Positions 1-64,000 of a stretch of DNA of 64,000 bases are shown here, one piece after another. The position numbers and the translations under genes are program-made. Origin of the DNA: an uncultured Alphaproteobacteria bacterium. GTDB lineage: Bacteria; Pseudomonadota; Alphaproteobacteria; Rs-D84. The DNA lies in contig CAMHTQ010000005.1 in assembly GCA_946188105.1 (NCBI GenBank), forward strand, positions 200-64,199, read 5' to 3'. Numbering within the stretch: the first letter of the stretch is position 1; each line of letters opens with the position of its first letter. The notes under the pieces were generated by a model. The model saw only the letters and a program-made list of their open reading frames with translations. It was not told where the DNA came from and made no database searches.

Positions 1-1613
<1,613 letters not shown>

Positions 1614-1615
1614 AC

Positions 1616-1948
1616 ATGACAGAACAAGAAAAATCCGCTTGGGCAGATTTAAAAAAACTGGTTGATGAATATAGCAATGTTTGTCGCACTGGTAAAAACG
1701 AAAAAGAAAAAGATGTTTCGTTTGATAGGTTAAATGCGGCATTGGAACTTTATTATAATAACAAAATAATAAAAGTTTCTGAAAAAGATTTGGCTAATTT
1801 AAAAATTGGTTTTTGTGGCATAAGAAAATATCCGGATGCTGTCGCAGATGTGATGAAGATTATTGCAAGGGTTTCTGGGGATAAAACTGATATTAAACCA
1901 GATCTGGTCCAAGGTATATTTGAAAAAGTTTTTAACAGTCGGCTGTAA
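1616..1948 (+). CDS. hypothetical protein (110 aa)
   Basis: ATG 2 nt after the gyrB stop, same strand. No recognisable motif. Confidence 0.45.
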   Translation: MTEQEKSAWADLKKLVDEYSNVCRTGKNEKEKDVSFDRLNAALELYYNNKIIKVSEKDLANLKIGFCGIRKYPDAVADVMKIIARVSGDKTDIKPDLVQGIFEKVFNSRL

Positions 1949-1971
1949 TAATGGCACAAAATGGTTAAAAT

Positions 1972-2634
1972 ATGGATGTACGGATAGAAGAATCTTGGAA
2001 AAAAGCATTAGCGGCTGAATTTGATAAAGATTATTTTATCCGTTTAACTGATTTTGTGAGGGGTGAATATTTAGCTGGCAAGCCAATTTATCCTGCTGCA
2101 CGTAATATTTTTAATGCTTTTAATTTATGTCCAATTGATAAAGTCAAAGTTGTTATTATTGGACAAGATCCATATCATGAACCAGGCCAAGCACATGGGC
2201 TTTGTTTTTCTGTGCCAAATGGTATAACACCACCACCATCGTTGGTGAATATTTATAAAGAAATTGAATCTGATTTAGGGCGACCATCATCAACAAATGG
2301 TGATTTAACACATTGGGCAGACCAGGGTGTGTTGTTATTAAATTCTACATTGACGGTTCAGGCACATTTGGCGGCATCACATGCAGGTAAAGGGTGGGAG
2401 CAATTTACAGATGCGGTGATTGCTGCACTCGCAAAACATAATCATATTGTTTATATGTTGTGGGGCAGTTATGCACAAAAGAAAGCGGCATTGGTTGATG
2501 TATCACAAAATTTAGTTTTGAAATCTGTGCATCCATCACCATTATCTGCATATCGTGGTTTTTTTGGATGCAAGCATTTTTCCCAGGCAAATGAATATTT
2601 GCAAAGTGTTGGTAAAACACCAATAGATTGGTAG
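1972..2634 (+). CDS. ung: uracil-DNA glycosylase (family 1)
   Basis: GQDPYH and HPSPLS motifs; 220 aa, typical length. Confidence 0.93.
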
Positions 2635-2635
2635 A

Positions 2636-3211
2636 TTAGAAATTATGGGTCAAACCAATTCCATAAAATGCATATGAATTATTTTCATCAGCCGTATTGG
2701 CGTTCGAGAAATGTTGAATGAATAATTCAGCCGCCCATTCACGTGTTATGTTATACCCAATAGTTACTTGGAATTCAAATACCAGTTTTGCACCCAGACG
2801 TTTGTTTTCACGAACCTGTAATCCGGCACCCGCACCAGTTCCCATATATAAACGTTTATAACGGAACAGGGCGATATCTTCGGTTAAATAACCAATTGGT
2901 GTTGTGTAATCACGCCATTGCCAACCGTTTTTGTCGCCAAATCCAGCCGTCATAGAAACATTTAAATTACGACGTGCAGGAATTCTGAAAAATGTCGTTG
3001 GTTGAGAATATCGAACAGTTCCAATATAAAATGGGACAGGGTGGACGGGTGGAGGTAAAAGTATTCCTGTATCAAACCCTTGGCCGATACCATAAAACAT
3101 TTGGTTTTCGTATTTATCCATAAATGGATTTCGCTCTGGCAAAAAGCAAGAATCAGCAAAAGCCAAATTTGGTAATAATATTGCAGTTAAAATCAGAACA
3201 TTCTTTCTCAT
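2636..3211 (-). CDS. outer-membrane acyloxyacyl hydrolase / lipid A deacylase (PagL-like)
   Basis: Signal peptide MRKNVLILTAILLPNLAFA. C-terminal HFSN motif (PagL-type His-x-Ser) and terminal ...GLTHNF typical of OM barrels. Start set at ATG 3211, because the longer ORF only translates the upstream hairpin. Confidence 0.6.
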   Translation of the reverse strand: MRKNVLILTAILLPNLAFADSCFLPERNPFMDKYENQMFYGIGQGFDTGILLPPPVHPVPFYIGTVRYSQPTTFFRIPARRNLNVSMTAGFGDKNGWQWRDYTTPIGYLTEDIALFRYKRLYMGTGAGAGLQVRENKRLGAKLVFEFQVTIGYNITREWAAELFIQHFSNANTADENNSYAFYGIGLTHNF

Positions 3212-3274
3212 ATGTTCAATTTTACCATAAAATGCAGATAAAAACAAATTGAATAAATACATGTGAAAATGCAT

Positions 3275-3295
3275 AAAAAAGCCGGCGATTGCCGG
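3275..3295. repeat. copy 1 of a 21-nt direct repeat AAAAAAGCCGGCGATTGCCGG (hairpin GCCGGC/GCCGGT, T-runs on both strands)
   Basis: Identical to 4122-4142. Lies between divergent pagL-like and nucleotidyltransferase genes, an odd place for a terminator. Confidence 0.8.
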
Positions 3296-3357
3296 TTTTA
3301 TTTTGAAATGATATGGGTTCATGGTATAATAAAATTGTGGTTATAAAAGGTGGAGAA

Positions 3358-4122
3358 ATGCAAAAGTGGGAAAAAGCATTAGATAAATTTTTGCAACAGT
3401 ATGTAAATCAACCCTGGTTCGAGGGGGCGGTTTTATGTGGCAGTTATGCGGCAGGAAATCAAAACGAATTTTCAGATATAGATGTGAATATTATTGCATC
3501 AAATGATATTGGTTGGCAGGAAAAATCAAACTGTTACGTTGACGGTTTTTTAATTGAATATACTGTGAACCCAATTTATAAAAATCAAGAGTATATGAAA
3601 TCTGGAATTGAAAATCATGCTTTGATAAATCAGAATATGTTTGCGTATGGTAAGATTTTATATGATAAAAATGGTGTAATGAAAAAGTTACACCAACAAT
3701 CTTTGCGTGATTTAAAAAAGAAGATAAAGCCATTTTCTAAATATAATAATGATTTTATGAAGTACAGATTGTGGTGTCGTTATGATGATATGTTGTCTTT
3801 GAAGCATGATGGATATCAAATAGATTTATTGTATTGGGATTTGGTGTGTTTATTGATTATGGCATATTGTGATTTTAATTGTTTGCCACGTATGCCTTTA
3901 TCAAAAATACAAAAGATGTTATTAAATAAAAATTATGCAAAAAGATATCATGCGGATAAATTGCCAGGTAAAAAATTTACATCATTGTTGATGGCATGTT
4001 TTGATGCAAAACCAAAAGATAAAATATCTGCAATTGATAAATTGTATAATTTTGTTATTAAATCCGGTGGTGGATTTGATATAGGACAGTTTCGGGGTAA
4101 AAGAAAGATTGAAAAAAGATAA
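3358..4122 (+). CDS. nucleotidyltransferase-domain protein (KNTase / Lnu-like fold)
   Basis: GSYAAGNQNEFSDIDVNII matches the minimal NTase G-S...D-x-D motif. ~170-aa helical C-terminal part as in kanamycin/lincosamide nucleotidyltransferases. SD AAGGTGGAG precedes ATG 3358. Confidence 0.6.
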   Translation: MQKWEKALDKFLQQYVNQPWFEGAVLCGSYAAGNQNEFSDIDVNIIASNDIGWQEKSNCYVDGFLIEYTVNPIYKNQEYMKSGIENHALINQNMFAYGKILYDKNGVMKKLHQQSLRDLKKKIKPFSKYNNDFMKYRLWCRYDDMLSLKHDGYQIDLLYWDLVCLLIMAYCDFNCLPRMPLSKIQKMLLNKNYAKRYHADKLPGKKFTSLLMACFDAKPKDKISAIDKLYNFVIKSGGGFDIGQFRGKRKIEKR

Positions 4123-4142
4123 AAAAAGCCGGCGATTGCCGG
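4121..4142 (-). terminator. copy 2 of the repeat; rho-independent terminator of the tRNA-CAU gene (minus strand)
   Basis: GCCGGC-GATT-GCCGGC hairpin followed on the minus strand by a T7 run, directly 3' of the tRNA. Confidence 0.7.
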
Positions 4143-4149
4143 CAAATCT

Positions 4150-4226
4150 TGGTAGCGGGAGAGGGACTCGGACCCCCGACACGTGGATTATGATTCCACT
4201 GCTCTAACCAGCTGAGCTATCCCGCC
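4150..4226 (-). tRNA. tRNA with CAU anticodon (elongator Met or lysidine-type Ile2), CCA encoded
   Basis: Reverse complement GGCGGGATAGCTCAGCTGGTTAGAGCAGTGGAATCATAATCCACGTGTCGGGGGTCCGAGTCCCTCTCCCGCTACCA folds as a cloverleaf. 7-bp acceptor (G1-U72), anticodon loop AUCAUAA. Not initiator-like. T-loop is UCCGAGU. Confidence 0.9.
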
Positions 4227-4282
4227 AAGCAAGAGCATTATAATAGTTAAATTTTAAAAATCTAGTAAAAAATTAAAAAGAT

Positions 4283-4645
4283 TTATGCCACATAAATCAA
4301 AGATATCCAAAGTGCCGCAACACCGAATATTGTCAGCATAACAATCGCACTGCCGATATCTTTGGCCTTTTTGGATAATTCGTGTTTTTGGGGGCTTATT
4401 CTGTCGACGATTGTTTCAATAGCGGTGTTCACCAGTTCTGCAATAATTATCAGTAATAAAGATGCAATCATTATGATTCTGGATGTTGTTGGAATATCAA
4501 AAAATGATTGAACGATTATTGCAGTAATACACAGCAAGATATCTTGGCGGAATGCGGCCTCGGATTTAAATGCCGATGATATGCCGTCAAAAGAATATTT
4601 GAATGCATGTATGATTCTGGATATGCCTGTGTATTTAGATTTCAT
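4283..4645 (-). CDS. dgkA: diacylglycerol kinase
   Basis: 120 aa, three TM segments, conserved ELVNTAIETIVDRI motif. Lies 2 nt downstream of the sulfatase-family gene. Confidence 0.9.
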   Translation of the reverse strand: MKSKYTGISRIIHAFKYSFDGISSAFKSEAAFRQDILLCITAIIVQSFFDIPTTSRIIMIASLLLIIIAELVNTAIETIVDRISPQKHELSKKAKDIGSAIVMLTIFGVAALWISLIYVA

Positions 4646-4647
4646 TT

Positions 4648-6051
4648 TTACTTTCCTGTGGATAGTTTATAATATAAATCGTTTCGTTGTTCCAGTTTTT
4701 TTTCTAATTCTGGGTCTGGGAATCTTTCGCGTAATGTTTTTACATTTTCGCAACGTTTGCTGAGTGATGTACCCAGTCCTAGTTTGCAGCCGTTTATTTC
4801 GCCACCTGCAACCTCGACCACGGTTGGAAAGAAATCCAGTGCGGATATAGGGCGGGTTGTATCCGATAAAATATTTGTGTTTATAAATACATTTGCAAGT
4901 GGACGATTGGGCAAGGTTTGTAATTTTTTTAACAAAGCACCAGCATGTTGATTATGATCATTTGCCAAAATTATTATGGCAGTTGGATCTGTTTTTTGCA
5001 TCCATTTTACAAAATCAGAAATAATTTTATCATCGCATTTTGTGATGTCTTGCATAGATTCTTGTTTAAATCCAAGGTTTCTGCAAAAATCTGTATAATA
5101 ACCTTGTAAATGGGTGTTGACCGTTTCCATAAATATAAAGTATGGCTGTTTGGATTTAACAATATTTTGGATAATTGGTTTAGAATATTCAAATAATGTT
5201 CCATCATCTACACCGTTAAATGGTTTTTCGTGTGGTGGATTTTTCAAGTTTTTGCGGATTTGTTCACCGTCAATTACCGTATCAAATCCCATGCGTTTCA
5301 TAAATCTTTCTTTTAATGAGAATTTGCCAGTTGCAGGGAATATAGACCATGTTTGATAACCTGCATTTTTGAAAATACGACCAATACCGGATGCACCAAT
5401 CATTTTGTCTGTATTGCTGCAACTGGTGAAAAATAAAGGTAACCCAGTTGTAAAGCCCGTGATTGCAGCAATTGTGTGTGTCAGGCCAGATATAGCATGA
5501 TAATTTTCAAATGATGTATATTTTTGTTCCAGTTTTGTTATGTTTGGTGTTAATGCTTCGCTAAATGTTTCTGGGTTGCCGTATACTTTTTCTATGCTTT
5601 CCAGTGCGATAAAGACGACATTTTTATGTTGTTTCCAAACAATATCTGTTTTTTCAGGTGATACAAATTCTGTTTCATAAAATGTAGATTTTTCTCGTTG
5701 AAAAAAACTGCCTAATTGAACATTGGATATAAGTAATTTTTGAATACATAGCCCAGATGCAATTAAATACATAATGATTAAAACAAATTTGGTTCTGAAT
5801 ATTTGACATATACAAGTGCATACAAGAGATACAACCAGTGGATTTAATATTGCCTTTTTTATAAAGGATAAAAGTATATCATTGTCTGTTCCAACGCCAA
5901 GACCGGAATTTAAAACAATACCAATTTCATCAAGGTTTACCCTGTGAAATGTATGATATATCCACCGGACAGAATTCATTAAAAAGAATATAATGAATAA
6001 TGATAGAAATATAATAAAAAACCGTTTATCGATTTTGAAATTTAGTTTCAT
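4648..6051 (-). CDS. sulfatase-family membrane phosphotransferase (LtaS/MdoB/EptA-like)
   Basis: N-terminal multi-TM region followed by a sulfatase-like domain (FIALESIE, HTIAAITGFTTGLP, FMETVNTH). Operonic with dgkA, the classic DAG-recycling partner of such transferases. Confidence 0.7.
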   Translation of the reverse strand: MKLNFKIDKRFFIIFLSLFIIFFLMNSVRWIYHTFHRVNLDEIGIVLNSGLGVGTDNDILLSFIKKAILNPLVVSLVCTCICQIFRTKFVLIIMYLIASGLCIQKLLISNVQLGSFFQREKSTFYETEFVSPEKTDIVWKQHKNVVFIALESIEKVYGNPETFSEALTPNITKLEQKYTSFENYHAISGLTHTIAAITGFTTGLPLFFTSCSNTDKMIGASGIGRIFKNAGYQTWSIFPATGKFSLKERFMKRMGFDTVIDGEQIRKNLKNPPHEKPFNGVDDGTLFEYSKPIIQNIVKSKQPYFIFMETVNTHLQGYYTDFCRNLGFKQESMQDITKCDDKIISDFVKWMQKTDPTAIIILANDHNQHAGALLKKLQTLPNRPLANVFINTNILSDTTRPISALDFFPTVVEVAGGEINGCKLGLGTSLSKRCENVKTLRERFPDPELEKKLEQRNDLYYKLSTGK

Positions 6052-6165
6052 AGATGTCCTTTATCAAAAAGGATTCTAATCCTAAAAGATGAAAAAAGCA
6101 ATATATTGTGCGTGGGCTAAAATTATGTTGATTTTTATGTTGTGGTGTTTATAATAACCGCAAAT

Positions 6166-6239
6166 GCCCTAATAGTCTAGTGGTAAAACACGTCCTTGGT
6201 AAGGACGAGTCGCAAGTCCGATTCTTGCTTAGGGCACCA
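6166..6239 (+). tRNA. tRNA-Thr (GGU), CCA encoded
   Basis: GCCCTAA/TTAGGGC acceptor; anticodon stem CGTCC/GGACG with loop TTGGTAA. D-stem has one C-A mismatch; T-loop is TCCGATT. Confidence 0.85.
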
Positions 6240-6325
6240 GATTTTTATCCTGTTATCGCTTTAAATTCCACGAATATTGTTGCTATGGTTTTATTATATA
6301 AATCTGAGTTTTTCGGAATTTTTTG

Positions 6326-6353
6326 TTGACAATTAAAAAATATAGTGTATATT
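6326..6353 (+). promoter_or_regulatory. sigma70-like promoter (TTGACA-16 nt-TATATT)
   Basis: Consensus -35 and near-consensus -10 about 30 nt upstream of ATG 6384. It overlaps the ORF-track start at 6345, which argues for the ATG at 6384. Confidence 0.45.
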
Positions 6354-6383
6354 TTTGTGTGTTGGACATTATGGGGGTCATTT

Positions 6384-8579
6384 ATGTTTACTGAATTAGA
6401 ACGCAAAGATATAAAAAAAATAGTTAAAAAGTATCGCGTGGCACATGATCATATTGCAGATTATTATGGTTCCAGACGTAATCATTTAATTTGCGATGAA
6501 TTAAGCAGACGTGCTGGGCATTATTTGTATGTTATGAATCACAATATGGATAAGATTACAGCCCAAGATGTCGAGTCATTGGTTTTATTAGTTGATACTT
6601 TTGATCAAATGCGTCGTGAACATGTTTTTGAAGAATTACAAAAGATTGCAGATTTTGATATAAAATTATATTTGGAAAACAGAAATCGCAGTTTGTTTAA
6701 ACGTATGTTTTCTCCAATAAATGATAAATTAAGTTGGTTGACCCCACAACAGATGAAAAAAATATGCGCAAGATATAAAAAATTATGCGATAAAATAAAT
6801 GATGGTGATATCTCTGGAAAAACTAATGATACGGCTGTGGATATTCGTAATGTTGCATATGCATATGCGCGTGGCATTGTAAAGGGTGATATCAAGGTTG
6901 CAACATGCAATTTAAAAAGTACATATGAGTATTTAACAACAATATGTTACCCAGAAATTATTGGTGATGATGCATATAAAGCAAGAGAGTTGTTAAAAGC
7001 AAAAATTCAAGAAATGACCGTTTCATCCGAAATTGAAGATTTTGTTCCTGTTCAAGATAATATACAAAAGTTAAATGAATCAGAATATCAATTGGACGAG
7101 AATGTTGAACAAGTTGATGCAGAAAAAGAATTGGCTGTGGCTGAAAATAATACAGTAACTGATAAAAAATCTAATGAAGATAGAATCAGTCGTGTTAAAC
7201 AGAAAATCGAAGAAAGAAAGCAAAAAGAAAACGAAAAAATTCGCCAATGGGCTAAACGTATGGAACAGCAAAAGGCCGAGCAAGAACAAAAAGCACGCGA
7301 AGTTGCCCAAGAAAGAGCCAAGATGGTTGCTGAAAATAAAGCTGAACGCGAACAGGCATTAAGAGAAAGAATTGAACAAATCAGAGAACAAGCCAAGCAT
7401 ATGGATGCTGAGGGTTTCAAATTGAAAGAAGAGGCTCGTAAAAAAGAAGCAAGTCAGGCTGAACAAACAAGATTGAAAGAAATAGCAAGACAAGAACGCA
7501 AAGAACGCAGACAGGAACATATTGACCATGCTAAAAAAGTTGCTGGGGATATGTCTGGCAAAGTTGCGAGTGCGTTTGCTGTGGTAAAAGGTAAATTGGC
7601 GACAAAGTGGCAAGAAAAGAAATCTGAATTAGAGACCGCAAAACGTAATCGCGAAATTATTCGTGATGCAGAACGTGCGTCAAAAGAGCATTGGAAAGAA
7701 TTAAAAAAGCAAGATAAAGAACAAAAGTTAGAACGGTTGGAAAATTTAGAAGCGGTACGTCAGGAAAAATTTGCTAATTTTGTAATGGATTCTGCGATGA
7801 AGATGTCCAATAAATTTGATTCTGTAAAAGATAAATTGGCAGCAAAGTGGCAAGAAAAGAAATCTGAATTAGAGATCGCAAAACGTAATCGCGAAATTAT
7901 TCGTGATGCAGAACGTGCGTCAAAAGAGCATTGGAAAGAATTAAAAGAACAAAATAAAAACAATAGAAACATTTTTGTACGTACTGCAACAGAAGCGGCT
8001 TTATTCTTGGTTGTATTCGGTGGAATTGCAATTTTAACTTATACAGATTTTGAAAATAAATCAGCAAATAAAGTAAATGTTAAAAAGGAAATAAAAGCAA
8101 AACCTGTGGTTCAAAAAGAGGTATCTGTTGCTGCAATTGATACAGTATATGCATCGGCTTTGAAGAATTATTATGGTTCTGCGCTGGATATTATTGCTGG
8201 CACAAATAAAAAAGCAGATGTTTTAACAAAATTAGAAAATCAAATTCAATCTGGTAATATCGAATTGGGTGATTATATATCTGCGGAACGTATTGCGTAT
8301 GCATATTTTATGTATCGTGAATATGGATTTAATATTGATATTTTAAATTTGGCTGTGAACGGTAATCAAAAATTAACAGATGCACAAATGGCAGAGTTAA
8401 ACAAGGTTATTATGGATGCGGGCGAATGTGGAACCGGTGTTCAACAGATGGCTAAACAACGTGTCGAAGCACGTGGTGGTCAAATGAGTCAACACAGTAA
8501 GTTTAAAAACGCAACCAAGCAACAACAACGTCAGCATTTGGCGAATTTAGGTTTGTTGAAAAAAGCACATGTAAAGTAA
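6384..8579 (+). CDS. large coiled-coil membrane protein (cytoplasmic N-domain, E/K/R/Q-rich coiled coil, one TM, ~190-aa C-terminal domain)
   Basis: Long uninterrupted ORF. Charged heptad-like region at aa ~250-540. TM segment AALFLVVFGGIAILTY. No family recognised. Confidence 0.7.
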   Translation: MFTELERKDIKKIVKKYRVAHDHIADYYGSRRNHLICDELSRRAGHYLYVMNHNMDKITAQDVESLVLLVDTFDQMRREHVFEELQKIADFDIKLYLENRNRSLFKRMFSPINDKLSWLTPQQMKKICARYKKLCDKINDGDISGKTNDTAVDIRNVAYAYARGIVKGDIKVATCNLKSTYEYLTTICYPEIIGDDAYKARELLKAKIQEMTVSSEIEDFVPVQDNIQKLNESEYQLDENVEQVDAEKELAVAENNTVTDKKSNEDRISRVKQKIEERKQKENEKIRQWAKRMEQQKAEQEQKAREVAQERAKMVAENKAEREQALRERIEQIREQAKHMDAEGFKLKEEARKKEASQAEQTRLKEIARQERKERRQEHIDHAKKVAGDMSGKVASAFAVVKGKLATKWQEKKSELETAKRNREIIRDAERASKEHWKELKKQDKEQKLERLENLEAVRQEKFANFVMDSAMKMSNKFDSVKDKLAAKWQEKKSELEIAKRNREIIRDAERASKEHWKELKEQNKNNRNIFVRTATEAALFLVVFGGIAILTYTDFENKSANKVNVKKEIKAKPVVQKEVSVAAIDTVYASALKNYYGSALDIIAGTNKKADVLTKLENQIQSGNIELGDYISAERIAYAYFMYREYGFNIDILNLAVNGNQKLTDAQMAELNKVIMDAGECGTGVQQMAKQRVEARGGQMSQHSKFKNATKQQQRQHLANLGLLKKAHVK
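7584..7706 (+). repeat. intragenic direct repeat, copy 1 (~120 nt)
   Basis: Near-identical to 7824-7946 (offset 240 bp, in frame). Includes a ~69-nt exact block starting CGCAAAACGTAATCGCGAAATT. Encodes KWQEKKSELExAKRNREIIRDAERASKEHWKELK. Confidence 0.9.
7824..7946 (+). repeat. intragenic direct repeat, copy 2
   Basis: See copy 1. I count about five mismatches. Confidence 0.9.
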
Positions 8580-8585
8580 TTCGTA

Positions 8586-8918
8586 ATGATTGATATAAAC
8601 GCAAAATTTAAACGGATGGCTGAACAGCGCGCAGAACAAGAACGTCGCGCACGGGATGCTGAAAAACGCAAATTGGCTAAACAAATGGCAAATGCAAGAT
8701 TGGTTGAAAGCTTTATGAATATTTATCAGCTGGAAAAAACCGGATTATGTGCAGAATTTGTTGCACAATATTATGAAAATAAAGTGCAAGAATTGGGGGC
8801 TGAAAAGGTAGAAAAATTGAAATCCCAGGCGGCCGAATATATCCGTATGTTGAAATCCAGTGGCCAAATTTATGAGAATATCAGTTGGTTTCGGTTTGTT
8901 ATGAATAATGCAAGATAG
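8586..8918 (+). CDS. hypothetical protein (110 aa, basic/acidic helical N-terminus)
   Basis: ATG 6 nt after the preceding stop, so probably co-translated with the coiled-coil gene. Confidence 0.5.
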   Translation: MIDINAKFKRMAEQRAEQERRARDAEKRKLAKQMANARLVESFMNIYQLEKTGLCAEFVAQYYENKVQELGAEKVEKLKSQAAEYIRMLKSSGQIYENISWFRFVMNNAR

Positions 8919-8931
8919 ATTTAATCTTTGC

Positions 8932-8960
8932 TTGCAAACAGAAATTTTTCGGGTTAAAAT
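8932..8960 (+). promoter_or_regulatory. sigma70-like promoter (TTGCAA-17 nt-TAAAAT) for the aspS leader
   Basis: Correct spacing; lies ~190 nt upstream of the aspS ATG. Confidence 0.4.
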
Positions 8961-8976
8961 CAGTTTATAGATTTTT

Positions 8977-9150
8977 GGGCGAGGCGCCGTTGAGATGACT
9001 GACAACCATGGAGGCACCAAAACCTGTAGTTCAAGTGATAAATTCGGGTGGCACCGCGCGAAAAAGAATCGCGCCCCGAAATTAACGGTAAATCGGTGCC
9101 ATAAAAATCAATGTTTTAATGGTTCCGATGCAAAATAAAAAGGGACCAAA
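8977..9150 (+). promoter_or_regulatory. T-box leader (tRNA-Asp-sensing riboswitch) of aspS
   Basis: 9041-9058 AATTCGGGTGGCACCGCG equals the T-box consensus AANNNGGGTGGNACCGCG. Antiterminator: A1 TTCGGG/CCCGAA, 7-nt bulge TGGCACC, A2 GCGCG/CGCGC. GAC codons at 8997 and 9001 sit in an upstream hairpin apex. The downstream gene is aspS. Confidence 0.75.
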
Positions 9151-10923
9151 ATGTTATCTTTGAAATCTAAATACAGAACACATACTTGTGGTGAATTAAA
9201 TATAAGTAATGTCGGTGAAACTGTTACATTGTCTGGATGGGTTCATCGTAAACGCGATCATGGATCTTTGTTGTTTGTTGATTTGCGTGATAATTATGGT
9301 ATTACACAGTGTGTTTTTGATGGTGGGGATGAAGTCGTAGAAAAAATTCGTCCTGAATCTGTGGTTAAAATTACTGGCAAGGTTGTTGCTCGTGATGCCG
9401 AGGCAATAAATGAAAAACTGCCCACAGGTCATATTGAAATTCAGGTGCAAAATCTTGAGGTTTTGACTAATGCTGAAACATTGCCTTTCCAAGTGTTTGG
9501 CGATGATGATACATCCGAAGAATTGCGTTATAAATATCGCTTTTTGGATTTAAGACGTGAAAGATTACATTACAACATTTTAATGCGTAATAAAATGATG
9601 AAGTGGTTAAGAGATAAAATGTGGAATTTAGGATTTTCAGAATTTCAAACCCCATTGTTGACCGCTGATTCACCAGAGGGTGCACGTAGTTTTTTGGTGC
9701 CAAGTCGTTTGCATCATGGTAAGTTTTATGCGTTGCCTCAGGCACCACAAATGTTTAAACAATTGTTGCAAGTGTCTGGATTCGATAGATATTTCCAAAT
9801 TGCACCTTGTTTTCGTGATGAAGATTTGCGTGCTGACAGATTGTTGGAATTTTACCAATTAGATATGGAAATGTCTTTTGTCGATTTGCCAGAAATTCAA
9901 GCAGTGGGCGAAGCAATTATGCCAGAAATGGTTAAAACATTTGCTCCGGATGCAAATGTTTATCCTGATATTCCACATATTTCATATGATGATGCGATGT
10001 TGAAATATGGATGCGATAAACCAGATTTGCGTAATCCAATTTTAATCAGTGATGTTACGGAAATTTTCCGTGGTTCTGAATTTGGAATCTTTGCAAATGC
10101 AATTGAAAATAGTGCGGTTGTTCGTGCTGTGCCAGCACCAAATTCCGCTGATAAACCTCGTTCTTGGTTTGATAAACTGGGTGAATATGCAACCCGCGAA
10201 TTAGGACTGGGGGGATTAGCATATATAGTATTTGCAGATGAACCAAAAGGACCAGTTGCGAAAAAATTGGATGCAGAACGTATTGCAAAATTGAAAGAAA
10301 TCGCAGGTGATAATTCATCGTTGTTCTTTGTTTGTGATAATGTTGATGTCGCAGCCAAGGCAGCAGGTAAATTGCGTAACAAATTTGGTGCAGATTTAGG
10401 ATTGGTCAAAGAACGTGACTTTGCATTTTGTTGGGTTGATAATTTCCCATTCTTTGAACCAGATGAAGAACGCGGTGGCGCACCTGCATTTACACATAAC
10501 CCATTCTCGTATCCTATTGTGGATTCTGTGGAAGAATTGGATACACGCGATCCATTTACGATTAAAGCCGCACAATTCGATATGGTGTTGAACGGTATTG
10601 AAATTTGCAGTGGTGGATTGCGTAATTATAACCCCGAGGTTATGAAGAAATGTTTTGAAATTGCTGGTTATCCAATCGAGGCAGTTGAAAAGAACTTTTC
10701 TGGATTATACACATCATTCCAATATGGTGCACCACCACATGGCGGTTGTGCGTTTGGTATTGAACGTGTGGTTTCTGAAATTTTGGGTATTGGTGAAAGT
10801 TTGCGTGAAATCGTTGCGTTCCCTGCAAACCAACGTGGACAAGATTTGTTGATGGGATCTCCAAACGAGGTAACCGAACAACAATTACGTGATGTCCATA
10901 TCCAAGTCCGTAAGAAAAATTAA
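9151..10923 (+). CDS. aspS: aspartate--tRNA ligase (bacterial type, 590 aa)
   Basis: N-terminal OB fold (TVTLSGWVHRKRDHGSLLFVDLRD). Class II motifs FYQIAPCFRDED and GGCAFGIERV. Bacterial insertion domain present. Confidence 0.95.
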   Translation: MLSLKSKYRTHTCGELNISNVGETVTLSGWVHRKRDHGSLLFVDLRDNYGITQCVFDGGDEVVEKIRPESVVKITGKVVARDAEAINEKLPTGHIEIQVQNLEVLTNAETLPFQVFGDDDTSEELRYKYRFLDLRRERLHYNILMRNKMMKWLRDKMWNLGFSEFQTPLLTADSPEGARSFLVPSRLHHGKFYALPQAPQMFKQLLQVSGFDRYFQIAPCFRDEDLRADRLLEFYQLDMEMSFVDLPEIQAVGEAIMPEMVKTFAPDANVYPDIPHISYDDAMLKYGCDKPDLRNPILISDVTEIFRGSEFGIFANAIENSAVVRAVPAPNSADKPRSWFDKLGEYATRELGLGGLAYIVFADEPKGPVAKKLDAERIAKLKEIAGDNSSLFFVCDNVDVAAKAAGKLRNKFGADLGLVKERDFAFCWVDNFPFFEPDEERGGAPAFTHNPFSYPIVDSVEELDTRDPFTIKAAQFDMVLNGIEICSGGLRNYNPEVMKKCFEIAGYPIEAVEKNFSGLYTSFQYGAPPHGGCAFGIERVVSEILGIGESLREIVAFPANQRGQDLLMGSPNEVTEQQLRDVHIQVRKKN

Positions 10924-10940
10924 AAAACGTTATAGAAAAA

Positions 10941-10971
10941 ATACCCACAGAAACCTGTGGGTGTTTTTTTT
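10941..10971. terminator. bidirectional rho-independent terminator
   Basis: ACCCACAG-AAAC-CTGTGGGT flanked by an A-run and a T8 run, between convergent aspS and the asmA-like gene. Confidence 0.8.
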
Positions 10972-13444
10972 AGAATTTATTATGTGTGCGAATAAATGCA
11001 CGCATAAATCCAATATCCAGATTGTTTATTATTTCGGTAATTGAATATGTTCTTTTGCCAGATTCATTTATATTCATTTGGATTGATGATGGCTTTGGTG
11101 CGGTGCCACGCATTATGAATTCAAATGTACCCGTCATAACACGATTGTTTATAAATAATGCACCAACCGCATCAACATGTCGCATAGAAAGTGTGAATGG
11201 TTTTGTCGTTTCAAAATTACCGTTGTTATAGATACCTTGGATTTTTAATTTTTTAATCTTTGTTATGCCAGATTCCAAGGCAGATGCAAGTGCATATTCT
11301 GCATTTAAAACACTTAATTTGTCGGCAGATGCATAGAATTTATCAAATCCAAGCCCCGTTATTTCACCGCCAGTAAAAGTCATGTCGACATCACCAGTCA
11401 GGTTATAGATTAAATCATTTGCGGTTTGTCCAGATGTCTTTAAATTTATTTCAGCGGTAATTGTTGAGTTTTGTATATTTAATGGAACATCAAAACCAAA
11501 CAATTCGTTTGTTTGTTTGAATTTGTTTAATTGTATTGATATGTCATAGTTAAATTTATTCTTTTCAATAATGCTTAATAAATGTCCGCGTGATGAATCT
11601 GAAATTGAAAAGATTTGTGTGTTTGGTTTTAATGAATATACAAAGTTATTATAACTTTGGTTATCTAATATAATTGTGTCTGATGATACAGATACATTGA
11701 TTGGTATGTCGAATAATATTGCCAAAGGATGATTCATTAAAAACTTTTGTTCTTGGTAATTGTTTTTAAAATATGGATTTATAAAATTATCCAAATTCAA
11801 TTCATTTGTTGTCAGTGTTATTCCTGATTTTGTTGCATTACCTGAAAATAACTGGTTGCCAATCATTATGTTTAAATCACCGATATTATCATCAATAGAT
11901 GTGCCAGATATAGCATAAGGCAGTGTTTTTAAGAATCTGAGATCTGTATTTGGTAACCATTGTTTAAAGTTTTCGCCTGTGATGATAAAGTTTTTATCCA
12001 TAACCTCGATCATCCATTGTTTGTTTTGAGGAATAAATGTTTTTTTATTGTTTTGTAAGGTATATGTGCCGGGGACTGTGTACATAAATTCTGGTAAAAA
12101 TTCCAGATTTATATCAGTTGTTTTTAATGTTATGTTTGTTGCGAATTTGTATTTCGGAATCATTTGTTTTGGTGTTACAACCATTGTTCCTGATTTGTCA
12201 GAAAATGCAAAATCTATGGTTCCATTATTTCCAAGTTTTGATACCAAATTGCGAATTGTTTTGTTTGATGGCATTTTATCAATAGATGTAACAGATACAT
12301 AAAATATTCCATTGTCTACATTTAATTTTCCGTTCATGTTTCCGTATGAGAATGTTTTGCATCCCCATTTTTTTGAATTTCCAGAATAATCACATGTGAA
12401 TTTTTCTGGTAAATTATTTATTTGTAATTTTGTATCAAATAATTCTTGGTTTGAATATGTACCACCAACAAGTTCAAAATTATCAGTTGTTAAGCGGTTT
12501 ATTTCCAAGGTGTTATTTATTCCTGCGGCAATTATTTTGAATGTGTTAAATGTATATTGGTTCAGTTTAATGATACCTGTTAAATCAATATTCATGTTGG
12601 TTTTATTTAATAAACTTTTATCGTGTGTGATAAAAGAAATGTCCAAATTTGTATTGTTTGATTTAAAGGTCAATGTTTTAAATCCGTTTGGATTTAATGT
12701 TATGCTGCCGGTATAGTTGTTGGCAACAATGTTTGTGAAATCAAATCCATATTCTCCATCCCAAACAAAGTCCATAGATAAACTGACGGGTTCGGAAATT
12801 TTTGGATTATTGAATTCAAACCATTTGTTTATATCGTTTGTGGTTATGTTAAGTTCGCCAGATGCACCACCGTCAGGAAATAGGGTGCCACGAATATGCA
12901 AATTATCATTACTGTTTATTATTACAAATTCTCCGTCATCGTATGTGATGTCGTATTTGTGTTGGTTGGTACGAATCTGACCTGCAAATTTATTGTTGTG
13001 TAATGTGCCACGAACAATTTTATATTCATGGTCCATAAATGTTAAAGATATGTTGTATAAATCAAATTCGTGTGTTGTGTTATGAGGAAATAAATCTGTG
13101 ATTTTTAAATCTGCATTATTGACATTTATTTCTTTGTTTAAATCAGCATCTTGTAAATTGAAAATGTTTTTCAATGGAACCGAGAAAGAAACACTGCCGA
13201 TTGTACCGTTTGGTATTTGAATGTCGTGGGCAACAATCGTTGCGTGCATTAACAAACTGAAATTTATATTACCGTTTATTTTGGCGACGACACCTGTTTG
13301 TTCGGACAATTTTGCCTCTAGAACAGGTTTCATTTTATTCAGGTTGATAAATGGTGGAATACATATAATTCCAATAAAAAACAAGCCGATTATAGTGATA
13401 ATCGTCCAAAAAAAACGTCTTTTGTGTCGTGGTTTAATATTCAT
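10970..13444 (-). CDS. AsmA-family outer-membrane assembly protein
   Basis: N-terminal anchor RRFFWTIITIIGLFFIGIICIPPFINLNKMKP... typical of AsmA. 824-aa beta-rich periplasmic body. Confidence 0.65.
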   Translation of the reverse strand: MNIKPRHKRRFFWTIITIIGLFFIGIICIPPFINLNKMKPVLEAKLSEQTGVVAKINGNINFSLLMHATIVAHDIQIPNGTIGSVSFSVPLKNIFNLQDADLNKEINVNNADLKITDLFPHNTTHEFDLYNISLTFMDHEYKIVRGTLHNNKFAGQIRTNQHKYDITYDDGEFVIINSNDNLHIRGTLFPDGGASGELNITTNDINKWFEFNNPKISEPVSLSMDFVWDGEYGFDFTNIVANNYTGSITLNPNGFKTLTFKSNNTNLDISFITHDKSLLNKTNMNIDLTGIIKLNQYTFNTFKIIAAGINNTLEINRLTTDNFELVGGTYSNQELFDTKLQINNLPEKFTCDYSGNSKKWGCKTFSYGNMNGKLNVDNGIFYVSVTSIDKMPSNKTIRNLVSKLGNNGTIDFAFSDKSGTMVVTPKQMIPKYKFATNITLKTTDINLEFLPEFMYTVPGTYTLQNNKKTFIPQNKQWMIEVMDKNFIITGENFKQWLPNTDLRFLKTLPYAISGTSIDDNIGDLNIMIGNQLFSGNATKSGITLTTNELNLDNFINPYFKNNYQEQKFLMNHPLAILFDIPINVSVSSDTIILDNQSYNNFVYSLKPNTQIFSISDSSRGHLLSIIEKNKFNYDISIQLNKFKQTNELFGFDVPLNIQNSTITAEINLKTSGQTANDLIYNLTGDVDMTFTGGEITGLGFDKFYASADKLSVLNAEYALASALESGITKIKKLKIQGIYNNGNFETTKPFTLSMRHVDAVGALFINNRVMTGTFEFIMRGTAPKPSSIQMNINESGKRTYSITEIINNLDIGFMRAFIRTHNKF

Positions 13445-13483
13445 TCTCTTTCCCTTGTATTTTGATTATAGTGTATTATATTA

Positions 13484-15481
13484 GTGTTTGTGAATAAAAA
13501 AAGTATATTTGATCTTGAAAGTGATTATGCCCCAATGGGTGATCAACCAACGGCAATTGCTGAATTGGTGGCTGGGGTCAATAATGGAAAAAAATCCCAG
13601 GTTTTATTGGGGGTTACGGGGTCTGGCAAAACATTTACAATGGCAAATGTTATTGCTGAATTGTCGCGTCCTGCGTTATTGATGGCGCCGAACAAGATTT
13701 TGGCGGCACAATTATATACTGAAATGAAGGCGTTTTTTCCACGTAATCATGTTGAATATTTTGTGTCTTATTATGATTATTATCAGCCCGAGGCATATAT
13801 CCCAACAACCGATACTTATATTGATAAAGATGCCGCGATAAACGAACAATTGGATCGTATGCGCCACAGTGCAACGCGTGCAATGTTAGAAGAACGTGAT
13901 GTTATTGTGGTTTCTTCGGTTTCTTCTATTTATGGTATGGGTTCGCCAGAACAATATTCGTCTATGCGTGTTGTGTTAAATGTTGGGGATAAAATTGGTA
14001 TTGGTGATATTATTCGTTCTTTGGTTGATATTCAGTATAAAAGAAATGATGTGGCACCGGCCCGCGGTGAATTTCGTGTTCGGGGTGATGTTTTAGATTT
14101 GTTCCCATCGCACATGGCAGATATGGGTTGGAAGATTTCTTTTTGGGGCGATGAAATTGAAGAAATATGGGAATTTGATACTTTGACAGGTGCAAAAGTA
14201 CATAAATTAAATAGGGTGGCGGTATATCCAAATACCCATTATGCGACACCTATGCCGTCTGTATTACAGGCGATAAGTAATATACGGCATGATTTGGATG
14301 AACGGTTAAAGTATTTTCACGATAATATGAAATATGTCGAAGAACAACGGTTAAGGGAACGTGTGAATTTCGATATAGAAATGATGGAATCAACGGGAAC
14401 TTGTCGGGGAATTGAAAATTATTCCAGATATTTGTCTGGGCGGTTACCTGGTCAACCACCACCAACATTGTTTGAATATTTACCAAAAGATGCTGTTTTA
14501 TTTATAGACGAAAGTCATGTTACAGTTCCACAAATTGTGGCTATGTCTCGTGGGGATAGGGCCAGAAAAGAAAATCTGTCGCAGTATGGATTCAGGTTGC
14601 CAGCATGCATAGATAATCGTCCGTTAACTTTTGATGAATGGGATGCGTTAAGACCACAAACTATTTTTGTTTCTGCAACACCTGCACAATGGGAATTAGA
14701 ACAGGCAAATGGTGTTGTCGCAGAACAGGTTATTCGACCAACAGGATTGTTGGATCCTGTGTGCGAGGTGCGTCCGATTGCACACCAGGTTGATGATTTG
14801 TTGGCAACATTAAAAAGTATCAAGGGACGCGCATTGGTTACAACATTAACAAAAAAAATGGCAGAGCAATTAAATGATTATTTAAATGAAAATGGTGTTC
14901 GTGCCAGATATTTGCACAGTGATATTGAAACGTTGGAACGTATAGAATTATTGCGTGAATTAAGGCTCGGAAAATTTGATGTGTTGGTTGGTATCAATTT
15001 GTTGAGAGAGGGTTTGGATGTGCCAGAGTGTGAATTGGTTGCAATTATGGATGCAGATAAAGAAGGATTTTTGCGTTCTACACGTTCGTTGATTCAAACG
15101 ATTGGCAGGGCGGCACGTAATGCAAATGGTCGTGTGATTTTATATGCTGATAATATGACAGAATCTATGAACGAAGCATTAACCGAAACAGCACGCAGAC
15201 GTGATATTCAAATGAAGTATAATGCCGAACATGGAATCGTTCCGAAAACAGTGAATAAAGCAGTATTCAAAGAAGTTGTTGAATCTAATGAAAAAGTGGA
15301 CAAGAAACGTAAGTATGTTTATAATAAAGACGGTGTTTGGGATGCGGCAAGTTTGCGTAAAGAAATTGATGCTTTGAAGAAACGTATGTATAAAGCAGCA
15401 GAAAATTTAGAGTTCGAAGAGGCGGCTGCAATCCGTGATACTATTAACAAAATGCAAGATGATTTGTTGTTATTGGAGTAA
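13484..15481 (+). CDS. uvrB: excinuclease ABC subunit B
   Basis: Walker A GVTGSGKTFT; FIDESHVT; helicase motifs; C-terminal UVR domain LEFEEAAAIRD. GTG start. Confidence 0.95.
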   Translation: MFVNKKSIFDLESDYAPMGDQPTAIAELVAGVNNGKKSQVLLGVTGSGKTFTMANVIAELSRPALLMAPNKILAAQLYTEMKAFFPRNHVEYFVSYYDYYQPEAYIPTTDTYIDKDAAINEQLDRMRHSATRAMLEERDVIVVSSVSSIYGMGSPEQYSSMRVVLNVGDKIGIGDIIRSLVDIQYKRNDVAPARGEFRVRGDVLDLFPSHMADMGWKISFWGDEIEEIWEFDTLTGAKVHKLNRVAVYPNTHYATPMPSVLQAISNIRHDLDERLKYFHDNMKYVEEQRLRERVNFDIEMMESTGTCRGIENYSRYLSGRLPGQPPPTLFEYLPKDAVLFIDESHVTVPQIVAMSRGDRARKENLSQYGFRLPACIDNRPLTFDEWDALRPQTIFVSATPAQWELEQANGVVAEQVIRPTGLLDPVCEVRPIAHQVDDLLATLKSIKGRALVTTLTKKMAEQLNDYLNENGVRARYLHSDIETLERIELLRELRLGKFDVLVGINLLREGLDVPECELVAIMDADKEGFLRSTRSLIQTIGRAARNANGRVILYADNMTESMNEALTETARRRDIQMKYNAEHGIVPKTVNKAVFKEVVESNEKVDKKRKYVYNKDGVWDAASLRKEIDALKKRMYKAAENLEFEEAAAIRDTINKMQDDLLLLE

Positions 15482-15487
15482 GTTATA

Positions 15488-15910
15488 ATGTCAGATAATA
15501 AAGAAATAATTTTGTCGGATTTGGATGCAACACATGCATGGGCCAGGGATTTTGCAAAAACCTTGCGTGCACCGGTAACTGTTGCTTTGCATGGTGATTT
15601 GGGAATGGGGAAATCTGAAATTGCCAGAACAATTATTCGAACATTGCGTGGAGAAAATACAGTTGTCCCCAGTCCAACATTTACTATTGTGCAAAATTAT
15701 GACGGAATTTCTCACTTTGATTTATACAGAATTACTGATGCATCTGAATTGGTCGAGGTTGGATTACCATACGCAATTCAAAATGATATCACTTTGATTG
15801 AATGGCCTGATGTTGCAAAAGGTATGTTGCCAGACAATACAATTCATATTTATATGTCTTCGTGTGGGGCAGATTGTTGTCCATCAGGACGCAAGATTTG
15901 TATAAAATAA
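15488..15910 (+). CDS. tsaE: tRNA t6A biosynthesis ATPase TsaE
   Basis: P-loop GDLGMGKSEIAR, SPTFTIVQNY, HFDLYR motifs. 140 aa. Confidence 0.85.
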   Translation: MSDNKEIILSDLDATHAWARDFAKTLRAPVTVALHGDLGMGKSEIARTIIRTLRGENTVVPSPTFTIVQNYDGISHFDLYRITDASELVEVGLPYAIQNDITLIEWPDVAKGMLPDNTIHIYMSSCGADCCPSGRKICIK

Positions 15911-15914
15911 AATT

Positions 15915-17699
15915 TTATTTATTTGTCTTTTTTAATAAACTTTGCACCGCTAATGGAAAATCATGGGATTTGGCAAGATAGGAACCGCTGACTAATAAAT
16001 CGGCACCAGCCTCCCAACATTTTTGTGCGGTTTGTGGATTTATTCCACCATCAACAGAAATTATGTATTTTAATCCATGCTTTTTACGAGTAACAGCCAA
16101 AGCCAAAATTTTATTTAATACATCAGGATTAAATGATTGACCAGCCGCCCCAGGTTTTACACCCATTATTAAAATCTCGTCAATATTTTTTAAAACAGGT
16201 ACCAATGCAGATACGGGTGTTTCTGGATTCAATGCAATTCCAGCACGTTTGCCACATGCACGAATATTGCGTAATGCATCGTTAATGCCAGTTGTGTTTT
16301 CTGATAATATTATTGTGTCGGCACCCGCGGCAAGGGCATTATTTGACCAGAATACAGCGTTTTCTGTCATTAAATGAACGTGCAGGTGACTTTTAGTATT
16401 TGCACGAATTTGTTTTAATTCAGGAATACCCCCATATATTTCATCAACATATAAACCATCCATAATATCAACGTGGATTGTCGAGATTCCTGCGGACTCG
16501 AACATTTTGTATGTTAGGGGACTTAACATATTGAAGCATAATGTTGATGGAGCAATTGGAATAAATTTTGGTTTTTGTTTTTTGGGTTTACGTATAAATA
16601 ATTTTTTTATTTTATCTATATATGCCTGATGTTTTTCCATGCGTGCAATGTATGCCTCGCGTGCAGGTTTTTCACAATCCAGAACATAATTTGATAATGC
16701 GGTAATTGTTGCATCGGCATGATAATTTTCTGCGGGTAATCCAAATACATTTTCGATAACATCAACAACACCGTTTATTTGAGTGCCACCACCAGTAATG
16801 ATAATTTTGTTTGGCATATATTCAGATACAGCCGCCAGAGACATTTCTTTTATTTTACCAATAATTTCTGTAACACGTGGAACAACAATATCGTTAACAT
16901 CGCCACGTGTAAAATCATATGCTGTATCGGCTGGAACCAAATGATCCATAGAACGTGGTATTAAATTGGCGGTCATACGTTTTATTCTTTCTGCTTCGTC
17001 AAAATCCAAATTTAATGCACGTGTTAAATCCAATGTTACATTGGACATACCCATTTCTAGTTTTTCATGCCAACATACACCGTTATTATTCCATATTGAG
17101 AGCGATGTAAATTCAGCACCCAAATCAATGAACAATATTGTTTGATTGGGTTTGCGTATAGTCATGCTTTGTAAATATTGTGGATCAAACAGGCCATTAT
17201 ATTGTATGTGTGCCTTGTGCAATAAGGATACAACCTCGTTCAAACGGGCGTTTTCATAGCAAATAACACCGAATTCTGATATTAATTGATGGTCGATACA
17301 TCCAACAGGATTTGGTGTTTCCCGAGCCGATGGGATATCATATTTTAATGGAATTATATGAATAGGTGAAAACCCAGTTGGAATGGCAATTTTGGATATC
17401 TGGGCGCGTATATCTGTTTCGGTTATTTTATGTTCGCTGTTCCAGACGGTTGTTTGATAAGGATTCAAAAATTCAGATTTTCCGAAATTTCCAGTTATAT
17501 ATGCAGAATCAAAATGTGTTTTTAATTCTTCTTCCAGGTTTTGAATTACCGACCGTATGGCGAATTGTTGGTTAAAGTTTTCGCACATCGCAGTTGCCGA
17601 TGCGGCAATTTTTCCAGCACAAATTCTGTGTGCGATTCCACGGACGCAACTGGTTCCGATATCAAGACATAAAAAACGAGGGTCAAAAAAATAATTCAT
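15915..17699 (-). CDS. ftsA: cell-division protein FtsA fused in frame to ribulose-phosphate 3-epimerase
   Basis: aa 1-350 show actin-fold motifs (LDIGTSCVRG, FIDLGAEFT, IITGGGTQINGVVDVIENVFGLP), directly after ftsQ. aa 354-380 form a basic amphipathic linker. aa 381-594 are Rpe-like (IAPS, HVDIMDG, HVHLM, VKPGAAGQSF, SVDGGI, AGADLLVSGS). Confidence 0.75.
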   Translation of the reverse strand: MNYFFDPRFLCLDIGTSCVRGIAHRICAGKIAASATAMCENFNQQFAIRSVIQNLEEELKTHFDSAYITGNFGKSEFLNPYQTTVWNSEHKITETDIRAQISKIAIPTGFSPIHIIPLKYDIPSARETPNPVGCIDHQLISEFGVICYENARLNEVVSLLHKAHIQYNGLFDPQYLQSMTIRKPNQTILFIDLGAEFTSLSIWNNNGVCWHEKLEMGMSNVTLDLTRALNLDFDEAERIKRMTANLIPRSMDHLVPADTAYDFTRGDVNDIVVPRVTEIIGKIKEMSLAAVSEYMPNKIIITGGGTQINGVVDVIENVFGLPAENYHADATITALSNYVLDCEKPAREAYIARMEKHQAYIDKIKKLFIRKPKKQKPKFIPIAPSTLCFNMLSPLTYKMFESAGISTIHVDIMDGLYVDEIYGGIPELKQIRANTKSHLHVHLMTENAVFWSNNALAAGADTIILSENTTGINDALRNIRACGKRAGIALNPETPVSALVPVLKNIDEILIMGVKPGAAGQSFNPDVLNKILALAVTRKKHGLKYIISVDGGINPQTAQKCWEAGADLLVSGSYLAKSHDFPLAVQSLLKKTNK

Positions 17700-17702
17700 T
17701 TT

Positions 17703-18392
17703 TTACCTGACTAGGATACGGGCGGAATCACGCATATCTATGACGCGGATATCACGTCCCAATATATTATGTTTTTTATTTATTGTTATTAAACTGGCAA
17801 TTGCATGAGTGAAATCATCCTCGGGCAGTTTGATTGTAATGCCACCAGTTGTATGGATGTTCCAACGACGATTTTCAACCCATTCTATGTAATCAATGTC
17901 GGTCAGCATGTCGTTTGCAGCCGTTGTGATTTCGGTCATGTCGGTTGGGACCGGGCCACGGAATAGCAGGGCGGATGTTGGACGTTCTGGGGACGGATTT
18001 TTCACAATTGTTCCATCGTCAGATAATGGGAAATAATTTACCCCATCGGTCCAGGTTGCGACAAAATGGTGAAATGATACCTTGATTGCCAGATTGCCGT
18101 TTGGCAAGCGGCGGACAGCAGAGTTTTTTACACCCGGAACGGATAGAATACTGTCATTTAATTTATCCAGATTTATTGAATAAAACTTGGTGTTTTTGGC
18201 AAAAGATGTGGCGGCCGATAATGCGGTCATATCCTTGTTTTCAATATCAGTTGTGAAATATATTTTGTGTAACATGGCGGTTTTGCCGTAGCCCATGCTG
18301 ACCATAATTATTCGCGAGGCAAAATAGACCGCCAGAACAATGGCAACCACAAAAGATAACCAAAACCAGATAGAACGTCTCATGTTTGGCAT
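17703..18392 (-). CDS. ftsQ: cell-division protein FtsQ
   Basis: N-terminal TM plus POTRA-like region (INLDKLNDSILSVPGVKNSAVRRLPNGNLAIKV). Stop lies 3 nt before the ftsA start. Confidence 0.8.
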   Translation of the reverse strand: MPNMRRSIWFWLSFVVAIVLAVYFASRIIMVSMGYGKTAMLHKIYFTTDIENKDMTALSAATSFAKNTKFYSINLDKLNDSILSVPGVKNSAVRRLPNGNLAIKVSFHHFVATWTDGVNYFPLSDDGTIVKNPSPERPTSALLFRGPVPTDMTEITTAANDMLTDIDYIEWVENRRWNIHTTGGITIKLPEDDFTHAIASLITINKKHNILGRDIRVIDMRDSARILVR

Positions 18393-18437
18393 TATAACAT
18401 ATTTTTTGCTAATAAGAAAGTAAAGAGCAAAGATTTT

Positions 18438-18818
18438 TTACATTGAACGCAATAAATAACCACGTCTGAGCATGCACCGACGGTATGCACCGACGGTTTT
18501 TGATGCCTTGTTACGTGGAACGGACATCAAAGAACGTTGACCGACATCCTTGTACTCGTTCGACTGAAATGTTACCCAAATTCCATCCCAATCAGGCATT
18601 TGGTCGTTCTGGTTCGGGGAAAGCAGACGAGAAATACGGGAACGGGGGGTATAATCATGCGCCCGAATACCCAGGCATGATTTGTGATCACGAACGAATT
18701 GTTCGGTTGTTACAGCCTCGTTTTCCCAGTTTAATATGGTTGCATCATCGATACTGCCGCGATTGGCAGATGCACAAGCGGTTAAAGCAAGTAATAATGC
18801 AATTTGTTTTATTTTCAT
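18438..18818 (-). CDS. lipoprotein (126 aa)
   Basis: MKIKQIALLLALTAC lipobox. Confidence 0.6.
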   Translation of the reverse strand: MKIKQIALLLALTACASANRGSIDDATILNWENEAVTTEQFVRDHKSCLGIRAHDYTPRSRISRLLSPNQNDQMPDWDGIWVTFQSNEYKDVGQRSLMSVPRNKASKTVGAYRRCMLRRGYLLRSM

Positions 18819-18892
18819 ATTTTATATTATAATTTATTTGCGTTCCGGTGGCAATAGTTTTTATAATGTAAAAAAAGAGGAAGGGAAAAGTT

Positions 18893-19213
18893 ATGGCTGT
18901 AACAGTTCAAAATTTTATTAAACTGGCCAATTTTTATAACAAAATGGTTACTGTTATGTCGGCTGTGTGCGTTGAAAAAGGTGGTATTCCAATTGAAAAT
19001 TATGTTGGACGATTCTTTATGGCGGATACACTGGAATATATTGTTGAATATGGCAGACGGTTAACCGAGGCAGGTCCGGTGCCGGATGATGTCGCCCGTG
19101 TTATCAAAATTTTCCAAGAAAGATTTGAAGGTGTAAAGACATTGGTTACACCAACCGAGAAACCTATATATGAAATGACACTAGAAGAGTTTGAAAAAAT
19201 TATGAATATATAG
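18893..19213 (+). CDS. hypothetical protein (106 aa)
   Basis: First gene of the co-directional 18893-28892 block. No motif recognised. Confidence 0.45.
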   Translation: MAVTVQNFIKLANFYNKMVTVMSAVCVEKGGIPIENYVGRFFMADTLEYIVEYGRRLTEAGPVPDDVARVIKIFQERFEGVKTLVTPTEKPIYEMTLEEFEKIMNI

Positions 19214-19240
19214 TATGTTAGGCATAATATGGAGAGTAAG

Positions 19241-20554
19241 ATGAAAAAACTTTTATTATGGTCTTTGGTTATAGCTTTGTGCGCTGGGTGCCAAAATGCA
19301 AAAAATCAAAAACCACAATATGATACAATCGAAATAGTTGAAAATACCGTCATAGATGAAAAATCTGTGCCTATTTTCCCGAAAAAAGCGGCATTGACAA
19401 CGGATACTGCCCAACGGTTTTCTGTAGAATTGCCTATGCGTTGTACGGTTGATTGGAATAATCAATCTGTGGTTTCTGTGGTGCCAGAGGAAAAAATTGA
19501 AATTGTTCGTTTGGAAATGGGGGATGCATTACCAGAATTGGCTGTTGAACAATATAAATTCAAAGATGTTACTGTTGCGGCTGCATTAAACAAATTGTTG
19601 GACGGAACAGATGTTTCTGTGGTTACGGATGAACAATTGGTTGAAAAGATTTCTGGCGAGGTTGCGTCTGGAACATTAAGTGATACGGTTGAATTGATTT
19701 CAAAAATGGGACGTGCATATTATTCTTATGATGCTATAACTGCCGAGATTCATTTAAAACATCGTGCAAAATGGATGATAAAAATGCCAAAAGACCAGGC
19801 GATTGTGATGGCTTTGTTGGATGCTATGCATGGTGCCGATGTTCGTAATTTGTTGGTTAACTGGCAAGATAATACGGTCGTTTTTGAAGGAAATTACCAG
19901 ACCGAGCGCGAGGTTTCCAGAATCATCGCTGATATCGCTTCGAAAAAATATATGATTGCATGGGATATGGATGTTTATCGTGTTTATCCAAAGACAGATA
20001 ATCCTATTATTTGGATGAATTTATTACCAGCATTTGGAAAGAATAATATCAAAATGTCTATACCTGGTGTTGTTGGTCGTGCTTTGGTCGTGGGACCTGA
20101 AATTAACACAAAAACATTGCAAGAATTTTTATCTCAGCAATCTAATGTTGTTTTAATTTCACAGGGAACATTTTCTATACCAAATGGTTGGCAATCCAGA
20201 TTTGATATCGGTCAATGTAGTAAAGAAGATAGATTGGAAACAGATTTGATTGTTGGTGCAACCGGTAAATACGGTGATTATGGTGGGTATCAAAAAATAG
20301 ATGCCAAGATTGTTTTAACAACCAGTCGTGGCGAATTGACATCATTTAATATTCCATCCAGTATTGGTGATAATTATGTGATTATTGGTATCCCAACACA
20401 TTCATTTGTTACAACACCTGAAACACTGATTAGCCCATTTGCGGAATTGGTTGTGTTTATGTCGCCCAGAATTGTTTCTGTGGTAGATAGAAATTCTGAA
20501 AAAAGCAATACATTGCTGGTTGGTGATGATGTGCGTGAATTGTTAAACAAGTAA
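19241..20554 (+). CDS. secretin-like outer-membrane lipoprotein (putative liposecretin)
   Basis: Lipobox LVIALCAGC; SD GGAGAG before ATG 19241. Ordered secretin-like segments: KDVTVAAALNKLLDGTDVSV; NTVVFEGNYQTEREVSRIIADI + MIAWDMDVYRV; LISQGTFSIPNGWQSRFDIGQ; DNYVIIGI; C-terminal ELVVFMSPRIV. Confidence 0.5.
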   Translation: MKKLLLWSLVIALCAGCQNAKNQKPQYDTIEIVENTVIDEKSVPIFPKKAALTTDTAQRFSVELPMRCTVDWNNQSVVSVVPEEKIEIVRLEMGDALPELAVEQYKFKDVTVAAALNKLLDGTDVSVVTDEQLVEKISGEVASGTLSDTVELISKMGRAYYSYDAITAEIHLKHRAKWMIKMPKDQAIVMALLDAMHGADVRNLLVNWQDNTVVFEGNYQTEREVSRIIADIASKKYMIAWDMDVYRVYPKTDNPIIWMNLLPAFGKNNIKMSIPGVVGRALVVGPEINTKTLQEFLSQQSNVVLISQGTFSIPNGWQSRFDIGQCSKEDRLETDLIVGATGKYGDYGGYQKIDAKIVLTTSRGELTSFNIPSSIGDNYVIIGIPTHSFVTTPETLISPFAELVVFMSPRIVSVVDRNSEKSNTLLVGDDVRELLNK

Positions 20555-20563
20555 GGAAAAAAT

Positions 20564-21820
20564 ATGTTGTTTTCAAAACTGGAAAGAAAAGTTGCGTTTA
20601 GATATTTACGTGCCAAGAAACGTGGTTTTGGTTCTGTGGTATCGTGGGTATCTTTGATTGGTATTATGTTGGGTGTGGCAACTTTGATTGTGGTTATGTC
20701 TGTGATGGGTGGTTTCCACGATGTTTTGTTGGGTCGTATTGTTGGAATGAACGGACATATCGTTGTTTATCACCAAGACGGTGCGATTTCTGATTATAAT
20801 TATTTGGTTGATAAAATAAAACAAAACAAGGTTGTTATGGCAAATACCGTATCGATCGTTCCAATTGCCGAAGGTCAAGTTATGGTTACGGCCAAAGGAC
20901 GCAATTCTGGGGCTATGATTCGCGGTATAGATATGAAAGATTTAATCGCCAAGACAAATGATGGTGCCAGATTTTATGGAAAACCTTTGTCAGAAATAAA
21001 AGATGGCGAATTGGTAATCGGCAGCAGTTTATCCAGAAGTTTAGGTGTCACATTGGGTGATGATGTGTCGTTGGTTTCTGCAAATGCCAGTACCCCAACA
21101 CCATTTGGTTCTATGCCACGTATTATGGCATATCCAGTCAAGACAGCATTTTTTATGGGAATGTATGAATATGATTCTGGGTATATATTTTTACCATTGG
21201 AAACGGCACAAAAATATTTAAACATTGGTAAATCTGTTACACATATTGATTTATTCTTGAAAGATGCCGAGGATACAAAAAATGTCCGCGAGGCGTTGAT
21301 GCGTTTGTTGCCTGATGGTTTTGTTGTTCGTGATTGGCGCGATTTAAATCGTGGTTTTGTCGGTGCATTACAGGTTGAATCAAATGTTATGTTTTTGATT
21401 TTAATGCTGATAATAATTGTCGCGGTGTTTAATATTGTTTCTTCGCTTGTTATGTTGGTAAAAGATAAAAATAAAGATATTGCGGTACTTAGAACTTTTG
21501 GTGTGTCACGTAAATCTATGATGAATATATTTATTTTATCGGGTACCAGTATCGGTGTTGTGGGGGCTGCGGCTGGAACAGTGTTGGGAACATTGGTTGC
21601 AATTTATATTGAACCAATACGTAAATTTTTCCAATGGCTGACAGGTCGTGATTTATTCCCAGCCGAGTTATATTATTTGTCTGAATTGCCATCACGTGTT
21701 GAATTTTGGACTGTGTTTGGAATCGCGGTGATTGCAATTGTGTTGGCTTTCTTGGCAACTTTGTATCCAGCATGGAAGGCGGCAAATACTGATCCGGTCG
21801 AGGTGCTGCGTAATGAGTAA
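20564..21820 (+). CDS. lolE: lipoprotein-releasing system permease LolC/E
   Basis: N-terminus FRYLRAKKRGFGSVVSWVSLIGIMLGVATLIVVMSVMGGF matches LolC/E. MacB-type periplasmic domain; C-terminal FtsX TM bundle. Confidence 0.85.
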   Translation: MLFSKLERKVAFRYLRAKKRGFGSVVSWVSLIGIMLGVATLIVVMSVMGGFHDVLLGRIVGMNGHIVVYHQDGAISDYNYLVDKIKQNKVVMANTVSIVPIAEGQVMVTAKGRNSGAMIRGIDMKDLIAKTNDGARFYGKPLSEIKDGELVIGSSLSRSLGVTLGDDVSLVSANASTPTPFGSMPRIMAYPVKTAFFMGMYEYDSGYIFLPLETAQKYLNIGKSVTHIDLFLKDAEDTKNVREALMRLLPDGFVVRDWRDLNRGFVGALQVESNVMFLILMLIIIVAVFNIVSSLVMLVKDKNKDIAVLRTFGVSRKSMMNIFILSGTSIGVVGAAAGTVLGTLVAIYIEPIRKFFQWLTGRDLFPAELYYLSELPSRVEFWTVFGIAVIAIVLAFLATLYPAWKAANTDPVEVLRNE

Positions 21821-22427
21821 ATTGATGGATAAAAAATTGTGCGAATATCTAATCAAAAAGGCGAGTACAGTGTCGCCATATGGTGGTTATAAATGGCAAT
21901 CTTCGGCACAAAAATTATCCAATGAATTAAAGGCCAGTGGAATAAAATTTCCAAAGAAATTATTTTGGAAATATAAATTGCCAAATGGTATGTCGCCACA
22001 AGAATTTATGGATACATTACTGTTAGAATTTTATTTCATAAAATATGGGGACGGATTTAAAATTATTAAAGATAAAAATTTGACAATTAAACAAAAAATT
22101 CAGGTAATGTCATATATTTTGTCTGTAAAAAAACAAGGTTTATATAAAAAAATAGGAATGTATGCGGATGAAATTAAAAAATTAAATCCGGAATTGGCTG
22201 ATATTCATACAAAAAATTATATCGATTTTGTTGAGGGGGCTTTGTTCGGTTTTGCACCAGATGAAATAAGGTATTTTTGTGGCGGTGCAGATGAACGTGA
22301 TTTTGATAATGAACATAAGTTAGATAGAAAATTGCAACGTCGTGGTATTAATACTTCATATGTTTTAGCCCCAGAAACAGCAATGTCTTTGATCGCAACT
22401 TTGAGAAAGCAAAAAAGGAAACAATAA
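21813..22427 (+). CDS. hypothetical cytoplasmic basic protein inserted between lolE and lolD (204 aa)
   Basis: ATG overlaps the lolE stop (ATGAGTAA). Its TAA is immediately followed by the lolD ATG. No signal peptide and no recognised motif. Confidence 0.55.
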   Translation: MSKLMDKKLCEYLIKKASTVSPYGGYKWQSSAQKLSNELKASGIKFPKKLFWKYKLPNGMSPQEFMDTLLLEFYFIKYGDGFKIIKDKNLTIKQKIQVMSYILSVKKQGLYKKIGMYADEIKKLNPELADIHTKNYIDFVEGALFGFAPDEIRYFCGGADERDFDNEHKLDRKLQRRGINTSYVLAPETAMSLIATLRKQKRKQ

Positions 22428-23147
22428 ATGGCAGGAATTTTAAATGCTTTGGTTCGCACTAATAAAAAAACAGATATCGTTATGTCTGTGCGGGATATTA
22501 AAAAGATTTTTATGGAGGGCGGTCAGCCATTGCCTATTTTAACAGGTGGTGGTTTTGATTTGGCTGCTGGCGAAATTGTGGCATTAGTTGGACCATCGGG
22601 ATCTGGTAAATCTACTTTGTTGCAATGTGTTGGTTTGTTGGATAAACCAACAGGGGGAAGTATTTTAATCGATGGAACACCTGTGCATCAAATGACAGAA
22701 GAAGAACGCACAGTTATTAGACGTAAAAAAATCGGCTTTGTTTATCAACGTCATAATTTGCTTTCTGATTTTACCGCATTGGAAAATGTTATGATGCCAA
22801 TGTTGGCAAATGGGGTTGCAGAAGATCTTGCCGCGATACATGCTTTAAAATTGTTAAAGGCGGTTAATGTCGATCATCGTGCATCGCATTTACCTGGCGA
22901 AATGTCTGGTGGCGAACAACAAAGAACTGCGGTTGCACGTGCATTGGCAAATAATCCTGAAATTATTTTGGCGGATGAACCAACGGGCAGTTTGGATCCT
23001 GCACATGCATCGGCTGTGTTTGATTTGTTGTTGGATATTGTGCGTAAGAAAAAGATGGCATTATTGTTTGTGACGCATGATATGAATTTGGCAGCACGTG
23101 CCGACAGGAAAATTACAATTGAAAATGGTAGGGTAAATAAGTTATAA
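22428..23147 (+). CDS. lolD: lipoprotein-releasing system ATP-binding protein LolD
   Basis: Walker A GPSGSGKST; LolD-type FVYQRHNLLSDFTALENVMMP; signature SGGEQQR; Walker B ILADEPTGSLD. Confidence 0.9.
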   Translation: MAGILNALVRTNKKTDIVMSVRDIKKIFMEGGQPLPILTGGGFDLAAGEIVALVGPSGSGKSTLLQCVGLLDKPTGGSILIDGTPVHQMTEEERTVIRRKKIGFVYQRHNLLSDFTALENVMMPMLANGVAEDLAAIHALKLLKAVNVDHRASHLPGEMSGGEQQRTAVARALANNPEIILADEPTGSLDPAHASAVFDLLLDIVRKKKMALLFVTHDMNLAARADRKITIENGRVNKL

Positions 23148-23172
23148 TAATACAAAATAAAAGGAGAGAGAT

Positions 23173-23883
23173 ATGGCAAATAGAACAGTAGGTTTTTCCA
23201 GATTTAAAGTTTGGACAGTATTTATAATTTTATTTATATGTGGTGCTTTTGTTGGTGTTGGTATTGCAAATTGGGGACATTCTTTGAAATTAAAGACAGA
23301 TGCCGAACAACAAAAAGGTGCAGAAGAATTAACATCTTGTCAGGCAATTGAACGTGTGTTGTTGGAACAGGTAAATCATAATGATAATAGTTGCAGCGAT
23401 AATAAATATGATTTAGAAACTTATAAAAAATTGGTCGCATATGGTTGCCCAGAAAATCGTGAAAAATTTCTCCAGGCAGCACAGAATTTAAATGCAGTAA
23501 TTGCTGTTACATGTACAGAATATGTGCCTGCTGATAAAACATGTTTACAAATAGAGGGTCATTTGAATAGTAAATTGGGCAGTTATTATGTTGAAATGTC
23601 TGCGGATGAACATATTGAACGCGCCAAGATTTATGCGGTGATGGCGGAACGTGGTTGCCCAGAAAATAGTGCAAAATATACAGAGTTGGCCAAGAAAGAA
23701 TTAGAAGTTGCACGTGGTATCAGCGATGACAAGTTCAACGAGGGCGAAACAATCGAGGTTGTTGAAACTTATAAAAGATTGAAAATGCAACAAGATGCCG
23801 AAGAAATATTTAATAAAGCCAAAAAACTGACAAACCCAGCAATTGACTTTATTATGCAGGTTGAAAAAATCATTAACGAATAG
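23173..23883 (+). CDS. membrane-anchored protein with two GCPEN repeats (236 aa)
   Basis: Strong SD AAGGAGAG. N-terminal TM VWTVFIILFICGAFVGVGIANW. YGCPENREKF and RGCPENSAKY motifs encoded by an exact 15-nt repeat. Confidence 0.6.
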   Translation: MANRTVGFSRFKVWTVFIILFICGAFVGVGIANWGHSLKLKTDAEQQKGAEELTSCQAIERVLLEQVNHNDNSCSDNKYDLETYKKLVAYGCPENREKFLQAAQNLNAVIAVTCTEYVPADKTCLQIEGHLNSKLGSYYVEMSADEHIERAKIYAVMAERGCPENSAKYTELAKKELEVARGISDDKFNEGETIEVVETYKRLKMQQDAEEIFNKAKKLTNPAIDFIMQVEKIINE

Positions 23884-23891
23884 GGATAATA

Positions 23892-24545
23892 ATGCAAAAA
23901 TATATATTGGCATTCGCTATAACGGCTTTGGTTCCATGCGTGTATATCGCGGTTGCTAATGCCGGAGATTACGAGGAAGAATACGAAGAAGAGGCCGAGG
24001 TTGTTGAAACCCGCGGTGTCGCCAAACGTATGAGTTGCGATGATATTAAAAAAGAAATGGATGAATTGAATGCCTTGGAAGAGTTAGACAATGATCAATC
24101 CGACCGGCTAAATACATTAAAGGTGGATTATCGGTCTAAATGTATGAAAAAGGCATCGGGTGGTCGTTCGGTTGGACGTGGCAGTGTGGCCAGAATAAAG
24201 GCCCAAGCGGTCACTGTTACAAAGGATGTTGCTGAGGAAAAACCGGCAGAGACCGAAGAGGCACAAGAGCCAAATGCCGCATGTACAAATCCTGATGAAA
24301 ATGGTTGTTGCCCAGGGGAAATATATACAGATTTGGGTGACCAAGGGTTTAATTGTTGCAAGGAAGACGATAAAAATCTGTGCTATCCACCAATCAAGGT
24401 TGTGAAAGATTATTCTTTATGTGATGACGGAACAGAACCTGATAAAAATGGTTGTTGTGCTGGTGAAAAATACACAGATTTGGGCGAGCAAGGATTTAAT
24501 TGTTGCAAGGAAGACGGTAAAACTTGTTTTCCACCAATAAAATAG
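23892..24545 (+). CDS. secreted acidic protein with two C-terminal Cys-rich repeats (217 aa)
   Basis: Signal peptide ...VYIAVANA; acidic tract DYEEEYEEEAE. Tandem modules GCCxGExYTDLGxQGFNCCKEDxKxCxPPIK. Confidence 0.6.
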   Translation: MQKYILAFAITALVPCVYIAVANAGDYEEEYEEEAEVVETRGVAKRMSCDDIKKEMDELNALEELDNDQSDRLNTLKVDYRSKCMKKASGGRSVGRGSVARIKAQAVTVTKDVAEEKPAETEEAQEPNAACTNPDENGCCPGEIYTDLGDQGFNCCKEDDKNLCYPPIKVVKDYSLCDDGTEPDKNGCCAGEKYTDLGEQGFNCCKEDGKTCFPPIK

Positions 24546-24591
24546 AAAAGTACTATATTTGTGTATGTTTTTTATGATATAATTCTCAATA

Positions 24592-25557
24592 ATGAGAGGG
24601 AACAGCAAATTTTTTGCAGTTGTGTATATGCGTGCATTTTTTGCGGTTGTTTGTTTGCTTTTTTTTAATATTGGTTATGTGAATGCTTCTGAATTAAATG
24701 ATGCTTTGCGTGCGACATATGTGGCATGTGTTGGTATAGATGATGAATTGTCTGATTTAAAAAAAATGGCTGGAATAAATACAGCGGTGACTGCGGTTGG
24801 AACTGCGGCTGGGGCTGGGGCAACCATTGTTGGTATTGTAAAAGCAAATAAGGATGCCAAGGCTAAGGAAAAATTTGATAATTATATGAATAGCAAACCA
24901 GTACAAGTCATGAATAAAAATTCTGTTGATGCATTTTTTGCGGCGTGGGAGAAATACGAGTGGGGACAAGGTGATGCGGCTGAATTTCAAAAATTACGCA
25001 AACAATCAAAAACTTTGGGAAATTGGCGGACAGGGTTGATAGCAGGTAATGCGGCGACTAATATTGCAGGTGCAATAATTGCTGGAAATAACAAAGTTGA
25101 TAAAGATTTGAAAACCCAGATAAATGATTGCAAGGTGGCTGTTAACAATTTGAAAAATGCAACCTTTCAAGCACGTATAAGTGGCGAGGATATATCCGAA
25201 GCAAATGAAATTATTGCTGTGTGTGGCGAATATGATTATATAGATTCTGATGTGTCCAAGATAAATGGTAAAGCCAAGGGTGCTTTTGTTTCAAGTGTTG
25301 TTGGTGCGGCCACAGGTGTTGCTGGAACTGTGACATCAGCTATTGCAAATAGTGAAAAGGTTCGTAAAGATGAAACTGTTAATACAAAAACTGGTGAAGA
25401 TTGGCAAGCAGAGAAAAATTGGAATACTGCGGCGAATGTATTGGCAGGAACATCAACAGTGGCATCTGGTGTTGCGACTGTATTTAATGCGATGCAGATA
25501 AGTGCGATAAAGAAAGTCGCTGATGTTGCATCAAAATGCACAGGAGTTTTGAAATGA
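24592..25557 (+). CDS. secreted Gly/Ala-zipper protein (alternative start ATG 24628)
   Basis: Signal peptide MRAFFAVVCLLFFNIGYVNA. Four Gly/Ala/Thr-rich small-residue helices (e.g. AVTAVGTAAGAGATIVGIV, GLIAGNAATNIAGAIIAG). The stop overlaps the next ATG. Confidence 0.6.
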   Translation: MRGNSKFFAVVYMRAFFAVVCLLFFNIGYVNASELNDALRATYVACVGIDDELSDLKKMAGINTAVTAVGTAAGAGATIVGIVKANKDAKAKEKFDNYMNSKPVQVMNKNSVDAFFAAWEKYEWGQGDAAEFQKLRKQSKTLGNWRTGLIAGNAATNIAGAIIAGNNKVDKDLKTQINDCKVAVNNLKNATFQARISGEDISEANEIIAVCGEYDYIDSDVSKINGKAKGAFVSSVVGAATGVAGTVTSAIANSEKVRKDETVNTKTGEDWQAEKNWNTAANVLAGTSTVASGVATVFNAMQISAIKKVADVASKCTGVLK

Positions 25558-28500
25558 AAAAAATATTCTGTGCATTGTTTGGCGTTTTTGTGTTTGTATC
25601 GGCATTCGCTGGCGTAGATGGCGATGGTGGTACTTATAAAAACGTTTCGTCTGAAATGTGGATTTCCAGATATTATATTGAAAATTTAAAAAAGAGTGCT
25701 GGTAGTGGAGGAAATTTAGCTGATGATGTTGTTGATGCTATGTTAGCTAAATATGATGAATTAGCAGCATCAGAAGATATAGTAATGAAAACATCTGTTG
25801 GAAATCAGTATTTTACTGTTTTAGATGGAACAGAACCATTAACATTGCAAGATTTAAATGCAATTTGTATTGCTGGTGGATTTACTGAAAAGGAAGCATG
25901 TCGTACAAATGTTATAAATCCAATATATACCAATATAAACAGAGTGTCTTATCATAATGTTTGTAAAGGTGAAATTACTGGCGGGACAAATCATTGTGTT
26001 GATGATGTTTTTGTAAAAGAATATGAATATGATGAAATAACAAAAGGCGAATGGCATAATGCCAGACAAGAAGTAGCAGATGGAAAAGATCCACATATTA
26101 ATTTCCATAATTCTGGTTTGGTTATCAATGGTGATAATTATAGGTATGATCAAATAGAGACAAAAACAGTTACATCAAAAAATCCATATGCTCAAGATGT
26201 AGAAGTATCTGAATGGACTGCATATGGTTTTGCACTAGAGTATGCTAGATTGCATGGACATAGAGTGGTTTGTAGTTCAAATGTAGAATTTAATTGGATA
26301 AATTGTACCAGTGTTGATAATCAACATTTTTATACGTTCCGGTTTAAAGATACATATGGTGGATCTGATACTTCAATAACAGATGGTTTTAGAGAAAAGA
26401 ATGTAAAGAATATAGCCCGTGGAATATGTGCGTTGTTTGGAATAAATGCTTATGAGGGTTTTCATATAGTTTGTGAAAAGCAGTGCGATAATGAAATACA
26501 AGATGTTAGTAAAAAATTTGCTATGAATGCACATTCTGGTGAGTATTATACTGGATTTGCAAATACGCATTATGGGTGTGCAATAGATTCAATTGGTGAT
26601 GTATATAATGATGTAAAATTAAAAACTTATCCTAGGTATGAACATATGTCTACGGCTTTTTCAAAAGTTCAAGCAAGGTTAGAGCCGACTTTAATAAATG
26701 TGTTAAAATTGTATATAAAATCCCAAGGTATTGAAATAAAATCTTTTACTTGTGCTTATAATACTATTAATTCAAAGGCTGATTATGTTTTACCGTGTAA
26801 ATTAAATGGTACGGATGTTGATTTTTTGTTTGATGATTTATATGAAACTGCAGAGTATGCTAAAAAAGCGGGTTTTGCGGGAATGTCATGTTTAACCGCA
26901 TCGGCGACTTTGGGTAAAGTATCAAATAAAAAATTTACTACAAAATTTGATGGGAAGTCATGTATTGGGCCGGACAAGGAAATATGTGATGCAATGAATA
27001 ATATTGTCCCTGGGGGAACAGAATGGGATGCGGATTCAGATAGATGTGTGTTAAAAGCGGCAGAAAAAGCGGCAAATATAAATTTTGTTACAACATTGAT
27101 TATAGATGGTGTTGCGTTGGCTGTAACTGTAGTATCTGGCGCTGGATTGGTTGTTATTATTGTTACTGCTGTAAGTTCTGTGGGGGTTACTTTGGGTTCA
27201 AAATGGTTAGAAGATTTTGAAAGCACGTTACCAAATGAATTCGCAAAAGAATTTGTTAAAAAAGCATCTGCTTGTAACATACCAGAAAAAATTGAGTATG
27301 ATAAATGTAGCGCAATACAAAAAAAATGTGCAAAAGATGCGTTGATAGAATTTGATAAATCTCTGGGATATATTATAGATGGAACCAGTACACAAACAGG
27401 TGAATATATAGGGCAGGCCGCAGAAACTTTGCTTCAATGTGTAACAGAGGCAGATTTGGAAGATATAGAAATAAAATCAACTACACGGCCAGAGATGGAT
27501 TTTGTAGAGGCGTCTAGTGCTGTATTGATGGTTATGGGGTTTGCAAGCCCAAGTGGGTCAACTAAATTTACTATGTTTACTAAATTTCACAGATTGACGA
27601 AATGGCTAAATAAAATAAGTTATACATCTAAATTAAAGAAATTTAAACTTGGTGAAAACCTTTATCGTATTAAATTAACAGGAAAAATACCAACGGAGAA
27701 ATTAAATAGTTATATTGAGAAAATGAAAAAAAATGGTTTTTCTGTTATGTTGGAAACAGATGCTAAAACTGGGCAGCAATTTTTTAGAGTTTTTGAAACG
27801 GAATTAGATATTAATTCTTTAAAATTAAAAGCAAGTCAAAGTTTTGATAATTATTTAGATGAGTTTTTAAAAACAGGGCGGAGTAATGGACTTCCAGTTA
27901 GTCGTTTAACAAAAGAACAATGGGGGCAATTAAGTAAGCATTTAGAAGGTCAGGGAGTAGAGTTATATGAGGATGTAATGAATGGAAATCGTGTTATGCG
28001 GTTTAGAAAAATTAGTTCATTAGATATTAATTCTTTAAAATTAAAAGCAAGTCAAAATTTTGATAGATATTTGGCTGAGGCAATGTCGTCGAATCCAACT
28101 TTTTATATGCTACCAGCAGGACGTTTAACTGAAAGTGAATGGATGCAATTAAATGCATTTCTTAAAAATCAGGGGGTCGAGTTGGTTGATTCTACTAGAA
28201 ATGGTGAAAAATATAAGATATTTAAACTACTTGGTTCCAAAGGTGAGGAAAATTGGATATTTTCAAAAATATATAATGATATGCCTGATGAAATTTTAAA
28301 CGCAAAATTAAAATATATTTATGAACACAGTAATGGAGATATTGTTTCTGCGGTTAATGCATTAAAAGCATCAGGAATTTATGATGCGCAGAAAGTATCA
28401 GAACTTGCGCAGGATTTAGGGAAAGAAGCAGTGATACGTATTCGGAATAGTGGTTCGAATATAATAGATAGGATGAAAAGATATAAATATATGACAAATG

Positions 28501-28892
28501 AAGAAAAAAAGGTTTTGGCGGGTGATTTGCATGAAATAATTACTACTGAACGACGGAATCATGTTGGAAATACCATTGTTAATTATGATTTTGAATCAAG
28601 TTGGAGTTGGCAGGCTGGTAGTGGTACAAGTAGTAATGGTTTTAGATTTGTTTATGGCTTAAAAGGGGATTCTATTGAGGGGTTAGTTTCTATCGTGTTT
28701 CATGAAAACACACATGCCCTTCAAAAACTTGGAAAATCTGCTTTACCAAAACCTGTTGCAGATTGGAATGCAAGGTATTATGCAGATCCTAATAATTTTC
28801 CAAAATTATATTATGATAATGTTATTGAAATAGAGTCTTATCAAATAGGTAATGAGGCGGCAAAATATGTTATTAGGGCATTAGGGGTGTAA
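25554..28892 (+). CDS. large exported multidomain protein with C-terminal HExxH (zincin-like) module (1112 aa)
   Basis: ATGA overlap with the upstream gene. Signal peptide MKKIFCALFGVFVFVSAFA. Cys-rich N-terminal half; ~40-aa bilobed hydrophobic segment; three ~72-aa repeats; FHENTHALQ at 28698-28721. Confidence 0.7.
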   Translation: MKKIFCALFGVFVFVSAFAGVDGDGGTYKNVSSEMWISRYYIENLKKSAGSGGNLADDVVDAMLAKYDELAASEDIVMKTSVGNQYFTVLDGTEPLTLQDLNAICIAGGFTEKEACRTNVINPIYTNINRVSYHNVCKGEITGGTNHCVDDVFVKEYEYDEITKGEWHNARQEVADGKDPHINFHNSGLVINGDNYRYDQIETKTVTSKNPYAQDVEVSEWTAYGFALEYARLHGHRVVCSSNVEFNWINCTSVDNQHFYTFRFKDTYGGSDTSITDGFREKNVKNIARGICALFGINAYEGFHIVCEKQCDNEIQDVSKKFAMNAHSGEYYTGFANTHYGCAIDSIGDVYNDVKLKTYPRYEHMSTAFSKVQARLEPTLINVLKLYIKSQGIEIKSFTCAYNTINSKADYVLPCKLNGTDVDFLFDDLYETAEYAKKAGFAGMSCLTASATLGKVSNKKFTTKFDGKSCIGPDKEICDAMNNIVPGGTEWDADSDRCVLKAAEKAANINFVTTLIIDGVALAVTVVSGAGLVVIIVTAVSSVGVTLGSKWLEDFESTLPNEFAKEFVKKASACNIPEKIEYDKCSAIQKKCAKDALIEFDKSLGYIIDGTSTQTGEYIGQAAETLLQCVTEADLEDIEIKSTTRPEMDFVEASSAVLMVMGFASPSGSTKFTMFTKFHRLTKWLNKISYTSKLKKFKLGENLYRIKLTGKIPTEKLNSYIEKMKKNGFSVMLETDAKTGQQFFRVFETELDINSLKLKASQSFDNYLDEFLKTGRSNGLPVSRLTKEQWGQLSKHLEGQGVELYEDVMNGNRVMRFRKISSLDINSLKLKASQNFDRYLAEAMSSNPTFYMLPAGRLTESEWMQLNAFLKNQGVELVDSTRNGEKYKIFKLLGSKGEENWIFSKIYNDMPDEILNAKLKYIYEHSNGDIVSAVNALKASGIYDAQKVSELAQDLGKEAVIRIRNSGSNIIDRMKRYKYMTNEEKKVLAGDLHEIITTERRNHVGNTIVNYDFESSWSWQAGSGTSSNGFRFVYGLKGDSIEGLVSIVFHENTHALQKLGKSALPKPVADWNARYYADPNNFPKLYYDNVIEIESYQIGNEAAKYVIRALGV

Positions 28893-28904
28893 TAAAATAA
28901 GTTC

Positions 28905-28932
28905 TTGCGTTTTGGGAAATTTAAGATATAAT
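28905..28932 (+). promoter_or_regulatory. sigma70-like promoter (TTGCGT-16 nt-TATAAT) for the tRNA-Gly/tRNA-Tyr pair
   Basis: Consensus -10, located 21 nt upstream of the tRNA-Gly 5' end. Confidence 0.5.
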
Positions 28933-28952
28933 AGCTGGGCTTTGGATTTGTT

Positions 28953-29027
28953 GCGAGCATAGTACAAGGGCTAGTACGCAAGCCTTCCAAGCTTGATATG
29001 CGGGTTCGAGTCCCGCTGCTCGCACCA
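28953..29027 (+). tRNA. tRNA-Gly (UCC), CCA encoded
   Basis: GCGAGCA/TGCTCGC acceptor; anticodon stem CAAGC/GCTTG with loop CTTCCAA; T-arm GCGGG-TTCGAGT-CCCGC. Confidence 0.92.
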
Positions 29028-29034
29028 TGGGATT

Positions 29035-29121
29035 GGGCGTGCGCCGGAGTTGGAGAGCCGGGGCAGACTGTAAATCTGTTGTCTTATGACTGAGGTGGTT
29101 CGAATCCACCCACTCCCACCA
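29035..29121 (+). tRNA. tRNA-Tyr (GUA), type II with long variable arm, CCA encoded
   Basis: Anticodon stem GCAGA/TCTGT with loop CTGTAAA; variable arm GTC-TTAT-GAC; T-arm GGTGG-TTCGAAT-CCACC. Acceptor GGGCGTG/CACTCCC has one C-U mismatch. The 5' end is uncertain by a few nt because GGGATTG at 29029 is an alternative. Confidence 0.8.
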
Positions 29122-29130
29122 AAAATAGAA

Positions 29131-29154
29131 AACGACCGAAATGGTCGTTTTTTA
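29131..29154. terminator. bidirectional rho-independent terminator
   Basis: AACGACC-GAAAT-GGTCGTT followed by a T-run. Lies between tRNA-Tyr (+) and the lipoprotein gene (-). Confidence 0.75.
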
Positions 29155-29159
29155 TTTAG

Positions 29160-29597
29160 TTAATCTTTATTCTTTTCTTCTGGGGTATAATAATCCGAAA
29201 CTTTATAATAATTTGAGGCCGTTTTAGTTTCGGTTTTGGTTAAAAACATAATTGTATAATATTGAGCATGTTTTACTATTTCATATGGAACAAAAACACC
29301 ATTAGAAATATAACCACTTGTAGTTTTTTCTGTATCACCTGTATTTGCTAACATTGAAAAATATTGATAACCATTATCATTTACAAATTTCGCCGTATTT
29401 TGCATACAATTATCTTTTACAAACTGATAACTAGCATAACCGTTTCCGCCACAAAATATACGATACAACTTACCGTCTAATTTTTCATATCCAGCACCCA
29501 AAACTTCGTTTGTCCGTAATTGTTCAACTTCAAATCCTGCATGTGGTGTCGCACAGCCGTATAAAAATAATATACTAAAAATAAGAATTTTTTTCAT
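29160..29597 (-). CDS. lipoprotein (145 aa)
   Basis: MKKILIFSILFLYGC lipobox. Confidence 0.6.
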   Translation of the reverse strand: MKKILIFSILFLYGCATPHAGFEVEQLRTNEVLGAGYEKLDGKLYRIFCGGNGYASYQFVKDNCMQNTAKFVNDNGYQYFSMLANTGDTEKTTSGYISNGVFVPYEIVKHAQYYTIMFLTKTETKTASNYYKVSDYYTPEEKNKD

Positions 29598-29707
29598 AAA
29601 AGAACCTTTTATGCATTTAATAATATTATATATAATTCAACTTTAATTGTCTAACCATTTATCTTTAAACACTTTCACCAGTTGTATTAAATTGGAAAAT
29701 TCTGGAG

Positions 29708-30385
29708 CTATTTACGATACTTGTCATATTCTGATGAGTTTGGTTTTATCAATCTGCATGAAGGTTTGTTTGCACGCAGGTTGCCATAGACATCTATAAA
29801 TGCACCCCAATTTTTTGTACGGTTCCAATCCAGACCCAATGTTTCAAATGCCGCCTGTTGATTTGGAATTGCTGTATATTTAGTACATTCTATGGGTTTT
29901 ATAAATTCTGTCTTTTTATAAAGTTCGGTGTTTCTGGTTAATATTCCATCCAATTCTTTTTGTGGAGATAAATATCGGCCCTCGCTTTCGCGGGTTGGAA
30001 CATTTGCTTTTTCGCATTTGTCCGAGTCGATTGAAAAACGTTCATATTTTGTACAATCTTCATATTTTTTTGTGCATACACTTGCATATATTGGTACCAC
30101 GGTTTCAAAGTCATCGGTTTGTCTGAAATATCCGCTGGGGACAGAGATGCAGTACGCATCAGTATATTCTTGGCGATAACATTTTTTCGTGTTGGCGGAC
30201 AGTCCCATTTCAAAATGTTCTTTTAAACTTTTTTTACATTCTTTTTTGGTTGGATAACATACGTCTTGCCAATATGCACCATGTGATGCCCAGAATGCAT
30301 AACAATAATTTGTGTCTGGGGTGTCGCTGGAACCAAAAATACCAAATATTGAAAAAAGGGTTAAGGCAGGTGCAGATATTAACAT
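29708..30385 (-). CDS. secreted Cys-rich protein (225 aa)
   Basis: Hydrophobic N-terminus; about 12 Cys; no recognised family. Confidence 0.5.
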   Translation of the reverse strand: MLISAPALTLFSIFGIFGSSDTPDTNYCYAFWASHGAYWQDVCYPTKKECKKSLKEHFEMGLSANTKKCYRQEYTDAYCISVPSGYFRQTDDFETVVPIYASVCTKKYEDCTKYERFSIDSDKCEKANVPTRESEGRYLSPQKELDGILTRNTELYKKTEFIKPIECTKYTAIPNQQAAFETLGLDWNRTKNWGAFIDVYGNLRANKPSCRLIKPNSSEYDKYRK

Positions 30386-30526
30386 AGTATAAATTCCTTT
30401 TGTTATGTTTTGATTATATTCTAATACTGGAATGAATTCAACTAGTTACATCGGGATTGTAAATTGGCTTTTATTTTTTATTTCATGTTAGTATAATGTT
30501 CCTGTATAAACAATGGAGGTGTAATT

Positions 30527-30937
30527 ATGTTGAAAAAGATTTTATGTGTATGTTCGGTTGTTACTTTGACTGCTTGCGATAATGTTGATATTTCCAGATA
30601 TCCTGAAAGTATTCAAAATTGTTATAATGAGATAATCTATGAAGATAATAATTGCACAACCAGTAAGAAAACTATTGTTAGATATTGTCAATGTACAGAT
30701 GGTAAGCAAGCAGATTTAGATGCAAAATGGAATGAATTGAATAGAGGGTTGCGTGCGGCCAGAGCGGGCGGATTTTTCAAAGGTAATGCGGGGGGATTGG
30801 TTCGGTTTGGATTACAAAATAGTGCCAGAGCCCAATATGATGCGTATGCAGAAAAATTGTTTGATGAATGTGCCAAAAAAACTGGATATACCCGTATAAA
30901 AAATTGTCCAAAGAAAGAAACCAAAAAAGATAAATAA
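30527..30937 (+). CDS. lipoprotein (136 aa)
   Basis: MLKKILCVCSVVTLTAC lipobox; SD GGAGGTG upstream. Confidence 0.6.
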   Translation: MLKKILCVCSVVTLTACDNVDISRYPESIQNCYNEIIYEDNNCTTSKKTIVRYCQCTDGKQADLDAKWNELNRGLRAARAGGFFKGNAGGLVRFGLQNSARAQYDAYAEKLFDECAKKTGYTRIKNCPKKETKKDK

Positions 30938-30948
30938 TGGAGGTGAAA

Positions 30949-31683
30949 ATGACTGCGGCTGAAATTGGTGGTTTTTTTGGGGCTTTTATAATTACTGGTC
31001 TGATACGGTATGCGTATAAGAATTGGTATAGAAAACACAAAGATAGCACAGATCCGGTTATGCCGAATTTGTTGTCTTTTGTTACAATTATTTTGTTGTT
31101 TGGACTTATCAATACATATAAATATGGATTGGTGTTGGCTTTGTTCGTTGCAGTGATTAGATATTTCTGGGCTCAGTTGTGTTGGTTGGGTATCGATTGC
31201 TTTATTGAATATAAAAAGAAAGTCCAAAATATGACAAAATATATTTTGATAATTGGTGCATCAATTATTTGTTTTTGTTGTATAAAAATCGGTGTTGTTG
31301 CATATGTATCAAAAACAATTGTTCCAGATATTATCAATAAATCTGTGTTGTCTTGTTGGGCAACAGCCGCAGAAAATTTCTGTAAAGATTCTGGGTATAT
31401 GCCAAATGACTATATAAAAATGTTACGTGGTTTTGAAAAAATAAACTTGGTTGAACGTAGTGGATTTAAGGGGGCGGCCTATGCAATGGAAACAAGTTGT
31501 ATAAGGACGGCAACAGAACAATTCTATAACCAGATGAAATATACCTATGCATCAAAACAAGAAATTTGTTATGAAATAGATTTAACATCACCGTTTGATG
31601 TTAAAGATTCATTGGAAGCGGCATCAACAATTATTACATCTGGGGCCAGAAATTTAATGGCAAAAGAAATATTGAGACATTAA
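30949..31683 (+). CDS. integral membrane protein (about 4 TM plus C-terminal soluble domain)
   Basis: SD GGAGGTG 5 nt before ATG 30949. The ORF-track start 30937 overlaps the preceding stop. Confidence 0.55.
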   Translation: MTAAEIGGFFGAFIITGLIRYAYKNWYRKHKDSTDPVMPNLLSFVTIILLFGLINTYKYGLVLALFVAVIRYFWAQLCWLGIDCFIEYKKKVQNMTKYILIIGASIICFCCIKIGVVAYVSKTIVPDIINKSVLSCWATAAENFCKDSGYMPNDYIKMLRGFEKINLVERSGFKGAAYAMETSCIRTATEQFYNQMKYTYASKQEICYEIDLTSPFDVKDSLEAASTIITSGARNLMAKEILRH

Positions 31684-31698
31684 AAAAATTCGCCAGAT

Positions 31699-32052
31699 TT
31701 ATTTCTGACGGATTATTATATGTTTAAACCATTGTTCTTGGAAATTGGTTTTTTCTTCGATATCTTGGTCTGATGGATTTTGACCGTCTGGGGCAACAAC
31801 CAATTTGTCGTCGTTGTCGTCTGTGCGGTGAATGATTGCGTACACACGACCTGTGAATGTATCAAGTGGAATTGTTGGACCAATAACGTATGCATCCAGT
31901 TCTTCGCCATCGCCAGAGATTGTGTTTGGAATAAAGCCGTAATTGACAGGATATGTAAAACCAAATTTTGGATGTTTAGTTCCAAGTGGGCGATCCATTT
32001 TTACAGTAACTATTTTACCTAGAAATGTATTTGATGATGTTGGTGTTGTCAT
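31699..32052 (-). CDS. short inorganic pyrophosphatase-like protein (117 aa)
   Basis: YPVNYGFIPNTISGDGEELDAYV matches the family I PPase core (YPxNYGFIPxT..DGDPLD). Shorter than the canonical ~175 aa. Confidence 0.55.
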   Translation of the reverse strand: MTTPTSSNTFLGKIVTVKMDRPLGTKHPKFGFTYPVNYGFIPNTISGDGEELDAYVIGPTIPLDTFTGRVYAIIHRTDDNDDKLVVAPDGQNPSDQDIEEKTNFQEQWFKHIIIRQK

Positions 32053-32070
32053 GGTGTAAATCCTTATGGT

Positions 32071-32376
32071 TTATTTTTTGGTTGGTAATTCGTGGTATAT
32101 GGAATTAAATAGATGTATCAAAAGTTCGGTATTTTCGGGATCTGGAACCATCAGCATTGGTTTTCCACCGTTGTAGGGTAATTCCATTTTTGCATCTGGT
32201 AAAATTTTCAATGCAGATGCAGTTGGTTTTAATAACAGGCGGTTATCATAAATTCCACCAATTATTTTATCGCGATAATAAATAATGTATTCACCCATCA
32301 TTGCACGATATCTGATATCGGGTAGGGCGGACAGTTGTTCAAGAACGAAATCTAGAAATTCTTTGCTGGATGCCAT
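32071..32376 (-). CDS. TfoX N-terminal domain protein
   Basis: KEFLDFVLEQL...RYRAMMGEYIIYYRDKIIGGIYDNRLLLK pattern typical of TfoX_N. Confidence 0.55.
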   Translation of the reverse strand: MASSKEFLDFVLEQLSALPDIRYRAMMGEYIIYYRDKIIGGIYDNRLLLKPTASALKILPDAKMELPYNGGKPMLMVPDPENTELLIHLFNSIYHELPTKK

Positions 32377-32468
32377 GTCATGATTATAGCAATCATTATT
32401 TTGAAAATCAAATTTTGGTTGTTATTAGGATTTTATGTATGTTATTATCTGACTAAAAGGGGGTGGTG

Positions 32469-32720
32469 ATGTCAAAAATTTGTCAAAGTTGTGCTATGCC
32501 AATGGATGATGAAAAGGTTTTTGGAACAGAAAAAGATGGTTCTAAAAATTCTGATTATTGTATTTATTGTTATAAAAATGGTGAGTTCATAGATAAAGTT
32601 TCTATGGAACAATATATCGAAATGATGGTGCCTTTTGCGGCTCAGGCAAATATGACACCTGATGAAATGCGTCGTCATTGTGAAACGGTATTTCCGACAT
32701 TGAAAAGATGGAAAAAATAA
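32469..32720 (+). CDS. zinc-ribbon domain protein
   Basis: CQSC...CIYC four-Cys arrangement in ~84 aa. SD AAGGGGG upstream. Confidence 0.55.
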   Translation: MSKICQSCAMPMDDEKVFGTEKDGSKNSDYCIYCYKNGEFIDKVSMEQYIEMMVPFAAQANMTPDEMRRHCETVFPTLKRWKK

Positions 32721-32735
32721 AAATTGGGGGACATT

Positions 32736-33890
32736 ATGAAATATAAAAAAGTATCTCTGTTTGGTTGCTTGGGTGTGTTATGTGTATGCGCGGGTGCCTA
32801 TGTTTTATCCAGACCCAGTTTGGATGAAATGGTTGGACAGATGATACTGACAGGATTTCATGGCGACGGTATGGGGGAAAATCCTGAAAGTTTTGCAGAA
32901 ATAGAAAAACAAGTTGCCCAAGGAAAAGTTGGTGGTGTTATTTTGTTTGATGTCGATCTTTCTGGGTTGGTTGCAAAGGGGATGAGTGTCCAAGATGCCA
33001 AGAAACAGATTTTTTCTTCTAATATAAAAAATATGACACAGTTGAAAAATTTAACAACGCATTTGCAAGGTATTGCCCCAGATACTTTGTTGATTTCTGT
33101 GGATCAAGAGGGCGGAAATATTCAGAGGTTAAAACCAGAACACGGATTTGATTCTGTGCCGTCTGCAAAAGATATGGCAACGATGGATGTGGATGCGGTG
33201 TATAAGGTTGTATATGATTTAGGATTGCGTTTGTCTGATTTGGGAATCAATGTTGATTTTGCACCATTGTTGGATGTAAATGTAAATCCAGAATCGCCAG
33301 CCATTGGTGCCAAGGACAGAAGTTTTTCAAGTAATCCAGATGTGGTTGCAAAATATGGTGCCATATATGCCAAAGGTTTAAATGATGCACATGTTATTGG
33401 TTCTTTTAAACATTTCCCAGGACATGGCAGTGCCACCGGTGATACACATGCTGGTATTACCGATGTGACAGATACTTACCAGGATTATGAATTGCAACCT
33501 TGGAAAGATTTATTAAAGGATGCCTCGCCTTGTATGACGGTTATGGTTGCACATGTTATAAATAATAAAATTGATACTTTGCCTGCATCGTTATCAAAAA
33601 AGACAATCCAAATGATTAGAGATATGGGATTTGACGGTGTTGTTGTTTCTGATGATATGGATATGGGTGCAATCGTCAATCAGTACGGTGTGGATACTGT
33701 GATAGAAATGGCGATAAATGCCGGAAATGATATTTTGGTTTTTGGAAATAATTTAACATTTAATGTTAAACGCGGAGAGGAAGTTCATAATGCTATTGTG
33801 AAAATGGTGCGTGAGGGTAAAATAAAAAAATCTAGAATTCGTGAATCTTATAACAGAATTCAAAAAATGAAAAAGTGTATTGCAAGATAG
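32736..33890 (+). CDS. exported glycoside hydrolase family 3 / beta-N-acetylhexosaminidase (NagZ-like)
   Basis: KHFPGHG and VVSDDMDMGA motifs. N-terminal signal or anchor. ATG 32736 preferred over TTG 32724. Confidence 0.8.
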   Translation: MKYKKVSLFGCLGVLCVCAGAYVLSRPSLDEMVGQMILTGFHGDGMGENPESFAEIEKQVAQGKVGGVILFDVDLSGLVAKGMSVQDAKKQIFSSNIKNMTQLKNLTTHLQGIAPDTLLISVDQEGGNIQRLKPEHGFDSVPSAKDMATMDVDAVYKVVYDLGLRLSDLGINVDFAPLLDVNVNPESPAIGAKDRSFSSNPDVVAKYGAIYAKGLNDAHVIGSFKHFPGHGSATGDTHAGITDVTDTYQDYELQPWKDLLKDASPCMTVMVAHVINNKIDTLPASLSKKTIQMIRDMGFDGVVVSDDMDMGAIVNQYGVDTVIEMAINAGNDILVFGNNLTFNVKRGEEVHNAIVKMVREGKIKKSRIRESYNRIQKMKKCIAR

Positions 33891-33957
33891 AGTTTGTTAT
33901 TTGATTTTTTCAAGATTTTTATTTAGTATGTTTCTGTGAGAGAGACGGGAGAGAAAA

Positions 33958-34572
33958 ATGAAACTGAAAATAATTTTAATGATTATTGTTGTCTTTATTG
34001 TTGGAGGTTTATTGACTATGAAAAATTATAGAGAGGAACAAAGTACAGATTATTCAGATAAAAAAGTTTTGGTGGCTTATTTTTCCCGAACTGGCGAACA
34101 ATACAGTGTTGGTAATATAACCGAGGGTAATACTGCTATTGTTGCAAAAATTATTGCCGAAAAAACTGATGGCGATTTATTTGAAATCCAAGTTGTAGAT
34201 GATAATTACCCAACAACATATAAAGAACTTACTGAATATGCTGAAAAGGAAATGCAAGAAAATGCCAGACCTGAGATAGTTGGCGAAATCGAAAATTTTG
34301 CTGATTATGATGTTGTGTTTATTGGATATCCTATTTGGTGGGGTGATAAACCAATGCCGGTTTATACATTTATTGAAAATTATGATTTTAATGGAAAATT
34401 TATTGTCCCATTTGCAACACATGAGGGCAGTGGTTTTATGGGAACCCAAGGATTTGCCGAGACAGGTGCCAGGGTTTTAAATGGGTTGGGTATTTATGGT
34501 CATGTTGCCCAAACAAATAAAGAACAAACTGAAAAGCTGGTTACGGAATGGCTGGATAATTTGAATTTGTAA
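33958..34572 (+). CDS. membrane-anchored flavodoxin-like protein
   Basis: N-terminal TM; VLVAYFSRTGE and YPIWWGDKPMP motifs of the flavodoxin_4 type. Confidence 0.65.
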   Translation: MKLKIILMIIVVFIVGGLLTMKNYREEQSTDYSDKKVLVAYFSRTGEQYSVGNITEGNTAIVAKIIAEKTDGDLFEIQVVDDNYPTTYKELTEYAEKEMQENARPEIVGEIENFADYDVVFIGYPIWWGDKPMPVYTFIENYDFNGKFIVPFATHEGSGFMGTQGFAETGARVLNGLGIYGHVAQTNKEQTEKLVTEWLDNLNL

Positions 34573-34580
34573 TAAAAAAA

Positions 34581-34612
34581 AACTCTGTGTTTTTACACAG
34601 AGTTTTTTTTAT
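34581..34612. terminator. bidirectional rho-independent terminator
   Basis: AACTCTGTGT-TTTT-ACACAGAGTT flanked by A9 and T8 runs, between convergent genes. Confidence 0.8.
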
Positions 34613-36189
34613 TCGTTTATTTCAACAGAATCAATCAAAGTTTTATTGATAGATTCCAGTTTAACTGGTTTATATTCGGAATCTATAATTTCTTTGTTGT
34701 CGTTATCATTTGTTACGACCGTTACAACATTTGGCTGTATGTGTTGTTGTGTTTCAGTCATATTTACACCGAATGTTTTTGATTTGTATTTGCTGCGGAA
34801 TCTTTCTGGGATTTTTATAAAATCATTTGGATTTATTCCGCGTGTTTGCAAAGACATTTCAGATGCCGGTGTTATGTGTCTTTGTTCAATGTTATAAATT
34901 GGATTTATAAAGTTTTCAGGTGCAGGGCGAACAACAACAGGTGTGCCTGAACCGTTCAGTTGTAATACACGTAATCCACGTTCACTATCACCATTTGGTT
35001 TTAAACGAACAATTCCATCCATTCCGGCATAACCACTGGGGTCCAGTAAATATGCCGCAGGTTTTTTATTTGAATATACGGTTCCCATTGCTATATTTGT
35101 TGCATCGTAACCAAATGTTGCAAGACGTGATGGTATTGTGCCGTATGTTTGTTTGTATAAATTTACAAAGTTTTGGTTTTGTTCTGGTAATGCCGCATAT
35201 TTTGTTCCCATCATTGTATAATCAGATGCGATGTCTGTGCCGTCAAGCAGAGCGCTGCCATAAAAACGGACATTACGGGAATCAGCACCATAATAACGCA
35301 AGAACGATCCTAGGGTTTTTGTGTCATCAGATGATCCAAGGAATAAAACCGCAGAATATGGTAATGAGCCAATGGTGTCTGTTTTTGAAAGTTTATCCAG
35401 TTGGTAATACAGACTGGATTTTTCAATACTGGTTAAATTTTCGTTTGTCAGTATGTCAGACAAAACTGTGCGGGCACGTTTGTGTGCAGCCGTACGTGCA
35501 TTATACATAGATGCATGCATACTGGTTTCTTTTAAATTGTCGTTGTCATGTTCGTTATATAAAAATACACCAGTAACCGCAGGACCATAGATTTCTGCAG
35601 CACGTTTTGCGGTGCCGGCCATAATTTTACCGGAATCTGTATTTGGGGCCATTATGATAAAGTTTTGTATCCCATCGTAAAACATTTCACGAACAATCAA
35701 TTCAACACTGTTTGTTGGCATCAATGCCACGGTCATTACACCATCGCCAACGGCATTTGCATCTGAGGTAAATGAAATGGCAGGCATATCATCAGGTTTT
35801 GTTGTGCGTAACATTTGGGCATTTGCAGAAAATAATGGCCCGATAATTATGTCGGGTTCGGCTTCTAATGCCGTATTGATGGCATCAGATGGGTTTTTCG
35901 CGGTATCATAAAAGGTTACGTCCAAATTGCTCAAAGAATGTTGTAATAATGCCAATTCCATCGCGTTTCTGATTTCACGACCAGCGGCAGATGCCGAGCC
36001 AGTTGTTGGCAATAAAACAGCAATACTGTGTTGGGTATCACTGGAATCCTGGGTGGAATATGATCCGTATTGCATTTGGATTGGGGTTCCTGTTGGACTG
36101 TTGGTATATTCAGCATTCCAATCGTGGTTAGAACCGGCGCATCCAGCCAATATTAAACAAGATACAAATAATTTAAAAAATCTATTCAT
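34609..36189 (-). CDS. LpoA-like lipoprotein (penicillin-binding protein activator, periplasmic-binding fold)
   Basis: Lipobox LILAGC. IAVLLPTTGSASAAGREIRNAMELAL as in the LpoA C-domain. Divergent from rsmI, as lpoA/yraM is in E. coli. Confidence 0.65.
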   Translation of the reverse strand: MNRFFKLFVSCLILAGCAGSNHDWNAEYTNSPTGTPIQMQYGSYSTQDSSDTQHSIAVLLPTTGSASAAGREIRNAMELALLQHSLSNLDVTFYDTAKNPSDAINTALEAEPDIIIGPLFSANAQMLRTTKPDDMPAISFTSDANAVGDGVMTVALMPTNSVELIVREMFYDGIQNFIIMAPNTDSGKIMAGTAKRAAEIYGPAVTGVFLYNEHDNDNLKETSMHASMYNARTAAHKRARTVLSDILTNENLTSIEKSSLYYQLDKLSKTDTIGSLPYSAVLFLGSSDDTKTLGSFLRYYGADSRNVRFYGSALLDGTDIASDYTMMGTKYAALPEQNQNFVNLYKQTYGTIPSRLATFGYDATNIAMGTVYSNKKPAAYLLDPSGYAGMDGIVRLKPNGDSERGLRVLQLNGSGTPVVVRPAPENFINPIYNIEQRHITPASEMSLQTRGINPNDFIKIPERFRSKYKSKTFGVNMTETQQHIQPNVVTVVTNDNDNKEIIDSEYKPVKLESINKTLIDSVEINE

Positions 36190-36238
36190 TGAAAAACCCT
36201 ATTTGTTTTAGTATTATTCTACTATAAAAGGATTAAAA

Positions 36239-37027
36239 ATGCAATCAGGACTGTATGTTGTTGGAACACCAATTGGTAATTTATCGGATATGTCCCCTAG
36301 GGCAATAGAAGTTTTAAAGGGTGTTGATTTTGTTGCAGCCGAAGATACTCGTGTGTTTGCCAAGTTAGCAAATCATTTTGATATAAAAACAAAATGCGTT
36401 TCTTGTCATGAACATAATGAGAAAAAAGTCGTAGATTCTATTATCGAGAAAATTCAAAATGGGGCTGCGGTGGCGACGGTTTCAGATGCGGGGATGCCTG
36501 GAATCAGTGATCCAGGGTTTCGTATTGTTCGTGCGGCACGTGTGGCGGGGGTTCCTGTATTTATGGTGCCGGGTGCAACTGCGGCAATCTCTGCATTGGT
36601 GTTGTCTGGATTTCCAACAGATAGGTTTACATTTTGTGGATTTTTTGATGAAAAAAAATTACATGATGATAATAAAATCAGACATACTATTATTTATTAT
36701 GAAAGTCCAAATAGGATTATGTCCACAATTGCGGCTTTTGCCAAAGTAATGCCAGAACGTCAGATTGCCATTGTACGTGAAATTACTAAAATTCACGAAG
36801 AAACAATAATCGGATATCCTGCGGATTTAATGCGTATAGAACCACCGCGGGGTGAAATTGTTATTGTTGTCGCACCAGCGCCAGATAAGAAAATGACAGA
36901 CAGTGAAATATCTGAAATTGTTAATGAAATTGCGGTCGGTTCAACAAAATCTTCGGCAGAAATGTTGGCGGCACGTGCTGGGATTTCTAAAAAGGAAGCG
37001 TATAAACGATTGGTTAAAGGAAAATAA
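36239..37027 (+). CDS. rsmI: 16S rRNA (cytidine1402-2'-O)-methyltransferase
   Basis: LYVVGTPIGNLSDMSPRA, AEDTR and ESPNR motifs. Confidence 0.9.
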   Translation: MQSGLYVVGTPIGNLSDMSPRAIEVLKGVDFVAAEDTRVFAKLANHFDIKTKCVSCHEHNEKKVVDSIIEKIQNGAAVATVSDAGMPGISDPGFRIVRAARVAGVPVFMVPGATAAISALVLSGFPTDRFTFCGFFDEKKLHDDNKIRHTIIYYESPNRIMSTIAAFAKVMPERQIAIVREITKIHEETIIGYPADLMRIEPPRGEIVIVVAPAPDKKMTDSEISEIVNEIAVGSTKSSAEMLAARAGISKKEAYKRLVKGK

Positions 37028-37582
37028 ATGATAAAATTTGTTGGATCTTTTGAAACAGTTGAATCTTTACCAAAAACACAATTCGCAGAATATGCTTTTG
37101 TGGGTCGCAGTAATGTTGGTAAATCATCTTTGATAAATGCTGTGGTGGGTGAAAAGGTTGCCAGAACATCTAATACACCGGGACGGACGCAAAGCTTGAA
37201 TTTATTTAATGTAGATGACAAGGTTTTATTGGTTGATTTGCCAGGGTACGGTTATGCCAAGGTGAGCAAAGAATGTGCAATTAAATGGGTGGTCAGATTA
37301 GAAAAATATTTGTTGGCCCGAGACCAATTAAAACGGTTATTTATTTTAATTGATTCACGCGTTGGACCAAAAGAATCTGATTTAGAACTGATGGAATTTT
37401 GTGATAAAAATGGAATTTTATATCAAATAGTTTATACCAAAAAAGATAAAAAGGTTCGTGAAGAAAAACAGATTGATTTATCACATGATAAACATGGGGC
37501 GATGGTGTCTGAAATTTTATATACTTCGGCAGAAAAGAAAACTGGATTAGAAGCCATAAGGAAAATCATTGGTATTAAATAA
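37028..37582 (+). CDS. engB: ribosome biogenesis GTPase EngB/YsxC
   Basis: GRSNVGKSSLINA, DLPGYGYA, TKKDK G-motifs. ATG abuts the rsmI stop. Confidence 0.88.
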   Translation: MIKFVGSFETVESLPKTQFAEYAFVGRSNVGKSSLINAVVGEKVARTSNTPGRTQSLNLFNVDDKVLLVDLPGYGYAKVSKECAIKWVVRLEKYLLARDQLKRLFILIDSRVGPKESDLELMEFCDKNGILYQIVYTKKDKKVREEKQIDLSHDKHGAMVSEILYTSAEKKTGLEAIRKIIGIK

Positions 37583-37613
37583 AAATATTTTTTGCGTAAC
37601 TAATCCAACAAAA

Positions 37614-40082
37614 ATGTTGGATGGATTGTATAAAATTGTATCTGAATCAGGGGTGGAATTATCTGAATGTTTGATTTTTTTACCCAGCAGACGTGCTGTG
37701 CGTGTTGCGGAAAAAATGTTTGCAGAAAAAAATGGTGGTGCGGTTATTTTACCAAAACTGGTCGCTTTGGGCGAGGGTGTTGATTCAGAAGAAATTGTAA
37801 CCCCAGATACATTCAGCAATATGGAACGCATTATATTGTTGGCAAAATTGATATCCCAAGATGTGAATATAAATATATCTGTGGCATTATCGTTGGCGCA
37901 TGATTTTGTGCGTATGCAAGATTATTTGGAAAACGAAGGAATTGATAGTTCCCAGATTCAATGGCGAGAAATTGTTCAGAATTATAAATATCCAGAACAT
38001 TTTGATTTGAAAGCCCAAATGTTAGAAATTTTGACAGGGGTATTACCAACATTGGCAAATGGTCGCAAGACATCTACGCAGATACGAAATGATGATGTGC
38101 GTGCTTGGAAAAATGAAATACAAAAATATCCATTGGTTATAGTTTGTGGTTCTACGGCATCTGTGCCTGTGACGGCTGAATTGATGGTTGAGGTTGCCAA
38201 GTTGCAAAATGGACGGATTATTTTGCCTGGAAAAATAGATGGTCGTGTTCAAGATTTTGCGTTGAATACAAATCCATATAATGCTGAATACAAATGGTTG
38301 TCGCGCATTGGTATTGAAATGGATGATATTATAAAATTAGATTTTGGTGAATCTGATATTGATTTTATGAACTATGCTTTTGGAAATGATACAAATCAAT
38401 ATAGCGGAAATAAAAACTTATGTAATTGCCATTTAATTGAATGTGATAGTGAAAGCATAGAAGCATCAGCGGTGGCCGAAATATGCAAGGATGCGATGCA
38501 ACAAAATAAAACTGTGATGGTGGTTACACCCGATGCTGCGGGAAATCAAAGAATTGCTGCCGCGTTTAATGGGGCAGGGTTAGAGGCCGATTTTTCTGGT
38601 GCAAAAAGTGGGACCGAGACCGAGGCCGGACGTGCTATTTTGAATTTGTTGAATTCTTGGATTGAATCTGAACCAGGTAAGTGGGATGAATTATACAAAA
38701 ATGCGAATTTTAATTTGTTCGATACTGTGGCATCAATGTTGATTAAATATTCAGATGATATGCATCCTGGATTTGAAATTGATTCAACAGAGTCAGGGCA
38801 GGTTTGGTATGCAATAAAAAATCTGTCTGAATGTTTAGAAAAATACGACATTAAATTATCTTGTTTCGAGGCATGTTCATTTATTGCGGATGCTTTGTCT
38901 GGTGTTTCTGTGCGTGATGTTGTAAAGGGTGATGCAAAGATTGTTGTTTTGGGAACTATTGAATCACGTATGCAGACCGCAGATGTTGTTATACTGACTG
39001 GATTAAATGAAGGTATGTTTCCAGCACGTGGATATGAAAATACCTGGTTGCCAGTTCATTTGTCTGATGCCATAGGTTTGCCCAGTCGGGATAGAAAGGT
39101 ATCTTTGATGTCTTTGGATTTTATGAATTTATCATGTGGCCCAAATGTTTATTGGTTAAGAAGTTTGGTTTCGGGTGGTGCAAAAACTACGGAATCCAGA
39201 TTCATATCCAGGGTTGTCGCACGTGGTGGAGAGTTTGATAAAGAAATAGCGGAATCTGTATTACAAAAAGTTAAAAGTGCAGATGTTGTTGAACCTGAAC
39301 CATTGGATAAAACTATGTCGATACCTGATTCAGATTGGGGCGATGTATATGTTACAAAATTGGAAAAATTGATTCATAATCCATATCTGTTTTATGTTTC
39401 ACATATATTAAAGTTGGATCAAAAGAAAGATTGGTGGATGGGTGTGGATGCGCTGGATTTTGGAAATTTGGTGCATTCTGTGATAGAACATGCGACTGAA
39501 TTTTCTGTGGAAAAAACAGTGCGTGCTATGGATTTGGCCGCATTGGATGCTTTGAAAACTGATAACAGAAATAATATGCAGTTCAGATTTTGGCATAAAC
39601 GGTTTATAGAAATAGCACAGTTAGTAGAAGACAATGCTGAATTGTTATCAAAATCTGTACCTGAAAAAGTTGGAAAAGTGTACATAGATGGACAACATAT
39701 TTGTGCCAAGGCCGATAGAGTTTGGGATGGTGGTGTTATGGATATTAAAACAGGTGGAATTCCAACGGACACTCAATTAGAAAATGGCATGATGCCCCAG
39801 TTACCAATCGAGGCATTTATGTTGACTCAAAAAGGATTTGATTGTTTAAAGGCAACTGATAAATCTTTGAATCCAGAAATGGTGTTTATGAAATTAAAAA
39901 ATTTTGATGTCGATATGGTCTGGATCAGAGGCGATCAAGTGCGACAAATGATGGATGCTGCAGTGAATAAAGTTAAAGAGTTAGTGGACAGGTATTGTGT
40001 TGGCAAAATGTCGTATGAATACCTGCCTGTAACAGATATTAAATACAAAGGTTATGAAGATTTAGCAAGAATAGATGATTAG
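37614..40082 (+). CDS. addB: double-strand break repair protein AddB (alphaproteobacterial type)
   Basis: N-terminal IFLPSRRAVRVAEKMF. C-terminal PD-(D/E)XK nuclease motif AKADRVWDGGVMDIKTG. Alternative TTG start at 37569 overlaps engB. Confidence 0.6.
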   Translation: MLDGLYKIVSESGVELSECLIFLPSRRAVRVAEKMFAEKNGGAVILPKLVALGEGVDSEEIVTPDTFSNMERIILLAKLISQDVNINISVALSLAHDFVRMQDYLENEGIDSSQIQWREIVQNYKYPEHFDLKAQMLEILTGVLPTLANGRKTSTQIRNDDVRAWKNEIQKYPLVIVCGSTASVPVTAELMVEVAKLQNGRIILPGKIDGRVQDFALNTNPYNAEYKWLSRIGIEMDDIIKLDFGESDIDFMNYAFGNDTNQYSGNKNLCNCHLIECDSESIEASAVAEICKDAMQQNKTVMVVTPDAAGNQRIAAAFNGAGLEADFSGAKSGTETEAGRAILNLLNSWIESEPGKWDELYKNANFNLFDTVASMLIKYSDDMHPGFEIDSTESGQVWYAIKNLSECLEKYDIKLSCFEACSFIADALSGVSVRDVVKGDAKIVVLGTIESRMQTADVVILTGLNEGMFPARGYENTWLPVHLSDAIGLPSRDRKVSLMSLDFMNLSCGPNVYWLRSLVSGGAKTTESRFISRVVARGGEFDKEIAESVLQKVKSADVVEPEPLDKTMSIPDSDWGDVYVTKLEKLIHNPYLFYVSHILKLDQKKDWWMGVDALDFGNLVHSVIEHATEFSVEKTVRAMDLAALDALKTDNRNNMQFRFWHKRFIEIAQLVEDNAELLSKSVPEKVGKVYIDGQHICAKADRVWDGGVMDIKTGGIPTDTQLENGMMPQLPIEAFMLTQKGFDCLKATDKSLNPEMVFMKLKNFDVDMVWIRGDQVRQMMDAAVNKVKELVDRYCVGKMSYEYLPVTDIKYKGYEDLARIDD

Positions 40083-40849
40083 TCTAATTCCAGCATTAAA
40101 CCACAATGGTCGGTTGGTTTGTCTGCGGTTCTGGGACATAAATCTATTTCGCAATTTTTAACCATTTTGGCGGCTGTTTTATTGCACAAGAAATAATCTA
40201 AACGCAAACCTTGTTTGTTTCCAACGGTGTCACGACCGCGGTATCCGTACCATGTATAATCTTGGGCATCGGGATGTAATTTACGCCATGCATCCATCCA
40301 GCCGGAATCCAGCCATGTTTGCATTATTTCACGGGCAGCAGGTGCCGAAATAGATGAACCAATATAATTTTTAGGATTCCAAATATCACGATCTGTTATT
40401 GCAACATTAAAGTCGCCAGCGATAATTACGGCCTCGGGCGAATTTAAATATGGGGCAATATGTTTTGTAAATGCGTTCATCCATTCTAATTTATAGGCGA
40501 ATTTTGGAGATTCTATGTTATCCCCATTTGGCATATATGTATTTATAACACGAATACGGCCGTCCAAAACGCATTCGATAACCCTGGAATTCACATCTGG
40601 ATAATTTGGAATTCCAAATGTTACATCTTCGATAGAATATTTTGAAAAAATGGCGACCCCATTCCACGATTTTTGCCCAAAAATCTTGATGTTATAGCCA
40701 AATTCGTCAAATAACATAAACGGAAAGTTTGCGTTTTCAACTTTTAATTCTTGAACCAAGATTGTGTCGTATTCACCACTACGCAGAATGTCCATAAAAC
40801 TTGTCACGTGTGCACGTATAGAGTTTATATTTAGTGTTAGTATTTTCAT
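40079..40849 (-). CDS. xthA: exodeoxyribonuclease III
   Basis: EEP-fold motifs LQELK, GDFN, TDHCGLMLEL. 256 aa. Confidence 0.9.
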   Translation of the reverse strand: MKILTLNINSIRAHVTSFMDILRSGEYDTILVQELKVENANFPFMLFDEFGYNIKIFGQKSWNGVAIFSKYSIEDVTFGIPNYPDVNSRVIECVLDGRIRVINTYMPNGDNIESPKFAYKLEWMNAFTKHIAPYLNSPEAVIIAGDFNVAITDRDIWNPKNYIGSSISAPAAREIMQTWLDSGWMDAWRKLHPDAQDYTWYGYRGRDTVGNKQGLRLDYFLCNKTAAKMVKNCEIDLCPRTADKPTDHCGLMLELD

Positions 40850-40851
40850 AT

Positions 40852-40880
40852 TTGCTTTTCCTTGTTTCTGTGATTATAAT
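40852..40880 (+). promoter_or_regulatory. sigma70-like promoter (TTGCTT-17 nt-TATAAT) for the acyl-CoA synthetase operon
   Basis: Consensus -10, 39 nt upstream of ATG 40919. SD AAGGAAA follows. Confidence 0.45.
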
Positions 40881-40918
40881 ATACCCCGTCCAATATAAAA
40901 AAAACAAGGAAATTTACT

Positions 40919-42499
40919 ATGAGTATGAATAGTATGTTAGAAACAGCGGTCCAGCAATGGCCAGAGAACCTGTTTTTAGTACGTGAGGGGATTACGTATT
41001 CTGCGTTTATGGAAATGGTAAAAGCACGTGCGGTAACGCTGATGGAACACGGCATTGGTGTCGGGGATACAGTCGGTGTGTTATCACATAATATTCCTCA
41101 ATTTCCGCTCACATTGTTTGCAATATGGTATATCGGGGCGCGGGCCTTGATGTTGGATACAAATTTGACACCATTTGAGTATGATAATATGGCGAAAGTT
41201 GCTGGATGTAAATATGTCTGTGCAGAAACGTCTTTTTTCTATAAAACAGATGTGTTCAAATTTATCGAGATTACCGCCAAAGACGGCAATCCAAATCCAA
41301 TGTTGCGTCCGTACGAGTTCAAAGATGATGATATTGCGACTTTGTCTTTTACATCTGGTTCAACCGGCAATCCAAAGGTTGTGCCATTGACGCACTATAA
41401 TTTAACAGAGTGTGCAAATTCATTAGAAGATATGTCTGAATATTTTGGTTCTGGGGATGTCATGTATGGCTTTTTACCATTGTATCATATATTCGGGTTT
41501 TCTATTGGAATTTTGGCAACTGTACATTTTGGTGCAGGAATTGTGTTGCAGCCAACGGTTAATCCGAAATACATTTTGGATGATTTTAAAAAATTCCGTC
41601 CACATGTTATTCCGGCTGTTCCACGTTTGTGGGAATTATTTAGAAATAAAATCATGGATACTTTAAAAGCACAAAAAAAGTGGCGTATTGTGGAATTTAT
41701 TTTACGCAATCGTGAACGTATCTCGGATATGGGATTGGGATTTTTTGTGCGTAAAGTCCAAGAACCTATTTTGGATATTTTCGGTGGACGTGTGAGATTG
41801 CTGATTGCGGGGGGTGCGGCAACCAAGCCCGAGGTTGAAACTTTTTATGAAAGTTTAGGATTGGCATTTATCCAAGGATATGGTTTAACAGAAACAGTTG
41901 GACCAATCTGTATTTCTAAACCAAATAAAAAGCGTATGGCTTTTTCTGTGGGTGCGCCAACAACAAATAACGAATGTGAAATTCGTGATAAAGATGAAAA
42001 TGGTGTTGGTGTTTTGTGGTTGCGTGGTCACCAAGTATTTGGCGGTTATATGAATAACGATGATGCCAATAAAGAATGTTTTGATGATAAAGGATTCTTT
42101 AATACTGGGGACATGATGTATATGGACAAAAATGGCGAATTACATTTTGCTGGTCGTAAAAAACAAATCATTGTTTTGGATTCTGGTAAAAATGTTTATC
42201 CCGATGAATTAGAGGCATTGTTCTTGGATATTCCAGGGGTAAAAAATGTTGCTGTATTTGAACACAAGGTAAAAGGTAAAACTGTTGCATACGGTGTATT
42301 TAGCGTTGATGCGGACATGACAATGGAAAAGTTGGCTGATGCAGTTGCCGAGGCAAATAAAAAGGTTGCATCATATAAATGGGTTACCCATTTTGCGATG
42401 ACAACAGACGATTTGCCAATGACATCTACACAGAAAATAAAACATCATATTGTTCGCAAGAATTTGATTGATGGTAAATATCCAATAAGACATGAATAA
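40919..42499 (+). CDS. AMP-dependent synthetase/ligase (long-chain acyl-CoA synthetase, FAA1/COG1022-like), paralog 1
   Basis: SFTSGSTGNPKVVPLTH, GYGLTET, TGD, GRKKQIIVLDSGKNVYPDELE, TSTQKIKH adenylation motifs. Confidence 0.85.
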   Translation: MSMNSMLETAVQQWPENLFLVREGITYSAFMEMVKARAVTLMEHGIGVGDTVGVLSHNIPQFPLTLFAIWYIGARALMLDTNLTPFEYDNMAKVAGCKYVCAETSFFYKTDVFKFIEITAKDGNPNPMLRPYEFKDDDIATLSFTSGSTGNPKVVPLTHYNLTECANSLEDMSEYFGSGDVMYGFLPLYHIFGFSIGILATVHFGAGIVLQPTVNPKYILDDFKKFRPHVIPAVPRLWELFRNKIMDTLKAQKKWRIVEFILRNRERISDMGLGFFVRKVQEPILDIFGGRVRLLIAGGAATKPEVETFYESLGLAFIQGYGLTETVGPICISKPNKKRMAFSVGAPTTNNECEIRDKDENGVGVLWLRGHQVFGGYMNNDDANKECFDDKGFFNTGDMMYMDKNGELHFAGRKKQIIVLDSGKNVYPDELEALFLDIPGVKNVAVFEHKVKGKTVAYGVFSVDADMTMEKLADAVAEANKKVASYKWVTHFAMTTDDLPMTSTQKIKHHIVRKNLIDGKYPIRHE

Positions 42500-42511
42500 A
42501 AAGGACATAAT

Positions 42512-44092
42512 ATGACTTTATATGATTTGTTAGAAGAAAATATCAAGAAAGATCCTAAATTAGTTTTCTTGGTGCGCGAAAATATTACTTTTGAAGATTT
42601 TCCAAAGTATATCAAGGCACGTGCCGCTACATTGGCAAAAGAGGGTATAAAGGCCGGTGATGTTGTTGGTTTGTTGTCACATAATCTACCACAATTTGTG
42701 TACACTTTGTTCGCAATTTGGTATCTGGGTGGCAAGGTTTTATTGTTGGATACAAACTTGACATCTATTGAATATGAAAATATGACAACACTTACAGATT
42801 GTAAATTCGTTGTTGCTGAAAAATCTTTCTTTTATAAAACCAAGAACTTTAAGTTCATTGATATAGAAACAGAAGATAAAGATAGTGGTGAAGATATTAA
42901 ACGTTACAAGGTCAAAGATGATGATATTGCAACATTATCATTTACATCGGGTTCAACTGGAACACCAAAGATTGTGCCATTGACACATAAAAATTTGGTT
43001 TCTTGTTCAGAAAGTTTGGAAAGTTTGAGCATATTCTTGCGTCATGGCGAGGTTATGTATGCTTTCTTGCCTTTGTATCACGTGTTTGGTTTTGCTGTGG
43101 GATTTTTGGCACCAATGCATTTTGGTATGGGAATCTTGTTGCAATCGACAATCAATCCAAATGCAATTTTGCAAGATTTTGCTACATATAAACCACAAGT
43201 TATTCCTGCGGTTCCAAAATTGTTCGAAATATTCCGCAAGAAAATTATTGATGGCGTCAAGGCAAAGAAAAAATGGTGGTTGGTATCATTTATTATGAAA
43301 CACCAGAAGGGTTTGCGTATGATTGGGTTGGGCAAATTGGTTGATAAAGTTTTAGGTCAAATCAATTCTGTATTTGGTGGTCGTGTACGTTGCATGGTTG
43401 CAGGTGGTGCGGCGACCAAGCCAGAGGTTGAAAATTTCTATAATAAATTAGGAGTTGCCTTTGTTCAGGGTTATGGTATGACCGAAACCGTTGGACCAAT
43501 CTGTTGTTCTAAACCATTGAAAAAACGTGTGCCATTTGCATTTGGGGCACCATTAGGTCAATGTTGTTGCGAAATTCGTAATGCAGATGAAAATGGTATT
43601 GGTATGTTGTGGGTCAAAGGCGACCAGGTGTTTGGTGGCTATTTGAATAATGACGAGGCCAATAAAGAATGTTTTGATAAAAACGGATTCTTCTGCACTG
43701 GTGATTTGGTATCCATTGATAAAAATGGTGAATATCACTTTGCGGGGAGAAAGAAACAAGTGATTGTTTTGGATTCTGGTAAAAATGTTTATCCTGATGA
43801 ATTAGAAGGATTATTCATTGAAATCCCAGGGGTAAAAAATGTCGCTGTGTTTGAACACGAGGTCAAAGGTAAAACTGTTGCATATGGTGTATTCAGTGTA
43901 GATCCAGACATGACATTAGAAAAACTGGGTGCGGAAATTGCAGAAAAGAATAAAAAGGTTGCATCGTATAAATGGGTTACTCATTTTGCTATGACAACCG
44001 ATGACTTGCCTGTAACCAGTACGCAAAAAGTAAAACATCATGTTGTACGGAAATATTTGATGGATGGTAAATATATCGAAAAAGGTCTGTAA
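42512..44092 (+). CDS. AMP-dependent synthetase/ligase, paralog 2
   Basis: Same motif set, collinear with paralog 1 over the full length. 12-nt spacer after paralog 1. Confidence 0.85.
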   Translation: MTLYDLLEENIKKDPKLVFLVRENITFEDFPKYIKARAATLAKEGIKAGDVVGLLSHNLPQFVYTLFAIWYLGGKVLLLDTNLTSIEYENMTTLTDCKFVVAEKSFFYKTKNFKFIDIETEDKDSGEDIKRYKVKDDDIATLSFTSGSTGTPKIVPLTHKNLVSCSESLESLSIFLRHGEVMYAFLPLYHVFGFAVGFLAPMHFGMGILLQSTINPNAILQDFATYKPQVIPAVPKLFEIFRKKIIDGVKAKKKWWLVSFIMKHQKGLRMIGLGKLVDKVLGQINSVFGGRVRCMVAGGAATKPEVENFYNKLGVAFVQGYGMTETVGPICCSKPLKKRVPFAFGAPLGQCCCEIRNADENGIGMLWVKGDQVFGGYLNNDEANKECFDKNGFFCTGDLVSIDKNGEYHFAGRKKQVIVLDSGKNVYPDELEGLFIEIPGVKNVAVFEHEVKGKTVAYGVFSVDPDMTLEKLGAEIAEKNKKVASYKWVTHFAMTTDDLPVTSTQKVKHHVVRKYLMDGKYIEKGL

Positions 44093-44094
44093 GC

Positions 44095-45669
44095 ATGAAT
44101 ATGTACCAGTTCTTTGAACAGACAATGGAAAAGTGTCCTGATACACTTTTCCTTGTCCGAGAAAATATAAAGTTTGCGGATTTTCCAAAATTGGTCAAGG
44201 CGCGTGCCACAACACTTAAAAATGCAGGCGTGGTTGCCGGTCAAACGGTTGGTGTGTTGGCACATAATATTCCAGAATTTATTATCACTTTGTTTGCTAT
44301 TTGGTATCTGGGTGGACGTGTTCTGTTGTTGGATACAAATTTAACACAAACAGAATATGATAATATGACTAAACTTACATGTTGCGAGTTTGTCGTTGCC
44401 GAGGAATCTTTTTTCTATGATGCAAAAGGTTTTAAGTTCTTTGATATTCAAACCAAAGATAACGACGTGGATGAGGATTTAATGCCATACCCGTTGGATG
44501 CAAATGATATTGCAACATTATCATTTACATCTGGGTCAACTGGAACACCAAAGATTGTACCACTGACACATTTTAATTTAATAGAGTGTGCAAATTCGTT
44601 TGATGATTTTAACGAGTGGTTTGAAAAGGGTGGGGTTCTGTATGGATTTTTGCCTCTGTACCATATATTTGGCTTTGCGGCAGGATTCTTGGCACCGTTG
44701 CATTTCCAAATGGGAATTTTATTGCAACCTGCAATAAATCCAAAATTGATTTTGGCTGATTTTAAAGAATACAGACCACATGTTATTCCATCTGTTCCAA
44801 AAATGTGGGAATTGTTCCGCAAGAAAATTATTGAAGAAATCAAGGCACAGAAAAAATGGTGGTTGGCATCGTTTATATTGAAAAATCAAACATGGTTAAA
44901 GAAAATTGGTTTGGGATTTTTGGTTCGCAAACTTCAAAATGCTGTCAAGGCGGTGTTTGGTGGTCGTGTGCAGTTGATGATTGCAGGTGGGGCGGCAACC
45001 AAGCCCGAGGTTGAAACATTTTATAACCAATTAGGAATCGCATTTATCCAAGGTTATGGTATGACGGAAACGGTGGGACCATTTTGTGGTTCGCGTCCGT
45101 TGAAAAAACGTATTCCATTTGCGTTTGGAAAACCACTGGGGGCAAATGAATGTGAAATTCGTGAAAAAGATGCGTCTGGTATTGGTATGTTGTGGGTTCG
45201 TGGACATCAGGTGTTTGGCGGTTATATGAATAATGACGAAGCAAACAAAGAATGTTTTGATGAACGTGGATTTTTCAAAACAGGTGATTTGGTGTTCATG
45301 GATAAAAATGGTGAATTGCATTTTGCAGGTCGTAAAAAACAAGTGATTGTTTTGGATTCTGGTAAAAATGTTTATCCTGATGAATTAGAAGCATTATTTA
45401 TGGATATACCGGGTGTTAAAAATGTTGCCGTATTTGAACATGTTGTGGGTGGTAAAACCGTTGCATATGGTGTGTTTTCAGTAGAGCCAGATATGACCGC
45501 GGAAAAATTGGCGGATGCAGTTGCCCAGGCAAATAAAAAGGTTGCTTCATATAAATGGGTTACACATTTTGCAATGACAACCGATGATTTGCCAATGACA
45601 TCTACGCAAAAGGTTAAACATTTTATGGTTAAACAAAATTTGATAGACGGTAAATATACAGAGGTATAA
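44095..45669 (+). CDS. AMP-dependent synthetase/ligase, paralog 3
   Basis: Same motif set. ATG 2 nt after the paralog 2 stop. Confidence 0.85.
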   Translation: MNMYQFFEQTMEKCPDTLFLVRENIKFADFPKLVKARATTLKNAGVVAGQTVGVLAHNIPEFIITLFAIWYLGGRVLLLDTNLTQTEYDNMTKLTCCEFVVAEESFFYDAKGFKFFDIQTKDNDVDEDLMPYPLDANDIATLSFTSGSTGTPKIVPLTHFNLIECANSFDDFNEWFEKGGVLYGFLPLYHIFGFAAGFLAPLHFQMGILLQPAINPKLILADFKEYRPHVIPSVPKMWELFRKKIIEEIKAQKKWWLASFILKNQTWLKKIGLGFLVRKLQNAVKAVFGGRVQLMIAGGAATKPEVETFYNQLGIAFIQGYGMTETVGPFCGSRPLKKRIPFAFGKPLGANECEIREKDASGIGMLWVRGHQVFGGYMNNDEANKECFDERGFFKTGDLVFMDKNGELHFAGRKKQVIVLDSGKNVYPDELEALFMDIPGVKNVAVFEHVVGGKTVAYGVFSVEPDMTAEKLADAVAQANKKVASYKWVTHFAMTTDDLPMTSTQKVKHFMVKQNLIDGKYTEV

Positions 45670-45684
45670 ACAAGGAGAATTTGT

Positions 45685-46032
45685 ATGAAAAAATTATTTT
45701 TGATTTTGCCTGTTGCAGTATTGGCTGCATGCAGCAGTGAACAAAAAACTTTGGTATCTGGGTGTGAAAAAATTATTGCCAGTGAAACGGGTGGTGATAT
45801 TTATAAATGCCCAATGACCGAAGAATTTGTTAAAATTCAAGCAATGGATGCGGATTCTATGTTCGGTTCGATTGATGGGTTGGATATGGCTAATGTGATT
45901 TTTGATACAGAACATGCATATGTTAATGTATATGGCACATGTGAAAATCCAAAACAGGTTCAATATCGTGTAATGGTAAGAAATTTAAAGATTGATGGCG
46001 ATGCTATGTATGCGGTATCAATCTGTAACTAA
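45685..46032 (+). CDS. small lipoprotein, paralog A (115 aa)
   Basis: Lipobox VLAAC. Shares the conserved motifs GCE, YKCPMTE, DSMFGS, AYVNV with the next gene. Confidence 0.65.
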   Translation: MKKLFLILPVAVLAACSSEQKTLVSGCEKIIASETGGDIYKCPMTEEFVKIQAMDADSMFGSIDGLDMANVIFDTEHAYVNVYGTCENPKQVQYRVMVRNLKIDGDAMYAVSICN

Positions 46033-46051
46033 TTAAACAAAGGAGAAAAAT

Positions 46052-46408
46052 ATGAAAAAATTACTTTTAATTTTGCCAGTTATGGCTTTGACTGCATGTG
46101 GTCACGAAGCAAATACATATGTTGATGGTTGTGAAAGGATTGCAGAACGTAACTTAGGTGGTAATATTTATAAGTGTCCAATGACAGAAGATTTGGTCGC
46201 AATCAAAGCGATGGAAGCAGATTCTATGTTTGGTTCGCATAAAGGTTTGGATGTTATCGCAGCGGCGGCTGATACAGAAAATGCTTATGTAAATGTATTT
46301 GGTGGAAAATGTGAAACTAAAGGCCAAGTTTCATATCGTGTTATTGTGACTACACCAAAGGCACTGGATAATGGAAAAACATACTATGCAGTAGAAGTAT
46401 GCCGTTAA
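46052..46408 (+). CDS. small lipoprotein, paralog B (118 aa)
   Basis: Lipobox ALTAC. Collinear with paralog A. Confidence 0.65.
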   Translation: MKKLLLILPVMALTACGHEANTYVDGCERIAERNLGGNIYKCPMTEDLVAIKAMEADSMFGSHKGLDVIAAAADTENAYVNVFGGKCETKGQVSYRVIVTTPKALDNGKTYYAVEVCR

Positions 46409-46430
46409 TTTGTTGTTGAAATGTAAAAAA

Positions 46431-46456
46431 AACCGCCGTTCCGGCGGTTTTTTATT
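46431..46456. terminator. bidirectional rho-independent terminator
   Basis: CCGCCG-TTC-CGGCGG flanked by A8 and T6 runs. Confidence 0.75.
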
Positions 46457-47747
46457 TTCCTAAACAAAGTTGTGAAAATGTTGCGTCCATAACATCATTG
46501 GCGGTTATGGTGCCAAGTATTTTGCCGATGTTATCAGCCGCGGTACGAACATGTTCGCTGAATATATCATAATTATCACCAGATTTTTCAATCGCCTGTT
46601 CTAACTCTGATTTTGCATCATTTAATAATTTATATGTGCGAGCATTTATGACAAGTGTGTTTTCTGAATTGTCCAATATGCTGTGCATTTTTGTGCGAAT
46701 TGCATTTAATAAATTATCAATACCGGCACCTGTTTTTGCAGATGTATAAATTACATTTTTATTTGTTTTTGATTTTATTTCATCGACCTTGTTTATAACA
46801 ACAATTGTTTTGTCGTCGGGCAGGGCATCTGTTTTTTTGTTAAAGATATGTAAAACCAAATCCGCATTTTCCAGTTCTGTTTTTGTTCTGTCGATTCCTT
46901 GTTTTTCTATTTCATCATTTGTTTCACGCAAACCTGCGGTATCAGATAAATTTACCAGATATCCGTCTATATCAATTTGTGCAGAAATAACATCCCGGGT
47001 TGTTCCGGCAATATCAGATACGATTGCACGATTGGCACCGACAAGGCGATTAAACACGGATGATTTTCCGACATTTGTTTCGCCAACCAGTGCAATATTG
47101 AATCCATTTGTGATTGCACGTGATACATTATAACGTAAAAGTGATGTTTTAATTTCGTTTAATAATTCTTTGGTTTTACTGAAAATTTTTTTGGTTATGT
47201 TTTTGGGTAAATCGTTTTCATCATAGTCCAATATGGCGGCACTGTATGCGGCAATTTCGATCATTTTTGTTCTCCAAGAATTATATTTTTCACTGTCACC
47301 ACCCAGCATAGATTTTAATGCAAATTGTCTTTGTTTATCTGTTTGTGCATTCAGTAATGCAGCCAAACCATCGACGTCGGTTAAATCCATTTTATTGTTC
47401 AAAAATGCGCGACGTGAAAATTCACCAGGAAGAGCCATGCGAGCATTTTGTGTGGATAAAAATTGTAAAATTTTATTTATTACAGCCGGTGCACCATGAG
47501 AATGAATTTCAATAATATCTTGGCCGGTAAATGATGCAGGGGATTCAAAATAAATCACAATGCATTGATCGATTAAATCGCCATTTTCATCGGTCAGATT
47601 TGTAAAATACGCATGACGTGCATCAAATTTTTTGCGGTTGGAAATCTTTGAAAATAAATCGTGCAGATTATCACCAGATATGCGGATAACCGCAACACCT
47701 GATTTTCCAAAACCGCTGGATAATGCAAATATAGTATCGTTATTCAT
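46452..47747 (-). CDS. mnmE: tRNA modification GTPase MnmE
   Basis: GETNVGKSSVFN and DTAGLRET G-motifs; C-terminal CLGK. Confidence 0.9.
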   Translation of the reverse strand: MNNDTIFALSSGFGKSGVAVIRISGDNLHDLFSKISNRKKFDARHAYFTNLTDENGDLIDQCIVIYFESPASFTGQDIIEIHSHGAPAVINKILQFLSTQNARMALPGEFSRRAFLNNKMDLTDVDGLAALLNAQTDKQRQFALKSMLGGDSEKYNSWRTKMIEIAAYSAAILDYDENDLPKNITKKIFSKTKELLNEIKTSLLRYNVSRAITNGFNIALVGETNVGKSSVFNRLVGANRAIVSDIAGTTRDVISAQIDIDGYLVNLSDTAGLRETNDEIEKQGIDRTKTELENADLVLHIFNKKTDALPDDKTIVVINKVDEIKSKTNKNVIYTSAKTGAGIDNLLNAIRTKMHSILDNSENTLVINARTYKLLNDAKSELEQAIEKSGDNYDIFSEHVRTAADNIGKILGTITANDVMDATFSQLCLGK

Positions 47748-47750
47748 TTT

Positions 47751-48326
47751 TTATTTACCACTGCTTATTTCTTTTAATGCCATTGGAACCAATTTCGCGA
47801 CGTCCATATTTGGATTATTGGTTACCAATTTTTGTGCCATGTCGATTATGTCTAATCTGCGGTATCCCAGTGATTCCAATGCAGAGAGCAGGTCGGTTAA
47901 TACAGAATCACCGCCCATGTCACCAATATCAAATGATGCGCCGCCCATTTTGTTCTTTAATTCAACAATGATTTTTTCAGCAACCTTTTTACCGACACCT
48001 GGGGCGGTTGAAATTGTTTTTGCGTCCCCTGTGGCAATCGCTTGCATCAATGTATCAGTTTTAATAGATGACATAATTGCCAATGCAACCTTGGGACCCA
48101 CACCCGATACAGTTGTTAATTGATTGAATAAATTTTGTCCAGAGATGGATGAAAACCCGAACAAACGGATGGAATCTTCGCGGACAATTGTTTCAATCCA
48201 CAGGGATACCGTTGATTTTAATGCCAGATATTCTGGGGTATATACTTTATATCCCACAGGGCCAGCCATAACGATTACAAAACCGTCACCAATATAATCA
48301 ACAATTCCTTGCAATTTTCCAATCAT
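47751..48326 (-). CDS. ruvA: Holliday junction DNA helicase subunit RuvA
   Basis: MIGKLQG N-terminus; two HhH motifs (VSGVGPKVALAI, APGVGKKVAEKI). 191 aa. Confidence 0.88.
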   Translation of the reverse strand: MIGKLQGIVDYIGDGFVIVMAGPVGYKVYTPEYLALKSTVSLWIETIVREDSIRLFGFSSISGQNLFNQLTTVSGVGPKVALAIMSSIKTDTLMQAIATGDAKTISTAPGVGKKVAEKIIVELKNKMGGASFDIGDMGGDSVLTDLLSALESLGYRRLDIIDMAQKLVTNNPNMDVAKLVPMALKEISSGK

Positions 48327-48375
48327 TTGTTATCCTTTTACGGTATTGTAAAACAATTAAATCAAAAGGTCAAAT

Positions 48376-49092
48376 ATGAGCGGACACAGTAAATGGCATA
48401 ACATCCAACATAAAAAAGGGTTGGCTGATGCGGCACGTAGCGGACTTTTTACAAAGTTGGCTCGTGAAATAACAATGGCGGCAAAACTGGGTGATAAAAA
48501 CCCTGATAATAACCCCAGATTGCGTTTGGCAATTTTGCAAGCGCGCAAAAATTCTATGCCGAATGATAATATTAAACGTGCAATCGACAAGGCATCTGGT
48601 TCAAATACAGAAAACTTTGTTGCGGTTCGTTACGAGGGATATGGTCCGGGGGCGGTTCCTGTGATTGTCGAGGCATTGACCGATAATCCTCGTAGAACAG
48701 TGCCAGAAATCCGTAATATTTTTGCCAAAAATGGTGGAAATATGGGCGAAGAAGGATCGGTTGTGTTTATGTTCACTCATGCTGGTCAGATTATGTATCC
48801 TGCGTCCATCGGTAAAACCGAAGATGAAATGATGGAAATCATTATGGATGCAAATGCTGATAATTTGGAAAGTTCCGAAGAGGGATTTATTATCACAACA
48901 AAACCAGAAGATTTTATGAATGTTCAAAAGTTTTTGGCGGATAAATTAGGCGAACCAGAAAGTGCAGAAATGACTTGGATTCCAAATATGCCAATGGATT
49001 TGGATGACGAGGCATATGCAAAAATCGAAAAGTTGGTTGATGCGTTGGACGACAATGATGATGTCCAAAAGGTGTTCACAGCCGCAGCATAA
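48376..49092 (+). CDS. yebC: YebC/PmpR-family transcriptional regulator
   Basis: MSGHSKWHNIQHKKG N-terminus. 238 aa. Confidence 0.9.
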   Translation: MSGHSKWHNIQHKKGLADAARSGLFTKLAREITMAAKLGDKNPDNNPRLRLAILQARKNSMPNDNIKRAIDKASGSNTENFVAVRYEGYGPGAVPVIVEALTDNPRRTVPEIRNIFAKNGGNMGEEGSVVFMFTHAGQIMYPASIGKTEDEMMEIIMDANADNLESSEEGFIITTKPEDFMNVQKFLADKLGEPESAEMTWIPNMPMDLDDEAYAKIEKLVDALDDNDDVQKVFTAAA

Positions 49093-49102
49093 ATATTAAA
49101 AT

Positions 49103-49130
49103 ATCCGCCGGTTAATCCGGCGGTTTTTGT
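49103..49130 (+). terminator. rho-independent terminator
   Basis: CCGCCGG-TTAAT-CCGGCGG followed by a T5 run. Confidence 0.7.
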
Positions 49131-49841
49131 ATGGTGTATTGTATGAGTGTTGTGGATACAGCAATTAAGAAAGCAGGAAATAAAATTATTCCGGTGGCTG
49201 ATGCGGTGGCGAATGAGTTGAAATTGTCGTCAGGGACAAAATTGTTTTTTGTTGGTGGGTCTGTTCGTGACGGTGTTTTGAATGAATTGTTTTCAGGAAA
49301 ATATGATTCCAAAGATATTGATATTATTTTATCAAAAAAGCAAGATTTTAAAGATAATCCAAATATAGTGCGTATGCGGCGGAATTCTTTGGGTGGCATA
49401 AAATTACAAACTAAAAATTTTGGTGTAATTGATGTGTTCCAATATTATATGGATAATCCAGATTTGCTTGTTTGTGATATATTTGATTTTAATTGTAATG
49501 CTATATATTATTCACATAATGAAAGGTGTATTGTGGCAACACCACATTTTTATAATTTTGTTTTAAGTAAAACCATAGATTTGCAAAGGGTTATTTATGG
49601 TAAAAATGGTATAGAATATAATTATGCCGTTTCGGCTTTGACTTCGCGGGCTTTGAAATTTCAAATAGAATTTCGTGAAAGATATAATTTGCAATTAAAA
49701 TTGTCTTCGAATGTTTTATATATGATATATAATTTGGATGAAAATCAAGAACAAGAGATGGTAAAATATACAAAAGCCAAAGCGGGTTCGGTTGATTTGC
49801 AAAACAAAATAATATCAGAGTATCAAAAATTAAGATGCTGA
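49131..49841 (+). CDS. head-domain-only class II nucleotidyltransferase (poly(A) polymerase/CCA-adding family-like)
   Basis: FFVGGSVRDGVL...(17 aa)...DIDII matches the GGxVRD...DxD head motif. Only 236 aa, with no neck/body/tail region. Alternative ATG at 49143. Confidence 0.5.
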   Translation: MVYCMSVVDTAIKKAGNKIIPVADAVANELKLSSGTKLFFVGGSVRDGVLNELFSGKYDSKDIDIILSKKQDFKDNPNIVRMRRNSLGGIKLQTKNFGVIDVFQYYMDNPDLLVCDIFDFNCNAIYYSHNERCIVATPHFYNFVLSKTIDLQRVIYGKNGIEYNYAVSALTSRALKFQIEFRERYNLQLKLSSNVLYMIYNLDENQEQEMVKYTKAKAGSVDLQNKIISEYQKLRC

Positions 49842-49872
49842 AAACAATTTAAATTTGGTGTATAATTGCATT

Positions 49873-50358
49873 ATGAGAATTATTGGTATTGATCCGGGTT
49901 TATTGCATACAGGGTGGGCAATTATAGATTCCAGCGGTCCATCACGGCATTATATTGCCAGTGGGGTTGTATTGCCACCGCCAAAAATGGAATTGGCGGA
50001 CAGATTATCTTTTATATTTCAAAAAGTAACTGAATTATGTGACAAGTTTAAGCCAGATGCGTGCAGTATTGAATATACTTTTGTGAATAAAAACCCAAAA
50101 ACAACATTGTTATTAGGGCATGCCAGGGCGGCTGCAATTGTTGCGGTTGCAACCAGAGATATTCCTGTTTTTGAATATGAACCTAATATGATTAAAAAGG
50201 CATTGACTGGGGCGGGGCATGCGGATAAAGACCAAATATACAAAATGTTGCAAATTTTATTGCCAATGGCACACCCGAAAACATCGGATGAATCTGATGC
50301 AATTGCAATAGCCATGACCCACGCAAATATCACCCCGGGGTTTAATAAAATAAAGTAA
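49873..50358 (+). CDS. ruvC: crossover junction endodeoxyribonuclease RuvC
   Basis: MRIIGIDPG, EYTF, ESDAIAIA catalytic-acid motifs. The ORF-track TTG start at 49855 is rejected. Confidence 0.9.
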   Translation: MRIIGIDPGLLHTGWAIIDSSGPSRHYIASGVVLPPPKMELADRLSFIFQKVTELCDKFKPDACSIEYTFVNKNPKTTLLLGHARAAAIVAVATRDIPVFEYEPNMIKKALTGAGHADKDQIYKMLQILLPMAHPKTSDESDAIAIAMTHANITPGFNKIK

Positions 50359-50412
50359 ATTTATACTTTTATTTATTGGCATTTTATGATAAAATTATGT
50401 GGAAGAGAGAAT

Positions 50413-52584
50413 ATGAAAAAAATAGCAAAGTTTTTATTGGCTGTGGTTTCTTTTGCACCTGTGGCGGCATTTGGTGCTGGGCCTGTTGCTACTACGGCGG
50501 GCAGTAATTTAACCGCATATAATGGTAATATGGGTTCTGTTGCGGGGAACCAATGGAATAATGCAACAAATGCCCGTGGAAATATTCCAGTGGCCAAGGC
50601 CGATTATGGAAATTGCAACGCATTGATGTTGCGTTGTGCCAGCCCAAAATGTTCTGGTGGTGGATGTTCAGATTTAGAGGTGGCTAAATCTATTGCGACA
50701 GGATGCGTGAATTCTAATTCTACATGTAAAAAACATGGTGATGCATTGATAGCATTTATTGCTGGGCAATTAGTGTCTGATTCTGTGGCGGCGGCGAATA
50801 AACAGGCATCGGATGCTGCGGCTGCCCAGGCACAAAGTGCGGAACAAATCGCACAGATGCAACAACAAATGCAAATGCAGATGCAACAAATGCAGGAACA
50901 AAACAATGCACAAATTGCATCATTACAAAGTGCATTAGAGGAAAGTCAACGTGCCACGACCGAGGCGGTGAATGCTGCGGCACAGGCGGCGGCTCAACAA
51001 ACGGTCAGTATTGCACCGGTGGTTGATGCGGGAACTGGGTTAACAACAACCCAAGAGGTTGCGGCAAAATCCGGTGTGTCCGAGGATGTTATTACCCGTG
51101 CAACAATTTCAGGGCAAATTTTAACAAGTATGGATGGTGTAGAATCCAGTTTGAATGCTTTGAAAACAACTATGCGTGATGTATTCAGATATGCACAATG
51201 TAACGAGGTAAATGGTAATAATTGCCAGGGACCAAAACGTGTGAAAAAATTCCGCGAGGTTGCAAGAACATTTATTGATCCATATTACGCAGTTGAAAGA
51301 AATTTAGAGAGTGCATTAGAACGCGCACAATCCGTTGGTGTTGATATGGGAAATATTTATATGTTTTTCAGCGGCAGTTGTCATCGTTGGGCTGAATTTA
51401 TATGTAGATATGCTACCGAAGAGTTACCAAAATATAGCAGTACGAGTTGCGTTGATGGTATATCAAAGCCAGATAAGGCAAATGGAATTATTGGTAAAGG
51501 TCTGGCTTGTTCTAAGGATATGATTGCACCGCCCGAGGATGTTGTTGGTTGTGTGGTTAATAAAAATTTAGATAACACAAATTATGATGATTTTAATCAA
51601 AGGGTTTTGAATCCAGAGAACACTGATGATGGTTCAATTCGTGTTGGTTGTGCCGATAGTTTTGGCAGCGTGTTTAAACATCGTCGTGGTAATGGTTCTG
51701 GCAGCAGTAATAGTATTGATATAGAATTATTAGAAATTATGATAAATCAGGACGAGGCCGGAAATGAATATGGCAAGAAAAACTGTTCAGAAGGTAGTGG
51801 TTCATCATGTTATTGTGGACCAACCGAGGGTGGCGGACAGGCACAATTGGCAAATTTAAAGAAAATTGTTTTGGCGAAAAATTTAGGTAAAAATTGTTGT
51901 TCATCAAGTGATACTTTGGGAACGTGTACAAATGATTGTTCTGATATGGATATAGATGTCGCATATGTTAGTCCAACATTGGCAATGTGTGATGTGCATG
52001 CATGGAATGCGGGCTTCAAAGATAATACAGCAATGAATTCAAGTTCTGAGAATCAAGAGTTAGCCAAACAAACATTGGGATTAAAGGCAACGGTTATAAC
52101 ACAACAAATGTATAAAATATATTCTACATTGGATTCAATGATACGACAGGTAAAGATTTTATTAGAAAAAGAAGTGTTAAAATCAAATCTGCAAGTTGCT
52201 GGTGGTTCAGCTGGGGATTCAGATGGTGGTTCCGCAGACAAGGTTGAATTTGAAAATTGTAACAAGGGTGAAGATTCCGCAGTGTTGAGTTGTTTGAATC
52301 GTAATGTTGCAAAATATGAACCATTTGTTTCCAAGGGTAACAGAAGAAATGATGTTTTGAAAGCGATGTTCAGGGATCAAGAGGTATTAAATCGTTATGC
52401 ATCTGATGATCCTAATAAAAAGGTGGTGTCAAGTTGTAGTGAAAAAATGGATAAGAACACTATGGGAACTTGTTATAATGATATAATTGCTGGTATTAAT
52501 AAATTGAGTAAAAAGATACAAAAAGAATCGCGCGGTTCTAATGGTGGTGGTTTAACCTTTACATTGGGTGGTGTACAACAATAA
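50413..52584 (+). CDS. large secreted Cys-rich protein with Gln/Met-rich coiled coil (723 aa)
   Basis: Signal peptide MKKIAKFLLAVVSFAPVAAFGA; SD GGAAGAGAG. QMQQQMQMQMQQMQEQ tract; more than 30 Cys. No family recognised. Confidence 0.65.
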   Translation: MKKIAKFLLAVVSFAPVAAFGAGPVATTAGSNLTAYNGNMGSVAGNQWNNATNARGNIPVAKADYGNCNALMLRCASPKCSGGGCSDLEVAKSIATGCVNSNSTCKKHGDALIAFIAGQLVSDSVAAANKQASDAAAAQAQSAEQIAQMQQQMQMQMQQMQEQNNAQIASLQSALEESQRATTEAVNAAAQAAAQQTVSIAPVVDAGTGLTTTQEVAAKSGVSEDVITRATISGQILTSMDGVESSLNALKTTMRDVFRYAQCNEVNGNNCQGPKRVKKFREVARTFIDPYYAVERNLESALERAQSVGVDMGNIYMFFSGSCHRWAEFICRYATEELPKYSSTSCVDGISKPDKANGIIGKGLACSKDMIAPPEDVVGCVVNKNLDNTNYDDFNQRVLNPENTDDGSIRVGCADSFGSVFKHRRGNGSGSSNSIDIELLEIMINQDEAGNEYGKKNCSEGSGSSCYCGPTEGGGQAQLANLKKIVLAKNLGKNCCSSSDTLGTCTNDCSDMDIDVAYVSPTLAMCDVHAWNAGFKDNTAMNSSSENQELAKQTLGLKATVITQQMYKIYSTLDSMIRQVKILLEKEVLKSNLQVAGGSAGDSDGGSADKVEFENCNKGEDSAVLSCLNRNVAKYEPFVSKGNRRNDVLKAMFRDQEVLNRYASDDPNKKVVSSCSEKMDKNTMGTCYNDIIAGINKLSKKIQKESRGSNGGGLTFTLGGVQQ

Positions 52585-52604
52585 AAAAATTTGTAAATGC
52601 ATTG

Positions 52605-52630
52605 AATCCGCCATATTGGCGGATTTTTTT
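52605..52630 (+). terminator. rho-independent terminator
   Basis: ATCCGCCA-TAT-TGGCGGAT followed by a T7 run. Confidence 0.75.
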
Positions 52631-52649
52631 ATATAATATATTGAATGAT

Positions 52650-53015
52650 TTATTTTCGATATGTTATTTTTGAAATTGCATCGTAACCAAAATATTTGTT
52701 TATGCGATGTAAAATTTCATCTTTGCTGTATGATAGTTGTAATGTTAAAGCAGGGTTTGTTGGTTTTATAACAACACTGTATTGATTACCAATGGTTTTC
52801 TTGATTGCGACCAGTTTTGCAATTGATGCAATATCGTCACCCATGATTTCATTCCAACGTTCTGCCAAATCTGCATCGGATGCTTTTCTGCCATAAATTT
52901 GAAACAAATTACCAAATACCCCGGCCAATGTTGTTGGATGTGTAATACGCGATTCCAGTTTTTTTTCTAGTCTGGAAGTTTTTGTATTATTGGTATTGTT
53001 GTTTTGATTTGACAT
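52650..53015 (-). CDS. DUF721 / DciA-like protein
   Basis: WNEIMGDDIASIAKLVAIKK...LTLQLSYSKDEILHRINKYFG pattern of DUF721. Overlaps the mltA 3' end by 29 nt. Confidence 0.55.
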   Translation of the reverse strand: MSNQNNNTNNTKTSRLEKKLESRITHPTTLAGVFGNLFQIYGRKASDADLAERWNEIMGDDIASIAKLVAIKKTIGNQYSVVIKPTNPALTLQLSYSKDEILHRINKYFGYDAISKITYRK

Positions 53016-54102
53016 CTATGTATTCCTTGGGCAGTAAAATATACATTTCACCGGATGAATGTTGACCGTGGGCAAATTTATATGCCTCGTCACCAGAACC
53101 AAAGAATATGTCAGCACGTATCCAACCGCGAATTGCACTGCCGGTATCTTGGGCAATCATCAATCGGCGGAATTTACGACCATCGGACAAGTTTGTGCTG
53201 ATGTACACAGGCATACCAACGGTGTAAATACTGTCGTCAACGGCGATACTGCGGATTTTGGAAAGTGGTGTTCCCAATTTTCCAATCACATTTTTCGATT
53301 CGGCCTCTTTAAAATATACGTATCTGGGGTTGTTGTAAATAACTTCTTTGGCCAATGTGGGATGTTTCTTTAAATATTTCCAAACGGCATCTGCACTGTA
53401 TCCGCCATTTGGTTTAATTCCGCGATTGCGTAATTGTTCGCCAATAGATTTAAATTGCATGTCGTTTGTAGCACCAAAATTCAATTTTACCATTTCGCCA
53501 GTATCCAGTTTTAACATACCGCTGCCTTGGATTTGGATGTTTTGGACATCAACCAAGTTTGCCCAATATAAAACACGACCAATTTTGTTTTCAACAATGG
53601 TCTTTTTTGGAACATTTTTATATTGTAATGGGTTAGATGGAGCCGCCATCAATGGTTCGTTACATTCTGCGGTTCTGGTTTTGCATGCAGGAATTGTTGG
53701 GGAATAATATCCAGTGTATGTTCCGGTTGTTCTGCCAGAATCATCATATACTTTGTATGCTTGGAAATGTGATTCAAACCAATTGCGGACGGTTTGGACA
53801 CTGGCACCGGCCCCCGGCATCATATTGCATTTTTCCTGAACCAATGCGGCATCTGGGATTACGCGACCCGTATATTGCAATTTTGCACGACATGTGTTGC
53901 GGAATGCCTGGAGTGCATATCTGACATCGTCATTTTTCCAATCGGGCAGGGCAGAAAATGGAACGGGTTTCAAGTTCGAACTGGGGGCGACAACGTCATT
54001 TCCGACATGTGTCGGTGTTGACATATCGCAAGAAGTCAAAGCAAAAGCAAAAAATAAACCGGTAAGTATGCTGAAATACGGCATTTTTTTGAATTGAAAC
54101 AT
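52987..54102 (-). CDS. mltA: membrane-bound lytic murein transglycosylase A
   Basis: Lipobox ALTSC. MltA domain (GYYSP). 3D domain IAQDTGSAIRG...RADIFFG. Confidence 0.85.
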   Translation of the reverse strand: MFQFKKMPYFSILTGLFFAFALTSCDMSTPTHVGNDVVAPSSNLKPVPFSALPDWKNDDVRYALQAFRNTCRAKLQYTGRVIPDAALVQEKCNMMPGAGASVQTVRNWFESHFQAYKVYDDSGRTTGTYTGYYSPTIPACKTRTAECNEPLMAAPSNPLQYKNVPKKTIVENKIGRVLYWANLVDVQNIQIQGSGMLKLDTGEMVKLNFGATNDMQFKSIGEQLRNRGIKPNGGYSADAVWKYLKKHPTLAKEVIYNNPRYVYFKEAESKNVIGKLGTPLSKIRSIAVDDSIYTVGMPVYISTNLSDGRKFRRLMIAQDTGSAIRGWIRADIFFGSGDEAYKFAHGQHSSGEMYILLPKEYIDVKSKQQYQ

Positions 54103-54182
54103 TTTTTATCCCCCCGCACTTGTAAAATCTTTTTCTAATGTTATATTATCATAAAAGCGAGTAAAAAAAAAGGAGCAATCGC

Positions 54183-54635
54183 ATGTCACAATTTAAAATT
54201 ATTTCTCAGTTCTTGAAGGATATCTCTTTTGAAAGCCCAAATGTCCCAGAATTGTTCTTTAATCAGGATAATGGTCAAGCAAAAATCGAAATCAATATCG
54301 ATATTCAAATCAAGGGTGCTGAAAATAATGTGTTTATGGTTGATTTGGTAACCAAGGTTCATTCTAAATTAGATAAAGATGAAAAATCTATATTCTTGAT
54401 TGAAACAACATATTCTGCGTTGGTTCAAATGGCTGATGAAAAAGATGAAGAGGTCAAGAAACGTACATTGTTGATTGATGTTCCAACAATGATATTCCCA
54501 TCTTTGCGCGCATTGGTTACACGGTTGACATCGGAATCTGGATTCCCTGCATTTACTATGCAACCTGTGGATTTCGAGGCTTTGTATGAACAAAGAAGGG
54601 CAGAAGCCGGCAAGGCAAAGCCAGCAAATCAATAG
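54183..54635 (+). CDS. secB: protein-export chaperone SecB
   Basis: FKIISQFLKDISFESPNVPELF N-terminus and a 150-aa length typical of SecB. Confidence 0.85.
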   Translation: MSQFKIISQFLKDISFESPNVPELFFNQDNGQAKIEINIDIQIKGAENNVFMVDLVTKVHSKLDKDEKSIFLIETTYSALVQMADEKDEEVKKRTLLIDVPTMIFPSLRALVTRLTSESGFPAFTMQPVDFEALYEQRRAEAGKAKPANQ

Positions 54636-54656
54636 TTTTGGTTGGTTAGGTTAAAA

Positions 54657-54687
54657 TCGCCGTCCGAAAATGGGCGGCTTTTTTTTG
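54657..54687 (+). terminator. rho-independent terminator
   Basis: GCCGTCC-GAAAAT-GGGCGGC followed by a T8 run. Confidence 0.75.
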
Positions 54688-54725
54688 TGGCGGTTTGTTT
54701 TATAGTAAAAAGTATGGTATAATAT

Positions 54726-55961
54726 TTGGGCGAAATATCGGAGAGAGATTTGAACAAAGATAAATATATTTCTATAAATTCTGATGTAACGGGGTATTCG
54801 TTTGCAAATCTGGGGTTGTTTACAGGATTTGCATCAGGTATTTATAATGCGGTTTATTCTTTGGTGATTTTGGGAATCTTTACAGAGGTTTTAGCTAGTG
54901 AAAAATTGGCATCTTCGGTGGTCGGTGTGTATGTTGCCTTGTATTCTGTGTTTTGCATGATTATTGGTATTTTTTCCAAAGAATTGTTGCGCTGGTTTTC
55001 CAAGGCCAGATTAATGATTGCAGGATTTTTGTTGATTGTTGTGTGTTATGCAATGATGAGTTTTTCTATTAAACCAACAACATTTATAACATTGGATTTT
55101 GCATCTGGGGTGGGATCCACAATTGTTGGAATTTTAATTCCTCTGTTTATGGCGGATTTCTCGAAAGATATTGGAATGGCAAAATTAAATGCCAGATATT
55201 ATTTTTGGGTAAATATTGGGTGTCTGTTTGCACCATTGTTTGCATTGAATATGGCAGCATGGTTTGGAAATTACAGAATTCCGTTTTTGGCATCGGCTAT
55301 GATTTATGCGGGCGGTTTATTATTCTTTAAGCGGTTTGGAATTGTTCAACAGGACAAGGAAATAAAACGGGTTAGTCCAAAAAGAACCTTGAAATCTTTG
55401 TGGATAAATACATTGGTGTTTTTCAGACATGCCGGTATGCCACGTGCGTATTTTGTGAATTTTGGTTATTATGCTTTGGCTGCTATGCGCGTGTTATATG
55501 TGCCGATTATTGTCGTGGAGCAGGGGTTTTCTGCAAATGTTTTGGGTTGGGTTTTAACATTAGGAATTTTGCCCTATATTATATTTGATACATTTATTGG
55601 AAATTGGGTTAAAAAAATCGGGTGCAAGCCATTGATGTCAATTGGATTGTCTTCGTTTGTGATTTTGGCGACTTTGGCGACTTTTGTTCATGGGTGGTAT
55701 TTACTGGGAATATTTGTTTTGTGGCAGATTTCTGGGGCATTTATGGAACCTGTGCATGATTTATTGTTTTTTGATAATACACAAAAAAGTGAACAGGCCA
55801 GATTTTATGGGGTGTTTAAAACAACATCTTATTTACCAAAAGTTTTTGCCCCGATTTTAGGCGCGGTTTGTATCGCTGTGATGGGGACTACATCGGCGGT
55901 ATGGCTGGTTTCTATTGCAATTGGTCTGTTGACTTTGATTATTTTGTTGTCAAAAAAATGA
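54726..55961 (+). CDS. MFS-type transporter (about 12 TM)
   Basis: Repeated hydrophobic helices throughout. TTG start as in the ORF track; the true start is uncertain. Confidence 0.6.
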   Translation: MGEISERDLNKDKYISINSDVTGYSFANLGLFTGFASGIYNAVYSLVILGIFTEVLASEKLASSVVGVYVALYSVFCMIIGIFSKELLRWFSKARLMIAGFLLIVVCYAMMSFSIKPTTFITLDFASGVGSTIVGILIPLFMADFSKDIGMAKLNARYYFWVNIGCLFAPLFALNMAAWFGNYRIPFLASAMIYAGGLLFFKRFGIVQQDKEIKRVSPKRTLKSLWINTLVFFRHAGMPRAYFVNFGYYALAAMRVLYVPIIVVEQGFSANVLGWVLTLGILPYIIFDTFIGNWVKKIGCKPLMSIGLSSFVILATLATFVHGWYLLGIFVLWQISGAFMEPVHDLLFFDNTQKSEQARFYGVFKTTSYLPKVFAPILGAVCIAVMGTTSAVWLVSIAIGLLTLIILLSKK

Positions 55962-55974
55962 TAATTTATCTTGC

Positions 55975-56003
55975 TTGCAAATAGATATTTTTCTTTGTAT
56001 GAT
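55975..56003 (+). promoter_or_regulatory. sigma70-like promoter (TTGCAA-17 nt-TATGAT) for recA
   Basis: Correct spacing, 28 nt upstream of ATG 56031. Confidence 0.4.
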
Positions 56004-56030
56004 TTGGGTAAGAAACAAAGGGGAATTTTT

Positions 56031-57107
56031 ATGGCAAAAAAAGAAAAAGAAGTTAGTACAGCACCGGCCAAAAATCCAGCATTGGAATCTGCTTTGGCTC
56101 AAATTCAAAAACAATTCGGTAAAGAAGCCATTATGAAAATGGGCGATGGGTCTCAACAAAATATCGAGGCAATTTCATCTGGTTCATTGGGATTGGATAT
56201 TGCGTTGGGTGTTGGTGGTTATCCTCGTGGTCGTATCGTTGAAATTTATGGTCCAGAAAGTTCTGGTAAAACAACATTGGCTTTGCATGCTGTGGCCGAG
56301 GCACAGAAAAAAGGTGGCACATGTGCGTATATTGATGCCGAAAATGCATTGGATCCAAGTTATGCTAAAAAGTTGGGTTGTAATGTTTCTGAATTGATTA
56401 TTTCTCAACCAGATTCTGGGGAACAAGCATTAGAGATTGCTGATACACTTATCAAATCTGGTGCGGTCGATGTTGTTGTTATCGATTCGGTTGCGGCATT
56501 GGTGCCAAAGGCAGAATTAGAAGGAAATATTGGCGATTCTTTTGTTGGAACAACCGCGCGTTTGATGTCTCAATCGTTAAAAAAGTTGGCGGGCAGTGTT
56601 TCGCGCAGTAATACATTGTTAATCTTTATTAACCAAATCCGTATGAAGATTGGTGTTATGTTCGGTAATCCTGAAACAACATCTGGTGGTAATGCGTTAA
56701 AGTTCTATGCGTCTGTTCGTTTGGATATTCGCAGAACCGGTGCAATCAAAGATAAAGAAAATGTTGTTGGAAATGAAACACGTGTCAAAATTGTTAAAAA
56801 CAAAGTTGCACCACCTTTCCGTACTGTTGATTTCAAAATTATGTATGGCGAGGGTATTTCTCGTATCAGTGAAATTATAGACATGGGTGTTAAATATAAC
56901 ATCATTGAAAAGGCTGGCAGTTTTTATTCTTACAATGATGAACGTTTGGGTCAGGGCGAGGCAAATGTTCGTGCTTGGCTCAAAGGACATGAAGATGTTC
57001 AAAAAGAATTGTTGGATAAAATTATGGCCAAGGCATCCGGCATTGCCGAGGAAATGACAACTGGGCCATCTGACGATGATGATGTTGTAGAGGCGGTAGA
57101 AGAATAA
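56031..57107 (+). CDS. recA: recombinase RecA
   Basis: [12 protein letters not shown] Walker [19 protein letters not shown]2 loop [24 protein letters not shown]. Start at MAKKEKE. Confidence 0.96.
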
Positions 57108-57167
57108 TATCGGGCGGTGTATTTACACCGCCTGAATTTACGGGGTAAAAAATCAAAGGAGTGATAT

Positions 57168-58064
57168 ATGAAGTTAGCACGATTTTTTGCAGTAACCAAG
57201 GTTGTTTTGTTTGGACATATTTTAAATCCTTTGTGGTGGTCACGTGAACATCGTCGTCAGCATCGCAGTGATGTTATTTCCAAAGTTATACCAAAATATT
57301 TTAAACGGTATTTGCCTGCGGCGGCTGGAATTCCAGAACGCAAAGTTGAAAAAAATGATAAAGGTGAAAAAATCTGGACAATATGGTTGCAAGGTGAAGC
57401 AAAGGCACCAGCATTGGTGACGGCTTGCTTTAAAAGTGTGCGTCGTCATTGCAAACAGGAATTGATTGTTTTAGATGAAAATACAATTTTTGATTATATA
57501 ACTTTGCCACAGGAAATTGTTCAGAAATATAAACAAGGAAAAATTGCCAGGGCGCATTTTGCTGATATATGTCGTGTTGAATTGTTATATGAACATGGTG
57601 GTATTTGGCTGGATGCGACTGCGTTTGTTACCAGACCAATTGATGATTGGATTATAAAGGAAGATTTCTTTGTGTTTTTAACAGGACATGCAGGCAGTCC
57701 GTACAGTTTTATGCAAAACTGTTTTATACGTAGCAGAAAAGGTGCATATTTGCTGGATGCGTGGCGTGCTATGATACTGGATTATTGGATGCATGAAAAT
57801 CACAACTTTGATTATTTTATGCACCAGTTATTATTTAAAACATTGGTTATGAATGATCCTCGTGCCAAAGAATATTTTGCAAAAATGCCTCATGTTGACC
57901 AAGATCCAACACATATGTTGTGGTGGGATTATCAACATAAACCATTTGATCAGGAAACTTTTGACAAGGTTACATCTGGGGCTTTCTTTCAAAAGGTTAC
58001 ATATCGTGGTGCGGACAAACCAATACCTGGTTCGTTTGCTGATGTCATGATAAATAAAATGTAA
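57168..58064 (+). CDS. capsular polysaccharide synthesis-type glycosyltransferase (Caps_synth / OCH1-like)
   Basis: IWTIWLQGE...FADICRVELLYEHGGIWLDATAF pattern. SD AAAGGAG. Confidence 0.65.
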   Translation: MKLARFFAVTKVVLFGHILNPLWWSREHRRQHRSDVISKVIPKYFKRYLPAAAGIPERKVEKNDKGEKIWTIWLQGEAKAPALVTACFKSVRRHCKQELIVLDENTIFDYITLPQEIVQKYKQGKIARAHFADICRVELLYEHGGIWLDATAFVTRPIDDWIIKEDFFVFLTGHAGSPYSFMQNCFIRSRKGAYLLDAWRAMILDYWMHENHNFDYFMHQLLFKTLVMNDPRAKEYFAKMPHVDQDPTHMLWWDYQHKPFDQETFDKVTSGAFFQKVTYRGADKPIPGSFADVMINKM

Positions 58065-58076
58065 AAGGTGATTTTA

Positions 58077-59093
58077 ATGCGTCCAAAAATTTCGATTATT
58101 ATTCCAATGTATGGTGTGGAAAAATATTTGCCACGATGCTTGGATTCTGTATTGAATCAGACATTTAAAGATTGGCAGGCAATTTTGGTTGATGATGGGT
58201 CGCCTGATAAATCGGGTGAAATCGCAGAAAGTTATGCTGCGCGCGATAAACGTTTTGTTGTTATTCATAAAGAAAATGGTGGTTTGTCGGATGCTCGTAA
58301 TGCTGGTATGCCCAAGGCAACTGGTGATTATATTATGTATCTGGACAGTGATGATTTTATTCATCCGCAAACTATGGAAATTGCATACGCGTTGGCAAAG
58401 GAAAATAATTCTGATATTGTGTCGTTTACATACGACAGATTTTATCGTCCTCAGTTGATGGTGTATCATAAACTGGGTTTGGATACAGATAATGTTGTGC
58501 CATTGGGAATAAAGAAAAGATATAAACTGAATAAAATCAAATTTAAAACGGTGGATGATGTGTATGAATATGCAACTGATTCTGCACATAATGCTTTTAA
58601 TCCGAATCGCAAATGGCTGATTAAACATTGTCAGGTTTGGAAAAATTTATATAAACGCGAGTTAATCCAAGATATTCCATTTATCAAAGGTATTTTGTTT
58701 GAAGATTTTCCTTGGTGGTCGCGCGTAATGTTGCGGAATCCACGTGTCACAATTGCCCCATTGCCATTGTATTATTATATTCCTAATTTTGGTGGAATTG
58801 TATTGAGTGCCAAGCAATTACGTATTATGCAGAGTTTGGTCGAGGGTATAAAAGATTCTTTTGTTCTGTATAAAGATCAGGCAGATGCACACCAGATGAA
58901 ATTGTGGTCTGAAAACTTTTTATGGTTCTTTGTGAATTGGGCATTTCGTAAAATTAAATATCTGAAAACTGATGAAGAATTAAAGGTTGCAAAACAATCC
59001 TTTACAGATTTATATAATTTGGGTGTGTTTGAATCTGTGCCAAAATCACGCAGAAAGTTGGCGGCAAAGATTCTAGATTTTATCGGGAAATAA
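58077..59093 (+). CDS. family 2 glycosyltransferase, paralog A
   Basis: ISIIIPMYGVEKYLPRCLDSVLNQTFKDWQAILVDDGSPD...YLDSDD (GT2 DxD). Confidence 0.85.
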   Translation: MRPKISIIIPMYGVEKYLPRCLDSVLNQTFKDWQAILVDDGSPDKSGEIAESYAARDKRFVVIHKENGGLSDARNAGMPKATGDYIMYLDSDDFIHPQTMEIAYALAKENNSDIVSFTYDRFYRPQLMVYHKLGLDTDNVVPLGIKKRYKLNKIKFKTVDDVYEYATDSAHNAFNPNRKWLIKHCQVWKNLYKRELIQDIPFIKGILFEDFPWWSRVMLRNPRVTIAPLPLYYYIPNFGGIVLSAKQLRIMQSLVEGIKDSFVLYKDQADAHQMKLWSENFLWFFVNWAFRKIKYLKTDEELKVAKQSFTDLYNLGVFESVPKSRRKLAAKILDFIGK

Positions 59094-59094
59094 A

Positions 59095-60084
59095 ATGAGT
59101 AGAATATCAATCATAATTCCAATATATAATGTGGAAAAATATCTGCCACGATGCTTGGATTCTGTGCTGAACCAAACGTTTAAGGATTGGCAGGCAATTT
59201 TGGTTGATGACGGCAGTACAGATAAATCTGGTAAAATTGCAGATAAATATGCCCGTCATGATAAGCGGTTTGTTGTTGTTCATAAAGAAAATTCTGGGGT
59301 CAGTGATACCCGAAATTATGGTGTAAAAAAAGCACGTTCCGAATATTTGATGTTTTTAGATGCTGATGATGTTTTGCATCCCCAGACAATAGAGATTGCG
59401 TACAAATTTGCAACTGAAAATAATGCAGATATTGTATCGTTCAAATATGATAAAAAATTGTATGATGCGGTGGCACATGGTGCAGATTCGCATGAAATGT
59501 TGGAAAAACGTTGTTCGATTACATATAAAAATATTAAATATAAAACAACAGATAAGTTGATAAATTATGCAACAGAGAGAAATCACAGTTTTGGACGGTT
59601 TAAAATACGACATTGTTATCCGGTTGTGCATTTGTATAAATATGATTTGGTGAAAAATATTAAATTTAATCGTGATATTAAAATATCAGAAGATTTTCCT
59701 TTTTGGACATCGGTATTGTTATGTAATCCAAAAGCGGTGGTTTTAGATTTGCCATTATATTTTTATATTCCAAATAATACATCGGCTTTGAAATCTGCGG
59801 ATTCAAAAAAGGTGTTTGATAATGTCGCCAAGGCAATTATGACTGCATACAAAGATGTTGTGGCTGGCAATCAAAATACAAATTGGATAAAGGTATGGCA
59901 AAAAGAATTTTTGTGGCCATTTATAATAATATGTATGCGTGCAGCCAGTGGTGTGGCAGACACAGGTTATGTCAAAAAAACTTTGATTAAAATGGAAAAA
60001 TTGGGTGTGTTTGAAAGCCCACAAACCATGCGTGCACGTAAATATAAACGCAGAATTGAAAAAATTATATCCCAGATTTCTTGA
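59095..60084 (+). CDS. family 2 glycosyltransferase, paralog B
   Basis: ISIIIPIYNVEKYLPRCLDSVLNQTFKDWQAILVDDGSTD...FLDADD. Confidence 0.85.
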   Translation: MSRISIIIPIYNVEKYLPRCLDSVLNQTFKDWQAILVDDGSTDKSGKIADKYARHDKRFVVVHKENSGVSDTRNYGVKKARSEYLMFLDADDVLHPQTIEIAYKFATENNADIVSFKYDKKLYDAVAHGADSHEMLEKRCSITYKNIKYKTTDKLINYATERNHSFGRFKIRHCYPVVHLYKYDLVKNIKFNRDIKISEDFPFWTSVLLCNPKAVVLDLPLYFYIPNNTSALKSADSKKVFDNVAKAIMTAYKDVVAGNQNTNWIKVWQKEFLWPFIIICMRAASGVADTGYVKKTLIKMEKLGVFESPQTMRARKYKRRIEKIISQIS

Positions 60085-60901
60085 AACGACTTGGAATTTT
60101 TACAACGCGTTTAATTCCCAACATACCTGGTTTATCAAATGCATAAATGGGTCTGAATATTTGTTGCATAATACGTGCAGTTTTTAACCATTTTTCATTG
60201 TGTGCTGGCATATTTGTTGTGGCATTTATTGTGCCATTGCCACGACGATGCAGGTGGTTTAGCCAATCGGCACCGCGTGCGGCGGCTTTCTTTTCCAGCA
60301 TTTTTAAGTCGATTGCACCAAAATGCAGCAAATATAAATTTTTATCTATGTGAAAATTTTTGCCACGAACACTGTGAAATCCGCTGCCCCATGGTGATTT
60401 TGTTACTTTAACAACTGGTTTTGTGTATCTGGTCGAGAGCAGGGCGAATTCGCGTTGTTCCAAAAATGGTGCATCCATATCTAATTCGGATTCGCAGTTT
60501 AAATTTTGACCAACATCCAATCCTAATCCTGATACAGATGTTTTAATTTTCAAATTTGATAAATATTCAGTCAGTGATTTTTTTGTGTTTGGATCAACAA
60601 TTAAAAATTCATCCGTGTCGCAACCAATCACAATATCGTATGTTTTTAATAATTCTGTTGCCAGTTCAGACAATTTGCCGATTCGGTATTTGTCGCCAGA
60701 AGCCCGAGATAAATTTTTATGTGGTAATTTTGTTACGTGTGCATTACCAGAATTTTCAGGAATTTTTTGATCGGTGCCGTCCAGCAAGATGTATAAATTT
60801 TCTGTGCCAAACTGTTTTCCATAATATGCAATCCAACGTGATAAAAAGAATTCGTCATCACGAGCCATTGTTATTGCAGCAATGCGTTTTTGCTTTTTCA
60901 T
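60065..60901 (-). CDS. glycosyltransferase-like protein (GT2-like/GT92-like fold)
   Basis: IAAITMARDDEFFLSRWIAYY...YILLDGTDQ...GCDTDEF pattern. 1-nt TAATG overlap with the upstream gene. Confidence 0.5.
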   Translation of the reverse strand: MKKQKRIAAITMARDDEFFLSRWIAYYGKQFGTENLYILLDGTDQKIPENSGNAHVTKLPHKNLSRASGDKYRIGKLSELATELLKTYDIVIGCDTDEFLIVDPNTKKSLTEYLSNLKIKTSVSGLGLDVGQNLNCESELDMDAPFLEQREFALLSTRYTKPVVKVTKSPWGSGFHSVRGKNFHIDKNLYLLHFGAIDLKMLEKKAAARGADWLNHLHRRGNGTINATTNMPAHNEKWLKTARIMQQIFRPIYAFDKPGMLGIKRVVKIPSRFKKSGI

Positions 60902-61746
60902 TATTTATTCCTTAATTTTTGTATTGCATATTTAATTCCGCGTAGAAGCGCCTTGACTGGATTTTTGGTTAATAACCACGATATATATTTTTCTGTATAT
61001 GCATGATTTGCGGCATTTAATATTGCGGTGCGTGCAGATTTATCACAATGTGATAATACATAATTTAATTGATAACCAATTGAACCGTTATGACGTGTAA
61101 ATGACATTTTTTTAATAAAGGGGCACCCTAGACGAAATAATTTTTTTGGATTGTTATAAACGCTGCGCCCAGGACATACAAAAGGACAACGCCATGTGCC
61201 ACCGTTTTCTTCTAACAGGTCGGTAAATTTGTTTTCATATAATATTGTAACTAAATATTTATGTTCTTGGCGTTTAACAGACATAATAAATTTATCAAAC
61301 CAAATACTTTCAAATACAGATTTTTGCATCCCAATAAACCAAGATTGAATGTGTCTGTATCTGGTGTGTTTGCTTTCTGTCATGCCAAATGCATCGGTAT
61401 TATATGATTCCATTTTTTCTAATACCGGTTTTAAATCATGCAATGGACCGTATACAGAATCGTTTGCCAAATATACGAAATTATAATTCTTTAAAATGTC
61501 GTGTTTTTTTGCATATTCATATGCACGTTTATATGAACCAAAATCATATTCGCTATGACGTTTTCCCATACGGCAAATCGTGTAATTTTTCACCTTGGCA
61601 AGTTCTGAAGCGGTGCAATCGGAATCCATGCATAAAATGACGTCGCCACATTTTGCAAGATTTTGAATATAAAAAATCAATGCATCATCAATGATGCCCT
61701 GTGCATCATAACCAGCCAGTAAAAAAAGTCGTTTTGGTTTGTTCAT
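60901..61746 (-). CDS. rhamnan-synthesis-F-like polysaccharide biosynthesis protein
   Basis: FLLAGYDAQGIIDDALIFYIQNL...ANDSVYGP pattern reminiscent of RgpF family proteins. Confidence 0.45.
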   Translation of the reverse strand: MNKPKRLFLLAGYDAQGIIDDALIFYIQNLAKCGDVILCMDSDCTASELAKVKNYTICRMGKRHSEYDFGSYKRAYEYAKKHDILKNYNFVYLANDSVYGPLHDLKPVLEKMESYNTDAFGMTESKHTRYRHIQSWFIGMQKSVFESIWFDKFIMSVKRQEHKYLVTILYENKFTDLLEENGGTWRCPFVCPGRSVYNNPKKLFRLGCPFIKKMSFTRHNGSIGYQLNYVLSHCDKSARTAILNAANHAYTEKYISWLLTKNPVKALLRGIKYAIQKLRNK

Positions 61747-61806
61747 GTTATTACCTTGAAAGGACTATACTATATTTAGTATAATTTTTCAACAAAGGAT
61801 ATAAAC

Positions 61807-63003
61807 ATGAATTATTGTATTATTGGGGAACCAAATTTCAAAAGATATTTTAAGAAATCTGTGTCAAAACAGTATGAAAAGACAACAAATATAACATGTT
61901 TTGATAATGCTATCATAGTAAATGAACATAAACGTGGATTCGGTGTGTTTGATGAAAATTATAAATTGATCAAAAACTCTTTACAGACCCGTCGTAATAA
62001 ATCACAATTTATACCAAAATTTAAGCATGATAATATCCCTTATGTTGATGAAGAGGTGGTTTTTATTGGAAATGTAAATAATTATTTTGGACATTTTTTA
62101 TTAGAACATATGAATAGAATTTATGCATTGATGGATAAAAAGTACAAAGATAGAAAAGTTGTTTTAATAAATGATAAAAATTTACAGTTTGTTCCTGAAT
62201 ACATTTATAAATTCATAGAATTTTTTGGAATAAAGCGTGACAAGGTTATCATACTTAATGAAACAACAAGATTTAGAAATGTGTGCATCCCATCACAAAG
62301 TTTTAATTGCAGATTATATAATTCTGATTCTTTTGCAAAGACTTTTGATAGAATTGCTGAAAATATACCTGATGAAGAAATATGCGACAAGATATATGTT
62401 TCAAGGGCAAAATTAGATGAAGTACATAAAACATGGGGCGAAGAAAAAGTTCAGAAAGTTTTTGAAAAGAACGGGTTTAAAATAATTTATCCAGAAACAT
62501 TATCGTTACAATCTCAGATTGCTTTGATAAAAAATTGTAAGGTTTTGGCTGGTTGTGCTGGTACTGCTTTGCATCTTGCATTATTTATGAAACCAGGTGG
62601 TACAGTTATTTCTATAAAAAGAAATAGAAGACCAGCATGTAATGCAATGATTCAGAACAATGTGAACAAGACAAAACAATTAAACGGAATATTTATATCT
62701 GGTTCTGTTGAAACAAATAAAACTTTTCATAGTACTACTGCACCACAAATAATCGGTGTAAATAAATATATGAAACAATTCTTTGATGAATATGGATATA
62801 AATATACTGATAAAGATTTAGGGGTAGATGATAAAGCATGGCAAGAATACGAAAGTGTTATGGCTGAATACAACAAAAAACATGGTAATTCTTTATCAAG
62901 AATATTGAAACGTTTTCTTATTAAATATACTTCTATATTTATTCCAGGACGTGAAAACCGTAACAATTATAGACAATGGTTGAAAAAAATTTTAGATTAT
63001 TAA
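61807..63003 (+). CDS. glycosyltransferase family 61 / DUF563 protein
   Basis: YFGHFLLEHMNRIY, IYVSRAK, GCAGTALHLALFMKPG motifs. Confidence 0.6.
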   Translation: MNYCIIGEPNFKRYFKKSVSKQYEKTTNITCFDNAIIVNEHKRGFGVFDENYKLIKNSLQTRRNKSQFIPKFKHDNIPYVDEEVVFIGNVNNYFGHFLLEHMNRIYALMDKKYKDRKVVLINDKNLQFVPEYIYKFIEFFGIKRDKVIILNETTRFRNVCIPSQSFNCRLYNSDSFAKTFDRIAENIPDEEICDKIYVSRAKLDEVHKTWGEEKVQKVFEKNGFKIIYPETLSLQSQIALIKNCKVLAGCAGTALHLALFMKPGGTVISIKRNRRPACNAMIQNNVNKTKQLNGIFISGSVETNKTFHSTTAPQIIGVNKYMKQFFDEYGYKYTDKDLGVDDKAWQEYESVMAEYNKKHGNSLSRILKRFLIKYTSIFIPGRENRNNYRQWLKKILDY

Positions 63004-63014
63004 ACAAAATAAAA

Positions 63015-63040
63015 AACCGCCAAATATGGCGGTTTGATTT
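63015..63040. terminator. bidirectional rho-independent terminator
   Basis: AACCGCCA-AATA-TGGCGGTT with a flanking A-run and T-rich tail, between convergent genes. Confidence 0.7.
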
Positions 63041-64000
63041 TTAGTCGTCTGTTTCAGCAAAACGATATGCTTTTTTACGTTTGCCACTATCTAACTCTTT
63101 CTTTCTTAAACGAATTGTTGCAGGTGTTACCTCTACTAACTCGTCATCTTGGATATAAGACAGTGCTTCTTCTAATGAGATTTTTCTTGGTGGTGCCAAG
63201 AATAATTTCTCGTCTGCTGTAACTGAACGTACATTGGTTAATTGTTTACCGCGAACAGGATTTACCTCGATATCATTTTCTTTGCTGTGTTCACCAACAA
63301 TCATACCGGAATAAACCTCGGTTTGTGGACCAACAAATAAAACACCACGTGGTTCCAAATTGTGCAGGGCATACGTTGTTGTTTGTCCTGCCTCCATAGA
63401 AACCAAAACACCTGGACGATATTGGCTGATTGGACCACGATATTCGTCATATTTATCAAATACGCGGTTCATAATACCTGTGCCACGTGTGTCGGTGCGG
63501 AATTCAGACAAATAACCAATCAAGCCACGTGATGGTGCAGAAAATACGATACGTGTTTTTCCAATACCAGATGGTTTCATTTCTGTAATTGTTGCTTTAC
63601 GTTTTGTCATTTTTTCAATAACAACACCGCTGAATTCGTCATCCACATCAATCACAACTTCTTCGATTGGTTCTAATTTTTCACCGTTGTCACCGGTGTG
63701 CATAATAACACGTGGACGCGATACAGATAATTCAAATCCTTCACGGCGCATTGTTTCGATTAAAATACCTAATTGCAATTCACCACGACCAGATACTTCG
63801 AAACTTTCGTTGTTTGCACTTTGTGTAACTTTTAATGCGATATTGGTTTCTGCTTCGCGGAATAATCTTTCGCCGATTACACGTGATGTCAATTTTTTAC
63901 CAGATTTACCAGCCAATGGAGATGTGTTAACGAAAAATGTCATTGTCAGGGTAGGTGGATCGATTGGTAATGCAGGAATTGGATCAGTTACAGATGGATC
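63041..64000 (-). CDS. typA: translational GTPase TypA/BipA, C-terminal ~319 aa (5' end outside window)
   Basis: DPPTLTMTFxVNTSPLAGKSGK, GRGELQLGILIETMRREGFELSVSRPRV and the C-terminal BipA-specific domain. Frame is open to the window edge. Confidence 0.92.
   Translation of the reverse strand, partial: DPSVTDPIPALPIDPPTLTMTFFVNTSPLAGKSGKKLTSRVIGERLFREAETNIALKVTQSANNESFEVSGRGELQLGILIETMRREGFELSVSRPRVIMHTGDNGEKLEPIEEVVIDVDDEFSGVVIEKMTKRKATITEMKPSGIGKTRIVFSAPSRGLIGYLSEFRTDTRGTGIMNRVFDKYDEYRGPISQYRPGVLVSMEAGQTTTYALHNLEPRGVLFVGPQTEVYSGMIVGEHSKENDIEVNPVRGKQLTNVRSVTADEKLFLAPPRKISLEEALSYIQDDELVEVTPATIRLRKKELDSGKRKKAYRFAETDD

Follow-up and report, generated by a model that had tools for sequence, protein, structure and literature searches.

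A strongly reduced T-box element, probably a riboswitch, in the aspS leader of uncultured gut Alphaproteobacteria

The aspS locus and its T-box core

The window, by which we mean the whole stretch of 64,000 nucleotides analysed here, carries on its plus strand an aspS gene for aspartate–tRNA ligase (AspRS), preceded by a leader whose features are collected in Table 1. It has 34–39% G+C and a strongly positive GC skew. An exact look-up of the window's AspRS returned no record; the nearest proteins are metagenomic, 86–94% identical and, where named, assigned to 'Alphaproteobacteria bacterium' or 'Candidatus Enterousia', which NCBI lists as Alphaproteobacteria incertae sedis. The genomes whose AspRS is 73–88% identical come from rumen and gut MAGs, Candidatus Enterousia among them. 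The window also encodes alpha-type AddB, UvrB, RecA, MnmE and GyrB, consistent with an alphaproteobacterial host. Judged from protein similarity, the host belongs to the Candidatus Enterousia group and is an uncultured alphaproteobacterium of animal guts; an earlier sequence-only reading of this DNA had proposed both an alphaproteobacterium-like host and aspS as the regulated gene, and both proposals are borne out.

Table 1. The aspS gene and the elements of its leader, with positions counted from the first letter of the window
Feature	Position	Strand	Remarks
Predicted sigma-70-like promoter	8932–8960	+	TTGCAA, 17 nt, TAAAAT; 9/12 match
Stem I	8977–9025	+	lower helix, base helix, K-turn signature, 3-bp helix, 9-nt apical loop
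Stem I lower helix	G8977–G8979 / C9023–U9025	+	found in most single-sequence folds of relatives
Stem I base helix	8983–8988 / 9013–9018	+	sequence differs per genome; all 5 pairs covary
K-turn signature	bulge 8989–8991; G8992 A8993 opposite G9011 A9012; then G8994·G9010	+	
Stem I 3-bp helix	8995–8997 / 9007–9009	+	AUG/CAU, GUG/CAC, GCG/CGC; double-sided changes in 2 of 3 pairs
Stem I apical loop	8998–9006	+	ACUGACAAC; 9 nt, mostly conserved; presents the specifier
Specifier GAC (Asp) and 3′ purine A	9001–9003 and A9004	+	in apical loop; predicted to pair with anticodon GUC
Linker			about 14 nt from Stem I to purine string; not conserved
Purine string	9033–9043	+	AAGUG-AUAAAU (AAGUGAUAAAU); directly abuts A1; columns AAGU.AUAA invariant or nearly so
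Antiterminator/antisequestrator	9043–9080	+	A1, 7-nt bulge, A2, loop 9061–9069; from sequence and covariation
Helix A1	TTCGGG 9043–9048 / CCCGAA 9075–9080	+	
T-box bulge	9049–9055	+	UGGCACC (DNA TGGCACC), 7 nt; UGGC complementary to a GCCA 3′ end
Helix A2	GCGCG 9056–9060 / CGCGC 9070–9074	+	closed by 9-nt loop 9061–9069
Expression-platform hairpin	9092–9129	+	5′ arm 9092–9108, 3′ arm 9113–9129; −14.7 kcal/mol
Ribosome-binding region	9142–9155	+	SD-like GGGA(CC) 9142–9147, AUG 9151–9153; masking predicted
aspS, aspartate–tRNA ligase	9151–10923	+	590 aa; NF001750, 716.8 bits; TIGR00459, 564.7 bits

The leader transcript would start at about position 8967, and most related leaders have a TTG…/TA…T pair with a spacing of 16/18 nt about equally far upstream of their T-box. 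Positions 9041–9058 read AATTCGGGTGGCACCGCG, an exact fit to the T-box consensus AANNNGGGUGGNACCGCG, and re-reading the sequence placed this match, both helices, the bulge and the loop exactly where the sequence-only reading had them. Taken alone, the single core site is only suggestive: the expected number of matches to GGGTGGNACCRCG with at most one mismatch is 0.17 per window, and at least one match occurred in 14 of 100 shuffled windows. At gathering thresholds, Rfam reports only four tRNAs in the window and no T-box. In E-value mode, RF00230 is the sole family with a meaningful score, reaching 28.7 bits over 8904–9081 (E = 8.9e-5 when the leader is searched, 0.018 for the window as a whole); this is far below its gathering threshold of 93, and the confident alignment is limited to the antiterminator part.

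Scanning one genome for each species with the AspRS yielded 80 aspS loci. The core GGGTGGCACC lies upstream of aspS in 13 other species-level genomes (L001–L013; AspRS 73–88% identical). Relative to the start codon its position is −65 in L010 and −103 to −112 in the other 12; the remaining 67 loci, which are more distant, do not have it. Throughout the 14 aligned leaders the 14-nt core GGGTGGCACCGCGC is identical and the T-box strand GGGUGGCACCGCGC invariant. We wrote the structure from the sequences and scored it on a MAFFT alignment of these leaders, where 92.2% of cells are paired, vs 30–59% when the 3′ partners are slid by 1–3 columns; changes on both sides occur in 13 of the 21 pairs, and the observed pairing, number of covarying pairs and covariation score were each reached in none of 500 shuffles. 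Realignment with a covariance model (R1) gave 93.5% paired cells vs 33–55% in slid controls, this alignment being itself fitted to the structure, and RNAalifold yields the same helices. Three of the six A1 pairs and two of the six A2 pairs changed on both sides, the rest being invariant G-C: the outer A1 pairs alternate between C-G, A-U and G·U, and an extension of A2 between A-U, G-C and U-A.

That ordinary intergenic sequence resembles the T-box consensus by chance would fit the hits in shuffled windows and the sub-threshold Rfam score. The probability of this is negligible, because 13 other genomes keep the position, 14 consecutive columns show no change and the flanking helices covary to a degree that no shuffle reached; on these comparisons it is already refuted. 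The sequence-only reading had named two findings that would count against it if they came together, an RF00230 score not near the threshold and a lack of conservation or covariation in orthologous aspS leaders. The score is indeed far from the threshold, but the second finding clearly does not hold, as the core is conserved and the helices of 9043–9080 covary; with RF00230 as the sole meaningful Rfam match, the T-box antiterminator core is supported.

Stem I and the specifier

Stem I could be only partly retained as the sequence-only reading had drawn it. Its base helix, GGCGCC paired with GGCACC, stands with one mismatch (C8985·A9016), while the inner helix that had been drawn above it, GTTG 8989–8992 with CAAC 9003–9006, was rejected, as GTTG is not conserved in relatives and CAAC is loop sequence. 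In its place we find a K-turn, called from its sequence signature, whose U-G-A and G-A are invariant in all 14 leaders and lie between two covarying helices. Two GAC triplets had been offered as specifier candidates, and both are present. The first, at 8997–8999, was rejected: its G is paired, and the triplet is GCC in L005 and L013. The second, together with the A that follows it, is conserved as the specifier. It is GAC in 12 of the 14 leaders, in loops of the form (A/C)C(U/C)-GAC-A(A/C)(C/A), and AAC (Asn), the sole alternative, in L003 (ACU-AAC-AAC) and L011 (ACC-AAC-AAC), with the 3′ A kept in all 14. It is this GAC/AAC pattern in the loop, combined with the conserved A9004, that identifies 9001–9003 as the specifier.

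In bacteria, G73 is common to tRNA-Asp and tRNA-Asn and would match the UGGC bulge, and a non-discriminating AspRS charges both of these tRNAs. The AAC specifiers of some leaders suggest that the regulated AspRS also charges tRNA-Asn; the toggle between GAC and AAC is likely to reflect a non-discriminating enzyme, whose activity either tRNA would report. No tRNA-Asp gene was found in the window or in 17 related loci, and likewise no tRNA-Asn gene in the window or the loci fetched.

Expression platform and predicted output

No terminator-like site, and no stem followed by a U-run, was found within 8961–9150. Transcription attenuation, in which the 3′ strand of the antiterminator would alternatively form an intrinsic terminator, is the commonest T-box mode, and in L012 GGGUGCC is followed by GUUUUC; in most relatives, however, GGUGCC is followed by A-rich sequence, and nothing downstream is complementary to GCGCCCCGAA. 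Given also that the window has no candidate terminator, we regard attenuation as very improbable. Terminators are used by only about 10% of Pseudomonadota riboswitches (PMC12452182).

What follows the antiterminator is a hairpin, not remarked on in the sequence-only reading and present in 13 of the 14 leaders; L010 is without it, and folding predicts an open SD there. The 5′ arm, GG(G/U)UGCC(A/G)AAAU, is almost invariant. Within it, GGUGCCA (9095–9101) is complementary to the T-box bulge, so that 9048–9056 and 9094–9102 can form 9 bp (−17.2 kcal/mol), and a T-box:GGUGCC duplex of −13 to −17 kcal/mol is predicted for all 13 hairpin-bearing leaders. The 3′ arm, a U-run plus GCxCCC, is variable, and was aligned too poorly by MAFFT for column covariation, so folds of individual sequences were used. 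In the window this arm, 9113–9129, is complementary to the SD–AUG region: 9110–9116 and 9120–9126 can pair with GGGACCAAAAUGUU (9142–9155) in two blocks, 14 bp in all (−12.3 kcal/mol). The minimum free energy (MFE) structure of the whole leader of the window combines both interactions, with the T-box paired to the 5′ arm and the 3′ arm paired to SD and AUG.

Evidence for the second interaction across the relatives is mixed. Matching changes occur in L001, L002 and L004, where arms with ACACC/GCACU accompany SDs with GGGUGU/GGUGU. In the MFE structures of many other leaders, the hairpin is intact and it is the CCCC of the A1 3′ strand that pairs with GGG(A). Complementarity between 3′ arm and SD clearly exceeds that of shuffles in only 5 of the 13 leaders; cognate duplexes have hardly any advantage over non-cognate ones (−8.0 vs −7.3 kcal/mol). 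Forcing the antiterminator costs 0.0–3.8 kcal/mol, which fits a bistable switch. In the ensembles, it raises accessibility of the window's AUG from 0.20 to 0.68, with a smaller or absent rise in some relatives; the SD is unpaired at about 0.2–0.3 in the ON and OFF ensembles alike (average 0.32 vs 0.25).

Because there is no terminator, and because the hairpin whose 5′ arm matches the bulge has a 3′ arm that could cover the ribosome-binding site and AUG, control of aspS is probably translational, although the folding models give a mixed picture. The T-box:GGUGCC pairing would then belong to the OFF state, and the ribosome-binding site may be masked by the 3′ arm of the hairpin, by CCCC in the 3′ strand of A1, or by both.

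By analogy with the T-box family, we propose the following mechanism. The leader would begin at its own promoter, and the apical loop of Stem I would present GAC and A, with the purine string and the discriminator following about 25 nt on. An uncharged tRNA-Asp would pair with the specifier through its GUC anticodon and with UGGC through its GCCA end, thereby stabilising A1/A2, which a charged tRNA could not do. When no uncharged tRNA is at hand, the bulge and its neighbours would pair with the downstream GGUGCC(A/G), a mimic in cis of the tRNA 3′ end. This pairing would open both A1 and the platform hairpin, and the C- and U-rich strands so freed (hairpin 3′ arm and/or A1 CCCC) would cover the GGGA SD and the AUG; with tRNA bound, GGUGCC would go back into the hairpin and leave the ribosome site open. 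In its full form, the proposal is of a minimal T-box of about 100 nt which reads both the identity and the charging of tRNA, relays them by strand exchange with GGUGCCA, and toggles between GAC and AAC, the AspRS being likely non-discriminating and the GAC-AAC loop perhaps reading both tRNAs. We put this complete model forward tentatively, as one somewhat less likely than not to be right.

A reduced element within the T-box family

The sequence-only reading had described the element as very compact and akin to the ultrashort Stem I class, and so it is: it measures about 100 nt, with the specifier in an apical loop and neither platform nor Stems II and III. Stem I terminates in the 9-nt specifier loop, and the distal platform (AG bulge/distal loop, double T-loop) is absent, 74 model positions being deleted by cmscan. 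None of the 14 leaders in the window's clade has Stem II with its S-turn or the IIA/B pseudoknot (F-box); in them, 14–20 nt of unstructured, poorly conserved sequence connect Stem I to the purine string. The Stem III hairpin is absent as well, with the purine string AAGUG/AUAA retained; in the cmscan alignment, with Stem III deleted, 9033–9043 is the counterpart of the 5′-RRRxG … AA-3′ flanks of Stem III. The distal platform of a T-box Stem I stacks onto the tRNA elbow, and the purine string contacts the tRNA 3′-end duplex. In T-boxes at large, Stem I and the discriminator are obligatory, Stem II is optional, and the purine string, 5′-RRRxG-Stem III-AA-3′, is conserved (PMC7583486). Truncated Stem I's hardly bind tRNA without Stem II, and an antiterminator without Stem III binds tRNA poorly (PMC7583486). 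In characterised T-boxes, the platform and Stem II with its pseudoknot are what reinforces tRNA binding. Since both are missing, and Stem III as well, the window's RNA may have a low affinity for tRNA.

A second alphaproteobacterial lineage has a fuller form. It was met first in L028, a deer-colon MAG labelled 'Rickettsiales', in which model R1 gave a weak match directly before aspS; the AspRS encoded there and that of the window are 53% identical. Against RF00230 the L028 leader scores 49.4 bits (E = 5e-10), and the aligned elements comprise a K-turn, Stem II with GAA…AGUA, an F-box pseudoknot, Stem III and a UGGC bulge; its apical loop, UUUAACACA, holds AAC (Asn) and A. Among relatives of the L028 AspRS, the same architecture is found in L201, L205 and L206, with the loops UAUAACAAA, UUUAACAGA and ACCAACAAU, respectively. 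In L202 the antiterminator alone is kept, and the aspS leaders of L203, L204, L207 and L208 have no T-box; gatB adjoins aspS in L208. The loop of L206 is nearly identical to that of L011 (ACCAACAAC), which suggests that the window's T-box is a further reduction of the L028 type. Given this independent lineage (L028, L201, L205, L206), T-box control of aspS in gut Alphaproteobacteria would not be a one-off.

We also considered that the element might be a relic T-box, one which has lost tRNA sensing and whose core is kept for a leader structure independent of tRNA, be it a UGGCACC:GGUGCCA pairing that sets basal translation or a protein site, for AspRS for instance. The loss of every auxiliary tRNA-binding domain, needed where Stem I is short (PMC7583486), is in keeping with such a relic, as is L202, an instance of T-box decay in these lineages, and the conserved partner of the bulge in cis could by itself account for the invariance of the bulge. 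Nevertheless we hold a relic to be unlikely, as 14 genomes have kept the specifier loop, the purine 3′ of the specifier and the K-turn letters despite turnover of the neighbouring helices, which is hard to explain without an anticodon partner. Nor does the specifier drift at random: it changes only from GAC to AAC, codons whose tRNAs share G73 and would both be substrates for an AspRS of the non-discriminating kind. Further, the purine string, which would contact the tRNA 3′-end duplex, is retained. Cumulatively, we judge a functional, strongly reduced T-box riboswitch in the aspS 5′ leader to be the probable explanation, held with good confidence. The comparative data indicate that the T-box identity of the element is genuine, with tRNA binding predicted, and that by descent, and probably in its way of working, it belongs to the T-box family. 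It has the defining sequence, structure and specifier, and lacks the optional domains, an intrinsic terminator and a score at the Rfam gathering threshold.

Among known systems, the class closest to the window's T-box is that of the actinobacterial ultrashort-Stem-I translational T-boxes. Translational ileS T-boxes of Actinobacteria with such a Stem I were reportedly described by Sherwood, Grundy and Henkin in 2015, and the Mycobacterium/Nocardia structures 6UFG and 6UFM are of this type, which is class II of TBDB. The TBDB class II model has been applied to Actinobacteria only. The window's element and this class share a short Stem I, a K-turn, an apical-loop specifier and the lack of a double T-loop platform, as well as the lack of a terminator with output expected at the ribosome-binding site, and the same discriminator core (PMC7583486). 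Short Stem I's are known to carry the specifier in an apical loop, and in the ultrashort class the Stem II S-turn/pseudoknot docks on the codon–anticodon duplex and is essential (PMC7583486). The actinobacterial class keeps the Stem II S-turn, IIA/B pseudoknot and Stem III, as do the L028-type relatives, whereas the window's RNA has none of them; it differs further in host phylum, in regulating aspS rather than ileS, and in the extra hairpin whose 5′ arm matches the bulge. The glyQS T-boxes of Bacillus and Geobacillus likewise have no Stem II domain and share the order Stem I, linker, discriminator, but they have a long Stem I with an elbow platform, a Stem III, and transcription termination. 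The absence of Stem II in glyQS has been ascribed to strong GGC:GCC pairing (PMC7583486); compared with this, the pairing in the window would be a weaker GAC:GUC, and the platform is missing too.

A metagenome scan with AAGTNAWAANNNNGGGTGGDACCGCG for mini T-boxes with another discriminator base gave more than 120 matches. The 80 of these that were inspected look like ordinary Firmicutes T-boxes, most with a terminator-like hairpin and U-run, and were rejected as mini T-boxes; they score 25–40 bits with R1, vs 87–119 for its own aspS leaders. Two Firmicutes T-boxes, L096 (101 bits) and L086 (95.8 bits), are above the Rfam threshold with Stem III deleted. They share the window's junction, AAGUGAUAAAUCAGGGUGG.ACCGCG (AAGUGAUAAAUCAGGG), in which the purine string abuts A1; unlike the window, they keep a full Stem I, Stem II and pseudoknot, and have canonical terminators.

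For a specifier loop that may read two tRNAs, the NT-box of Clostridium acetobutylicum offers a parallel. It was the subject of studies by Saad et al. from 2012 and 2013, the former of which, by its title, links T-box control in C. acetobutylicum to tRNA-dependent amidation and Asn-tRNA synthesis; going by that title, it would be a precedent for a T-box that controls the route to asparagine by tRNA-dependent amidation. Unlike the window's element, the NT-box is of full size, transcriptional and from Firmicutes. It is described as a T-box of dual specificity (PMC4574755), and is thus a precedent for a specifier loop reading more than one tRNA. The surveys examined assign T-boxes to Firmicutes, Actinobacteria, Chloroflexi, Deinococcus-Thermus and a few deltaproteobacteria, the leuA T-box of Geobacter and Pelobacter being the sole proteobacterial one reported in them (PMC2494555, PMC3766115). 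Compared with the window's element, leuA has a typical T-box, upstream of a biosynthetic gene and in another class of Proteobacteria. The surveys and database papers examined, which cover the literature incompletely, contain no alphaproteobacterial T-box, and in the literature examined we found no description of a joint loss of platform, Stem II and Stem III.

These findings would extend the range of T-boxes by at least two lineages of animal-gut Alphaproteobacteria, and such reduced T-boxes escape Rfam-based annotation. In the current structural view, the tRNA is held by a truncated Stem I only with the help of Stem II, and by the antiterminator only with that of Stem III (PMC7583486). A conserved natural T-box without platform, Stem II and Stem III would therefore be a direct test of the minimal tRNA-sensing unit, and may also be a convenient small scaffold for the engineering of tRNA sensors. 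The Asp/Asn switch of the specifier, finally, would link T-box specificity to the biology of non-discriminating AspRS.

Sequences flanking the aspS leader

Between tRNA-Thr and the aspS leader lie two ORFs of 744 and 110 aa (window 6345-8918), neither of which has a match in Pfam or NCBIfam. Since the leader comes directly after tRNA-Thr at two aspS loci of the window's own clade (L009 and L010), this two-ORF segment may, judging from the sequences, be an insertion adjoining the tRNA gene. Further, two other leaders of the clade (L001, about 2745-2800, and L012, about 2780-2822) carry, between the T-box and the promoter, a segment of ~40 nt that ends in GGGGCACCAGATG and is similar to the tRNA-Thr next door, namely to its 3' end together with the bases downstream of it (compare L009). 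This segment may represent a duplicated tRNA 3' end, the remnant of an integration event.

Inside the platform hairpin, ~10 nt past GGUGCC, a tiny ORF, AUG-UUU-UAA, is found (window 9111-9119); it is not conserved in the relatives' leaders and is thus probably meaningless. Elsewhere in the window, the 594-aa ORF represents an unusual fusion or else a read-through of two genes, the three tandem ORFs are possibly a paralogous array, and the two sub-threshold leader matches are probably due to chance.

Features located in the window and at related aspS loci
Feature	Location	Strand	Details
tRNA-Thr	window 6166-6239
594-aa ORF	window 15915-17699	-	residues 47-339 match FtsA/PilM-like actin-fold families; 382-591 ribulose-phosphate 3-epimerase
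Three tandem ORFs	window 40919-45669		526, 526 and 524 aa; first is an AMP-binding (acyl-CoA-ligase-type) enzyme
Trp_leader (Rfam)	window 52539-52632	+	sub-threshold; 28.2 bits, E = 0.14
Phe_leader (Rfam)	window 63007-63076	-	sub-threshold; 30.5 bits, E = 0.46
Apical loop with AAC	L003: about 2850-2858
Apical loop with AAC	L011: about 2848-2856
Fuller aspS T-box	L028:2828-2972
Fuller aspS T-box	L201: about 1860-1975
Fuller aspS T-box	L205: about 435-587
Fuller aspS T-box	L206: about 415-576

T-box architecture in other lineages

A fuller T-box precedes aspS in 'Rickettsiales' MAGs of a second gut alphaproteobacterial lineage, with four examples (L028, L201, L205 and L206) comprising a K-turn, an apical-loop specifier, Stem II, Stem III and a pseudoknot. 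The L028 element scores 49.4 bits with RF00230, and the bulge of L201 reads UGGU in place of UGGC. In another relative (L202:1544-1980), a gene for a 23S rRNA intervening-sequence protein (PF05635) lies directly upstream and the T-box is reduced to its antiterminator half, which looks like a T-box in decay. Stem III has been described as indispensable (PMC7583486). Two Firmicutes T-boxes (L096:551-747 and L086:3894-4116) score above the Rfam threshold despite its deletion in the alignment, because of which the purine string abuts helix A1.

Specifier identity and tRNA-dependent amidation

The specifier is the Asn codon AAC in all four fuller T-boxes. Within the window's clade, AAC likewise replaces the GAC (Asp) of the other leaders in two orthologs, L003 and L011; this is a specifier switch inside a single gene family, and it hints that the AspRS is non-discriminating. 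At L208, a locus of the second lineage's relatives that has no T-box, a divergent gatB (GatB_N, GatB_Yqey; L208:1-116) adjoins aspS, and the tRNA-dependent amidation pathway is therefore present in the lineage of L208.

Follow-up and report, generated by a model that had tools for sequence, protein, structure and literature searches.

An in-frame fusion of FtsA to ribulose-phosphate 3-epimerase is conserved in the division cluster of reduced-genome Alphaproteobacteria of the order Rs-D84

In bacteria the division ring is tethered to the membrane by FtsA, a conserved actin-like protein whose C-terminal amphipathic helix is considered the part that does the tethering. Adding a bulky domain at the C-terminus usually disturbs terminal anchors of this amphipathic type, for example in FtsA and MinD. 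Control of the division ring by metabolic enzymes is known for UgtP in B. subtilis, OpgH in E. coli, and KidO and GdhZ in Caulobacter, an alphaproteobacterium. In these systems, as presumably in the protein described here, the fold of a central-metabolism enzyme is physically tied to the early divisome. However, UgtP, OpgH, KidO and GdhZ are separate proteins that bind FtsZ reversibly, whereas the enzyme of the present locus is covalently built into FtsA throughout a clade, and any regulatory effect of it is hypothetical.

We analyzed a 64,000-nucleotide stretch of DNA (the window) from a Candidatus Enterousia-like bacterium of the GTDB order Rs-D84, a group of Alphaproteobacteria from gut and rumen whose genomes do not exceed 1 Mb. 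The genomes of these bacteria are strongly reduced (PMC12306168). An initial annotation had proposed that the open reading frame (ORF) located 3 nt after ftsQ joins FtsA in frame to ribulose-phosphate 3-epimerase (Rpe). This proposal held, as the frame is one intact ORF of 594 aa and both domains were matched by profiles. The motifs quoted in support of it (LDIGTSCVRG, FIDLGAEFT, IITGGGTQINGVVDVIENVFGLP, QAYIDKIKKLFIRKPKKQKPKF, HVDIMDG, HVHLM, SVDGGI and VKPGAAGQSF) were all found in the translation. The genes and sites of the locus are as follows:

15488..15910, plus strand: tsaE (TsaE, E 7.3e-30), convergent, ending 4 nt from the fusion stop
15915..17699, minus strand: complete ftsA::rpe fusion ORF, a single ATG-initiated frame of 594 aa plus stop
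17703..18392, minus strand: ftsQ (FtsQ_DivIB_C, E 7.5e-12), co-oriented and separated by a 3-nt gap upstream of the fusion
18438..18818, minus strand: conserved gene for a putative lipoprotein of 126 aa, without a Pfam family above threshold
18826..18854, minus strand: best sigma-70-like promoter match, TTGCCA-17-TATAAT, 11/12 positions, a consensus match only

In nearly all of 81 orthologous loci ftsQ lies directly upstream of the fusion, with gaps of mostly 0-18 nt. The order ftsI-ftsQ-fusion was found around the deep-branching relative P0144, and the synteny is identical in the distant lineages P0290 (0.72-Mb chromosome) and P0134. The lipoprotein gene is upstream and co-oriented in most loci, distant lineages included, and is probably the first gene of the operon. 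The promoter-like match precedes this lipoprotein-ftsQ-ftsA::rpe unit, in a region whose total of promoter-like sites is near the shuffle expectation, and the promoter/terminator scan detected no such site above chance ahead of the Rpe half. On the other side, tsaE and uvrB are convergent in ~55 loci. Since the stop of the convergent tsaE is 4 nt from the fusion stop, nothing, ftsZ included, follows the fusion, unlike canonical ftsA. The tubulin-signature motif of FtsZ was absent from the window and from every flank, which shows non-adjacency of ftsZ and not its genome-wide absence. Neither pilN/O/P/Q nor sugar-kinase genes were seen in the neighborhoods examined.

Base calls at the junction (16550-16650) were checked against contigs X1, X3 and X4, which derive from three independent public metagenome runs, and all three carried substitutions and zero gaps. 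Of the within-gene strain substitutions listed between independent contigs and the window, 32 of 36 fell at the third codon position and 4 of 36 at the first. These gap-free contigs, together with the 81 intact orthologs, rule out an assembly or sequencing artifact, and it is virtually certain that the fusion is real. In RNA runs from a study sharing a DNA run, the search for transcript coverage returned just spurious matches of ~20 nt. The AlphaFold2 model of the fusion had a mean pLDDT of 88.5 and a pTM of 0.59, with an undefined interface between FtsA and Rpe, and Foldseek returned FtsA crystal structures (E ~1e-25) and the Rpe structure 2fli as its best matches. The predicted product would be one polypeptide of ~66 kDa with two independently folding modules.

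One intact fused ORF of 588-604 aa was present in 81 of 81 orthologous loci from different species-level genomes, so the relatives carry the fusion and not separate genes. The fusion architecture recurs in more than 120 protein clusters at 54-78% identity, and fused relatives as distant as ~28-30% identity occupy the same position next to ftsQ (or ftsI-ftsQ). No fission into separate genes was seen in hundreds of species spanning ~28-78% identity. Two candidate unfused relatives, P0121 (487 aa) and P0126 (430 aa), proved to be the fusion itself in truncated or frameshifted form. The fusion is old, clade-wide and under purifying selection, and the recent loss of a stop codon, which the initial annotation had offered as an alternative, is contradicted by the 81 intact loci, by the clusters and by the relatives at ~28-30% identity. 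The same annotation had raised a separate Rpe start at M354. This codon does begin at nt 16640, but it is present in the window protein alone among the orthologs, and a separate Rpe start is therefore not conserved. Among the in-frame ATG codons M391 alone is universal, and it sits downstream of the essential Ser385. An ATG or TTG stands just before the motif PSTL in 42 of 77 orthologs; the window has no start codon there, and no conserved start codon was found ahead of barrel strand beta-1 in the orthologs compared. A Shine-Dalgarno regular expression matched no site, even at true starts. The architecture had also been called undescribed. A literature search found no published description of an FtsA-Rpe fusion, and to that extent the claim stands, but the fusion is not unique to this genome, as it is present hundreds of times in public databases, where it is named just "ribulose-phosphate 3-epimerase."

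The fusion is laid out as an actin fold (aa 1-345), a linker and polybasic spacer (aa 346-379) and a barrel (aa 380-594), with the following features:

16665..17699, minus strand: FtsA-like actin-fold (ASKHA) core, aa 1-345, from Pfam/NCBIfam profiles, Foldseek and motif conservation
Sites within the core: phosphate-1 D13/G15; phosphate-2 D192/G194; adenosine motif G303-G305; SHS2-type 1C subdomain at ~aa 65-160
16590..16664, minus strand: helical linker, aa 346-370, from the AlphaFold2 model, hydrophobic moment and alignment
16590-16625, minus strand: amphipathic MTS-like helix A359-R370, AYIDKIKKLFIR, at the end of the helical linker
16563..16592, minus strand: polybasic disordered spacer, aa 370-379, RKPKKQKPKF, between the MTS-like helix and the barrel
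15918..16562, minus strand: ribulose-phosphate 3-epimerase (beta/alpha)8 barrel, aa 380-594, from profiles, the 2fli alignment and Foldseek
Key residues of the barrel: Ser385, His409, Asp411, His442, Asp550, Met413/444/512, phosphate loop P516-Q521 (PGAAGQ) and G572-S573

The N-terminal half is very probably an FtsA ortholog. It matched Pfam FtsA PF14450 over aa 190-327 (E 1.7e-11; 45.0 bits versus a gathering cutoff of 31.8), and its match to SHS2_FTSA was weak (aa 87-146; 20.1 bits, below the gathering score of 25.4). That gathering score was exceeded by the fused relatives P0142 (33.2 bits) and P0144 (44.4 bits), and the deep-branching P0144 scored clearly as FtsA (PF14450, 62.8 bits). The NCBIfam ftsA equivalog TIGR01174 gave 104.2 bits against a cutoff of 175.85, and identity to canonical FtsA was 23-29%. 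The 19 best PDB matches of Foldseek were all FtsA (target TM 0.68-0.75), with PilM structures lower (TM 0.57-0.62). As in canonical FtsA (T. maritima 1e4g/4a2a, S. aureus 3wqt, Vibrio maritimus 7q6f and E. coli 7q6d), the actin/ASKHA fold carries an SHS2 1C subdomain in place of 1B. Canonical FtsA and the fusion also share the phosphate-1 motif DIGTS, the adenosine motif GGG and a gene directly after ftsQ, and the two align end to end. In contrast to canonical FtsA, the fusion core is ~45 residues shorter, and its phosphate-2 motif reads DLGAE instead of DIGGG. Across the 81 species D13, G15, D192, G194, G303 and G304 do not vary and G305 is kept in 78; the nucleotide-binding motifs are gone in the distant lineages P0172, P0185, P0163 and P0134. 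Binding of FtsZ by this half is not assured, because the TIGR01174 cutoff was failed and short stretches are deleted in 1A/1C and 2B. PilM (2ych, 5eou) is the next-best structural and sequence relative and has a similar D-x-G-A phosphate-2 motif, but it differs in its lower TM and in its pilNOPQ neighbors, which are absent at the fusion, whose context is ftsQ. A PilM identity was rejected on a TIGR01175 score of 30.8 bits against a cutoff of 133, the lower TM, and the lack of pil genes in the neighborhoods viewed.

At the junction, the initial annotation had pointed to a basic amphipathic stretch resembling the membrane-targeting helix of FtsA, QAYIDKIKKLFIRKPKKQKPKF; this stretch lies at aa 358-379 (nt 16563-16628), and the calculations agree. 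The best 14-residue hydrophobic moment of the MTS-like helix was 0.65, equal to the family median, compared with 0.59-0.68 for genuine C-terminal FtsA MTSs and a protein-wide 95th percentile of 0.51. In the AlphaFold2 model a continuous helix spans aa 330-368, and pLDDT falls below 50 at aa 370-377. MAFFT put canonical terminal MTSs inside the Rpe region, and the helices were therefore compared by their position from the core end and by hydrophobic moment. The distance from core to helix is the same as for the canonical MTS (~20 residues beyond the core). The aromatic core is kept, as WF in P0144 (WVQIKNWFEKHL, versus LTKIVAWFKDNI in a canonical FtsA), and at least 90% of the orthologs conserve F368. 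Short and disordered, the spacer shows little sequence conservation, but its net charge, counted over 16 residues, has a median of +7 and ranges from +4 to +9 among the 81 species. A junction-spanning tryptic peptide predicted from the sequence would begin FIPIAPSTLCFNMLSPLTYK. The helix resembles the terminal MTS of canonical FtsA but is not at the extreme C-terminus: it is internal and is followed by the basic spacer and an enzyme domain of 215 residues. By its sequence properties the internal helix may well still bind the membrane, and we lean moderately toward this reading. The moment is only suggestive of membrane binding, since amphipathic helices of similar moment are also present on the surfaces of the globular domains of the fusion.

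The C-terminal half matched Pfam Ribul_P_3_epim PF00834 over aa 397-575 (E 1.6e-46; 158.7 bits versus a gathering score of 21.1) and exceeded the cutoff of the NCBIfam rpe subfamily NF004076 (191.2 bits; cutoff, 165). It fell below the rpe equivalog TIGR01163 (167.4 bits versus 212.6). The closest structural comparison was with S. pyogenes Rpe 2fli (139 bits, 38% identity, target TM 0.90, rmsd 1.6 A), in which H34, D36, H67 and D176 align with H409, D411, H442 and D550 of the fusion. We take these residues of the S. pyogenes enzyme to be the metal ligands and the acid/base pair. All four are invariant in 81 species, in line with the earlier claim that the metal and catalytic residues are intact. 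In the same species G517, G520, Q521, G551, G552, G572 and S573 are invariant, and little or no variation was seen in S385, the three Met residues and the phosphate loop. The full barrel, the His/Asp/His/Asp set, the Met cushion and the beta-1 Ser are common to the fusion and to the Rpe of S. pyogenes (2fli), Synechocystis (1tqj) and potato (1rpx). Ordinary Rpe is a free protein of 220 residues, whereas the fusion barrel is covalently attached, and the phosphate loop reads PGAAGQ in the fusion versus the usual PGFGGQ. Because the loop differs, the assignment of the usual Rpe substrate to this barrel is an inference. On these residues, Rpe is quite likely to be active in this organism. Non-oxidative pentose-phosphate genes are counted as present in a metabolic reconstruction of Enterousia/Rs-D84 (PMC12306168). 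A blastp search with each half for a second ftsA or rpe among ORFs of at least 60 aa in the window and 80 loci (~1.5 Mb, mostly syntenic) returned the fusion alone, and the barrel is probably the only Rpe of the cell. Unrelated Rpe fusions occur elsewhere (Rpe-thiamine pyrophosphokinase and PASTA-Rpe) and apparently reflect operon neighbors. No hidden FtsA-like half was found in the other long Rpe proteins P0305, P0309, P0311, P0313, P0340 and P0306.

The P0134 lineage (26% GC) carries an orthologous fusion in which both active sites have decayed. Its FtsA half has lost D13, D192 and GGG, and its Rpe half has lost H409, D411, D550 and the phosphate loop. The fusion is nevertheless still full length in 10 variants. 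The dN/dS of the Rpe-like half was 0.20-0.28, a value that rests on very few changes (6 synonymous and 5-7 non-synonymous), and that of the FtsA-like half was 0.37, both similar to the 0.31-0.34 of ftsQ. Because P0134 lost both active sites yet keeps a full-length fusion under purifying selection, this lineage hints that the barrel may also have a structural role.

We propose that an ancient, clade-wide event joined ftsA in frame to rpe. The first module would be a divergent but complete FtsA actin fold with intact nucleotide-binding motifs, encoded in the division cluster at the ftsA position after ftsQ, and the second a catalytically competent ribulose-phosphate 3-epimerase barrel. The junction would be the former C-terminal tail of FtsA, in which the amphipathic membrane-targeting helix was retained and is now internal, and a 10-residue polybasic spacer would have replaced the stop codon and intergenic gap, leading into barrel strand beta-1. 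The helix and basic patch may still lay the protein on the inner membrane face, which would hold the Rpe barrel at the membrane and the divisome. The barrel might now be part of FtsA function besides its chemistry, most simply through dimer or hexamer self-association of Rpe that clusters FtsA. We regard this explanation as a whole, a clade-wide bifunctional FtsA-Rpe whose barrel is membrane-held and part of the working of FtsA, as having an even chance of being right, and a non-catalytic role of the barrel could equally go either way. A stronger form is held only tentatively: that the barrel has become a built-in part of the divisome, structural or regulatory, whose self-association at the membrane organizes FtsA filaments or gates them by pentose-phosphate supply, and that this non-catalytic role keeps the fusion intact even in the sublineage with decayed ATP and epimerase sites. 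As a counterpoint, neutral persistence of gene fusions is possible in streamlined genomes.

The alternative that survives best, which we consider possible but doubtful, is that the ftsA stop was lost beside rpe during genome streamlining and the product was frozen by accident. The halves would keep separate jobs, and the link would be functionless, lasting only because a split would require another start codon and ribosome-binding site. Such an origin fits genomes that are reduced (PMC12306168) and gene-dense, as in the 4-nt gap to tsaE, a spacer with the disorder and poor sequence conservation noted above, a model without fixed inter-domain contact (pTM 0.59), and halves that each retain their own catalytic or ligand-binding residues; unrelated Rpe fusions also exist. 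It does not readily accommodate P0134, which keeps a 210-residue barrel (dN/dS ~0.2-0.3) despite dead epimerase and ATP sites, 26% GC and extreme reduction, nor the zero fissions in hundreds of species at ~28-78% identity, nor the conserved MTS-like helix and basic character of the spacer.

An unlikely alternative is that the barrel mainly senses ribulose-5-P/xylulose-5-P and couples FtsA-driven divisome assembly to pentose-phosphate supply. The UgtP, OpgH and KidO/GdhZ systems provide precedent for such control, and the substrate-binding residues are strictly conserved in Enterousia. Pentose-phosphate mutants of E. coli, rpe included, form small cells in which Z-ring frequency is uncoupled from growth rate (PMC5825171), and the bacteria studied here rely on imported intermediates (PMC12306168); both observations would suit a sensor. 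However, the model has no interface to transmit ligand binding, and sensing is disfavored as the conserved role because the ligand and metal site has disappeared from the P0134 lineage.

Still less probable is that the ORF yields two proteins, an FtsA with a terminal MTS and a free Rpe, by internal initiation or linker proteolysis. The disordered, Lys/Arg-rich linker could be accessible to proteases, cleavage would give back the canonical C-terminal MTS, and 42 of 77 orthologs have the ATG or TTG immediately before PSTL. The window lacks that codon, M354 occurs in none of the other orthologs, beta-1 has no conserved start ahead of it, and promoter-like sites ahead of the Rpe half are not above chance, which argues against two products.

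That the N-terminal half is not a division protein but another ASKHA module (PilM-like, or a sugar-kinase-like Rpe partner) in a metabolic or pilus fusion is highly improbable, for although identity to canonical FtsA is just 23-29%, TIGR01174 is below cutoff, Pfam matches to PilM_2 and MreB are seen (both weak) and DLGAE is PilM-like rather than DIGGG, the half has ftsQ immediately before it in nearly all loci (ftsI-ftsQ in P0144), a TM of 0.70-0.75 to FtsA versus 0.57-0.62 to PilM, the SHS2 1C subdomain, an FtsA-type tail helix, a clear FtsA score in P0144, and neither pilN/O/P/Q nor sugar-kinase context.

A bifunctional FtsA-Rpe has consequences for how these organisms are read. Because pipelines name the fusion "ribulose-phosphate 3-epimerase," FtsA is likely scored as missing in these reduced genomes, and a pentose-phosphate step is credited in annotations to what is a divisome protein. 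The sister lineage P0134, with both active sites dead, is a natural experiment that could separate structural from catalytic roles. The 215 residues that follow the MTS-like helix throughout the order challenge the idea that this helix must be terminal. In the fusion, nature would have tied central carbon metabolism covalently to cell division, a connection known hitherto through reversible moonlighting alone. If the proposal is true, a central-metabolism enzyme fold built covalently into FtsA would have its first natural example here, as would an FtsA working with an internal membrane-targeting helix.

The ftsA::rpe fusion lies in the window in the following gene context.

15915..17699, minus strand: ftsA::rpe fusion, a single ATG-initiated open reading frame (ORF) of 594 aa (ORF listing)
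17703..18392, minus strand: ftsQ (Pfam FtsQ_DivIB_C), ending 3 nt before the fusion ORF
18438..18818, minus strand, as ftsQ: conserved putative lipoprotein gene of 126 aa, preceding ftsQ
15488..15910, plus strand: tsaE, downstream of and convergent with the fusion ORF, with 4 nt between the two stop codons

Beyond tsaE are uvrB, an AsmA-like gene and aspS. The ends of tsaE and the fusion gene are 4 nt apart in the window (15910-15915) and overlap by 8 nt in a very AT-rich sister lineage, the P0134 lineage (L085:11763-11770), leaving no space for terminators between them. The promoter scan found a promoter-like site, with 11 of 12 consensus matches, ahead of the lipoprotein gene. Across window 15488-18854 and 80 related loci, the division cluster is reduced to lipoprotein-ftsQ-ftsA::rpe. 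The FtsZ signature GGGTG[ST]G was absent from the window and from every flank of the 80 related loci (10 kb each side), indicating that ftsA and ftsZ are not linked in this clade. Elsewhere in the window, positions 40919-45669 contain a tandem array of three AMP-binding (acyl-CoA-synthetase-like) paralogs, each 524-526 aa long, and no Pfam family matches four large ORFs of 1118, 744, 732 and 441 aa (25536-28892, 6345-8579, 50386-52584 and 19229-20554); in distant relatives (L083, L085), the 441-aa ORF and an adjoining 106-aa ORF are kept beside a LolCE-like permease.

The initial annotation had described an FtsA-Rpe fusion, and all of its quoted motifs were found in the translation; the description was accurate apart from the unstated minus strand. 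A word-indexed search of 5.8 billion proteins returned 775 matches, the best 120 clusters of which showed 54-78% identity, were nearly all ~590 aa (two were shorter fragments) and contained both domains in every case. A one-genome-per-GTDB-species scan yielded 351 candidate genomes, from which 80 loci with matches covering essentially the full query length were kept. Six-frame analysis of these loci and the window detected a single intact fused ORF, 588-604 aa long, in 81 of 81, with ftsQ 0-18 nt upstream in nearly all. Relatives therefore share the fusion, and the recent stop-codon loss offered as an alternative is ruled out by these intact ORFs and by the at least 120 clusters at 54-78% identity. 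Contigs from three independent metagenome runs (X1, X3 and X4; one from a bioreactor, the other two with a source that is coded or not stated) cross the junction and differ from the window by substitutions only. Among the 36 listed within-gene differences between metagenome contigs and the window, 32 affect the third codon position and 4 the first. Together, these results show that the reading frame is genuine and that purifying selection acts on it across the junction. A sequencing or assembly artefact is ruled out by the 81 intact ORFs and the independent junction-spanning contigs. The strain of a further run, X2, carries one extra T in the T-run at window 17698-17702 that separates the ftsQ stop codon from the start of the fusion, which makes the gap 4 nt instead of 3 and leaves both reading frames unaffected.

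In the window protein, Pfam assigned Ribul_P_3_epim to aa 397-575 (E 1.6e-46); aa 190-327 matched the FtsA domain PF14450 (45 bits vs a gathering score of 31.8), and the SHS2_FTSA match was below threshold. By NCBIfam, the Rpe half belongs to the rpe subfamily NF004076 (191 bits vs a cutoff of 165) and does not reach the equivalog cutoff of TIGR01163; with TIGR01174 ftsA, the N-terminal half scored 104 bits, under the cutoff of 175.85. An AlphaFold2 model built with 17 homologs as input (mean pLDDT 88.5, pTM 0.59) showed an actin-like body and a single long helix (aa 330-368); residues 370-377 were disordered, and a (beta/alpha)8 barrel began at aa 382. In Foldseek searches of the PDB, the 19 best matches were all crystal structures of FtsA (E ~1e-25, target TM 0.68-0.75), followed by PilM (TM 0.57-0.62), and Rpe structures matched at TM ~0.90 with an rmsd of 1.6 Å. 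Both halves are members or close relatives of known families. By HMMER, H409, D411, H442 and D550 align with H34, D36, H67 and D176 of Streptococcus pyogenes Rpe (2fli), which we take to be the metal ligands and acid/base pair.

Across 81 species, D13, G15, D192, G194, G303 and G304 are invariant in the FtsA half, as are S385, H409, D411, M413, D414, H442, M444, M512, P516, G517, G520, Q521, D550, G551, G552, G572 and S573 in the Rpe half, whose phosphate loop is an atypical PGAAGQ vs the usual PGFGGQ. Measured against the window protein, the FtsA half has a median identity of 49% and the Rpe half 66%, compared with 54% for FtsQ, 71% for TsaE and 83% for UvrB in the same species, indicating that the FtsA half changes at about the pace of FtsQ and that the barrel evolves more slowly. 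Three distant fused lineages (P0172, P0185 and P0163) retain the Rpe catalytic residues and have the FtsA phosphate-1 Asp replaced by Tyr and the phosphate-2 Asp by Asn or His; ATP binding by the FtsA half may thus have been lost more than once.

The P0134 lineage has lost active-site residues in both halves. Its fusion (L085:10001-11770; also L086, L087 and L088; locus GC 25.6%, gene GC 19.9%) is an ortholog, with the order lipoprotein-ftsQ-fusion-tsaE-uvrB-asmA-aspS as in the window. The FtsA site carries D13S, D192N and GGG to SGS, and the Rpe site carries H409Y, D411T, D550C and PGAAGQ to SGAEIE, so that three of the four metal/catalytic residues are gone. None of the ten full-length variants is interrupted. 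In a comparison of three strains by the Nei-Gojobori method, dN/dS was 0.31-0.33 over the whole fusion, with 0.37-0.38 in the FtsA-like half and 0.20-0.28 in the Rpe-like half, the barrel counts being small (6 synonymous and 5-7 non-synonymous changes); ftsQ gave 0.31-0.34 and uvrB 0.10-0.14. Despite the small counts, these sequence comparisons suggest a non-catalytic role for the barrel. Reduced genomes can carry neutral gene fusions, and a frozen accident is a possible, if somewhat doubtful, explanation, but the retention of a dead 210-residue barrel in a strongly AT-biased locus is hard to square with a purely neutral fusion. It is improbable that the Rpe barrel serves as a metabolic sensor. 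Escherichia coli rpe mutants are small, and pentose-phosphate mutants uncouple Z-ring frequency from growth rate (PMC5825171), but this link is physiological, not physical.

The two halves are joined by a linker with the consensus AYIARxxRxxxxxxKIxKxFxRxxxKxKxKF-IPIxPSTL. Over its best 14 residues, the linker of the window protein reaches a hydrophobic moment of 0.65 (family median 0.65), compared with 0.59-0.68 for genuine C-terminal FtsA membrane-targeting sequence (MTS) helices and a protein-wide 95th percentile of 0.51. Like the canonical MTS, the helix is located ~20 residues past the end of the actin core, and it retains the aromatic core (P0144, a distant fusion, WVQIKNWFEKHL; window, YIDKIKKLFIRK; canonical FtsA, LTKIVAWFKDNI and IKKIINWIKNNF), but unlike the canonical MTS it is internal. 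F368 is conserved at ≥90%, and the 16 residues after the helix have a median net charge of +7 and are predicted to be disordered (AlphaFold2). In the simplest history, the ftsA stop codon was lost directly after the MTS and a short spacer was read through into an adjacent rpe. Independent translation of Rpe from M354 had also been proposed; this codon does begin at nt 16640, as claimed, but it is unique to the window, and the universal M391 is located downstream of Ser385. No start codon is conserved ahead of beta-1, and no promoter-like site above chance lies ahead of the Rpe half. The production of two products from the one ORF, by internal initiation or cleavage, is very unlikely.

We infer instead a single polypeptide, in which the divergent FtsA would retain its amphipathic helix as an internal in-plane anchor, the polybasic spacer would reinforce this anchor at the membrane, and the Rpe barrel, predicted to be catalytically competent, would thereby be held at the membrane and divisome. 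In Candidatus Enterousia, both chemistries are predicted from the residues to be kept. The barrel probably adds a structural role; the simplest way would be self-association into dimers or hexamers, as is typical of Rpe. No second ftsA or rpe, and no ftsZ, was found within the 64-kb window and ~1.5 Mb of mostly syntenic flanks, and the fusion is probably the sole copy of both genes.

When aa 1-375 alone were searched exhaustively with phmmer against 1.84 billion representatives, only 16 proteins matched at <1e-30, every complete one ~570-594 aa, and ordinary FtsAs (~400-420 aa) matched only at 23-29% identity. Nine of ten distant long matches scanned contained Rpe plus an FtsA-type match (PF14450 or SHS2_FTSA) or were truncated fusion copies; P0129 showed Rpe alone at the threshold of that scan. 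P0144, a protein of 623 aa with 33% identity to that of the window, is much more clearly recognisable as FtsA (PF14450 62.8 bits, SHS2 44.4 bits), and its gene lies in the order ftsI-ftsQ-fusion-rpmB (L081); two similar tandem AMP-binding genes lie near its fusion (L081:573-4053). On the 716,531-bp chromosome encoding P0290, synteny is exactly as in the window. In the branches sampled, ftsZ never directly follows the fusion, and the ftsQ or ftsI-ftsQ context places the N-terminal half in the ftsA slot in every one. This occupancy, and the ranking of FtsA structures above PilM, make it extremely unlikely that the N-terminal half is not FtsA.

Carriers are Candidatus Enterousia species and metagenome-assembled genomes labelled "Alphaproteobacteria bacterium" or "Rickettsiales bacterium". 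Their sources are digesters and the gut of sheep, deer, yaks, horses, chickens and humans. A contig deposited as Bacteroides fragilis (L053, CAVGNU010000015.1) carries the alphaproteobacterial fusion (55% identity) in its usual context and is probably mis-binned or mislabelled. Enterousia belongs to GTDB order Rs-D84 and has genomes of 0.75-1.0 Mb without amino-acid, nucleotide or lipid biosynthesis, with incomplete glycolysis and with the non-oxidative pentose-phosphate genes except transaldolase (2025 mSphere paper, PMC12306168). That paper mentions neither FtsA nor any fusion, and the Rpe counted in its reconstruction is presumably the fusion gene.

Other Rpe fusions, unrelated to ftsA::rpe, were also seen: with thiamine pyrophosphokinase (P0306), with PASTA repeats (P0340, whose barrel appears partly out of frame and may be an artefact), with a xylose-isomerase-like TIM barrel (P0313), with a hydrophobic, probably membrane-spanning C-terminal tail (P0309) and with unannotated N-terminal extensions (P0305 and P0311). 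Two features are new, the covalent joining of FtsA to Rpe and the location of the MTS-like helix inside the protein: a full-text literature search found no description of an FtsA-Rpe fusion, and hundreds of its copies stand in databases named solely "ribulose-phosphate 3-epimerase". The fusion is clearly real and extends across the clade, and it is unexpected in terms of FtsA biology.

Follow-up and report, generated by a model that had tools for sequence, protein, structure and literature searches.

A lineage-specific two-gene cassette of Candidatus Enterousia, possibly a polymorphic AB-toxin-like effector system with a dedicated helper

Two adjacent genes in the window, the 64,000-nucleotide stretch of DNA analyzed here, are one copy of a conserved, multi-copy and so far unannotated cassette that is specific to the lineage of Candidatus Enterousia and the order Rs-D84, Alphaproteobacteria of the gut. 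The first gene encodes a small protein and the second a large, modular one, in which comparison of homologs indicates that the N-terminal domain, hairpin, and stalk are kept, while different copies carry different, exchanged C-terminal "warheads." Our preferred reading, with a probability of roughly 45%, is that the pair forms a new AB-toxin-like effector system that is polymorphic and has its own dedicated helper; its mechanism is inferred, and the large protein would most likely be used on another cell. The initial annotation had recognized the pair, but overlooked that the cassette is multi-copy, polymorphic, and lineage specific, with the HExxH domain as one of many alternative C termini.

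A translationally coupled pair and its small partner

Both open reading frames and their overlap are as first described: the ATG of the large gene (25554-25556) overlaps the TGA of the small gene (25555-25557), giving the junction ...TTGAAATGAAAA, and a GGAG lies 7 nt 5' of that ATG (Table 1). The overlap is not due to chance, because ATGA occurs at 83 of 86 homologous junctions; the two genes are a real unit, translationally coupled almost everywhere. A further in-frame ATG upstream, at 25536, would give a large protein of 1118 amino acids (aa). We found no class-specific, conserved immunity gene 3' of the large gene, and PADLOC returned no match to the pair. As initially proposed, neither protein could be placed in a known family: Pfam, NCBIfam, PADLOC, PDB, and Foldseek searches gave no identifying match.

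Table 1. Features of the gene pair and its surroundings (positions in the window)
Feature	Residues (aa)	Position	Strand	Remarks
Small partner gene	321 aa	24592..25557	+	Predicted Sec-exported; all-helical; 4 glycine-zipper-type helices; 4 invariant Cys
Predicted signal peptide, small protein	1-32	24592..24687	+	Cleavage after VNA; read from sequence
Small-residue helix 1	59-85	24766..24846	+	MAGINTAVTAVGTAAGAGATIVGIVKA; 19-aa Kyte-Doolittle maximum ~1.4
Small-residue helix 2	142-167	25015..25092	+	Zipper G148-G152-T156-G160-A164
Small-residue helix 3	228-254	25273..25353	+	
Small-residue helix 4	278-306	25423..25509	+	
Translational-coupling junction		25543..25557	+	GGAG Shine-Dalgarno 25543-25546; ATGA overlap 25554-25557; from sequence and homologous junctions
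Polymorphic exported large protein	1112 aa	25554..28892	+	
Signal peptide, large protein	1-19	25554..25610	+	SAFA/G; read from sequence; conserved among homologs
Disulfide-rich alpha/beta N-terminal domain	20-512	25611..27089	+	16 Cys; presumed ectodomain/binding domain
Hydrophobic helical hairpin	513-549	27090..27200	+	TTLIIDGV...VTLGS; central SGAG turn
Helical stalk	550-652	27201..27509	+	4 Cys (574, 585, 592, 629); pLDDT 83-86
Third hydrophobic segment, shorter	653-669	27510..27560	+	Followed by K/R-rich stretch; family-wide, e.g., WRAVGIGLQLASLITGITKW
Cys-free alpha/beta linker modules	Partial unit 695-750; full repeats 751-822, 823-895	27636..28238	+	Motif RLTxxEWxxL...GVEL
C-terminal warhead, zincin-like (predicted)	898-1112	28245..28889	+	HENTH aa 1050-1054 (28701-28715)
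Warhead Y1086	1086	28809-28811	+	
Warhead E1092	1092	28827-28829	+	First Glu of IEIESY (aa 1091-1096)
tRNA-Gly, tRNA-Tyr, terminator-like hairpin		28953..29157	+	Hairpin bidirectional (29123-29157); ends the unit

The small protein has the signal peptide and four small-residue helices that were first noted. Its N terminus is of Sec type (GYVNA/SE), and short MKK...A-x-A leaders of homologs align at the predicted signal-peptide position; M13 may be the true start. The helices are rich in G/A/S/T/V and free of charge, with an i+4 recurrence of small residues that is invariant across 120 homologs; the zipper of helix 2 is invariant or nearly so in 120 sequences. Their Kyte-Doolittle values (~1.0-1.4, 19-aa window) lie under the usual transmembrane (TM) level. 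C46, C180, C211, and C316 are invariant, and C21 falls inside the signal peptide. AlphaFold models the protein as all-helical (pLDDT 66). The suggestion that it resembles pore formers was not borne out by Foldseek (E >=0.026, TM-scores <0.35); Pfam glycine-zipper families left it unmatched, and a lipobox is absent.

We consider it very improbable that the small membrane protein is an immunity factor for a bacteriocin-like large protein forming pores through its conserved hairpin. Colicin immunity proteins, which are small, helical, and membrane-embedded, recognize the hydrophobic hairpin of the colicin; this reading would also suit the absence of a warhead-specific immunity gene downstream and the fact that no features are more constant than the hairpin and the small protein. 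However, it would leave the exchangeable C-terminal domains with no role, an upstream, coupled gene better fits a stoichiometric partner, both proteins are predicted to be Sec-exported, and no similarity to colicin pore domains was found.

Family distribution and C-terminal exchange

Homologs of the small protein number at least 1479 (55-76% identity), and the partner encoded downstream is a large protein of 850-1819 aa. A survey of the pair, as proposed in the initial annotation, recovered 209 loci in a species-representative genome collection, nearly all from Enterousia or gut/rumen alphaproteobacterial MAGs, with up to three per genome and two to three copies in several genomes. The C termini form classes with no relation to one another: 28 are PFYVS, 19+8 are HExxH, and many are singletons; almost all of these warheads are undescribed. 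L047 and P0150 are 80% identical over ~650 N-terminal aa and unrelated thereafter; P0012, 65% identical to L047, ends in an OspF-like domain, a weak match in which the catalytic Lys is not clearly aligned. Conversely, PFYVS domains that are 46-54% identical sit on N termini only ~24-34% identical. The JAFRSV01 genome holds three copies with three different warheads, and P0002, P0142, and P0163 each carry two warheads in a single protein.

N-terminal similarity among relatives stops at or near a linker module, the start of the variable C terminus. These modules are small alpha/beta domains in the AlphaFold model. They had been described as three ~72-aa repeats, of which two are clear (48% identical to each other); the third is only a partial, shorter unit that resembles just the C-terminal half of the full repeats. 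No tandem repeat was found at the DNA level.

Sequence comparison shows that the N-terminal domain of the large protein is conserved yet fast-evolving: its Cys columns are nearly invariant, and the core (aa ~215-575) is 20-37% identical across ~70 partner proteins. The pLDDT of this domain is mostly 70-88. In the comparison with L033 at a syntenic site, identity is 85-86% for the flanking LolE and LolD, 60% for the small protein, and 32% for the large N-terminal part, and the warheads differ, a gradient that appears arms-race-like.

The commonest warhead, PFYVS ("PFYVSxG...GKW"), lacks any invariant residue that is charged or nucleophilic and therefore looks like a binding domain, not an enzyme. 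The window's own warhead is probably a new zincin-like domain, with all zincin matches sub-threshold. A search of 1.84 billion proteins gave just 54 clusters with this domain, which occurs almost solely at the ends of this large-protein family. The part of the zincin proposal that concerned conservation stood: H1050, E1051, H1054, Y1086, and E1092 do not vary among 24 divergent sequences (mean column identity 17%). The fold did not find the same backing: Foldseek gave no match to the warhead model, and AlphaFold confidence there is only moderate, with HExxH in helix 1041-1058 and E1092 in a separate helix (1085-1110). Nearly all of the weak profile matches point to zincin families (SprT-like, DUF6782, MPTase-PolyVal, DUF5700, YgjP, M35, M4), and the top eight of a PDB profile search are M13 gluzincins, aligned over the pre-motif strand and HExxH. 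Every match is under its curated threshold or non-significant, the best being SprT-like (E 2.4e-4, 3 of 24 members) and PDB (E >=0.18). HExxxH replaces HExxH in 6 of 19 class-A domains.

Hairpin, cysteine asymmetry, and the candidate route into another cell

The large protein carries its signal peptide, ~490-aa Cys-rich region, hydrophobic hairpin (37 aa), and HExxH where they were first placed. The hairpin averages a Kyte-Doolittle value of 2.13 over 34 aa and is predicted to be helical (AlphaFold pLDDT <50); every homolog has a counterpart that is rich in G/A/T/V and turns at (S/T)GG, and acidic residues flank its second arm in many. The stalk, with two or four Cys in nearly all homologs, has a weak, sub-threshold Pfam match to NttA (E 0.02-0.04). 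The third hydrophobic segment is followed by a mean of 2.9 K+R in 15 aa, versus 1.7 in the 15 aa before it.

One could read these features as a resident inner-membrane complex, acting as a sensor, regulated protease, or defense module. The small protein would then be a four-TM subunit. Hairpin and third segment together would give the large protein three membrane passes, leaving its Cys-rich domain periplasmic and its variable C terminus in the producer's own cytoplasm. The strong hydrophobicity of the hairpin, the K/R residues after the third segment, the even stalk Cys counts, and the Sec signals on both proteins agree with this, and a four-TM model of the small protein would put its four invariant Cys in the periplasm and its variable K-rich loops in the cytoplasm. 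We nevertheless regard it as unlikely. The small-protein helices are only weakly hydrophobic, PADLOC returned nothing, and the swapped cassettes, the arrays of several warheads, and the OspF-like warhead are what one typically sees in delivered effectors.

Cysteine content also argues against that arrangement. In the large protein, 16 Cys lie within aa 105-498, and the others are those of the stalk. Family-wide, Cys makes up 4.43% of the N-terminal domain and 2.5% of the stalk, and the post-hairpin C-terminal part has 0.18%, compared with 1.21% in the window's cytoplasmic proteins. This depletion of more than six-fold (binomial p ~1e-116) is not explained by ordinary cytoplasmic residence. In Pseudomonas exotoxin A, every disulfide lies outside the translocated catalytic domain, the same asymmetry as in this family.

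Unpaired Cys are commonly avoided in exported domains, so a Cys-free C terminus would also be consistent with surface-anchored or released exo-enzymes or adhesins that enter no other cell. In that case the HExxH domain would break down host or dietary proteins outside the cell to feed an auxotrophic bacterium, with the hairpin as a mere anchor and the small protein as scaffold or chaperone. Sec signals on both proteins, the disulfide-rich N-terminal domain, the binding-like PFYVS domain, and an organism that lacks standard transporters and many biosynthetic pathways fit such a role. Even so, we rate it doubtful, slightly below the inner-membrane complex: it leaves unexplained why ~20 N-terminal Cys and none in the C terminus would share a compartment, and why the hairpin and third segment are universal. 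An OspF-like lyase has no known extracellular substrate, and there is no similarity to secreted proteases already known.

The effector reading draws on the conserved cassette, the gradient of divergence, and the zincin signature, together with C-terminal swapping, Cys asymmetry, and a hairpin in every homolog; these last three also support the binding, hairpin, and enzymatic layout first proposed. After Sec export, the N-terminal domain would bind a host or partner cell at its surface, and the hairpin and stalk would insert into a membrane. The co-made glycine-zipper protein may assist insertion, as a holder of hydrophobic segments or as part of the translocon. The Cys-free C-terminal part would then pass through that membrane, and the zincin-like domain might cleave a target protein; other copies would deliver other warheads, such as the PFYVS domain or the OspF-like lyase. 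Such a repertoire could serve a partner-dependent lifestyle: Rs-D84 genomes are <1 Mb, without respiration and standard transporters, and dependence on a partner has been proposed (PMC12306168).

Several observations weigh against the effector reading. The Sec translocon would normally leave so hydrophobic a hairpin in the inner membrane, and we identified no route past the outer membrane of the producer. No similarity to a known toxin, translocation domain, or secretion component emerged from Foldseek searches of PDB and BFVD (E >=0.005, TM <=0.29), and PDB profile searches were empty or non-significant. Among the warheads, PFYVS is binding-like, the HExxxH variants depart from the motif, and the zincin and OspF-like matches are weak.

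Comparison with known systems

The small protein shares with alpha-helical pore-forming toxin components of the ClyA family (XaxAB, AhlB, MakA, SmhB) and with the glycine-zipper outer-membrane lipoproteins SlyB/Pcp a size of ~300 aa, an all-helical fold with long helices, glycine-zipper-like segments, and an operon with a partner, but Foldseek gives E 0.08-0.5 and TM-scores <0.3, and it lacks a lipobox. The earlier analogy with chlamydial Inc proteins extends to two hydrophobic lobes that span ~37-40 aa around a short turn and goes no further: Inc proteins leave the cell by type III secretion and lack both Sec signal peptides and large disulfide-rich ectodomains, whereas both Enterousia proteins have Sec leaders, the large one has a ~490-aa disulfide-rich ectodomain, and the lineages are unrelated.

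Like minimal zincins and gluzincins (SprT-like, MPTase-PolyVal, YgjP/DUF45, M13 neprilysin/PepO), on which its weak matches converge, the warhead has HExxH in a helix, a beta-prone "G.Y...N.I.LNP" segment ~15-20 aa before it, and an invariant Glu 38 aa downstream on a later helix. It differs in its ~150-aa helical N-terminal extension, an invariant Tyr placed six residues ahead of the Glu, HExxxH in some relatives, and scores that stay sub-threshold or non-significant.

In polymorphic toxins (CdiB/CdiA, Rhs, MafB), too, a conserved N-terminal module carries unrelated C-terminal domains swapped by recombination, with a linker module at the junction, several copies per genome with different tips, and some multi-domain arrays; as in cdiB-cdiA, a smaller conserved partner gene lies upstream of a large polymorphic exoprotein. 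The Enterousia pair, however, has no known trafficking domain (TPS/FHA, RHS, PAAR, LXG, etc.), a small partner that is helical rather than an Omp85 barrel, no conserved class-specific downstream immunity gene, and warheads that are almost all undescribed.

Compared with single-chain AB toxins whose translocation region is a hydrophobic helical hairpin (diphtheria toxin T domain, CNF1/PMT/DNT, Pseudomonas exotoxin A), the large protein has no detected sequence or fold similarity, its helper is separate and obligatorily co-encoded, its producer, a commensal or symbiont, is uncultured and has a reduced genome, and its translocation is a prediction. What it shares with them is the order of binding domain, hydrophobic helical hairpin, and enzymatic domain, acidic residues that flank the second arm of the hairpin in many homologs, and disulfides confined to the non-catalytic part, with a Cys-free catalytic part.

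Organization and distribution of the gene pair

The stop codon of the gene for the small protein overlaps the start codon of the gene for the large protein (...GGAGTTTTGAAATGAAAA; ATG at 25554-25556, TGA at 25555-25557), and a GGAG lies 7 nt 5' of the large-gene ATG. The elements listed for this pair in the initial annotation were all found at the positions it gave, with the exception of its three repeats of ~72 aa: two clear units are present (aa 751-822 and 823-895, 48% identical), and the third is a shorter partial unit (aa 695-750). We looked for a DNA tandem repeat beneath the protein repeats and found none.

Coordinates of the gene pair, of the parts of the large protein, and of other features in the window
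Feature	Position	Strand	Details
Small-protein ORF	24592-25557	+	321 aa
Large-protein ORF	25554-28892	+	1112 aa
Signal peptide, large protein	aa 1-19		SAFA/G
Alpha/beta domain	aa 20-512		16 Cys; pLDDT mostly 70-88
Hydrophobic hairpin	aa 513-549		helical; pLDDT below 50
Helical stalk	aa 550-652		4 Cys; pLDDT 83-86
Third hydrophobic segment	aa 653-669		K/R after it
Small alpha/beta modules	aa 695-895		one partial unit and two full repeats
Helical C-terminal domain	aa 898-1112		HExxH-bearing
tRNA-Gly and tRNA-Tyr	28953-29121		3' of the pair
Bidirectional terminator-like hairpin	29123-29157		3' of the tRNA genes
Two Cys-rich ORFs	23173-23883, 23892-24545	+	directly 5' of the pair; no Pfam matches
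Small-ORF cluster	29160-29597, 29708-30385	-	3' of the tRNA genes; no Pfam matches
Small-ORF cluster, continued	30527-30937, 30937-31683	+	no Pfam matches
FtsA-like/epimerase ORF	15915-17699	-	594 aa
Three AMP-binding paralogs	40919-45669	+	526, 526, and 524 aa, in tandem
Large ORFs	6345-8579, 50386-52584	+	744 and 732 aa; no Pfam match

At E <= 0.001, relatives of the small protein number at least 1479, and the best 120 are all 55-76% identical and ~310 aa long. When one genome was scanned for each prokaryotic species, 209 loci were recovered. We kept 80, nearly all labeled either as Candidatus Enterousia or as Alphaproteobacteria MAGs of uncultured gut or rumen bacteria, and several of these genomes possess two or three cassette loci. 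The small-gene stop lies in an ATGA overlap in 83 of 86 loci, and the gene that follows encodes a protein of 850-1819 aa. Because junction and large partner recur together, the ATGA-coupled pair first noticed in the window is a conserved unit and not a chance overlap. Enterousia belongs to the order Rs-D84 and has genomes of <1 Mb; Enterousia/Rs-D84 genomes are without a TCA cycle, respiration, or standard transporters, and dependence on a partner has been proposed for these bacteria (PMC12306168). They are widespread, uncultured inhabitants of gut and rumen, and for a genome of this size two or three copies of a ~4.3-kb cassette are a large investment.

The neighbors of the pair are ordinary chromosomal genes (gyrB, aspS, uvrB, ftsQ/A, lolE/D, mnmE, and ruvA), and the window has a G+C content of ~36%. 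We rejected a phage origin, given this housekeeping context and the lack of BFVD matches. At the syntenic site of another genome (L033), LolE and LolD are 85-86% identical to those of the window, the small protein 60%, and the N-terminal part of the large protein 32%, and the C-terminal tips belong to different classes. This gradient in rate, from flanks through helper and ectodomain to swapped tips, points to a molecular interface with a partner.

The two Cys-rich ORFs 5' of the pair differ in build: an N-terminal membrane anchor is present in one, and a signal peptide together with a duplicated "NGCC.GE.YTDLG.QGFNCCKED.K.C.PPIK" module in the other. Both are syntenic with the pair in three homologous loci (L033, L009, and L070), at 33-53% identity versus 76-86% for the flanking Lol genes. 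The small ORFs 3' of the tRNA genes seem to encode exported or lipoprotein-like products, many of them Cys-rich. The pair is surrounded by an island of fast-evolving secreted proteins. Elsewhere in the window, the three AMP-binding paralogs (acyl/aryl-CoA ligase-type) are a notable expansion for a genome of <1 Mb. The 594-aa ORF joins an FtsA-like region (aa ~180-327) to a ribulose-phosphate 3-epimerase domain (aa 397-575); it may be a true fusion, or the mechanical ORF list may have read through two genes.

Other copies of the cassette differ in setting and completeness. At L001/L002 (5300-19000), a cassette with a 1298-aa partner is flanked by an AAA_15/AAA_21 ATPase, a DNA methylase, DUF3768, and two serine recombinases; a mobile-element-like island therefore carries at least some copies. 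This was the only inspected copy in such a context, and PADLOC found nothing, so an anti-phage defense system was dropped as a candidate. Locus L026 has two small-protein genes 1.5 kb apart (3550-4476 and 6001-6954). The first is without the ATGA junction and is followed only by a 234-aa ORF, which may reflect decay or truncation of a cassette. At several other loci the partner ORF is short (229-430 aa), suggestive of frameshifts or pseudogenes.

Architecture of the two exported proteins

The small protein starts with a Sec-type leader, beyond which it has four invariant Cys (46, 180, 211, and 316). Its four uncharged helices are rich in G, A, S, T, and V, with invariant small residues at i+4, as in G148-G152-T156-G160-A164. 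Their hydrophobicity (~1.0-1.4 in a 19-aa Kyte-Doolittle window) is under that of typical transmembrane helices, and the AlphaFold model is all-helical, with long helices (pLDDT 66). The small protein is an exported, tightly packed helical protein. It has no match in Pfam, NCBIfam, or PADLOC, and a 120-sequence profile gave only non-significant matches in the PDB. Foldseek of the model against the PDB reached E 0.026 at best, with TM-scores of <0.35; TolC-like and ClyA-family matches were at noise level, the likeness to the ClyA, XaxB, and AhlB folds consisting of weak matches (E 0.08-0.5, TM <0.3) on a model of pLDDT 66.

Only 14 relatives of the large protein were found by word-indexed search; ~70 more were obtained by translating the genes 3' of small-protein genes. 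The Sec leader is canonical (MKKIFCALFGVFVFVSAFA/G) and conserved in homologs. Relatives share 20-37% identity over aa ~215-575, which span the N-terminal core and the hairpin. In every member the hairpin is strongly hydrophobic, rich in G, A, T, and V, and ~34-40 aa long, with a central (S/T)GG-type turn; among homologs the second arm is often followed by acidic residues. In the window it forms a bilobed hydrophobic domain, two arms about an SGAG turn. AlphaFold confidence for the large protein is only moderate (pLDDT 68), and Foldseek searches of both models against the PDB and BFVD gave nothing at E <= 0.001. The large-protein profile had no PDB matches, scans of the protein with Pfam, NCBIfam, and PADLOC yielded nothing above threshold, and a match to NttA in the stalk was weak and sub-threshold (E 0.02-0.04).

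Cysteine is distributed very unevenly in the ~80 members. In the N-terminal domain 4.43% of residues are Cys, and each protein has 16-36 there, nearly always an even count; the stalk has 2.5% (2 or 4 Cys in nearly all proteins), and the sequence past the third hydrophobic segment 0.18% (70 of 38,373 residues), compared with 1.21% in nine cytoplasmic proteins of the window (binomial p ~1e-116 against the C-terminal part). The last 483 residues of the window's large protein have none. The N-terminal part is accordingly adapted to an oxidizing, extracytoplasmic setting, and in the C-terminal part selection acts against any Cys. Such avoidance is not explained by ordinary residence in the cytoplasm; it would be expected of an exported domain that works, or travels unfolded, without disulfides. 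Pseudomonas exotoxin A shows the same split.

These observations bear on the main rival to an effector function, a resident inner-membrane complex that holds the tip in the producer's own cytoplasm. Such a complex would account well for the hairpin being so extremely hydrophobic and for the K/R that follow the third segment, but Cys depletion and the swapping of cassettes speak against it, and we consider it unlikely.

Exchange and diversity of the C-terminal tips

Among ~75 proteins, 28 end in a domain with the motif "PFYVS[ST]G...GKW" (the PFYVS class, which includes the L001/L002 copy), and two related HExxH classes have 19 members (class A) and 8 members, the latter including the window's tip; the rest are several small classes and singletons. 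The relatives L047 (PFYVS) and P0150 (HExxH) are 80% identical over ~650 N-terminal residues and unrelated beyond, and P0012, 65% identical to L047, has a third kind of end domain. Conversely, PFYVS domains that are 46-54% identical sit on N-termini that are merely 24-34% identical. N-terminal likeness in these relatives stops at or near an alpha/beta module, "RLTxxEWxxL...GVEL", which thus behaves like a pre-toxin junction. Within one genome (JAFRSV01), three copies each bear a different tip. The large-protein family hence combines a conserved N-terminus with unrelated, recombining C-termini, a pattern characteristic of polymorphic toxin/effector systems. Two tips also occur in tandem, PFYVS plus HExxH in P0002 and P0142 and two HExxH domains in P0163, and P0142 carries a ~600-aa N-terminal extension with its own glycine-zipper-like helix.

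We found no downstream gene conserved within any tip class, and the next features in the window are tRNA genes. The small protein was itself considered as an immunity protein for the tip and dropped, as it is conserved whatever the tip and its gene lies upstream. We also regard a bacteriocin-plus-immunity pair as a highly improbable description of the cassette. In one HExxH subclass, HEHGHxID, and in it only, a helical ORF of 92-102 aa overlaps the large-gene stop with its start (L041, ~10286-10565; L053, ~10118-10420; L057, ~10349-10657). This ORF may encode an immunity protein or a chaperone limited to this subclass.

The HExxH singled out in the initial annotation is conserved. An alignment of 24 sequences (mean column identity 17%) has just five invariant columns, H1050, E1051, H1054, Y1086, and E1092, the last of which is the first Glu of the IEIESY cluster earlier put forward as a possible source of a third zinc ligand; six class A members have HExxxH instead. 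The AlphaFold model places HExxH in a helix (1041-1058) and E1092 in another (1085-1110). The ~40 residues before the motif are strand-like in sequence (TIVNYDF, SWSWQAG, FRFVYGL), and the segment 999-1040 is modeled at pLDDT below 50 with no strands called. Foldseek with the whole large-protein model, a search insensitive for the C-terminal domain, returned no zincin.

No curated model in Pfam or NCBIfam matched the HExxH domain above threshold. Per-member Pfam scans gave sub-threshold matches that were nearly all zincins: SprT-like (3 members, best E 2.4e-4), DUF6782, MPTase-PolyVal, DUF5700, YgjP-like, M35, and M4. The 24-sequence profile placed eight M13 gluzincins (neprilysin, PepO, Zmp1) at the top of the PDB matches, at non-significant E values of 0.18-0.3, with alignments covering HExxH and a putative strand before it that the sequence pattern also suggests. 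With the C-terminal domain as query, a word-index search recovered one relative; a four-sequence profile searched exhaustively against 1.84 billion representative proteins found only 54 clusters, with most hits at the C-terminal ends of long proteins and a few internal. All eight clusters inspected have the same large-protein architecture. From these sequence patterns, we read the domain as a putative new zincin-like family, and the window's tip is probably a gluzincin-type metallopeptidase.

About 20 alternative C-termini had nothing above threshold in Pfam, NCBIfam, or PADLOC. The tip of P0012 (residues 769-868) resembles the OspF/SpvC phosphothreonine lyases (NCBIfam E 3.6e-7; PDB 3i0u and 3bo6, E ~2-3e-3), with the K-x-H motif aligned and the later catalytic Lys not clearly conserved. 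OspF and SpvC belong to a family otherwise known from type III effectors and act on eukaryotic MAP kinases, and by analogy the P0012 tip hints at a eukaryotic target. At the ends of the L069/L076 proteins (last ~110 aa), a "KNFHPDKF" HPD motif with flanking helices suggested a J-domain by eye; we discarded this candidate, as Pfam DnaJ was undetected at E <= 10.

No charged residue is invariant in the commonest tip, PFYVS, and Pfam has no match to it, so it looks like a binding module that is probably non-enzymatic. That the large proteins are surface exo-enzymes or adhesins is a reading that we regard as unlikely.

Proposed function and comparison with known systems

Both products of the pair are exported; ectodomain, hairpin, and stalk are conserved, and the Cys-free tips are exchangeable. 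Our preferred interpretation, to which we assign a probability of roughly 45%, is a polymorphic, AB-toxin-like effector with the small protein as helper. The N-terminal domain would bind another cell, the hairpin would enter a membrane with help from the small protein, and the tip would act on the far side. The interpretation is weakened by three points: no outer-membrane route was identified for the pair, no structural likeness to known toxins was found, and the commonest tip is probably non-enzymatic.

A more specific proposal, which we offer as doubtful, is that the pair constitutes a previously unrecognized Sec-dependent two-component delivery system, in which the zipper protein and the hairpin-stalk region would jointly form a membrane translocon that passes exchangeable Cys-free effectors into the partner or host cell these bacteria depend on. 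If so, the effectors would include several wholly new enzyme families (the zincin-like one among them), and the cassette would be a central determinant of the Enterousia/Rs-D84 lifestyle in animal and human guts. Delivery as such, if correct, would make the cassette a new kind of trafficking module for polymorphic effectors, whose helper resembles no known secretion component. Its tips would then form a catalogue of undescribed effector domains, with a new zincin-like family, the PFYVS domain in its abundance, and an OspF-like lyase that is not part of a type III system, and the N-terminal domain could serve as bait or label in a search for the partner organism. Should delivery prove wrong, two large unannotated protein families are nonetheless now defined by their boundaries, invariant residues, and distribution.

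The pair could be assigned to none of the specific families considered. The initial annotation had recognized no known family, and the two protein families and several tip domains are without annotation in every library searched. In two-partner secretion and CDI, the partner is an Omp85-type beta-barrel, whereas the small protein is predicted to be all-helical, and searches for TPS, haemagglutinin, and POTRA matches in the pair found none. The suggested resemblance to chlamydial Inc proteins did not hold: the bilobed hydrophobic domain is present, but Inc-type proteins are type III substrates without a Sec signal peptide, and the Sec leaders here rule them out. Polymorphic toxin systems differ from the pair, which has neither a known trafficking domain nor a conserved downstream immunity gene; in its logic, however, the pair works like these systems and like single-chain AB toxins.
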